Part shown: one piece after another, positions 1 to 25,255 of the stretch | How the letters are laid out: every line of letters begins with the position of its first letter | Numbering within the stretch: the stretch's first letter is position 1 | IMG/VR virus record: IMGVR_UViG_3300033076_000737 | Location: 1-25,255 of that record | Strand: one strand, 5' to 3' | Length of the DNA: 25,255 bases | DNA from: a virus | Taxonomy: Duplodnaviria; Caudoviricetes | Program-made: the position numbers and the translations under genes | Notes under the pieces: generated by a model | What the model saw: only the letters and a program-made list of their open reading frames with translations | Told to the model about the DNA's origin: nothing | Databases searched by the model: none

Positions 1-1317
1 AGCGGGTTGTACTGCTCTGATGGCTGGATGGATCCAGACTATTCCAGCACGGCAATGGGGCATGATGTAGACATCACGACGGCTATTGAGTCACTGAGTC
101 TGTCGCTTGGTGAGGATGGCAGAACGAGTCTTGAGATGACAACCCGTGTCAAGCGTCTCATTGACCTTGGGGTATCTCAGCCAACCATCACGGGTGATAG
201 ACCGATTGCAATACAGCTCAAGTCAAACCATGCAACAAAGCAATGGGTAGACCTATTTCGTGGGACACTTAGCCCACCAGAAATCGTGTATGAACCTGGA
301 GAAGGTGGCCCGCAGTTTAGCCTACTACGTTTCACGGGTGAAGACCGATTCGGTGACTTTGATGTATCAATGTGCCAAGAGTCTGTACCGCTTGATGGCG
401 AGAGTATTGGCGGGGTGTTTTATAACATCATGCCACTGGCTGGTTATGACCCTGCCGTATATCTTCAGCAGAACCATAGCAGTACATTTACCGTGCCACA
501 GAGTGCAGAGATATCAAAGGCTGGATATGCCTTCATTCCGAAGCGTGGAGACTATCCCGGCGGTGTCCTTCAACAGTTCCGCGATACTTATCTTGCGAAC
601 TATTACATGGGCTGGAAGCCTACCGCACTCGGAACTCCGGTAGGTGGTTATATGCTGGCTATCTCAGACCCTGCATATGTTGGCAATGCCATTGCCGTGA
701 CGCTTTACCAGTCTACTTACGATGCCATTGCTTACGGTTCATATACAGCAGCTCAGGGTGCGAAGCGCACAGTTCGTAACATGAAGAGGTACTTTGAAAG
801 CCCAGAAGCAAACCAGATTGCTGTGATTGGTGCAGACCCTAAAACCAATCAACTGCTTTACAACTTTGCTTACGTTGATGTCAATAGCCAAGACCCAACC
901 TACGCACCATCTGCAAGGCCTCAGAACTGGCGTGGACGGCCTGTTGAGTACATCTTGAGTGAACCATCCCTAACGACCCAAACAGCGGTAAATCAGGCAG
1001 CTGAACTTCTCGGCGATAGGTTAATCAATGGACGGCAGTTGATTGAGTGGGAGTCTGACCTTTTGACTTATCAGGATGTAGATGACCATCTAAACGTTGT
1101 CTGGATTGGTGATGTTGTTGAGATTCTTGAAGAGTCAGACCCTAACAATCCGCTAGACCCTCCGGCGGTGCTTGGTACATATCAGGTCGTGAGTATTCCG
1201 CAGATGCAGTTCGTCAAAGAGCAGGTTACGGATAACACATTCACGCTGAGGCAATGTGTATACAAAGGCATCTATAAGTCTGGTGTAACGTCTTACATTC
1301 CGGGGCCGGGAGAGTAA
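1..1317 (+). CDS. Tail/baseplate hub-like virion protein, 5'-truncated
   Basis: The frame is open from base 1 (AGC GGG TTG...). The C-terminal segment EPSLTTQTAVNQAAELL...WIGDVVEI resembles tail-tip/hub proteins. It is TAATG-coupled to the next structural gene and lies upstream of the lysin. Confidence 0.5.
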   Translation, partial: SGLYCSDGWMDPDYSSTAMGHDVDITTAIESLSLSLGEDGRTSLEMTTRVKRLIDLGVSQPTITGDRPIAIQLKSNHATKQWVDLFRGTLSPPEIVYEPGEGGPQFSLLRFTGEDRFGDFDVSMCQESVPLDGESIGGVFYNIMPLAGYDPAVYLQQNHSSTFTVPQSAEISKAGYAFIPKRGDYPGGVLQQFRDTYLANYYMGWKPTALGTPVGGYMLAISDPAYVGNAIAVTLYQSTYDAIAYGSYTAAQGAKRTVRNMKRYFESPEANQIAVIGADPKTNQLLYNFAYVDVNSQDPTYAPSARPQNWRGRPVEYILSEPSLTTQTAVNQAAELLGDRLINGRQLIEWESDLLTYQDVDDHLNVVWIGDVVEILEESDPNNPLDPPAVLGTYQVVSIPQMQFVKEQVTDNTFTLRQCVYKGIYKSGVTSYIPGPGE

Positions 1318-4223
1318 TGGCAACCTATATAGACCGAAGCCGTAAGAGTGAGGTTACCTGTTCGATTGCCAGTAACCTGCGAGTTCATGTCTACCCGTCT
1401 GACATCCCTACACCTGATGACCTAGATATATATGGGCCTGTATTTGGAACGCTAACCTTTGGATCTAATCAACAATCCGGAAGCGTCTTGATATATGGAT
1501 GGGGCAGTACTTCGGGCTTTGGTACATCTGCTTGGACGTGGCAAGTACGTGCCGATGTGATGACCAATAATGGATTTGGAGTAACAAGCACATCCACTTT
1601 TGTTCTTCAATCTGGCACAGGTACGGCAGCAAATGCGCTCATCGGAATCAGTGTAAACGTAGGCGCCTTGAGCATTGCATGGACTGGCACAGTAGACCAA
1701 AGCACAGTTTATTGGGATATCACACAGGCGGCTTTCGGCGGTGCTGGTTCTGATTATCCAGACATTACCTACGACTCATATGAGACTAGCAACGTAGGCG
1801 GTACTGCTACGGCAAAGATTGTAATCAACGGGCAAACCAAGACAAGCTCAGGAGTCATGGCCAGTGCTTCACCTATGACATGGGATTTGCGCCTTGGTCT
1901 TAGGATGTGGAACAACACCACCGTCGCTCAAACCTTGACGGTATCTCCGGGTGTGTGCAACGCCATCAGCCTCACAAGCAGTGTGCCGGGATATAGCCAC
2001 TCCTACGTTTCTCAGGTGGCCACAGCAACGCAATATGTAGTGACTGGCTTTGGTAATACGCTCCCAGCGGCAAACATCACTGGAACGACCAACATTACAC
2101 TGCGTCGCTTGATTCGGATGAAGGGCAGGATTCGCAGCTACAATCTCAATTATTACGATGACCTTGATTGCCGCATCACTGGCTTTGATATGCCGCTCGG
2201 ATATAGGGACATCACTGCAACCGCTGGACAGTTCCAAGAGGATGCAGCCTTCCTAAAGACCTACGTGCAGACAACCATACAATCTTGGAATGGTAGTGGC
2301 ACGGTAACGCAAAGCAACAGCCAGACGGTAGACACAATCCCCACAAGCATATCTGCCGATATCAAAGCATCAAGCCTTGAAGCTCTTGGTGATGACAGCA
2401 CAAACACAAAGATATCTTTCCGTGGTTGGTCATTTCCTGGCGCGTCCGTCATACAGGCAGATGAGACAAACGTTTCCATCGGATCCATTGCAGACACTCG
2501 AACCTTTACGCATCCCGGCTTTGGGTTGAACTCATACCGATATCTAAAGGTTCAGCTCAAAGCACCAAGCGGTACAACGCACAACGGCACAATAAGCATC
2601 AACTACGAACCCAACAACATGACAAAGTCATGGGAGGTAAGCACCAATAGTGCAACCTTCATCGATGTCTATCTTGACCTGTGTAGTCCTCATAACAAGA
2701 CATCTACACTTGATGAAACCGACCATCCATACCCAAGGATGAATCCGTTAGACCCTAATAACACTACACAGATGCAGGATGGAGACTATTGGGGAATCAC
2801 TCGCATTACGCAGATTGCGCTTGGGCATACTGGCTTAGTGATGGGCGATATCAAGCTTGTGGTTCAAGGCCCTGATTCAGACTACACCAAAGGGTACTGG
2901 ATGCCTGCAAGGGCATGGAATAAACAGCAGTTCACAACGTTTGCAGGCGTGACATATACGACCAATCGCCACTTCTTGGCTGACTGTCAAGGTAACAGTA
3001 TGACGGAAGAAGGTTGGGCAGTTTGGCAGTCCAGCCCAGCGACCAATACCATCAGCACGATTGCAAACTTTGTATCTGCAATCAATGCGGTGGATGGCAC
3101 TGTGAAGCGTCACCAAGGCTACACAGCGAGCATCAGTACACCGCTGGCAAATGCTACCTATATTCGTGATGGCTACTGCAACAGCACGACTGGACACGCT
3201 TACTGGTTAGGCGGGACAACATTCAAAACAGTCGGTGGTTCGGCTGAAATCAAGAACTGGATCGAGACCGACCAAAGCGATGACGGGCCAGAAGCCGACG
3301 TGTTAGCGCAGACGTACTTTAGATCAATCAATGGTGACTTTGTTCCGGATATGCTTGATGTTTTTCAGCAGGACGATGCAGGAGCCACTTGGCTTTCAAT
3401 AGGTGCTGTGTCGTACCAGCGTGGTCGCTCTCATGGGTTGGTTCTTGCTACCAATGCAGACCCGCTTGAAGCTGAGACCGTGCAGTTGGTGCTTGACTCA
3501 GACGGCTCTGTTCGTGGTTCTGGTGTATCGGATGTCATAGGGCGGTACTACACCGCACAACCGATGGGACTTGGACAGAAGAACCACAACACTATATGTC
3601 TGGCGCAGAATAGCGGAGACCCTGACCCACTCTATGTGAACAAGTCTTACCGCTTTGTCTTTAAGAATCCAGCACCTACGGGACACGTATTCTCAGCTGA
3701 TAGAAACCCGATATACGAACACTTCTATGCAACCGTGCAGAGTGGTGATGTGTCGTTGTGGCGAGCTAACGGCCCACTCGGAACAGACTACGTTGAGACA
3801 CCGACAACCATAACGGGAGTGACCGACCTTGCGATTCGATGCCTACGCAGAGATGCCGAGCTTGGAACGATTATCTTCACTCAGGAATCTGGTGGTCTCA
3901 AACGTTACTACACAAGCAACGATGGAGGAACTGTAAGCGTGGCAACAGTCATAAACTCAAGCGGATCTCATCCGGCTTTGGTGGTTGATAACCAAGGGCA
4001 GGAGATATACATCTGGCGCACTAGTGGTTCCGATATCCAAAGCAAGATTCTAGATGCTTCAGGAACCGTTGTAATGGCCACCACGACGGTTGTTACAGGT
4101 AACGTGGCTAATGACTCAATTGCAATCTATGAGCGTCTGGATGACCTATACATCGTATACAACCATCAGAGCAATGGCATCACGGTTGTTAGGTCGGTAG
4201 ATGGCGGTAGAACTTACGCCTAG
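1317..4223 (+). CDS. Large Thr/Ser/Gly-rich tail/receptor-binding protein (968 aa) with C-terminal Asp-box-like repeats
   Basis: Beta-rich composition, last gene of the tail module, with Asp-box-like motifs TSNDGGTV and RSVDGGRTY near the C-terminus. Confidence 0.55.
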   Translation: MATYIDRSRKSEVTCSIASNLRVHVYPSDIPTPDDLDIYGPVFGTLTFGSNQQSGSVLIYGWGSTSGFGTSAWTWQVRADVMTNNGFGVTSTSTFVLQSGTGTAANALIGISVNVGALSIAWTGTVDQSTVYWDITQAAFGGAGSDYPDITYDSYETSNVGGTATAKIVINGQTKTSSGVMASASPMTWDLRLGLRMWNNTTVAQTLTVSPGVCNAISLTSSVPGYSHSYVSQVATATQYVVTGFGNTLPAANITGTTNITLRRLIRMKGRIRSYNLNYYDDLDCRITGFDMPLGYRDITATAGQFQEDAAFLKTYVQTTIQSWNGSGTVTQSNSQTVDTIPTSISADIKASSLEALGDDSTNTKISFRGWSFPGASVIQADETNVSIGSIADTRTFTHPGFGLNSYRYLKVQLKAPSGTTHNGTISINYEPNNMTKSWEVSTNSATFIDVYLDLCSPHNKTSTLDETDHPYPRMNPLDPNNTTQMQDGDYWGITRITQIALGHTGLVMGDIKLVVQGPDSDYTKGYWMPARAWNKQQFTTFAGVTYTTNRHFLADCQGNSMTEEGWAVWQSSPATNTISTIANFVSAINAVDGTVKRHQGYTASISTPLANATYIRDGYCNSTTGHAYWLGGTTFKTVGGSAEIKNWIETDQSDDGPEADVLAQTYFRSINGDFVPDMLDVFQQDDAGATWLSIGAVSYQRGRSHGLVLATNADPLEAETVQLVLDSDGSVRGSGVSDVIGRYYTAQPMGLGQKNHNTICLAQNSGDPDPLYVNKSYRFVFKNPAPTGHVFSADRNPIYEHFYATVQSGDVSLWRANGPLGTDYVETPTTITGVTDLAIRCLRRDAELGTIIFTQESGGLKRYYTSNDGGTVSVATVINSSGSHPALVVDNQGQEIYIWRTSGSDIQSKILDASGTVVMATTTVVTGNVANDSIAIYERLDDLYIVYNHQSNGITVVRSVDGGRTYA

Positions 4224-4224
4224 A

Positions 4225-4294
4225 TAAAAGAGGCGGTGGGCGGCGAAGATGCAGTTGGGAGACCGCCCACCTAGTCAGGGAGATAAGGACTGAC
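4225..4294 (-). ncRNA. Candidate ~70-nt antisense sRNA with two UCUCC(C)-containing loops
   Basis: Extended -10 TGATATATT (minus, 4309-4301). 5' hairpin GUCAG/CUGAC (4294-4274), 9-bp GC stem 4271-4263/4243-4235, then a short U-run. Confidence 0.45.
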
Positions 4295-4311
4295 AAAAGG
4301 AATATATCACT

Positions 4312-4848
4312 ATGAATAGACCTATTGCACTTAGAGCCGCTAAAGAGGCACTCGATAATGTTGGTGTACAGGAAGTAGGAGATAACAGGGGCAAGGCAGT
4401 TGAGACATATCAACAGGCTTGTATTCCACCTGTTCCACCCGGTAGCCCTTGGTGTGCTGCCTTTGTTGTGTATCGCCTACGCAATGCCGCTCACGACTTA
4501 GCCATTGAGATACCAGCAGACTGGCCACGCTCGGCATACTGTCCGGATCATGGCAACTGGGCTCGAAGAACAAAGAACTGGTTATCGGCGAAGGATGCAG
4601 AAGCAGACCCTTCAAAGGTACGCATCGGTGACCTTGTGTGCTTCTGGTTTGCTCCGCTGAACCGTCTAGCACATATCGGTATCGTGACGGGTGTTTATCC
4701 TTGGGGTGTCAAGACCGTTGAAGGTAACACCAGTCCAGAGATGGATGATGAGGATGGCGTAGAGCGCAATGGTGATGGTGTCTATCGCAAGATAAGAGCA
4801 TGGCGAGAGCTCGGCAGTAACGGTGGTTTTGTAGCGATTGACTGGTAG
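4312..4848 (+). CDS. CHAP/NlpC-type cysteine-histidine peptidoglycan hydrolase (endolysin)
   Basis: PWCAAFV (catalytic Cys), GDLVCF, HIGIV (His) and TVEGNT motifs. AAGGA RBS upstream. Confidence 0.85.
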   Translation: MNRPIALRAAKEALDNVGVQEVGDNRGKAVETYQQACIPPVPPGSPWCAAFVVYRLRNAAHDLAIEIPADWPRSAYCPDHGNWARRTKNWLSAKDAEADPSKVRIGDLVCFWFAPLNRLAHIGIVTGVYPWGVKTVEGNTSPEMDDEDGVERNGDGVYRKIRAWRELGSNGGFVAIDW

Positions 4849-4871
4849 GTTCCATTTTGGAACTAACCACT

Positions 4872-4922
4872 AACTGTTTCCATTTTGGATAAGGTTGAAC
4901 TTGTAAGAAAACCTTACAAGTT
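4872..4922. repeat. 51-bp direct repeat copy 1, made of two 25-bp palindromes
   Basis: AACTGTTTCCATTTTGGATAAGGTT (4872-4896) plus AACTTGTAAG-AAAAC-CTTACAAGTT (4898-4922). A further GTTCCA-TTT-TGGAAC lies at 4849-4863. Confidence 0.9.
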
Positions 4923-4925
4923 GAC

Positions 4926-5020
4926 ACAAAAAGACCCGGCTGGTAGACCGGGTCTTTCTGTCGCTTACCAAGCACCAAATGTAGTTGTTGTTTCCAAACA
5001 TAGTCAGGATTGCTCCTGCC
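4926..5020 (-). ncRNA. Candidate ~95-nt sRNA
   Basis: TTGTGA-N18-TAAACT on minus (5056-5027), 5' CAGGA-GCAA-UCCUG GNRA hairpin, ending in the 4928-4958 terminator. Confidence 0.35.
4928..4958. terminator. Intrinsic terminator, probably bidirectional, between convergent late and leftward transcription
   Basis: Perfect 10-bp stem AAAGACCCGG/CCGGGTCTTT with an A-run on the left (U-run on minus) and TTT on plus. Confidence 0.75.
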
Positions 5021-5054
5021 GCTTGAAGTTTACACTAATCAAGGATTTCTTCAC

Positions 5055-5105
5055 AACTGTTTCCATTATGGAAAATGTTGAACTTGTAATGTTTCTTTAC
5101 AAGTT
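5055..5105. repeat. 51-bp direct repeat copy 2, made of two 25-bp palindromes
   Basis: AACTGTTTCCATTATGGAAAATGTT (5055-5079) plus AACTTGTAA-TGTTTCT-TTACAAGTT (5081-5105), 183 bp from copy 1. Confidence 0.9.
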
Positions 5106-5107
5106 CG

Positions 5108-5190
5108 AAAAAAAGAAACCACTGCTAAGTTACGTACACTTCGTCCGCTACAACTTGCGCCTTCACGGGTGTATATGGCAGTGGCTCATA
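5108..5190 (-). ncRNA. Candidate rod-shaped ~80-nt RNA with paired 5'/3' ends and U tail
   Basis: Closing stem GAGCCACUGC/GCAGUGGUUU, inner UACAC/GUGUA and CCG/CGG pairs, and a U7 tail. -10-like TACAAT and TGGTAGAAT lie upstream. Confidence 0.35.
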
Positions 5191-5218
5191 TGAGTCATTG
5201 TACAAACGGATTCTACCA

Positions 5219-5527
5219 TCACTCTTTGTCTTTGAATTCTGCTTCTGCTATTTCTTCGTCGGTAACCAATCGTGCTACAACTTTAAATGTTCCGTTCCAA
5301 GAAGCCATTGTCCACTGTTTGTGGGCACCTGGCTTCGTACTATCAAACCACAAGATGGAGTCGTCCTCAGCCATATTGAGTTGCTCGAGTAGTAAGTCAA
5401 AAATGTGCATATCATGAATGCAGTCCATGTCCCATACGTTATGATCATATGTTTCTCCTAATCCGTCATATTGTTCAGTTAAACCAACCGTACCCACCAT
5501 GTTGATTTTGTATGTATGTACTGTCAT
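5219..5527 (-). CDS. Hypothetical acidic protein (102 aa)
   Basis: ATG with AGGAG RBS. Last gene of the leftward operon. Confidence 0.7.
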   Translation of the reverse strand: MTVHTYKINMVGTVGLTEQYDGLGETYDHNVWDMDCIHDMHIFDLLLEQLNMAEDDSILWFDSTKPGAHKQWTMASWNGTFKVVARLVTDEEIAEAEFKDKE

Positions 5528-5541
5528 TGTTCTGACTCCTG

Positions 5542-6111
5542 TTACCCTATGGTCTTGATGGTTACTGCCTGAGTTTCTTCATGAACCACAAAACCTGCCT
5601 TCTTGGCATCGGCTGGATGCTCTAGCATGGCAGCCTTGATAGGCTCCGGTAGTTGGCTAACAAGGATGGATTCTTTCAGTTTGATGGCTGATGGGCAGTT
5701 CTTCCTTGCCCACTCCAAAGCCGTCTCCTCGGCCTCTACAGCAACCTTAGGGGCTATTGTTCTAAAGCCAACCGTGCCGTATGGACAAGTCCATGTTTTA
5801 GCCTTTAGCGTCCCGTCTGCTTTGCGTGGTAACTGAGACATTGCGTAGTCTTGCAGCTGTGCGTTGTACTGATGCTCCAGCCATTCAAGCCGTGCCTGAT
5901 GCTTCCCGATGAGTTTCCGGAAGTTCTCCACAATAGCATCCATCTTGGCTTTCTCCGCAAGGATGTTTGCCTCGATGTCCATACGCTTCCGCATAACCAG
6001 GAGCGCAAGGTCTTCAGGGCTTTCATCGCCCTTGATCCAACCAGACGCAGGGCCAGCATACTCGCCAGTCTCCTCATCCCACAGCTCGCCATCAATCACA
6101 TCAAATCCCAT
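5542..6111 (-). CDS. Mu Gam-like host-nuclease inhibitor / DNA end-binding protein
   Basis: Coiled-coil followed by KAKTWTCPYGTVGFR and a LEWARKN motif, as in Mu Gam/Gp157-like proteins. Operonic with ERF. Confidence 0.65.
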   Translation of the reverse strand: MGFDVIDGELWDEETGEYAGPASGWIKGDESPEDLALLVMRKRMDIEANILAEKAKMDAIVENFRKLIGKHQARLEWLEHQYNAQLQDYAMSQLPRKADGTLKAKTWTCPYGTVGFRTIAPKVAVEAEETALEWARKNCPSAIKLKESILVSQLPEPIKAAMLEHPADAKKAGFVVHEETQAVTIKTIG

Positions 6112-6336
6112 TTACTTATCTCCCATCAACTGTTCTGGTGTACCCTTGTGCCAGTACACGTCTTCATACCGATATTCAAAGCAAACCGCATCAAGGTTCT
6201 TTCCTGCTGGCCTTACCCAGTAGCCACGGTCATCCATCGTGACCATCTTATGGTTTGCATACTTACCATCGGTGTAGGTCATGCCGTACTGCATGGCTCT
6301 CTTGAGTAGGAACGCTGCCTCTTCTTTCGTTATCAT
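6112..6336 (-). CDS. Hypothetical protein (74 aa, MITKEE...)
   Basis: ATGA overlap with the upstream gene at 6336-6333. GGGAGG RBS. Confidence 0.65.
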   Translation of the reverse strand: MITKEEAAFLLKRAMQYGMTYTDGKYANHKMVTMDDRGYWVRPAGKNLDAVCFEYRYEDVYWHKGTPEQLMGDK

Positions 6337-6551
6337 CTCACTACCTCCCAATCGTCTCTAACCTTCTGCGCTTCCTTATCGTATAGATCCATTACAGGCG
6401 GGCAGTATGTATATCGATTACCTGATGGTAGATGCACAACAAGATGGTCTTCACCAATGGCTGATAGCCTGATGATCTTGCCAGACTCCCAAGCCTTACG
6501 CCTTATACCCATACCCTCAAAGAGCCGAGGATAAACCTGTCCAAATGTCAT
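6333..6551 (-). CDS. DUF2829 / Tad2-like protein (paralogue 1)
   Basis: MTFGQV..L.EG..IRRKAW...MDL...DDWEVV matches the DUF2829 pattern MxFxxAlxxLxxGxxVxRxxW...DxLAxDWxxv. Confidence 0.6.
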   Translation of the reverse strand: MTFGQVYPRLFEGMGIRRKAWESGKIIRLSAIGEDHLVVHLPSGNRYTYCPPVMDLYDKEAQKVRDDWEVVR

Positions 6552-7033
6552 CGCTGTAAAGGTCTCCCCGGTGCTGGTCTTACTGGCTCATCTATTACGA
6601 TGTTGCCCTGTGGGCCTCTACGGAACGATTCCTGAGGCTTTACCGCCTCGTTGGCATCATCATCCTCATCTGCTGATATTGCGAGCAGAGCGGACACGGA
6701 ATATCTGCGGCCATAAGTAAGAGCTGAACCAAGACCGTGAGCGTCTGGCTTGGTTACCGGGATGGTTACTGTCGTTGCAATCCATTCACCACTTGTATGG
6801 ATGATTCGAGACTCTACGGTGACAGCCTGAAGTGTCTCAGGTTGTTGGCTACCCTGTGTCAGCATCAGTCCGTTTGATGTAAGGATAGGACGCAGTGTGT
6901 CAAGGATGCTGTCAAGCGTTACGTACTTTGAGCGGAAGGCAGGGTTCTTGCCTTCTTTGATGATGCCCTGCATCTGGCTTTGTGCCTTGATGAGGGCGGG
7001 AGCGATAGCCCCGATGGTTTCCGATGTTGTCAT
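6548..7033 (-). CDS. erf: ERF-family single-strand annealing protein
   Basis: KEGKNPAFRSKYVTLDSI and GSALTYGRRYSVSALLAISADEDDDA signature. Confidence 0.9.
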   Translation of the reverse strand: MTTSETIGAIAPALIKAQSQMQGIIKEGKNPAFRSKYVTLDSILDTLRPILTSNGLMLTQGSQQPETLQAVTVESRIIHTSGEWIATTVTIPVTKPDAHGLGSALTYGRRYSVSALLAISADEDDDANEAVKPQESFRRGPQGNIVIDEPVRPAPGRPLQR

Positions 7034-7070
7034 ACTATTATTCTCCCTGCCCCCTTTCGGGGGCTTTTAC

Positions 7071-7250
7071 TCAAACGTACTTTTTGATTTCGCGATCAGC
7101 TGCTTTGATTGCATTTGCCATCGTTGCATATCGCTTCATGAAGCAAACCGAACCACCGAACGAACCACCGTTTAGGTAAACAACACGCGCCATCCACTCA
7201 CCGTGGTGTTCTGTAACTTGCATCATGTAGTTTCCGATTGTCTTTTGCAT
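7071..7250 (-). CDS. Small early hypothetical protein (59 aa, MQKTIG...)
   Basis: ATG at 7250 preceded by GGGAGATAAAGACA. First gene after the consensus promoter. Confidence 0.7.
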   Translation of the reverse strand: MQKTIGNYMMQVTEHHGEWMARVVYLNGGSFGGSVCFMKRYATMANAIKAADREIKKYV

Positions 7251-7285
7251 TGTCTTTATCTCCCGTACTACTGCGGTACACAATG

Positions 7286-7313
7286 ATTATACATCAATAA
7301 TATATATTGTCAA
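7286..7313 (-). promoter_or_regulatory. Consensus host sigma-70 promoter driving the leftward operon
   Basis: TTGACA-N16-TATAAT on the minus strand. Confidence 0.8.
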
Positions 7314-7348
7314 ACACTCGACGGGTGAGTATATACATATGGTATATA
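7307..7348 (+). promoter_or_regulatory. Divergent rightward promoter(s)
   Basis: TTGTCA-N17-TATATA (7307-7335), and TGGTATATA (7340-7348) 6 nt before ATG 7355. Confidence 0.45.
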
Positions 7349-7354
7349 GATTCC

Positions 7355-7576
7355 ATGATTCGAGGATTATCCCAGCAACAGCTGGCACGTAAAATTGGTG
7401 CAACCCAGCCACAGGTATCCGACTGGATGACCGGGAAGAAGACACCAAACAGCGGTAATCTTTCCAAGCTCGCTGAAGCCATGGACATGGCAGAGGAAGA
7501 CTTGGCAAGGTTGCTCACCATTCGTCGTAAGAGTCGGAATAAACCGACCGAACAACCAGAAACATTCGAGAACTAG
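7355..7576 (+). CDS. XRE/Cro-family HTH transcriptional regulator
   Basis: GLSQQQLARKIGATQPQVSDWMTGKKTP...LSKLAEAM is an HTH_3 pattern. ATG 7355 is probably leaderless. Confidence 0.85.
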   Translation: MIRGLSQQQLARKIGATQPQVSDWMTGKKTPNSGNLSKLAEAMDMAEEDLARLLTIRRKSRNKPTEQPETFEN

Positions 7577-7600
7577 ATAAGGTAATAGGGAGACAAGGCA

Positions 7601-7909
7601 ATGAAGCGTTGTAACGATTGTGCGGATCGTGTAGTGGATACAGATGCGATCTGTACTGGTTGCCGTATGGCAGAGTGGAGAGACCAACAGGAGCAGGCAC
7701 GGCAGGCACGAGAGAAGGCTTATGCGCTGGAAGCTCATCGGGCTGCATATCTGAGCCGCAAGAAGGCTATTCGGGACAGCATCAAGGCTGGTGTTATTGC
7801 CGCGATTGGCTTCTTGCTTTTCCTTGCATTGTTCCAAGCCACGAAGGATGCCATGCGGTACGAATGGGAAACAAAACCTGCACTGCTCAGGGCACAAGGA
7901 GTCCGTTGA
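7601..7909 (+). CDS. Hypothetical protein: N-terminal CxxC/CxxC zinc ribbon, coiled coil, one TM helix
   Basis: CNDC...CTGC, hydrophobic GVIAAIGFLLFLALF, GGGAGA RBS. Confidence 0.7.
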   Translation: MKRCNDCADRVVDTDAICTGCRMAEWRDQQEQARQAREKAYALEAHRAAYLSRKKAIRDSIKAGVIAAIGFLLFLALFQATKDAMRYEWETKPALLRAQGVR

Positions 7910-8727
7910 CACCAAGACCAACGACTATACGACAGACGCTCCGGAAGCTGAGAGAAGCCCCGGAGCGTTTGTTGTCTCACGATGAGATGGTACTCCTTCA
8001 TCATGCTTGGTCTGCTGGCATCCATTCAGATGATTGCCTTGATGCTATGATTCGCCATAACTATGCTTTTATCAGGGAAGTCTGCAAGGTCATCAAGCAC
8101 AAGGAACACTTCACAGATGCTTGCCAGTACTGCGTTGATGGTCTTATCAGAGCAATAGAAAAGTGGGAACCTGAGCGTGGGTTGAGGTTCTCAACTTATG
8201 CTCATCCTTGGATCTATCAGAAGCTCAGACGCTACCAAAGCAACCAATACAGAACTATCCGGATTGCTGAACACGCATTGGTCAAGTGGCACAAGTTAAA
8301 GCGGCATTACGTCATCCTTGAACTCGAACTCAAGCGACCACCGACAGATGAGGAACTATCCGAGCGTAGTGGGATGAGCCTTGAGACAATAGACATCTGC
8401 CGTACCGCAGCAGGCATTGAACCAGTCAGCATGGACACTCCGGTACAAGGTTCTGAGCTTGTCTTAGGTGATACTGCTGTTTTTGGTAGCACTCAATCAG
8501 CCGAGGATGAATATCTATCCGAGATTGAAGAAGGAAGCCTGACCGAAGCACTCAGCAAGATGGACGATGAGACACGGCAGATGCTGGTGTTGCACTATGG
8601 CTTAGATGGACGTGTACCGCAGACGATACACATGGTGGCCAGTCGTTACCGTATACCGCCTGTAGTGGTCAAACAAAGGCTCACAGAGGCATTGCAAAGA
8701 TTGAAGGAAACCTATGAAGCATCTTGA
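7906..8727 (+). CDS. Phage-encoded sigma-70-family RNA polymerase sigma factor
   Basis: Region 2 GLIRAIEKWEPERGLRFSTYA, region 3 LKRPPTDEELS, region 4 LHYGLDG. TTG start overlapping the upstream stop, with AAGGAG RBS. Confidence 0.9.
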   Translation: MTPRPTTIRQTLRKLREAPERLLSHDEMVLLHHAWSAGIHSDDCLDAMIRHNYAFIREVCKVIKHKEHFTDACQYCVDGLIRAIEKWEPERGLRFSTYAHPWIYQKLRRYQSNQYRTIRIAEHALVKWHKLKRHYVILELELKRPPTDEELSERSGMSLETIDICRTAAGIEPVSMDTPVQGSELVLGDTAVFGSTQSAEDEYLSEIEEGSLTEALSKMDDETRQMLVLHYGLDGRVPQTIHMVASRYRIPPVVVKQRLTEALQRLKETYEAS

Positions 8728-9073
8728 AGACCGGGAGCAGATAGCCCTTATCACTTGGGTACGGTTGATGGAGTCCAAGCACCCTGAGCTTGCCACGATC
8801 TATCATTGTCCTAACGGTGGGCATAGGGATATTCGGACAGCTGCAAAGTTTAAGGCAATGGGTGTGAAGGCTGGTGTCTGGGATATTTTCCTTCCTGCAC
8901 CTTTACCGGGTCTTTACATTGAAATGAAGGCAGGCAAGGGCAGGCTAACACCGGGACAGGTTGCCTTCAGGGAAGCGTTGGAACCACATGGGTATAAGTT
9001 TGCGGTGGCTTACTCTTGGCATGAAGCCGCACAGGCAATAGCCGAACACGTTGGTTTCACCTTTGATGTATAA
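8714..9073 (+). CDS. VRR-NUC domain (PD-(D/E)XK) nuclease, resolvase-like
   Basis: E..EQ..L..W, HCPNGG, GVKAGVWD, YIEMK.GKGRLT..Q..F motifs. Confidence 0.85.
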   Translation: MKHLEDREQIALITWVRLMESKHPELATIYHCPNGGHRDIRTAAKFKAMGVKAGVWDIFLPAPLPGLYIEMKAGKGRLTPGQVAFREALEPHGYKFAVAYSWHEAAQAIAEHVGFTFDV

Positions 9074-9076
9074 TGT

Positions 9077-9174
9077 GAGTGAACCTATCCTTCAAGGTTT
9101 GGCTTTGCCAGCCCCCGGCTGATCCCCGGGGGTTTCCCTGAGGTAGGTATCTTGAAGGAATAAATAGGTGACTC
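9077..9174 (+). promoter_or_regulatory. Structured leader upstream of the primase
   Basis: TATAAT at 9069-9074. Long-range pairs ACCTAT/ATAGGT and CCTTCAAG/CTTGAAGG enclose two inner hairpins and cover the RBS. Confidence 0.5.
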
Positions 9175-9175
9175 C

Positions 9176-10045
9176 ATGGCTATACCAGCCACGGATGCCG
9201 GGATGGCTATTGCCTTCCTTAGGCATCTATTCAAGCCGTATCAAGACGGTTTTATCGAGATCCGACCTCTCTCAAAGGTCAAGCCCCACGCTAACCGCAC
9301 CACCTACAGGCTGCCCCATTGCCTCAAAGGTGAAGAAGGGCAAGCCCTGACACAGCACATCATGAGCCTTGCGATGCGTGGCTATGATGTTTATGTTGGT
9401 GTGTGTCCAAGGGTTGCTCCTGAAGGGCCGGGGCGCAAGCTCGGCAAAGATTCCATTGAACAGGTTGGGGCAATGTGGGTAGACCTTGATGCCAAAGTAC
9501 CGGGGAGCAGTCAAGGATTACTTGATGGGTGCGACATAGTCGTAAGTACTGGCAACGGTTGGCACGGCTACAAGGTAGCACCAAGCCCTGCTAGAGTATC
9601 AAGCACTAGAGACAGGACAGCGATAGAAGCCAAGGTGCGAAGCTTTGCAAACAGCATCCTAACCGGAACCGATAACGTATCTAACGTTGATCGCATTCTG
9701 CGGGTTCCAGGAACCATCAACTGGAAGGAACCTGACAACCCTAAGCCAGTCGTGATGCTAAAGGGCGGCGGTATCAAACCAACCTATAAGCAATCCTTCA
9801 TAGTTCAACACCTTGGCGATGAACGGCTAGATGCTCTGCTCGCTTCCGCTAAACAAGGGCAGCTTGGAAGGGCTGAACCCCGGATACGTCATGCAAGCGG
9901 TAGGATAACCGACCTGCTAGATGTTTTCTTTCTTGAAGCCGAGGAAGCCTGTATGGCGTTTGAAACTGATTCACGCTGGGAATATAGGCTAAACATTGTG
10001 AAGGCAGACCTGCCTGAGATTTTGGAGTACTTTTTCAATGGATGA
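9176..10045 (+). CDS. RepB-type (AEP superfamily) DNA primase domain protein
   Basis: VYVGVCPR, WVDLD, STGNGWHGY and RILRVPGTINWK motifs. Confidence 0.8.
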   Translation: MAIPATDAGMAIAFLRHLFKPYQDGFIEIRPLSKVKPHANRTTYRLPHCLKGEEGQALTQHIMSLAMRGYDVYVGVCPRVAPEGPGRKLGKDSIEQVGAMWVDLDAKVPGSSQGLLDGCDIVVSTGNGWHGYKVAPSPARVSSTRDRTAIEAKVRSFANSILTGTDNVSNVDRILRVPGTINWKEPDNPKPVVMLKGGGIKPTYKQSFIVQHLGDERLDALLASAKQGQLGRAEPRIRHASGRITDLLDVFFLEAEEACMAFETDSRWEYRLNIVKADLPEILEYFFNG

Positions 10046-11360
10046 TTTCTGGGATATCCCCATCATTCCGGATGCAAAGCCGGAGCGCAAAGACCGTCAA
10101 CGTGGTGAACCTGATAGTGATGGAACGCTTGCAAAGCTCTACCAAAAGCACCCTGAGGGTGGTGGACCATACGGTGGCAGGGATAACGCCATAACTGCTT
10201 ATGTCGGGTATTTACGATCTACACGCATTGACTACACAGCTGGACTCGCTGCGGCTAGGGCTTTCAATAGCGAGTGGTTAGATCCACCGTTACAGGATTG
10301 GGAAGTTGGTGACAAAGTCGGACGTGCTTGGGCTGAATGGGATGAAGGTGTACGGGAGTTGTACACACAGCAGATGGCGGCATCTGAGCTTCTAGCAGAC
10401 AAACTCAAATCACTCGAACCAAAGGAAGACCCAGTCTTTGAAATATGGGACTGGTGGCGATTTAAAGAAGAGGGCATGAACTGCCCCGAAGAAGACTGGA
10501 TTGTGGACAACATGATAATCCACAAGGGCTTGCACTTTATCGCCGCAGGTTCGGGCTCAGGGAAGTCGTGGCTTGGTATTGATCTAGCCATTGCCTGTGC
10601 TTCTGGTAGACCTTGGTGTAACTTTATTGAGACAAACCGAGCAAAGGTTTTGTACATCAATGAAGAGATTGAAAAAAAGAGATTTTGGGGCCGCTTCTGC
10701 ATGATGCATGAAGACGATATACCAAACCTCCATGTCATACAGAAACAAAACACTAAAGTAGACAGGCCTTTCTATGTTGAGAAGTTAGTTCAATACATAA
10801 AGGAACACGAAATACGGTTAGTGATTATTGATACTTTTGTCCGTGTACACAGTATGGACGAGAACGACAATGGAGCAGTGGCTAAACTCTATGATCGGTT
10901 TCACGAGCTTATTGATGCAGGGGCTGCGGTCATTGTCTTGCATCACAACAAGAAGGCTGCACCCGGTACAGCTATTACTCAGGACAGTATGCGTGGAGCC
11001 TCTGATTTAGCCGCACAAGCCGACATGGTGCTGACTATCAACCACGACATCGAAGCCAAGACATATGACGTGCGTACGGTCAAACACAGGCATATCGGAG
11101 AAGATGAGTGGGTTCACTTTGTATACAAGTTGAATGTTGACACTCCAGGGAAGATTGCCATTGAGCAGATAACGAGTGCTGGTTCTGAATCAGAGGTGTT
11201 AGATCGGATTGTTCAATACGTGACAGACAATCCCGGGAAGACCAAAAATGGTATCTGTGCTGGCATAAAGAAAGGCAGAAACTTAGTGTGGGAAACGATA
11301 GCCGATGCCGTGACTTTGCAGCTCATTGAGTGCCGTGAAGGGAAGTATTACAGGCGTTAA
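10038..11360 (+). CDS. AAA_25/RecA-family (RepA-like) helicase with N-terminal PriCT-1-like domain
   Basis: GGRDNA...FN...DPPL...EV (PriCT-like), Walker A AGSGSGKS, VLYINEE, Walker B LVIIDT, LHH.KK and MRGAS. Confidence 0.85.
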   Translation: MDDFWDIPIIPDAKPERKDRQRGEPDSDGTLAKLYQKHPEGGGPYGGRDNAITAYVGYLRSTRIDYTAGLAAARAFNSEWLDPPLQDWEVGDKVGRAWAEWDEGVRELYTQQMAASELLADKLKSLEPKEDPVFEIWDWWRFKEEGMNCPEEDWIVDNMIIHKGLHFIAAGSGSGKSWLGIDLAIACASGRPWCNFIETNRAKVLYINEEIEKKRFWGRFCMMHEDDIPNLHVIQKQNTKVDRPFYVEKLVQYIKEHEIRLVIIDTFVRVHSMDENDNGAVAKLYDRFHELIDAGAAVIVLHHNKKAAPGTAITQDSMRGASDLAAQADMVLTINHDIEAKTYDVRTVKHRHIGEDEWVHFVYKLNVDTPGKIAIEQITSAGSESEVLDRIVQYVTDNPGKTKNGICAGIKKGRNLVWETIADAVTLQLIECREGKYYRR

Positions 11361-11362
11361 AA

Positions 11363-11422
11363 GGTGTACTGAAAATGTGTATCCCCTTAAGAATATTTAT
11401 TAGTACACATTTGAAATACACC
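11363..11422. repeat. 19-bp imperfect inverted repeat around an AT-rich spacer (candidate replication origin)
   Basis: GGTGTACTGAAAATGTGTA / TACACATTTGAAATACACC (16/19) with a 22-bp spacer, immediately after the helicase. Confidence 0.5.
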
Positions 11423-11542
11423 CCCCTCTCTCAGACTCTCACCCCCCAGCCCGAAAAGGGCTGGTTGGGGGAACGATAGGGCGAACCGTGTACCTGCCGC
11501 TAAGGCGGCGGTACAGGTATCGCCAAGAAAGAAGAAAGACAA

Positions 11543-11881
11543 ATGGAAAGACAAAAGAAAGTGCCGATGAACTGGGAACAGCTACAGGCCTACGTGATGG
11601 AAGAACGCAAAGACCCTAAGTGGGAACAGCGATGGCATGGTGTACGTGCGTGGTTGTTGTATGGTGGTAAGGTTTCGCTGGATCGATGGGTGCGCCGAGA
11701 TGACAGAGAAACCTACCTGCGACTCAAAGATGGAAAGGTAGTGCTTGTTCACTGGGACGGTACATGGCAACCATTCTGCACTCTTGATGGTCTTTGCAAA
11801 TATGACACTTATGTCATGATTCCGCATGACTATGCTGGCTTTGAGAAAGTCTATAAGGGGCGGCTCAAAAAAAGTGTTTGA
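11543..11881 (+). CDS. Hypothetical protein, possibly a divergent DUF2829-like domain (paralogue 4)
   Basis: WHGVRAWLLYGGKVSLDRW...YLRLKDGKVVL...WQP..LDGL parallels the DUF2829 layout but lacks a clean DW. Confidence 0.55.
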   Translation: MERQKKVPMNWEQLQAYVMEERKDPKWEQRWHGVRAWLLYGGKVSLDRWVRRDDRETYLRLKDGKVVLVHWDGTWQPFCTLDGLCKYDTYVMIPHDYAGFEKVYKGRLKKSV

Positions 11882-11907
11882 CAGGTCATACCCTTACGGT
11901 ATATATT
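11878..11907 (+). promoter_or_regulatory. Host sigma-70-type promoter upstream of the SSB-like gene
   Basis: TTGACA (11878-11883) followed by TATATA (N16) or TATATT (N18). Confidence 0.55.
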
Positions 11908-11956
11908 CTGTGTGGCAATAGTGCCGACAGACGAGCCAGTGGCTCAAGGAGTAACA

Positions 11957-12442
11957 ATGGGATTTTTTGCACAGCATGGGAAGTTCTCGGAAGGCAGCGG
12001 GAAAAAGTACAGCGTAGCAGAAGCAGGCATCTACGCCTGTGCGCTGATTGACTGCGAAGCAACGCAGGGCAAGTCATTCGACAACCCAGACGTAATGGAG
12101 CCTAACTTTAAGTGGATTTTCGAGACCACTGAGGTAGGCGATGAAGATGGCCAGCCATTCCGCTTTGTACAGTTCACAAAGACCTTTTATGGCAACGAGC
12201 GGGCAAAGCTCACAATCCTGCTCGATGGCATGGTTGGTCGCATGACGGCTCAACAGTTCCAAGCACTTGACATTGATGGACTCAAAGCCAAGCCATGGCA
12301 GGTGGTGGTTGGAACCCGGCAAAAGATGAACGGTGAACTGACAAACATCATCGAAACCGTAAAGCCTGTCAAGGTTGCAGCTACAAAGCCACTGAAAAAA
12401 GTAGTGCAGGAAGATATCACCGACCCGTTTGAAGATGCATAG
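11957..12442 (+). CDS. Putative single-stranded DNA-binding protein (DUF669-like)
   Basis: AGIY.C..ID.E N-terminal motif and acidic ...DPFEDA tail. ATG 11957 with AAGGAG RBS. Confidence 0.6.
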   Translation: MGFFAQHGKFSEGSGKKYSVAEAGIYACALIDCEATQGKSFDNPDVMEPNFKWIFETTEVGDEDGQPFRFVQFTKTFYGNERAKLTILLDGMVGRMTAQQFQALDIDGLKAKPWQVVVGTRQKMNGELTNIIETVKPVKVAATKPLKKVVQEDITDPFEDA

Positions 12443-12502
12443 TAACGGGTAACTTGTAATCGGGGGCAGGGTAACCTGCCTCCATCTTGGGAGATAAAGA
12501 CA

Positions 12503-12838
12503 ATGAAACAAACTAACCAAAGCCTCGCAGAAGCCATCAAAGAGATGGCACAGCACGTCATCAATGTACAGCGTGATTCTTTTGCAGTCATCGACTGCCC
12601 GCTACACATTCAGGTATCCAGCGACCATTCTGAAATCCATATGCGTAAAGGTGCGCTGCACCTCATGGTTGCCATAACTGGCGATGATGCTGGTATCTAC
12701 GACTGCAACTCCATGGGCTACGCTGTCCAGAATCCTTACTGGATTGGTTCACTCAAGCCAGCTGATGTGATTGCAGATATCTGGGCAGTAGCCTACGAAG
12801 TAGACAAAATCATGTCACGGGAAGTGGTGCTCGTTTGA
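12503..12838 (+). CDS. Hypothetical protein (111 aa)
   Basis: GGGAGATAAAGACA-ATG. Coupled to the next gene. Confidence 0.7.
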   Translation: MKQTNQSLAEAIKEMAQHVINVQRDSFAVIDCPLHIQVSSDHSEIHMRKGALHLMVAITGDDAGIYDCNSMGYAVQNPYWIGSLKPADVIADIWAVAYEVDKIMSREVVLV

Positions 12839-13071
12839 CCGGGCATTACCGGACATCCCAGATTCAGGCCCTCAGCGTCATTGACGACTGGGGGCTGGAC
12901 TTTGCAACAGGGAATGTCCTCAAATACATCCAACGAATGCCACACAAAGGTACACCTAACGCCGACAGCATCAAGGCACTCTGGTATTTGGCTTATGCCA
13001 TCACTAGGGACGTTGCCTTTGCTGATCGGATTGCAAGCGAAGCGGGGGAGATAAATGGCGAGACCAAGTGA
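12835..13071 (+). CDS. DUF3310 (SaV-like / T7 gp1.7-like) protein
   Basis: HY...I.A..VI.DW.LDF..GNVLKYI.R...K....D..KA.WYL signature. Confidence 0.8.
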   Translation: MTGHYRTSQIQALSVIDDWGLDFATGNVLKYIQRMPHKGTPNADSIKALWYLAYAITRDVAFADRIASEAGEINGETK

Positions 13072-13465
13072 GAGCGTTGCATATGGCATCGCAAAACGAA
13101 AGTTACTGCTGGAACGCTGGGATGAGCTTGTAGCAATGGGTATGCCACAAGCACAGGCATCCAAAGAGATTGGTTACAACTACTCCACGGTAAAGGTTTG
13201 GCTTGCTAATCGACAGGTCGAGCAGTTGAAAGAAGAAGATGCCAAACGGCTAACAATGGCTGGTGGTTCCTTCTCGGCTGCCCTTGAACGCCTCAGAGCG
13301 GGACAGGCGGTACGAAGACACGGAGCTTCTTGGTTCCTTGAGTTGGTAGATGGCAAGATATGCCTGTACCTGATTGATGGTGCTGGTAATCGACGTTACA
13401 GCAGGGTGGCATCTTTCGGATCCGCTGATGTCTTGGCTACCGACTGGGAGATATACCAACCATGA
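13055..13465 (+). CDS. HTH + DUF2829/Tad2-like fusion protein (paralogue 2)
   Basis: N-terminal GMPQAQASKEIGYNYSTVKVWL (HTH). C-terminal SFSAALERLRAGQAVRRHG...ADVLATDWEIY. Confidence 0.7.
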   Translation: MARPSESVAYGIAKRKLLLERWDELVAMGMPQAQASKEIGYNYSTVKVWLANRQVEQLKEEDAKRLTMAGGSFSAALERLRAGQAVRRHGASWFLELVDGKICLYLIDGAGNRRYSRVASFGSADVLATDWEIYQP

Positions 13466-14091
13466 CAAAGCTTATCTGGATTACACCGGAAGCGGAGAAT
13501 GTCATCGGATACTGCGCCAGAGTTTCCAATCCAAAGAACCAAGATAACCCAGACGTATCCCGGTTACTGTCCTACTGCATCAAGCACGGTCATTGGTCAA
13601 TCTTTGAGATGGCTTCAATGTGCGTTGAGATAAAGACAACCCGTGCTATTGCTCCGCAGATTCTTAGGCATCGGTCATTCTCTTTCCAAGAATTCAGCCA
13701 AAGGTACGCAACGGTTACGGAATATCCTGATGTTCCACAGTTTAGATTAGCAGGAACAACAAATCGACAAAGCTCAATACCAATAGAAGATTATGCGGCC
13801 CTGCCGTTTAGTGTCTGGGAAACAATCAACTCTGCCTGCCTTGCAGTCAATGAAGCCATCGATGCATATGATGCTCTTATCAAGGCTGGCATTGCTGCGG
13901 AGACGGCAAGAATGGTTTTGCCTCTTTGCACACCAACAACCATGTATATGAGCGGCACGATACGGTCTTGGATCCATTACGTGCAGCTACGAACGCAGGA
14001 AGACACACAACTGGAACACAGACAGATTGCAGAGTCCATCAAGGCTTTGATGGTTCAGCATCTGCCAATAACAATGGGAGTAATAGGATGA
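13462..14091 (+). CDS. thyX: Flavin-dependent thymidylate synthase
   Basis: GHWSIFE, RHRSFSFQEFSQRY motif, ETARMVLP, TQLEHR. Confidence 0.97.
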   Translation: MTKLIWITPEAENVIGYCARVSNPKNQDNPDVSRLLSYCIKHGHWSIFEMASMCVEIKTTRAIAPQILRHRSFSFQEFSQRYATVTEYPDVPQFRLAGTTNRQSSIPIEDYAALPFSVWETINSACLAVNEAIDAYDALIKAGIAAETARMVLPLCTPTTMYMSGTIRSWIHYVQLRTQEDTQLEHRQIAESIKALMVQHLPITMGVIG

Positions 14092-14327
14092 GATTCGGAG
14101 AAGTGATACAAGACTTGATGGAAGGTGGCAGTAAAGCCGTATTGCGTAGCGAATGGGGAGAAGCGGTATTTCTGCGGTACTCCGAGCTTTGGAATATCTT
14201 TGAACTGCACGAGCCAGGCGGAAGGGTGACGCAGCTGGAAGAACTAAGCCTTTCACCCGGTGACCTTTTCGCTACTGATTGGGATATCGTTACTTTAGAT
14301 CCACGGACAGGCAAGGTGACTGAATGA
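14088..14327 (+). CDS. DUF2829 / Tad2-like protein (paralogue 3)
   Basis: MRFGEVIQDLMEGG.KAVLRSEW...GDLFATDWDIV. ATGA overlap with the thyX stop and GGGAG RBS. Confidence 0.65.
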   Translation: MRFGEVIQDLMEGGSKAVLRSEWGEAVFLRYSELWNIFELHEPGGRVTQLEELSLSPGDLFATDWDIVTLDPRTGKVTE

Positions 14328-14530
14328 TACTTTTTGCACTCGGTGTCCTGCTTGGTGCGGGATGCTTGGCGGTATATAACGAGATGTATACACGTTGGCT
14401 ATACAAAGACGTAAAGCGTAGAGCGAAACAACAAGGCATCAGCGACGACAAGATGAAGGCTGCCTTACTTTGGGCATCTAACGAAGTCATAAAGGAGAAT
14501 GTAGATGGCAGCACAACCCGGAGCAGGTAG
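14324..14530 (+). CDS. Small protein with N-terminal membrane anchor
   Basis: MILFALGVLLGAGCLAVY hydrophobic N-terminus. ATGA coupling. Confidence 0.65.
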   Translation: MILFALGVLLGAGCLAVYNEMYTRWLYKDVKRRAKQQGISDDKMKAALLWASNEVIKENVDGSTTRSR

Positions 14531-14870
14531 ACCTACCAAGTACACAGAACAGACCGTAACAAAGCTTCTGGAGGCTCTGCGGGGTGGTAACACCCGTAGG
14601 GCTTCCTGTGCTGTTGCTAACATCTCGCAGGATACTCTTGCCGTTTGGCTCAAAGATAAGCCGGAATTTTCGGACGCTGTAGAAAAAGCCGAGGGTGAAG
14701 CCGAGGCAAAGATGGTATCCGTCATCAAGTTGGCATCTGATACGACATGGCAAGCGGCTGCATGGTGGCTTGAACGCAAACACAAGGCCGAGTGGTCAAG
14801 CAGGGTCGAACAAACCGGGGCAGACGGTAGCCCGGTCAAGGTCATCGTGGAGTACGCTGATAAGCCATGA
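14505..14870 (+). CDS. terS: Terminase small subunit
   Basis: GRPTKYT...HTH...W....PEF.DAV..A, WQAAAWWLERK and TGADG.PVKV tail. Upstream of TerL. Confidence 0.75.
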   Translation: MAAQPGAGRPTKYTEQTVTKLLEALRGGNTRRASCAVANISQDTLAVWLKDKPEFSDAVEKAEGEAEAKMVSVIKLASDTTWQAAAWWLERKHKAEWSSRVEQTGADGSPVKVIVEYADKP

Positions 14871-15265
14871 CAGATATACGGTTTCACGGAGTCAAGCCTA
14901 CAAGGGCTACAAAGCATTCTGCCGGGTACGATCTACGCTCACAGATGGACATCATCATTCCGGCTGGTGCTACCGTAGGCATTGACACGGGTACACTTGC
15001 CATCTTCCCACCGCACCTCTGCGCTATGGTCTGCTCTCGCTCTGGTCTTGCCTTGCGTGGTCTTGCTGTGGCTAACGCTCCAGGCATCATTGATGCTGAC
15101 TACGGAGACACCATCAAAGTTCTACTGCACAATCGCACCCAAGGTGATTGGGTTATTGAGAAGGGCGAGCGTATCGCTCAGGTTGTCTTTGTGCAGTACT
15201 TCACGGGTGACGATGTACCGCTAGAAGACCGTGTTGGCGGGTTAGGGTCTACTGGCGTTGCCTGA
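14867..15265 (+). CDS. dut: Trimeric dUTPase
   Basis: All five motifs: AGYDL, RSGLA, GIIDADYG, GERIAQ, R..GLGSTG. Confidence 0.97.
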   Translation: MTDIRFHGVKPTRATKHSAGYDLRSQMDIIIPAGATVGIDTGTLAIFPPHLCAMVCSRSGLALRGLAVANAPGIIDADYGDTIKVLLHNRTQGDWVIEKGERIAQVVFVQYFTGDDVPLEDRVGGLGSTGVA

Positions 15266-16430
15266 TATTCGGCTGGTGCTTCCACGTCCTCACGATGCCC
15301 AGCAGGTGATACTACGGGAAGCCAAGCGATACAACGTGCTGGCCTGTGGGCGTAGGTTTGGCAAGACCACTCTTGGTGGGAATCTGCTATCAGATCCGGT
15401 ACTCAAAGATGGTTTACCGTGTGCATGGTTTGCACCTACCTACCGCCTGCTGGAGGAAGCGTACAACGACCATAAGCGCATCTACGCTCCGGTGATTCGG
15501 CGAGCTGTGCAGACACCTGCTCCACGCATTGAACTTATCACGGGTGCTGCAATCGATTACTGGACTTTGGATGACCCTTCAACCGTTGCCCGTGGTCGTA
15601 AGTACAAGCGGGTCATCATCGATGAGGCCGCCATGGCTAGGCATCTGGAGCAAGCATGGACAGAAGCAATCAGACCGACGCTCACCGATTACCGGGGGGA
15701 TGCTTTCTTTCTATCCACTCCCAAGGGTAGCAACTACTTCAAGAGCCTACACGCTATGGCTGGTGTTGATGAAGACTGGATGGCATGGCAGATGCCTACA
15801 ACCGCTAACCCTTGGATAGACCCTGAAGAAGTAGCCAAGGCTGGGGAGTCCTTGCCATCGATTGCTTTTCGGCAGGAATATCTAGCGGAGTTTGTTGATG
15901 CGGCTGGCGCACGTATCAAGCGGGAGTGGCTACGTTTTTGCGAGGCGCCTGAAGGCTTGCCTGTCTATCTTGGTGTTGACCTTGCCATCAGCACAAAGGC
16001 AGAGGCTGACTATACCGCCGTGGTTGCTCTGAGCCGTGCAGAGGATGGAACCTTGTACGTGCTGGATGTCAACCGTACCCGTGCAGACTTTGCCAGCGTC
16101 CTGCGCTTCATCGAGGCTATGGCTGAGAAGTGGAAACCCGCAATGATAGGCATCGAGCAGGTACAGTATCAGGCCGCTGTTGTACAAGAGCTCATGAGGC
16201 GTACAAAACTGCCGATACGGGGGATACGCCCAGACCGTGACAAGATAACCCGCTTTGCGCCTCTGGAAGCCCGATACGAGCAAGGACAGGTCGTACACGT
16301 TGAAGGCTTGCCATCTTACTGGCAGGATGAGTTATTATCATTCCCGGTTGGCAGGCATGATGACGTGGTTGATGCAATGGCTTATGCTTGGCAAGTCTGC
16401 GGGCAACGTAAAGGCTGGGGGGCGGTATAG
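15258..16430 (+). CDS. terL: Terminase large subunit (Terminase_6-type)
   Basis: Walker A GRRFGKT, Walker B IIDEAA, STPKG, nuclease GVDLA...DYTA and HDDVVDA. Confidence 0.95.
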   Translation: MPDIRLVLPRPHDAQQVILREAKRYNVLACGRRFGKTTLGGNLLSDPVLKDGLPCAWFAPTYRLLEEAYNDHKRIYAPVIRRAVQTPAPRIELITGAAIDYWTLDDPSTVARGRKYKRVIIDEAAMARHLEQAWTEAIRPTLTDYRGDAFFLSTPKGSNYFKSLHAMAGVDEDWMAWQMPTTANPWIDPEEVAKAGESLPSIAFRQEYLAEFVDAAGARIKREWLRFCEAPEGLPVYLGVDLAISTKAEADYTAVVALSRAEDGTLYVLDVNRTRADFASVLRFIEAMAEKWKPAMIGIEQVQYQAAVVQELMRRTKLPIRGIRPDRDKITRFAPLEARYEQGQVVHVEGLPSYWQDELLSFPVGRHDDVVDAMAYAWQVCGQRKGWGAV

Positions 16431-16436
16431 TCTGGT

Positions 16437-16796
16437 ATGCCTGACCTATACACCTATAAACTGCAACAGATAAGCCACATTGATGGAGACACCGTAAGGG
16501 CATCCATTGACCTAGGATTCAACGTCATCCTGACCGATATGCATATTCGCATCTATGGTGTGGACTGTCCAGAGAAGGCAACGATAGAAGGCAAAGCCGC
16601 TCTAGCCTTCACACGGGACTGGATTGATCAACACTGGCTGAGGGAAGAAAAGCCCGTGTACGTGACAATACAAAGCCATAAGCGTGATAAGTACGGACGC
16701 ATCCTTGGTACAGTCTTCAGCGATGGTTCTGTACTGGCTGATGAGTTGAAGACACACGGCCATGCTGTTGAGTACTTTGGCGGGAAGAAGTTATAA
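16437..16796 (+). CDS. Staphylococcal nuclease (SNase/thermonuclease)-like protein
   Basis: IDGDT, IRIYGVDCPE and DKYGRILG motifs. No signal peptide. TATAGT 5 nt before ATG suggests a leaderless start. Confidence 0.9.
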   Translation: MPDLYTYKLQQISHIDGDTVRASIDLGFNVILTDMHIRIYGVDCPEKATIEGKAALAFTRDWIDQHWLREEKPVYVTIQSHKRDKYGRILGTVFSDGSVLADELKTHGHAVEYFGGKKL

Positions 16797-16815
16797 AAAT
16801 ATATCTCTTATATCC

Positions 16816-16844
16816 TTGCAGTATATATACTTAGAGTGTATATT
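16816..16844 (+). promoter_or_regulatory. Moron promoter (host sigma-70 type)
   Basis: TTGCAG-N17-TATATT in an AT-rich patch. Confidence 0.6.
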
Positions 16845-16877
16845 ATTGACATCCAAGGGGATATGGGAGAGACGGAT

Positions 16878-17093
16878 ATGAAACGATACTTGGTTCAGTG
16901 GATGACAAATGATAAGTCTTACGGCTACTACTTCGATGATTTCGCAGACGCTTCGGACTACGCACAAATCACCGGTTGGAAATCTAAAATCAAAGATGTA
17001 ACGACAAACGAAATCATCCTAGCCTTTCAAACAAAAAACAATCAACGCTGGATGATGACATCGGATAAAAAGTGGCATAACTTCAACCGCTAA
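16878..17093 (+). CDS. Moron: AT-rich hypothetical protein (71 aa, MKRYLVQW...)
   Basis: Own promoter, GGGAGA RBS and terminator. Inserted between SNase and portal. Confidence 0.7.
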   Translation: MKRYLVQWMTNDKSYGYYFDDFADASDYAQITGWKSKIKDVTTNEIILAFQTKNNQRWMMTSDKKWHNFNR

Positions 17094-17099
17094 TCACAC

Positions 17100-17125
17100 A
17101 GCCCCCGCAAGGGGGCTTTTTCTTT
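17100..17125 (+). terminator. Intrinsic terminator
   Basis: AGCCCCC-GCAA-GGGGGCT followed by TTTTCTTT. Confidence 0.9.
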
Positions 17126-17149
17126 GAGCGAAGCAGGCCGTAGGCCTTC

Positions 17150-17160
17150 TGTGGGATACT
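17150..17160 (+). promoter_or_regulatory. Late promoter motif TGTGGGATACT, copy 1
   Basis: Exactly 6 nt before the portal ATG, with no SD. Confidence 0.8.
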
Positions 17161-17166
17161 AGGCAC

Positions 17167-18894
17167 ATGGGTATCTTTGACCGCTTCCTTGGTAATAAAG
17201 CCGTAGCAAACCCGACACAGGCTTTGCCGTTACCGCTTAGTCAGTCCCGTGACATCTACCTAACTGGGTATGGCTCTGGTCAGCTGCAAACGCTCTTGCG
17301 TCGTGCGCTTCCAGGTTCTTCAAAAGACTGGTCAAGGGTTGCAGGAGACTTAGGGCTAAACGGGATTGTGGCGGCTGCAATGGACTGGTATGTTCGGAAC
17401 TATCCACAGGCAACACCAAGGTACTACCGACCCGTTGACAGCCAGCAAGCGGAGCCTGTTGAAGACCATCCAGTAATCAAGCTGATGGCTCAACCTGATC
17501 CAATGATTATGGGTTCCCTGTTCTGGTCTTGGGTGATTCAGGACTACAAACTCTTTGGCAATACCTATCTCCGCAAGATACGCTCCACAACCCGTGGTGT
17601 GGTTACTGCGCTCCAGTTCCTTCCGCAAGACATGGTTAGACCAGTGGGCAACGGCACAAACCCGCTAACCCACTACGTGTACACCACTGATGGTCGGAGC
17701 TTTGATATCCCGGTATCCGACATCATCCACATCCGATACAACCGTGACCCGTCAGACATCCGCCTTGGACGCTCTCCTGTCATGGCTGTCCTGCGAGAGA
17801 TTGCCACCGACAACACTGCATCAAGCACTGCATACGGCTTGCTTGCGAATGGGGCTATGCCTAGCCTCATCGTTGGCCCTGATGCTAAAGACCAGACCGT
17901 AGACATCAGCATGGACGATGCCCGGCAGGTCAAGCGGCAACTGCACGAAGACCTAACCGGTGACGGTTCAGGCGGCATCGTTGTCATGACCGGAGCCTAC
18001 AAGATGGACAGGGTATCCTTGACACCGTCTGAGCTTGCTCTGGATTCCGTACGACGTGTACCAGAGGAGCGTATCTGTTCAGCCCTTGGTATCAACCCGA
18101 TGGTCTTGGGTCTTGGTGCTGGTCTTGAGCGTAGCACCTACAACAACTATGAGCGAGCCCAGCAAGCGGCGTGGGAAGATGGCATGGTTCCACTCCTCCG
18201 TGTCCTTGCCGATGCCATTACCGCTGACCTTCTGCCAGAATATCCAGAAACCAAAGAGGGTGACTATGTACAGTATGACCTTGAGCAGGTTAGGGCGTTG
18301 GCTGATGACCTAGCGGCTGAGGCAGACCGCGCAGAGAAACTGTACAAGGCTGGAATCATTGACCGTGCGGAAGCCAAGCGCATTGCTGGTCTTGAAGCCG
18401 TGCCAGAGGATGAAGGACAGTTACACCCGCAAGCAATCCCGGTACAGACTACCGATGCTCCTGTCCCTGCAATCCGGTCTTTCGAGATGAAGTACAGACC
18501 TAACGCTGGCATGAAGGAAGCCGCACAACGTGCCCTTGATTGGAAAGCTGAAGGGTTCGATGGTGGCACACGGGTAGGCTTGGCAAGGGCAAACCAGATC
18601 GTAAATGGTGAGCAACTATCTGAAGACACCATACTCCGGATGTATTCGTTCTTCTCTCGTCATGAAGTCGATAAGCAGGCTGAAGGCTTCAATGCTGGTG
18701 AAGATGGTTTTCCTAGTGCTGGGCGTGTAGCCTGGGACTTATGGGGCGGTGATGCTGGCTTTAGATGGGCAACATCCAAGCGCAATCAGATCATGGGTGA
18801 GGAAGGCAAGAGCCTTGATTGTTGCACTCCGGGGGTAGTGTACAAGTCTCACCCTTTTTACGGGTACGAGCTGGAAACAGTCTCAAGCGAGTAG
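17167..18894 (+). CDS. Portal protein (HK97 family) with extra C-terminal domain
   Basis: HP...L...P, LFGN.Y, DIIHIR, GRSP, ICSALGINP..LG...STYNN motifs. About 135 aa of extension after a linker. Confidence 0.92.
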   Translation: MGIFDRFLGNKAVANPTQALPLPLSQSRDIYLTGYGSGQLQTLLRRALPGSSKDWSRVAGDLGLNGIVAAAMDWYVRNYPQATPRYYRPVDSQQAEPVEDHPVIKLMAQPDPMIMGSLFWSWVIQDYKLFGNTYLRKIRSTTRGVVTALQFLPQDMVRPVGNGTNPLTHYVYTTDGRSFDIPVSDIIHIRYNRDPSDIRLGRSPVMAVLREIATDNTASSTAYGLLANGAMPSLIVGPDAKDQTVDISMDDARQVKRQLHEDLTGDGSGGIVVMTGAYKMDRVSLTPSELALDSVRRVPEERICSALGINPMVLGLGAGLERSTYNNYERAQQAAWEDGMVPLLRVLADAITADLLPEYPETKEGDYVQYDLEQVRALADDLAAEADRAEKLYKAGIIDRAEAKRIAGLEAVPEDEGQLHPQAIPVQTTDAPVPAIRSFEMKYRPNAGMKEAAQRALDWKAEGFDGGTRVGLARANQIVNGEQLSEDTILRMYSFFSRHEVDKQAEGFNAGEDGFPSAGRVAWDLWGGDAGFRWATSKRNQIMGEEGKSLDCCTPGVVYKSHPFYGYELETVSSE

Positions 18895-19934
18895 ATGATG
18901 GTACGGCTCGAATCTATGCCGCCTCTCAGAAGTTCCGTAACGACCTGCTAGAGCGTGAGGGCGTTGCTATCTCCAAGATGCAACGTGCCTACCGTGCCGC
19001 TACAAAAGCCAGCATCGATGAACTGGAAGCGTTAGAAGGACGCATCGCAGAGCGTGAGGCAAACGGTGAACCGCCAAGCCAAACCATCCTTTGGATGAAG
19101 CAACGCCTAGAACAGAACATTAGAGACCTTGGCGAGAACCTCAAGAAGTTTTCTGTGGAAGGAGCAACCATTACAGCAGATGGACAACTCCAATCGGCAA
19201 TCCTTGCGAATGAGGCAAGCATCAGCATGGTTGAAGCGGCGGCTGGTCGTAAACCGTCTAACGTCAGCCTCGGAAGTTCATGGACAACCTTGCCAGACGA
19301 GCAACTCCAAACCTTTGTCGGCATGGCGGGTGATGGAAGCCCTCTGGGTGTCCTATTTGAAACCATACCGCAGGTGACTACGGATGCCATGCAGATGGCT
19401 TTGGTACAAGGCATAAGCCTTGGAGAAGGGCCACGGACAGTAGCACGGCGTGTGAGACGTGCAGCTGATATCGGCAGGCAGAGAGCAGAGACCATAGCAC
19501 GTACAGAGATGATCCGATCAGCCAGAGAAGCACAACGGCAACTCTATACGCAGAACCCTGCGGTGCAAGGATACCGACGGCAAGCTACGCAAGACAGCCG
19601 GGTTTGTCTTGCCTGTCTGGCATTATCCGGTACGCTTTCGGCTACTGATGAAATCATGCCATCGCACCCTAACTGTAGATGCGTGATGGTTCCAGTTACG
19701 ATGTCGTGGGCGGAGATTACCGGTGATTCTTCTATCCCGGATACAAGACCTCCGGTAGCAACACCTGAGCGCATCCTTGCTGGTTTGTCGGATGCTGACA
19801 AGCTTGCCATCATGGGGCCTGCAAGATACCAGATGTACAAAGACGGCAAACCGCTTGCTGATTTCGTGCAGGTGGTACCTAATCAGGATTGGGGGCCTAA
19901 CACCCGTGTACGGCCTATACGTGAGCTTATATAG
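18819..19934 (+). CDS. Head morphogenesis / minor head protein (Mu gpF / SPP1 gp7 family), start uncertain
   Basis: RAETIARTE, DSRVCLAC and PSHPNCRC motifs. No good start near the portal stop (see frameshift finding). Confidence 0.85.
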   Translation: MLHSGGSVQVSPFLRVRAGNSLKRVDDGTARIYAASQKFRNDLLEREGVAISKMQRAYRAATKASIDELEALEGRIAEREANGEPPSQTILWMKQRLEQNIRDLGENLKKFSVEGATITADGQLQSAILANEASISMVEAAAGRKPSNVSLGSSWTTLPDEQLQTFVGMAGDGSPLGVLFETIPQVTTDAMQMALVQGISLGEGPRTVARRVRRAADIGRQRAETIARTEMIRSAREAQRQLYTQNPAVQGYRRQATQDSRVCLACLALSGTLSATDEIMPSHPNCRCVMVPVTMSWAEITGDSSIPDTRPPVATPERILAGLSDADKLAIMGPARYQMYKDGKPLADFVQVVPNQDWGPNTRVRPIRELI

Positions 19935-19938
19935 ACTG

Positions 19939-19949
19939 TGTGGGATACT
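19939..19949 (+). promoter_or_regulatory. Late promoter motif TGTGGGATACT, copy 2
   Basis: Exactly 6 nt before ATG 19956. Confidence 0.8.
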
Positions 19950-19955
19950 TACGCC

Positions 19956-20903
19956 ATGGACGTGCTGACATCATTCGTAGACGGCATCAAGAGCGACAGG
20001 CTTGGTTATGTCAAGGGATACCTTGTGCGCTTTGGAGATAGCAAAGCAACCGACCTTGAGGGTGACTATTTCACGAAGTCTACAGACTACGGATTCCCAA
20101 TGGAAGAGGGTAAGCGTGTCCCGCTGAACGTGTACTACCATCACGGTATGGATCAAGCCGTTGGCAAGAAGTCCATTGGTACTGGCTTCATCAAGATGAC
20201 CGACGAGGGGCTCTGGTACGAGGCACAACTGGACATGGCAGACGAGTACGGCAAGATGATCGCCAAACTTTGCAAGCAAGGCAAGATGGGCTTTTCTTCT
20301 GGTGCTGCCGCTCACATGGTTGAGCGTAAGAGCATGGGTGGTGCTTCTGAAATCATCCGCTGGCCTATCGCTGAGGCAAGCATCACACCGACACCTGCCG
20401 AATTTCGTAACAGTGTCAAGTCTTTGGAGGAATACTACGGCATGGGTGAGATGGAAGAAGAAGAGATGGTCATGGCTCCTATGCCTGAACAATCAGCGGC
20501 CGAGTATGCCGCTGAAATCTTCAAGGAAGCCGAAGGCGAACTTATCCACGAAGGGCTAGAAGCCTACTGGGATGCGCTCTCAGGAGCCATGGAAGTAATC
20601 GAAAGCCAAGACATGGCAGATGCCTTGATTGATGCTTTTGCAGAACGTGCTAAAGGCTTGTACGCCATGCACGGTGCTAAGTGTATTCAGCCCGCTTCAC
20701 TGCGGGGTGTAGAACGTCGGCTGCGGGATGCAGTCGGTTTGTCCCGGTCAGCCGCTAAACGGCTGGCTCCAGTAGTCTGGGATTCACTGCGGGATGCAGA
20801 CCAGCCAAGCGAGCAACCGGATCTCGTAGTCGAGGCGAAAGCCCATGATGATGACGAGCGGGCAGAACTGCTTGCACGTCTGGAGTTGCTAACACAACTA
20901 TGA
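19956..20903 (+). CDS. Prohead maturation protease (HK97-type) with acidic scaffold-like C-terminus
   Basis: VKGY..F...DLEGD, YHH, IG, GLW.EA, GFSSG, EASITPTPA. C-terminal R.VERRLRDAVGLSRSAAK. Directly before the MCP. Confidence 0.85.
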   Translation: MDVLTSFVDGIKSDRLGYVKGYLVRFGDSKATDLEGDYFTKSTDYGFPMEEGKRVPLNVYYHHGMDQAVGKKSIGTGFIKMTDEGLWYEAQLDMADEYGKMIAKLCKQGKMGFSSGAAAHMVERKSMGGASEIIRWPIAEASITPTPAEFRNSVKSLEEYYGMGEMEEEEMVMAPMPEQSAAEYAAEIFKEAEGELIHEGLEAYWDALSGAMEVIESQDMADALIDAFAERAKGLYAMHGAKCIQPASLRGVERRLRDAVGLSRSAAKRLAPVVWDSLRDADQPSEQPDLVVEAKAHDDDERAELLARLELLTQL

Positions 20904-22198
20904 ATATCGAAACATTGACAGCCAAGCGAGAAGGCATCCTTGCGACAGCTCGTGAGTTGGCATCCGGAAACGGTGACCTTGCACAGGTCAAGTCCCTTAT
21001 GGCAGAAGCCAAAGACATCGAAGAGCGCATCGAGACCATCAAGAGCCTCGGCGTTACCGCTCCTGTCGTTACCCCTGCGGTAGATGCAAAGCCATGGAAG
21101 GGCGGCATCAACGTCCAGCGCAACCCATTCCAGGGTGATGCTGATGAGCGTAACCTCAAGGCTTACACCTTTGGACAGTTTGCACGTCACTTGGCTGGTG
21201 TCAAGTCTGCTACAAAGTGGCTCCAGAACAACGGCCACCTGAAGTCACAGACCGAAGGTACGGACAGTGCTGGTGGTTACACGGTTCCTAACATCGTTTC
21301 ATCGGATCTCATCTGGCTCCGTGAAATGTATGGTGTTGCACGCCGCAACAGCCGCATCTACCCAATGTCTTCTGATACGCTTTTGGTTCCTTCCGCTACT
21401 GCATCGACCACGGTCTACTACGCATCGGAAGCAACAGCAATCACGGCATCTGACATCACCTTTGGTCAGGTATCCCTTGCAGCTAAGAAACTTGCAGTCC
21501 TCACGATTGCATCCAAGGAACTTGGCGAAGATACGGTTATTGACCTCGGTGCTGCTCTTGCCCGTGACATGGCTTACGCCATCGCTAAGGAAGAGGACAA
21601 CGCTTGTTTCAACGGTGATGGAACATCCACCTATGGAAGCATCACTGGCATCCTTCAGGCTGTCTACGGCTTGAACGCAACCAAGGCTAACATTGCTGGC
21701 GTTGTTGTTGGTGCTGCACTTTCCGGTGCTGCGTTCTCCAACTTCACATTGGCTAACTTCCAAGCAATGGTTGCAAAGCTTCCTACCTACGCAGACAATG
21801 CCAAGTGGTATATGCACAAGGATTTGTTCTTCAACGGTGTTGCTGATAAGCTCATCGCTCTCGGTGGAAACGCCATCCTCGACATCCAGAACGCCTACAC
21901 CCAAGCACCTACCCTGTTCGGTTACCCGATCGAGTGGGTTCAGAATATGCCTAAGGCTCCTGCTGCAACAACCCCTGTTGCAATCCTTGGCGACCTGACA
22001 AAGGGTGTTGCTTTCGGTGACCGTCGTGCAATGACCGTTGAGGTAAGCGATCAAGTCAAGTTTGTCGAAGATGCTCTTACCTACAAGGCAACCGAGCGTT
22101 TCGCATTCAACGCACACGACGTTGGAAACGTATCCGGCACGGCATCTTCCCGTGTACCGGGGTCGCTCATCGTTCTCGCAACCAGCAACGCTTCCTAA
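20900..22198 (+). CDS. Major capsid protein (HK97 fold) with N-terminal delta-like domain
   Basis: GGYTVP, F.QV.L.AKKL....SKEL.ED, NGDGT...GI, TLFGYP, GDL, ERF motifs. Confidence 0.95.
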   Translation: MNIETLTAKREGILATARELASGNGDLAQVKSLMAEAKDIEERIETIKSLGVTAPVVTPAVDAKPWKGGINVQRNPFQGDADERNLKAYTFGQFARHLAGVKSATKWLQNNGHLKSQTEGTDSAGGYTVPNIVSSDLIWLREMYGVARRNSRIYPMSSDTLLVPSATASTTVYYASEATAITASDITFGQVSLAAKKLAVLTIASKELGEDTVIDLGAALARDMAYAIAKEEDNACFNGDGTSTYGSITGILQAVYGLNATKANIAGVVVGAALSGAAFSNFTLANFQAMVAKLPTYADNAKWYMHKDLFFNGVADKLIALGGNAILDIQNAYTQAPTLFGYPIEWVQNMPKAPAATTPVAILGDLTKGVAFGDRRAMTVEVSDQVKFVEDALTYKATERFAFNAHDVGNVSGTASSRVPGSLIVLATSNAS

Positions 22199-22215
22199 GC
22201 GTAGCCCGTTCAATC

Positions 22216-22252
22216 AAGACCTCCAGCAGACGTGCTGGGGGTCTTTTGTTTT
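22216..22252 (+). terminator. Intrinsic terminator after the capsid gene
   Basis: AAGACCTCCAGCA-GACG-TGCTGGGGGTCTT followed by TTGTTTT. Confidence 0.85.
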
Positions 22253-22280
22253 GCCTGCGTGTATTTTTATAAAATAATCG

Positions 22281-22291
22281 TGTGGGATACT
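22281..22291 (+). promoter_or_regulatory. Late promoter motif TGTGGGATACT, copy 3
   Basis: Exactly 6 nt before ATG 22298, just after the capsid terminator. Confidence 0.8.
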
Positions 22292-22297
22292 ACCTGC

Positions 22298-22795
22298 ATG
22301 ATGACCAGAGCCGAGGCAATCGCACAAGTAAGCTTATTTGTGGCTGCTCAAAGTTACCCGCAGATGTCTACAACCGACATCGGCTCTATCTTGGATTCCT
22401 TTTCACGCTTCACCACATGGACAGCGGCGACAACTTACGCTGTCGGTGATCGTGTAGTGCCTACAACGCCTAACGGCAGAGTGTACGAATGCAGGGTTGC
22501 TGGCACGTCTGGTGCTTCTGAGCCTGAGTTTCCAGCCTATCCTCCATATCAATACAAAGGCTGGGAGATTGAAGACGGCTCATCCGATCCTACGCTTACA
22601 TGGGTAGACCAAGGGCCAATCAATGTCGAGCGTTACGATGTCAGGACAGCAACCCGTCAGGCATGGCTTATCAAAGCATCCAGAGTGGCGGCAGACATCG
22701 ATGCCAAAGAAGGGCAATCAGATGTCAAACTGTCTCAACTTATGCAGCACTGTCTAACCATGGCTGATAGATTCCGCCCGGTGGCTTTCGCATGA
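22298..22795 (+). CDS. Head-tail adaptor-like protein with inserted CBM5/12-like module
   Basis: Position after the MCP. Helical N/C parts (YDV..A..QAWLIKA) flank WTAATTYAVGDRVV..NGRVYEC..AGTS. Confidence 0.65.
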   Translation: MMTRAEAIAQVSLFVAAQSYPQMSTTDIGSILDSFSRFTTWTAATTYAVGDRVVPTTPNGRVYECRVAGTSGASEPEFPAYPPYQYKGWEIEDGSSDPTLTWVDQGPINVERYDVRTATRQAWLIKASRVAADIDAKEGQSDVKLSQLMQHCLTMADRFRPVAFA

Positions 22796-23157
22796 GTCCT
22801 ATCCTGCGCCAGACGATACAGGCAGGCATGGTGCGTAACCTTTGCCAAGACCGTGTTGAGATACATCGCTTCACCTTGACCGAGGATGGGCGTGGTGGTG
22901 TTACTCAGACATGGCGCAAGGTAGCAGAGTACAACGCCCGTGTAACCAACCAGTCAGATACAGAAAGCATTGTAGGCGGGGCTATAGCATCATCAGCGCA
23001 ATGGACACTTATCGTGGCCGTTGCAGCTGATGTGATGCCACAAGACCGGGTGTACTTAATTGGTGATGATTCCAGATACTGGGATGTCATCGGCACAGAC
23101 TTTGGACAAACGGAATTATTAGTACAACACTGTGGACTAGTGGAGCGGACATCATGA
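22792..23157 (+). CDS. Head-closure/stopper protein (SPP1 gp16-like)
   Basis: V.I.R.T.TEDGRGG..QTW...DVMPQDRV pattern and position. Confidence 0.75.
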   Translation: MSPILRQTIQAGMVRNLCQDRVEIHRFTLTEDGRGGVTQTWRKVAEYNARVTNQSDTESIVGGAIASSAQWTLIVAVAADVMPQDRVYLIGDDSRYWDVIGTDFGQTELLVQHCGLVERTS

Positions 23158-23363
23158 GCGAGTGGGTACAAGTAGGCGTGGCAATCGCTGTGCCAGTGAT
23201 TGCGGCAATTGCAGGCCTCTACAAGATGCTCTGGGATATCAAGTCAGATATACGCATCTTGGTACATGATGCCAAGCAGACAGAGCGTGACCTACTCGGA
23301 ATCAAGCGACAACTAGACAGCATCAATCAAAGAGTAACAGCACTGGAGGCACGTAGAGCATGA
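23154..23363 (+). CDS. One-TM + coiled-coil protein (holin/XhlA-like)
   Basis: N-terminal hydrophobic helix, C-terminal RVTALE heptad. Confidence 0.5.
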   Translation: MSEWVQVGVAIAVPVIAAIAGLYKMLWDIKSDIRILVHDAKQTERDLLGIKRQLDSINQRVTALEARRA

Positions 23364-23611
23364 ACGGGATAAGTTTTGGTCGGTTGGCGGTTGTTGTCTT
23401 GATCGCCTTTGTGGCTTCCTTTGCAACAGTTTTCGGCGATGGCGTTCGCACGGCTGAAGCCAAGGATGTTGCCGAGCTTGGCGCAGTGATGGCACTGTAC
23501 GGTTCTAAGGCTGTTGCGGCTGGTGTCTCTGCTGCGATGAGTGCTGCGCTGGGATTCTTGACGATGCCCTTCAAGGGTGTGCAGGCAAACAGTCTGAAGG
23601 TGGGCAAATGA
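23360..23611 (+). CDS. Small two-TM membrane protein (holin-like)
   Basis: Two hydrophobic segments and a basic C-terminus. ATGA coupling. Confidence 0.5.
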   Translation: MNGISFGRLAVVVLIAFVASFATVFGDGVRTAEAKDVAELGAVMALYGSKAVAAGVSAAMSAALGFLTMPFKGVQANSLKVGK

Positions 23612-23835
23612 ACTTACAAAACTTCCGCATTGAGAAAGAACCTGCGCCTTCTACGGATTGGCGTGTCTTTGGTGACATCGAGGATGATGCTGGAAACATC
23701 TTGGGCACGTTTGGGCAGGATGGAACAAGCGTCAATATCTGGTGGGTTCAGCAGGATGAATCGTTTCAGAATAGTATTGTAAACCAGTTTGCAATCGTTA
23801 TGGCACAGCAGATTATTAGTGGGCAGGCTGAGTAA
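23608..23835 (+). CDS. Hypothetical protein (75 aa)
   Basis: Translationally coupled on both sides (ATGA, TAATG). Confidence 0.7.
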   Translation: MNLQNFRIEKEPAPSTDWRVFGDIEDDAGNILGTFGQDGTSVNIWWVQQDESFQNSIVNQFAIVMAQQIISGQAE

Positions 23836-25255
23836 TGGCTACTTATTACGTTAGAACTGATGGTAGTGATACCAATGCTGGCACAGGCCCCGCAGGAAAT
23901 CAAGCGTGGCAAACAGTAACCAAAGCCATTGGCGCAACAGGTATTGCACCCGGAGATACTCTATACATTGCACCCGGTATTTATCGTGGTTCATTCACTG
24001 CTGCATTCACAAACCCTGCAAGTGAAGGACAACGTATTACAATTGCGGGTAATCCGACAGCCTCGCAATTTACAGGTGTTGCCGCTGGTCCTGTTATATT
24101 TACGAATTACACTGGTTCAACAACTTATGTTGATTCAACAATATTGACTTGCGTTAAAAACTTTATAACGCTGCAAGATATTTATATTATTGGTCGTGTG
24201 CCGACTTCTGGACTATTGGGCACAATGCAAACCACAGCATTGATTATGGATCGTATTATAAGTTTGCAGAATGAAACTACGACAGAAAATGGTGGTTTAA
24301 GAATTTATGTTCCAGATGGCACTGCTGGGCCAATCATTAGACGTTGTATATTTCAAGGAACAAATCTGTTACGCGGTGGTAACATAACATCTTATAATTC
24401 TGGAACGCTAATACAAGATTGTTTATTTCAAACTCAAACGACATCATTTAATTTGGCGGCCCCACTGACTATTGGTAATTTTCCAAATGCAACATTTGGT
24501 GGAATCACAATAGTGAATAGTACATTCCTAAGCAGCGATGCTTGTATTGGATTTTACACAGGTACGACACTCAGCACATCGCATCCAAATACATATCGCA
24601 ACTGTCATTTTCAAGGGTCAAGAGGTATTGTTTCCACCAGCACATCAGCTCAGACGGAGACATATAACTTTTTCAATTGTCAAACAGACAGGACAAACTG
24701 TAATACAGGCACTGGTAGTGTTTCTAAGGCTTATAATCCGTTTGATATGCAAATGTCCCTGATTCAAGGATGGGGAAATTATCCGTTTTATTCTTTGATG
24801 AGTTCAGCGTCAATGATCAGTGCAGGCAATAATACAAATATTCTTGCATCTGATATTTTTGGAACTGCTTGGCTCAATGCTACAACGCCAACAGTCGGGG
24901 CAGTTGAATCGGCTACTCTAGGCACTGGTGTATACGTTCCAACCGAACGCAACGCATCCACCATCACAATCGCTCCCGGATCAACCTCACAATCCATCGA
25001 ACTGTACCTAGGTGCTACAGGTCTCACAGCCTCAACATCCGGTCTCTCAGCTCGCTACAACAGAACACGCACAACCAGCGTATCAATCCCGCTGGTAGCC
25101 CGCACAATCGCTCAGGCGTGGACTTCTGGCGGCTTTGCTGAGGTTGACGCAACCAATATGCCGGGCGTGTATCGCCTTGACGTACCCGACGCTGCACTGG
25201 CTGCAGGTGCTGACGATGTCACTATCGTGGTGCGTGGTGCATCTGGTACTAACGG
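23835..25255 (+). CDS. Right-handed beta-helix (pectin-lyase-like, DUF1565-type N-terminus) virion spike/depolymerase-like protein, 3'-truncated, absent from the ORF track
   Basis: Manual translation: MATYYVRTDGSDTNAGTG...AWQTVTKA...APGDTLYIAPGIYRG, with repeats IRRCIF, IQDCLF, IVNSTF, YRNCHF. Open to the window end (>=473 codons). Confidence 0.8.
   Translation, partial: MATYYVRTDGSDTNAGTGPAGNQAWQTVTKAIGATGIAPGDTLYIAPGIYRGSFTAAFTNPASEGQRITIAGNPTASQFTGVAAGPVIFTNYTGSTTYVDSTILTCVKNFITLQDIYIIGRVPTSGLLGTMQTTALIMDRIISLQNETTTENGGLRIYVPDGTAGPIIRRCIFQGTNLLRGGNITSYNSGTLIQDCLFQTQTTSFNLAAPLTIGNFPNATFGGITIVNSTFLSSDACIGFYTGTTLSTSHPNTYRNCHFQGSRGIVSTSTSAQTETYNFFNCQTDRTNCNTGTGSVSKAYNPFDMQMSLIQGWGNYPFYSLMSSASMISAGNNTNILASDIFGTAWLNATTPTVGAVESATLGTGVYVPTERNASTITIAPGSTSQSIELYLGATGLTASTSGLSARYNRTRTTSVSIPLVARTIAQAWTSGGFAEVDATNMPGVYRLDVPDAALAAGADDVTIVVRGASGTN

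What the first reader, a model, noticed from the sequence alone, without database searches (positions are those of the whole stretch)
4225..4309. Candidate anti-RBS sRNA: loops complementary to the GGGAGATAA ribosome-binding motif of the phage's own early/middle genes
Seen: on the minus strand an extended -10 (TGATATATT) places +1 at about 4294, exactly at the start of a hairpin carrying GUCCUUAUCUCCC. A second 9-bp GC hairpin carries UCUCCC in its loop, followed by a U-run. The first motif is complementary at 12/13 nt to GGGAGATAAAGAC before genes 7250(-) and 12503(+), 10/10 to GGGAGATAAG before the gam-like gene, 9/9 before the HTH-DUF2829 gene, and 11/12 before 7601. Established: phages use trans-acting antisense RNAs (P1 c4, P4 CI) that occlude RBSs through exposed loops. 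Inference: one sRNA may switch off a dispersed regulon, and it is also cis-antisense to the endolysin leader. Alternative: on the plus strand the same hairpins display GGA loops like CsrA/RsmA sites controlling lysis timing.
Basis: partly seen in the sequence, partly recalled or inferred. Interest (0 to 1): 0.85.

Follow-up and report, generated by a model that had tools for sequence, protein, structure and literature searches.

The report
Phage RNA mirroring its early-gene starts
A family of freshwater phages carries a conserved gene for a predicted 70-base RNA whose exposed loop is the mirror image of a private tag at the translation starts of the phage's own early genes, and loop and tag change together from lineage to lineage, so one RNA likely blocks all those starts at once, although the RNA itself has not been seen.

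Summary
Between the last tail gene and the endolysin, the minus strand carries a -10 hexamer, six bases, and a G that opens two hairpins. The first loop is complementary to GGGAGATAA, found 5 times in the window against 0.10 expected. Relatives put this tag before early/middle genes (27 of 64 families) and before no structural genes (0 of 32). Related lineages keep the unit but swap the loop, and in six of them the phage's own early starts match its own loop best (1 of 720 permutations). In two lineages no endolysin follows, so the CsrA/lysis-timing alternative fails. The U-run is weak here but canonical in most other lineages. No stranded RNA data were available, so expression and repression are inferred. 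No integrase was found, so I favour a brake on early translation during lytic growth. The closest published puzzle is the unexplained Start Associated Sequences of cluster K mycobacteriophages; the one reversed copy in Adephagia also lies in a hairpin loop, but only some cluster K phages have it. The scan noted similar units before in other genomes.

The parts
4301..4309 (-). Predicted extended -10 promoter (TG-N-TATATT); no conserved -35 found
   Evidence: TATA[TC]T in 47 of 47 lineage-A contigs with sequence, TATA[CA]T in 61 of 61 lineage-B contigs; TATAGT in 4 more A-type loci
4295..4300 (-). Six-base gap between -10 and the predicted +1; on the plus strand it overlaps the endolysin Shine-Dalgarno (4297-4301)
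   Evidence: gap fixed at 6 while the distance from the -10 to the endolysin ATG is 5 nt in 38 and 2 nt in 9 contigs
4225..4294 (-). Predicted small RNA, about 70 nt, 3' end uncertain
   Evidence: no Rfam match at E<=1; transcript not observed
4274..4294 (-). Hairpin 1; seed loop 4279-4289, complementary to the GGGAGATAA(G) start tag
   Evidence: TTATCTCCC invariant in 29 of 29 aligned copies; seed unpaired probability at least 0.99 in 46 distinct copies
4235..4271 (-). Hairpin 2, 9-bp GC-rich stem with a variable C/U-rich loop; likely terminator stem and second pairing surface
   Evidence: 99.2% of 261 cells paired, 3 of 9 pairs with two-sided changes, covariation score above 500 of 500 shuffles
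4224..4234 (-). Pyrimidine tail with four U; non-canonical terminator tail in lineage A
   Evidence: direct U-runs after the stem in lineages B, C, D, E, G, H
1317..4223 (+). Large gene at the end of the structural block (called a tail gene from its position; no PHROG or Pfam hit); the unit follows it in every lineage, at times after a short spacer
4312..4848 (+). CHAP-domain endolysin; neighbour in lineages A, B, C, E, F, H but not D or G
7252..7264 (-). Predicted target tag (12/13) before the 59-aa first gene of the leftward early operon
7038..7049 (-). Predicted target tag (8-nt run) before the Erf-like annealing protein
6115..6124 (-). Predicted target tag (10/10) before the Mu Gam-like gene
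7587..7598 (+). Predicted target tag (11/12) before gene 7601, upstream of the phage sigma factor
12489..12501 (+). Predicted target tag (12/13) before gene 12503
13046..13054 (+). Predicted target tag (9/9) before the HTH plus Tad2-like gene 13055
   Evidence: PF11195 hit below the curated cut-off
13446..13453 (+). Predicted target tag (8-nt run) before thymidylate synthase

Best explanation
The minus strand holds a conserved promoter-hairpin-terminator unit that is predicted to make a 70-base RNA whose open loop would pair with a lineage-specific tag over the ribosome-binding sites of many of the phage's own early and middle genes and so would likely block their translation together. Shown: the unit, its structure-preserving changes, the tag's restriction to non-structural genes, and the matching of loop and tag in six lineages. 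Inferred: that the RNA is made, that it pairs, and that pairing represses (by analogy with c4 and RsaE). Inferred more weakly: that it acts as a brake that builds up during lytic growth, from a host-type promoter on a replicating template, and frees ribosomes for structural genes, several of which look leaderless and carry no tag.
For: Tag enrichment: 5 copies against 0.10 expected. In lineage A, 122 of 133 distinct GGAGATAA contexts lie just before an ATG reading frame; 107 of 432 early/middle start windows (27 of 64 families) against 0 of 462 late windows (0 of 32), Fisher p 1.9e-6. In the window the seed favours 20 early over 14 late starts more than 1000 of 1000 shuffled seeds, and more than 994 of 1000 with the anti-Shine-Dalgarno core held fixed. 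Between lineages, own-seed matches among early windows are A 125/466, B 27/316, C 6/30, D 13/81, F 6/20, G 4/9, each the row maximum; among late windows A 2/531, B 5/248, C 0/39, D 0/53, F 0/20, G 0/5; 1 of 720 permutations is as diagonal. The F and G seeds were fixed before their gene starts were printed. Lineage D: 31 distinct GGGGAAA-ATG contexts on the early side, 0 on the tail side. Within lineage B, contigs with the T-form seed have 35 T-form and 2 C-form sites, those with the C-form seed 53 C-form and 10 T-form; the helicase start follows the seed in 9 of 9 and 18 of 18 sites, and the excess tolerance runs the way G-U pairing on a minus-strand RNA predicts. Strand: TAnnnT, six bases, then G in lineages A, B, C, D, E, G, and direct U-runs on the same strand in B, C, D, E, G, H. 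No tyrosine or serine integrase domain in 5 records each, 4 of them at least 90% complete.
Against: No transcript, strand or level has been observed, and the host is unknown. Folding energy does not pick a strand (minus lower in 21 of 46 and 27 of 47). Lineage A has no canonical U-run. Lineages F and H (6 loci) lack the six-bases-then-G geometry. In lineage B the family-level enrichment is not significant (5 of 30 against 0 of 20, p 0.075) and its margin is small (9% against 6%); my gene caller missed some short genes. The B seed switch needs at most three changes on the endolysin tree and one origin is not excluded, so site counts overstate independence; one family keeps the C form under a T-form seed. 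In lineage A the base after GGGAGATAA does not follow the RNA subtype. The G seed also matches 24 of 248 late windows of lineage B, so G is weak. Lineage E shows 0 of 3. Seeds A to D were chosen with the start motifs in view. Only about a quarter of early windows carry the tag. Covariation of loop and tag is also expected if a protein reads both.
Confidence: 0.65

Rival explanations
1. Same RNA and same pairing, different purpose: the RNA holds the phage quiet in a carrier state, or silences the early genes of incoming kin, as c4 does for P1 immunity.
For: The promoter has the host-type TAnnnT hexamer, unlike the GATA[CG]T motif before structural genes, so it could fire without phage proteins. 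Seeds are lineage-specific, as immunity types are. c4 works this way (PMC5320573, passages).
Against: No PF00589 or PF07508 domain in 5 records each, and no integration or partition family among the 30 and 32 proteins scanned. Within a lineage the seed is nearly invariant, so it would not separate close kin.
Confidence: 0.17
2. The tag is the site of an RNA-binding protein (a RegA- or RegB-like phage factor, names recalled), and the element acts on the plus strand as a decoy or site at the end of the late message.
For: The plus strand folds as well as the minus strand and shows the tag in a loop. A protein that changes specificity would also make loop and tag covary.
Against: It does not explain the minus-strand -10 with fixed spacing to a G, nor the U-runs on that strand. 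Seeds differ widely between lineages, one covering the start codon itself. The C/T asymmetry in lineage B fits G-U pairing, though weakly. No candidate protein was identified; I did not search for one systematically.
Confidence: 0.08
3. The RNA pairs with the tagged starts but helps them, for example by shielding them from nucleases or opening structure.
For: The tags have been kept before fast-changing small genes, so they could be a benefit to those genes; sequence alone cannot give the sign of regulation.
Against: The predicted duplex covers the Shine-Dalgarno and spacer; published cases of that geometry repress (c4, RsaE, RNAIII).
Confidence: 0.05
4. A cis element for lysis timing: CsrA-like GGA loops or an antisense RNA on the endolysin leader.
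For: In six lineages the endolysin follows directly, the promoter overlaps its Shine-Dalgarno, and an antisense RNA at an endolysin gene has been proposed for phage PAK_P4 (PMC12197685).
Against: In lineage D (9 of 9 loci) and G (3 loci) another gene follows. ANGGA is absent from loop 1 in 37 of 46 copies, and the endolysin Shine-Dalgarno is mostly unpaired (median 0.68 and 0.61). It does not account for the early-gene tags. A secondary effect on lysis is not excluded.
Confidence: 0.04

Closest known systems
Start Associated Sequences (SAS) of cluster K mycobacteriophages and cluster EF Microbacterium phages (PMC3203893, PMC7302621, PMC11373665, PMC12699233; passages read)
   Same: An asymmetric motif in the ribosome-binding position of many non-structural genes, conserved beyond 16S pairing, function unknown; the 2011 paper leaves open an RNA or protein reader. 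In Adephagia the single reversed copy lies in a hairpin loop in the gene 92-93 gap, where late transcription is reported to start.
   Different: Different motif; no upstream inverted repeats (ESAS) were looked for here. Here a partner unit is present in nearly every relative and covaries with the tag. In cluster K the mirror loop was in 3 of 12 aligned phages, altered in 3, absent in 6, and two with the altered loop keep the ordinary SAS.
c4 antisense RNA of phages P1 and P7 (PMC5320573, PMC12197685; passages read); P4 CI RNA (recalled)
   Same: Phage RNA of about 70-77 nt acting in trans on the phage's own mRNA through loops that cover a ribosome-binding site; loop and target change together between phage types.
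   Different: c4 has three stems, is cut from a precursor by RNase P, and guards one antirepressor operon in a temperate phage. This unit has two hairpins, its own predicted start, many dispersed targets and no integrase; no Rfam match.
C-rich-loop sRNAs RsaE and RNAIII of Staphylococcus aureus (PMC3861533; passages read)
   Same: Unpaired UCCC-type motifs in hairpin loops predicted or shown to pair with Shine-Dalgarno regions of many mRNAs.
   Different: Those are host RNAs using a short generic core. Here the seed runs 9-13 nt into a private tag that the phage itself maintains; no sequence family match.
SviR of the PLE satellite (10.1101/2022.04.08.487710; abstract and outline only)
   Same: Trans-acting RNA of a mobile element with several targets, including its own operons.
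   Different: SviR acts in a satellite-phage conflict; no shared start tag is described in the abstract.

Membership tests
Start Associated Sequence systems | Repeated asymmetric motif a few bases before start codons | tested here: met
   122 of 133 distinct contexts before an ATG frame in lineage A
Start Associated Sequence systems | Restricted to non-structural genes | tested here: met
   27 of 64 early/middle families, 0 of 32 late; lineage D 31 against 0
Start Associated Sequence systems | Conservation beyond the Shine-Dalgarno core | tested here: met
   Bases after GGAG are A, T, A, A in 112-117 of 121 near-matching windows, a set selected at one mismatch or less; core-fixed shuffle 6 of 1000
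Start Associated Sequence systems | The cluster K 13-base consensus | tested here: not met
   The tags here are different motifs in each lineage; same kind of feature, not the same element
Start Associated Sequence systems | Upstream extended SAS inverted repeats | not tested
   No search made
c4 antisense RNA (P1/P7) | Match to the Rfam covariance models | tested here: not met
   0 matches at E<=1 in the window; only a tRNA and a sub-threshold hit on it in 6 related loci
c4 antisense RNA (P1/P7) | Three-stem fold processed by RNase P | tested here: not met
   Two separate hairpins predicted; processing itself cannot be tested
c4 antisense RNA (P1/P7) | Loops complementary to own phage's ribosome-binding sites | tested here: met
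c4 antisense RNA (P1/P7) | Role in immunity of a temperate phage | tested here: inconclusive
   No integrase domains; a non-integrating carrier state cannot be tested
C-rich-loop sRNAs (RsaE type) | Unpaired C-rich motif in a hairpin loop | tested here: met
   Seed unpaired probability at least 0.99 in lineage A, median 0.61 in B
C-rich-loop sRNAs (RsaE type) | Homology to RsaE or RNAIII | tested here: not met
   No Rfam match
C-rich-loop sRNAs (RsaE type) | Blocks ribosome loading on targets | not testable with these tools
   Needs toeprinting or reporters
CsrA/RsmA target leader | Conserved ANGGA in hairpin loops (consensus recalled) | tested here: not met
   37 of 46 copies have CG before the GGA of loop 1; 23 of 46 have no ANGGA at all

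The most novel reading that the evidence does not exclude
Phages build RNA-addressed regulons: a private tag is written into the ribosome-binding sites of many early genes, including newly acquired ones, and one small RNA with a swappable loop switches them off together. This family shows the address changing at least six times with the RNA following, and the same logic would explain part of the unexplained Start Associated Sequences, with a directly testable case in the Adephagia late leader.
Probability: 0.5. Interest if true: 0.9.

Novelty: new variant of a known kind. Interest (0 to 1): 0.8.

Why it matters
Shut-off of early translation in phages is usually credited to proteins. A 70-base RNA that addresses a scattered set of the phage's own genes through a co-evolving tag would be a protein-free master switch, and the natural series of matched loop and tag pairs gives ready-made compensatory controls. 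It also offers a concrete answer to a question open since 2011, what reads the Start Associated Sequences, and points to a cultured phage in a laboratory host where the idea can be tested.

Tried and rejected
RNA evidence: two RNA-library runs held as contigs show more depth over the element than over the upstream gene (bin 4209-4309: 47.9 against 4.6, and 235.5 against 78.4), but contigs give no strand or level, a probable DNA run has a piece ending at the same place (4295), and a run of unknown kind also peaks there; counted as no evidence. Strand from folding energy: uninformative. A conserved -35: a GTGCAA 18 bases upstream in the window comes from endolysin codons and sits at other spacings in relatives; rejected. 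Targets for loop 2: early starts score slightly better (p 0.003) but no family reaches a median 8-nt run; its conserved GCUG/GCAU stretch is unexplained. Fine covariation at the tenth tag position in lineage A: not seen. Host: no close named phage (best 25%), the one genome hit is a phage-like contig in an archaeal bin, sigma-factor relatives are unnamed or 30-37% identical; host unknown. Pattern scan: 46 of 49 stretches were family members, 3 were chance. A general anti-SAS RNA in cluster K and EF: not general (AnnaSerena 6708-56707 and TM4 27000-52797 only were examined). One distant locus (L325) has no unit, one is truncated (L427), and L046 was not resolved. Literature: no paper describing this RNA or an RNA partner of SAS turned up in searches; the library lacks most subscription papers. 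The catalogue of viral structured RNAs (PMC10690425) could contain the motif: 6 supplementary files gave no hit, files 1, 2 and 4 were not searched.

Full report
Setting. The window is a 25-kb piece (83% complete) of an uncultured tailed phage of about 31 kb; the sequencing runs that hold it or relatives are labelled aquatic or freshwater. It has a structural block, a CHAP endolysin, a leftward early operon with Erf-like and Gam-like genes, and a rightward operon with an HTH gene, a sigma factor, primase, helicase and thymidylate synthase. The finding lies in the 88 bases between the last structural gene (stop at 4223) and the endolysin (4312).

Observation. All described features are present. 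The minus strand reads TG-A-TATATT, six bases, then G4294, which opens a 5-bp hairpin with an 11-nt loop, followed by a 9-bp hairpin with a 19-nt loop. The fold beats 200 of 200 shuffles. GGGAGATAA occurs five times against 0.10 expected; four copies sit before genes and the fifth is the element. The U-run is weak and not called as a terminator. Rfam has no match.

Close relatives (lineage A). The endolysin found 54 loci; 46 are 83-95% identical, and all 45 of these with enough upstream sequence carry the unit. In 29 aligned copies the loop-1 seed is invariant, and the long stem keeps pairing in 99.2% of 261 cells with two-sided changes at 3 of 9 pairs. The -10 reads TATA[TC]T six bases before a G in 47 of 47 contigs, while its distance to the endolysin start is 5 nt in 38 and 2 nt in 9. 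The pattern used there required that hexamer, but no contig of the set with sequence failed it; four later loci read TATAGT, so the position that varies is the one a -10 element tolerates.

The tag marks early genes. I called and clustered genes with a simple caller of my own; it misplaces or misses some short genes. GGAGATA lies in 107 of 432 distinct early/middle start windows (27 of 64 families) and in 0 of 462 late windows (0 of 32 families). Without the caller, 122 of 133 distinct GGAGATAA contexts precede an ATG frame. In the window six early starts have perfect runs of 8-10 nt with loop 1 and no late start exceeds 6. Shuffling the seed never gave as large an early-late gap in 1000 tries, and did so 6 times in 1000 with the CUCC core fixed (one early window there is three bases off). 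The tag is therefore more than a strong Shine-Dalgarno, and a host with an unusual 16S end is unlikely because structural genes do not use it.

Other lineages change loop and tag together. Capsid, endolysin and tail-gene searches reached lineages with 43-63% capsid identity or less. Lineage B (61 of 61 contigs) has TATA[CA]T, six bases, G, an open seed matching AGGA[CT]TAGG, and a hairpin with a direct U-run. Lineage C (2 genomes) has TATCCT and a loop matching GGAAGGAG. Lineage D (9 of 9 loci) has a loop matching GGGGAAATT in eight loci and a variant in one, and 31 distinct GGGGAAA-ATG contexts on the early side against none on the tail side. Of 85 further tail-gene loci, many redundant, 83 show a unit, one is truncated and one has none; they add lineages E to H. 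Scoring each lineage's early starts against each seed gives a diagonal table: A 125/466, B 27/316, C 6/30, D 13/81, F 6/20, G 4/9, each the largest value in its row, while late starts give 2/531, 5/248, 0/39, 0/53, 0/20, 0/5; 1 of 720 permutations is as diagonal. Seeds A to D were picked with start motifs in view; F and G were not. E gave 0 of 3, H had no early starts, B's margin is small, and the G seed has a high background. Within B, the helicase start follows the seed form in 9 of 9 and 18 of 18 sites; C-form RNAs coexist with 10 T-form sites of 63, T-form RNAs with 2 C-form sites of 37, the direction G-U pairing allows. These are few independent events. In the one D locus whose loop lost the AATT match, three orthologous starts also read AAAA instead.

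Strand and neighbours. Folding energy does not choose a strand. The promoter geometry (six lineages; F and H deviate) and the U-runs (six lineages) point to the minus strand. In D and G the gene after the unit is not the endolysin, ANGGA is not conserved, and the endolysin Shine-Dalgarno is not sequestered, so lysis timing is not the main role. Contig-level RNA data could not show a transcript (see Tried and rejected).

Mechanism. The most likely reading is a short stable RNA whose loop nucleates on the tag and covers the Shine-Dalgarno and spacer of many early genes. Making, pairing and repression are inferred. For timing, I found no integrase domain. Three structural genes in the window follow TGTGGGATACT, and in lineage A that motif lies six bases before an ATG in 36 of 40 distinct contexts, which suggests leaderless late messages that an anti-RBS RNA could not touch. 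I therefore favour a brake that builds up during lytic growth; silencing in a carrier state or against kin is the main rival. A protein reading the tag is not excluded but leaves the promoter and terminator unexplained.

Comparison. It works like c4 of P1/P7 and like RsaE, but is a member of neither. The tag behaves like the Start Associated Sequences of cluster K mycobacteriophages, whose role was still unknown in 2024 and 2025 papers. The 2011 paper noted one reversed copy in four K1 genomes. In Adephagia that copy lies in a hairpin loop in the gene 92-93 gap, where late transcription is reported to begin; the gap is conserved in 193 records. The mirror loop is present in 3 of 12 aligned phages, altered in 3 and absent in 6, and two altered cases keep the standard SAS, so it cannot explain SAS in general. 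Papers were read as passages, except section 19 of PMC11373665, part 2 of 6 of PMC12197685, and the SviR abstract; RegA, RegB, P4 CI and the CsrA consensus are recalled.

Novelty. My searches found no description of this RNA or of an RNA partner for a phage start tag; three supplementary files of the viral structured-RNA catalogue were not searched. The scan's own notes list nine similar candidates in other genomes, eight shown, one also naming SAS; I read them after reaching this view, and they are unchecked, not support. Verdict: a real conserved unit, a new variant of anti-RBS regulation, with strong comparative and no experimental evidence.

Noticed in passing
window 17150-17160, 19939-19949, 22281-22291 (+): TGTGGGATACT lies six bases before the ATG of the portal, protease and gene 22301; 36 of 40 distinct lineage-A contexts have that spacing. 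Likely late promoters making leaderless messages, perhaps read by the phage sigma factor. Lineage B has CACAAT 6-7 bases before the portal ATG.
   Followed up: partly
L295:38660-38720 (Adephagia, gene 92-93 gap): The reversed Start Associated Sequence lies in a hairpin loop downstream of a conserved TAGACT hexamer, in the gap where late transcription is reported to start; the same paper lists gp39 as Hfq-like.
   Followed up: partly
window 4244-4262 (-): Loop 2 varies in length but keeps a short GCUG or GCAU stretch beside its C-rich part; no phage target was found, host targets were not examined.
   Followed up: partly
window 6333-6551 (-), 13055-13465 (+), 14088-14327 (+): [quoted passage not shown]
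   Followed up: no
window 7286-7313 (-): Near-consensus sigma-70 promoter (TTGACA, 16 bases, TATAAT) before the leftward early operon, back to back with the HTH gene, whose conserved start appears to be 7355.
   Followed up: no
window 4928-4959: Inverted repeat flanked by A and T runs between the endolysin and the converging early operon; looks like a two-way terminator, not called by the scan.
   Followed up: no
window 4848-4925; L192 and L210 after the tail gene: Short repeated palindromic stretches (TTCCATTTTGGAA, TTGTAAG...CTTACAA) recur after the endolysin here and between tail gene and RNA unit in lineages B and C.
   Followed up: no
L377:8760-8860, L385, L387: In the AT-rich lineage G the loop is complementary to the start codon region itself rather than to a Shine-Dalgarno.
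   Followed up: partly
L370:4969-5030: Lineage E has a minimal unit of about 48 nt, one hairpin with a loop complementary to a canonical Shine-Dalgarno.
   Followed up: no
L181:5185-5269 (+): A tRNA gene directly after the endolysin in lineage-B genome G001.
   Followed up: no
L293:3971-4864 (+): A 298-aa gene after the endolysin in G010, with relatives in lineage C, weakly matches calcineurin-like phosphoesterases.
   Followed up: no
window 16800-17093 (+): A small gene with its own AT-rich promoter-like region and a GGGAGAGA start sits between terminase and portal.
   Followed up: no

Follow-up and report, generated by a model that had tools for sequence, protein, structure and literature searches.

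Tad2 is a phage protein that sequesters bacterial immune alarm molecules. The locus examined here raises the question of why one phage should carry several small, divergent genes resembling it, and whether they act as the known sponges do. The window is the whole stretch of DNA that was analysed, 25,255 nucleotides long (positions 1-25,255 of record IMGVR_UViG_3300033076_000737), from an uncultured phage of the Caudoviricetes. The initial annotation described three to four dispersed DUF2829/Tad2-like paralogues, and the four open reading frames concerned, here termed A, B, C and D, are present where it placed them (Table 1). Our preferred explanation, held tentatively, is that A and D, like the C-terminal domain of C, are pared-down Tad2 domains, with B as a predicted remote fourth, and that they belong to a swappable kit that may well counter host defences through ligands other than gcADPR.

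For comparison, 69 related loci were chosen by their SSB gene, and counts were made per SSB-terL interval. No close isolate was found among 50,697 phage records, and no relative of D in GTDB genomes. An uncultured archaeon MAG was not accepted as the host, the link being one capsid-gene match (contig L205). No tRNA genes were found in the window, and positions 5000-17,200 hold no long repeats except terminator-like hairpins and short matches.

Table 1. Features of the window that bear on the Tad2-like genes
Feature	Position	Strand	Description
Gene A	6333..6551	-	72-aa mini Tad2-like protein, between Erf and a Gam-like gene; optional
Promoter-like site	7286..7313	-	12/12 match to the sigma-70 consensus; upstream of the leftward run g7071, Erf, A, g6112, Gam
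Gene B	11543..11881	+	112 aa, start may be Met9; residues 29-94 form a predicted Tad2-like fold; optional
Promoter, sigma-70-like, palindromic spacer	11878..11907	+	11/12 match; heads SSB-like gene, g12503, DUF3310, C, thyX, D
Gene C	13055..13465	+	HTH (about residues 14-52) and Tad2-like domain (72-134); core gene, head of the variable slot
C/thyX junction, 27 nt	13441..13467	+	DWEI codons including GGAG ribosome site, and ATGA overlap
thyX, flavin-dependent thymidylate synthase	13462..14091	+	Pfam Thy1, E 6e-44; optional cassette in the variable slot
Gene D	14088..14327	+	79-aa acidic mini Tad2-like protein, pI 4.5; predicted two-fold dimer

Profile evidence identifies A, D and the C-terminal domain of C as Tad2-family homologues. 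The Pfam family PF11195 (Tad2-like, formerly DUF2829) matches A with an E-value of 2.9e-5 and 25.0 bits (cut-off 25), D with 3.1e-5 and 24.8 bits, just below the cut-off, and residues 72-134 of C with 1.5e-4 and 22.6 bits, also below it. In its third round, an iterated profile seeded with D recovered A (E 2.5e-18) and C (E 7e-6); B did not come up in any round. The closest known relatives are the Tad2 sponges SPO1 Tad2/gp34.65 (8SME/8SMF/8SMG, 8WJE), MoTad2/ModTad2 (8V3E, 9EIB), HgmTad2 (8KBI series) and SptTad2 (8WJD). A profile of 36 paralogues from the clade, 34 of which match PF11195 at E<=0.1, picked out all seven Tad2-family sequences of solved structure, at E 2e-9 to 1.5e-6, with no other match up to E 10. 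The joint profile gave no matches at E<1 against 11,037 reversed ORFs, and the motif shared by A, C and D is therefore not due to chance. In pairwise comparison, hhalign gives a probability of 94% for A against D and 25% for C against D; A, D and the C domain are about 30% identical to one another, with 18-20 identical residues in 57-67 aligned positions. SPO1 Tad2 ranks second with the C-family profile (E 0.0017), the A-family profile alone matches Tad2 non-significantly (E 0.09-1.1), and D as a single sequence finds no Tad2 match among PDB sequences, so that profiles are required. The motif proposed in the initial annotation holds loosely, since C lacks the W of RxxW, A has an insertion of 6-7 residues in DLxAxDW, and B lacks the DW. 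RxxW is the majority state in 28 of 44 subfamilies and D79 in 26; the core kept across the domains consists of F3, G13, R and the final W.

The model of D points to the same family. It has an N-terminal helix and a sheet of five antiparallel strands, the last of which is preceded by a short helix. This is the Tad2 fold; the best model reaches a pLDDT of 82 and the remaining four 41-53. Foldseek matches it to Tad2 with probability 1.00 and TM 0.62-0.69, and VIA with Z 9.3 and 9.1 (1.9 Å rmsd over 65 residues at Z 9.3). The beta2-beta3 insertion is missing, with no helix between strands 28-32 and 37-41, and alignments to solved Tad2 leave gaps of 13-35 residues at that site. The four-copy model scores 0.74 against 0.00 for the best of three controls. 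Twenty of 30 solved pairs come up to this mark, as against 1 of 23 single chains, and it may itself reflect likeness to solved Tad2. Only one two-fold interface is confident, with partner pLDDT of at least 84 and at least 71% of contacts shared between runs. It involves helix 1, residues 51-57 and the last helix and, from residue lists rather than superposition, is predicted to be the interface at which solved Tad2 proteins have their ADPR-type pocket. Of the suggested Tad2-like tetramer, the fold and self-association are predicted and the dimer interface is confident; the tetramer is not.

Gene B is a case of its own. PF11195 does not match it or any of 18 B-family members at E<=1, and sequence tests against Pfam, PHROGs, PDB, iterated profiles, hhalign (7% against the paralogue set, 3% against C) and Atlas were all negative. 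Its AF2 model (mean pLDDT 73) was compared by VIA with 48,161 chains, and the top two were Tad2 representatives with Z 6.8 and 6.4, in the range below 8 where common arrangements occur (2.5-2.7 Å rmsd over 60 residues; next-best chain Z 5.1). Foldseek gives Tad2 probabilities up to 0.90 at a non-significant E>=0.3 and ranks a mitoribosomal protein first. B, found in 26 of the 55 loci that span helicase-SSB, is thus best called a predicted remote fourth Tad2-like protein, so that the proposed paralogy stands for A, C and D by Pfam and reciprocal profiles and, for B, has structural but not profile support.

The genes of the window are one draw from a larger clade-wide kit. Related phage loci hold 550 Tad2-like domains (346 distinct), which fall into 44 subfamilies at less than 50% identity, with 1-7 domains per SSB-terL interval in the 69 loci. 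D occurs in 40 of these loci, thyX in 27 and the Tad2-like domain of C in 68, while A is present in 9 of the 22 SSB-selected loci that span Gam-Erf. The Tad2-like profile matches 5,305 clusters (50% identity). Codon comparisons show purifying selection on A, C and D, with dN/dS of 0.12 for A, 0.10 and 0.11 for the HTH and Tad2 domain of C, and 0.14 for D; these equal the values of housekeeping genes (thyX 0.15, terS 0.16), and there is therefore no sign of an arms race within subfamilies. A quick tree of 85 domains on 84 columns is mostly without resolution. The same interval in relatives carries DNA methylases, Mom, 7-deazaguanine-pathway genes and a glycosyltransferase, which we take to be cargo of the anti-restriction kind. 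The idea of a diversified panel survives on a scale far beyond what the window displays. Neither a Tad2-like paralogue array nor an HTH-Tad2 fusion was found in the literature searched.

The residues that grip the ligand are less well kept. Contacts in SPO1 Tad2 include N26, W73 and T78, and the ADPR-type pocket was scored at W25, N26, W73, S76, T78 and D79 (SPO1 numbering). In HgmTad2 and MoTad2, a pocket for cyclic dinucleotides or cUMP is formed by the beta2-beta3 insertion (range beta2-beta5), and the HgmTad2 mutants W21A/N22A and S90A/T92A/D93A show markedly reduced gcADPR binding. A keeps W25 (as W21) and D79 (D55), has Y49 at the position of W73 and lacks N26, S76 and T78; W stands at the W73 position in 5 of 13 members of its family. 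D keeps W25 (W23), S76 (S56) and D79 (D59), with G for N26, L for W73 and G for T78. C keeps D79 (D125) alone, without W25, N26 and W73. Among 337 distinct domains of the clade, N26 of the W-N pair is kept in none and W73 in 6. Several subfamilies also lack W25 and D79, and a pocket may therefore not exist at all.

Published activities bear on this pattern. In the available part of Hadary et al. (bioRxiv 2025.08.24.671296), 11 of 13 rows of Table S2 with W73 are active, and the three rows without it, one of them a truncated protein, show no validated inhibition in any of seven systems. Tad2_80, with 73 residues and neither N26 nor W73, inhibited none of seven systems there. It resembles D in its RxxW-P-D, the absent W73 and an S-x-G-D before the final DW, and belongs to a different subfamily. 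Tad2_72 and Tad2_79 remain active without N26, and Tad2_79, which also lacks D79, inhibits type I and IV Thoeris. Overall, 19 of 84 sponges were inactive on all seven systems, and Tad2 homologues vary in ligand (same source). Five clade motifs and five contig identifiers were not found in Table S1 of that work, whereas a positive control was. Because N26 and W73 are lost and the three published rows without W73 are inactive, a classical gcADPR sponge panel appears unlikely. Our best guess is a pocket putatively re-lined for other ligands; with most of the gripping residues replaced, defences would probably be countered through different, putative targets.

The window genes share with Tad2 sponges their sequence family (A, the C domain and D), small size and phage origin, and D shares their fold and predicted self-association. 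They differ in length (66-79 aa for mini-Tad2 against 88-104 aa) and in lacking the W-N-G loop, and one genome carries several of them, divergent from one another, in swappable slots, with one copy fused to an HTH; the likeness is known from sequence and models. The expectation that they behave like characterised sponges is not supported, as N26, W73 and T78 are replaced in all window copies, D lacks the insertion in its model, and the Table S2 rows without W73, in the part available, are inactive.

The N-terminal half of C, which the initial annotation did not mention, is an HTH (HTH_28 E 1.3e-3, below cut-off; Atlas cluster 0.93, with HTH_23 in 60% of its members). Wherever enough upstream sequence exists, the domain is fused to one of two N-terminal types (48 and 46 distinct), an arrangement kept in the distant relative L205. 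The second type has no Pfam HTH match and a profile probability of 1% to the first. Fusions that join Tad2 to other modules and widen its function are known as Tad2-Acb4 and Tad2-Sequestin, in which Tad2 is joined to a second sponge family; in the present case the partner is an HTH, and the Tad2-like paralogues themselves have expanded (PMC12265669). The promoter ahead of the SSB-like gene scores at least 10 in 50 of 77 distinct upstream regions. Overall, the promoter scan gave 7 sites against 12.7 in shuffles, which is no excess. A role for C as autoregulator of this promoter finds no support in co-variation, since the type of palindromic spacer tracks a Cro-like repressor and not the N-domain type of C. 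RNA-library contigs of relatives span most of the region; such contigs cannot show transcription and DNA may be present, so they carry no weight here.

thyX does lie between C and D and shares with each an ATGA overlap of the translational-coupling type. The flanking looks incidental, because thyX is optional and far rarer than C in the 69 loci. All 27 thyX loci carry the window-type HTH on C, but in L044 and L055 thyX accompanies the other type; given these exceptions and the relatedness of the loci, the association was read as linkage and a functional link was not accepted. An ATGA overlap ends 176 of 237 genes, and GGAG/GAGG lies just upstream of the next start in 147. A close relative (L087, L082 and L152, which are one contig) has two copies of the 27-nt junction, 269 nt from each other, on either side of a further Tad2-like gene; L041 and the window have one copy each. 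The window does not amount to a clean empty site for that cassette, because in the relative the second repeat leads into a different gene. Junctions in general show no excess homology (identity 13.6 of 35 against 13.6 in the null; a shared word of at least 12 nt in 10 of 237 against 3.3%), and direct-repeat insertion as a general mechanism was set aside in favour of single cases (27, 19 and 14 nt).

These features could be arranged differently. The fold may be a scaffold for macromolecules (RNA, DNA, host or defence proteins) with the variable middles as binding surfaces, a somewhat doubtful reading drawn by analogy from AcrIIA7 of Phocaeicola dorei (PDB 9KZR), whose Tad2-family core carries, like C, an N-terminal helical extension and binds tracrRNA via a basic groove of the tetramer core (PMC13133391). 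AcrIIA7 shows that the Tad2 fold can bind structured nucleic acid; its head, however, is a two-helix domain not described as HTH, unlike that of C, and it has a long insertion, a canonical pocket and a basic RNA groove, whereas D is acidic (PMC13133391). A scaffold would fit the retention of the core where pocket residues are mostly gone, the neutral to basic pI of A, B and C (7.9-9.4) and weak structural neighbours among SH3/Sm-like nucleic-acid binders (WYL domains, mitoribosomal proteins; Z 2.5-4.9), although these lie at background Z. It fits poorly with D79 kept in 26 of 44 subfamilies and with charge, since D has a net -8 (+1 for A, the B core and the C domain) and most subfamily representatives are net negative. 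Ordinary Tad2 sponges that differ from one another in which of the known signals they bind (3'cADPR, His-ADPR, N7-cADPR, cyclic dinucleotides, cUMP/cCMP), are quite improbable. Family and fold agree with them, A keeps W25, D79 and an aromatic at W73, and the activity of Tad2_79 on Thoeris without N26 and D79 is in their favour; against them stand N26 lost in 337/337 and W73 in 331/337 domains, the weakened HgmTad2 pocket mutants, the lack in the D model of the insertion for the second pocket, and the negative results of Tad2_80, the most similar tested architecture in the available part of the preprint (bioRxiv 2025.08.24.671296).

C could instead be a ligand- or oligomer-controlled regulator tuned by the stand-alone copies through hetero-oligomers, so that the kit regulates the phage programme rather than blocking immunity. 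The near-constant presence of the domain and its N-terminal fusion, also in L205, speaks for this, and polypeptides with two to five tandem Tad2-like domains make up 132 of 149 top matches (a ranking that favours them), so that unlike domains can sit together. The reading is nevertheless rather improbable, given the spacer that follows the Cro-like repressor, the dissimilar second N-domain type, and the absence of W25, N26 and W73 from C. It is very improbable that the genes are largely passengers, whose conserved 3' ends supply the next ribosome site and a recombination handle and which have little function of their own. The frequent overlaps and ribosome sites and the cassette between perfect 27-nt repeats would suit them, but purifying selection disfavours this, as dN/dS is 0.11-0.14 across whole domains; moreover, 44 subfamilies recur intact in unrelated loci, and thousands of clusters match the profile.

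In the preferred explanation of a swappable anti-defence kit, A and the kit genes would be expressed early from host-type promoters. The members of each subfamily would assemble into small homo-oligomers, and between the protomers would lie a pocket re-lined in that subfamily's own way to take a nucleotide-like ligand; cassettes would be gained, lost and swapped through recombination at look-alike gene ends in a phage that encodes Erf and Gam. At the constant head of the slot, the Tad2 domain of C may serve a DNA-binding protein for oligomerisation or sensing and not act as a bulk sponge. A bolder and unlikely extension is that the 44 or more mini-Tad2 binders aim at undiscovered immune signals and that C, as a transcription factor, responds to one of these by switching gene expression.

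A PF11195 match should not be taken as anti-Thoeris activity, because short forms without the published contacts also match. Sponges have served as bait that revealed the immune signals 3'cADPR and His-ADPR (Hadary et al., bioRxiv 2025.08.24.671296), and the 44 short, selection-maintained variants of the Tad2 fold, their pockets putatively re-lined, would be a ready library for fishing unknown signals or targets. If C senses a ligand, a sponge fold would have been turned into a phage regulator.

The four reading frames A to D (table) lie where the initial annotation placed them, and its claim that they are Tad2-like paralogues (Pfam PF11195, formerly DUF2829) stands for A, D and the C-terminal domain of C, while B resembles Tad2 in predicted structure only. 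The Pfam scores were 25.0 bits for A, 22.6 for the C domain and 24.8 for D against a cut-off of 25, and B gave no match. An iterated profile from D, run over the reading frames of 86 related loci, was joined by A and C but never by B, with 0 matches among 11,037 reversed frames as a control. A profile from 36 paralogues of the clade (the related phages) alone reached the seven solved Tad2-family sequences and nothing besides, and the D model matched Tad2 with a Foldseek probability of 1.00 and VIA Z scores of 9.3 and 9.1 (next 5.5). B was negative in every sequence test run, including profile-profile comparison; its model has the element order of Tad2 and ranked both Tad2 representatives top (VIA Z 6.8 and 6.4, 60 residues). 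Judging by the models, B is probably a remote fold-mate of three paralogues, A, the C domain and D.

Features of the window and of related loci
Feature	Position	Strand	Remark
A	6333-6551	-	Tad2-like
B	11543-11881	+	probable fold-mate
C	13055-13465	+	Tad2-like C-terminal domain
D	14088-14327	+	Tad2-like
Terminator-like hairpin	7049-7064	+	GC-rich
Divergent promoter region	7275-7330		beside Cro-like HTH
Promoter-like site	7313-7286	-	12/12 consensus match
Cro-like HTH	7307-7576		
Sigma-70-type factor	7906-8727		regions 2, 3 and 4 present
Second TTGATGTATAAT element	9063-9085		upstream of primase gene
AAA_25 helicase	10038-11360		
Promoter-like site, palindromic spacer	11878-11907	+	11/12 consensus match
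SSB-like gene	11912-12442		
SNase-like nuclease and 85-aa gene	16437-17093		between terL and portal
Terminator-like hairpin	17100-17117	+	GC-rich
Swappable DNA-modification cargo, slot around terS	L154:245-1273, L132:2693-3745, L073:3542-4282, L175:319-1978		related loci
Swappable DNA-modification cargo, slot around terS	L095:15815-16366, L097:2820-3704, L153:1380-2033		related loci

The window is an entire tailed-phage contig of 25,255 nt, open at both ends, with genes for terminase, portal, major head protein, lysin, Erf, a Gam-like protein, a Cro-like HTH, sigma factor, primase/helicase, thyX and dUTPase; labels such as SSB-like and Cro-like were assigned from context, without a database match naming them. 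In close IMG/VR relatives, terL is 87-98% identical and the longest contigs reach some 32-35 kb, with a single one at 62 kb; no close isolate was found among 50,697 phage records. Within the subset of sequencing runs compared, those containing part of the window are, where labelled, estuary, riverine, aquatic, freshwater, marine or wastewater. Relatives carry the sigma factor in two divergent forms, one about 80% identical and the other about 42%. Most relatives that share 80-90% identity in the adjoining genes have only about 40% in the helicase, which suggests that its allele was replaced. The nuclease and the 85-aa gene, which has no assigned function, are optional and missing from most relatives. 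The two hairpins, one between Erf and g7071 and one before the portal gene, are related, each consisting of GCCCCC-loop-GGGGGC and a T run.

The 205 fetched loci and the window, not independent samples since loci overlap and near-identical strains are included, contain 550 Tad2-like domains, of which 346 are distinct, forming 44 subfamilies at <50% identity. To keep the frequencies free of selection for D, they were counted in loci retrieved through the SSB-like gene, 80 in all. In the 69 that span SSB to terL, the interval holds one Tad2-like domain in 7 loci, two in 24, three in 24, four in 10, five in 3 and seven in 1. All of the 69 but L098, whose span is implausibly short, have the C domain (68 loci); 40 have D and 27 have thyX. 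B was present in 26 of the 55 loci that include its interval, A in 9 of the 22 SSB-selected loci that include Gam-Erf. One locus, L043, carries six copies back to back. Within the clade, a single reading frame (L054:8552-9130) contains two Tad2-like domains, whose subfamilies are separate genes in L067 and L142. Outside the clade, 5,305 clusters (50% identity) match the profile, and 132 of the best 149 matches, a ranking that favours multi-domain proteins, carry 2-5 domains. Proteins P0231, P0233 and P0234 from other genomes have 3-5 tandem mini-Tad2 domains in one polypeptide of up to 711 aa.

Wherever upstream sequence suffices, the C domain carries either of two fused domains at its N-terminus, represented by 48 and 46 distinct sequences, with 2 left unassigned. 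One is an HTH; the other, which has no Pfam match, shares an invariant A and W with the HTH type when the two are aligned. The fusion persists in a distant relative, L205, with three further Tad2-like copies behind it. This contig (CAZVZC010000030.1; capsid 62%) is filed under an uncultured archaeon MAG and is possibly mis-binned.

The expansion is real and maintained by selection. The dN/dS is 0.12 for A, 0.11 for the C domain, 0.10 for the C HTH and 0.14 for D, with 0.16 for B from one usable pair and 0.06-0.17 for other genes; that the copies are mere passengers is very improbable. Gene ends show an ATGA overlap in 176 of 237 genes, and the DWE(I/V) codons often (147/237) provide the GGAG of the next gene. 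The 27-nt C/thyX junction of the window occurs twice in one close relative, on either side of another Tad2-like gene, and junction similarity overall equals its null. Among 42 proteins scanned, the other cargo of relatives' interval includes N6/N4 and C5 methylases, Mom, GTP cyclohydrolase I, PTPS, radical SAM (with PTPS), formyltransferase and TAGT glycosyltransferase; the slot around terS in the window holds none of the relatives' DNA-modification cargo genes.

It has been established that gcADPR in SPO1 Tad2 is contacted by W25, W73, N26, D79 and T78, that S76 coordinates water (Yirmiya et al.), and that HgmTad2 mutants at matching sites bind markedly less (Li et al.). Of these residues, W25 and D79 are retained in A (with Y in place of W73), W25, S76 and D79 in D, and D79 alone in C. 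By motif rather than structure, none of the 337 distinct clade domains has W-N and 6 have W73, while the majority state is RxxW in 28 and D79 in 26 of the 44 subfamilies; RxxWNG occurs in 17 of 295 domains of the best 149 matches beyond the clade. Table S2 of Hadary et al. has at least 16 Tad2 rows (15 homologues and the SPO1 control; 18 homologues in the paper overall). Among these 16 rows, as read here, 11 of the 13 that have W73 and none of the 3 that lack it showed validated activity on one or more systems; N26 is dispensable, because two active homologues lack it. Classical sponges are improbable. The second Tad2 pocket, for cyclic dinucleotides and cUMP, needs an insertion according to published structures, and the D model is without it. 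The diversified panel proposed in the initial annotation holds as an expansion; the specific reading as gcADPR/cyclic-dinucleotide sponges is weakly supported, the pocket residues being mostly replaced.

Modeled as four copies, D scored 0.74 for self-association versus 0.00 for the best control, which may stem from likeness to solved Tad2; of 30 solved pairs, 20 reached the mark for complexes, as did 1 of 23 single chains. The confident contacts (2-11, 31, 36-38, 51-57, 60-61) make one two-fold interface. Going by published descriptions, this would correspond to the helix-1/last-helix interface with the ADPR-type pocket. The foremost alternative to the preferred reading, though unlikely, is that the proteins bind macromolecules, as AcrIIA7 does.

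A regulatory system centred on C is decidedly unlikely. The SSB promoter is conserved, with a score of >=10 in 50 of the 77 distinct upstream sequences compared. Where a repressor is in view, 'TATCC.C' spacers accompany a Cro-like repressor of the 51-56% type in 9 of 9 rows; 'ATACC' spacers accompany the 79-99% type in 10 of 13. From these sequences, the palindromic spacer and the Cro-like repressor are likely a repressor-operator pair. Since the spacer tracks this repressor and is found with every C type, simple autoregulation by C at the SSB promoter is disfavoured. Relatives suggest that the Cro-like HTH starts near 7355. The TTGATGTATAAT element of the divergent promoter region recurs upstream of the primase gene.

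The functional diversity of Tad2 has already been published (Hadary et al.), and related literature includes Lee and Park (PMC13133391), Tal et al. (PMC12265669), PMC13299392 and PMC13243611. In the largely open-access literature searched, neither multi-copy mini-Tad2 arrays nor HTH-Tad2 fusions were found to be described. The reading tentatively preferred, at somewhat under even chances, is a kit of Tad2-like proteins. These would be expressed early, as expected because of the two promoter-like sites, and would form small homo-oligomers whose re-lined pockets may take non-classical nucleotide-like ligands; their genes would be exchanged between sister phages, with C as a DNA-binding member.
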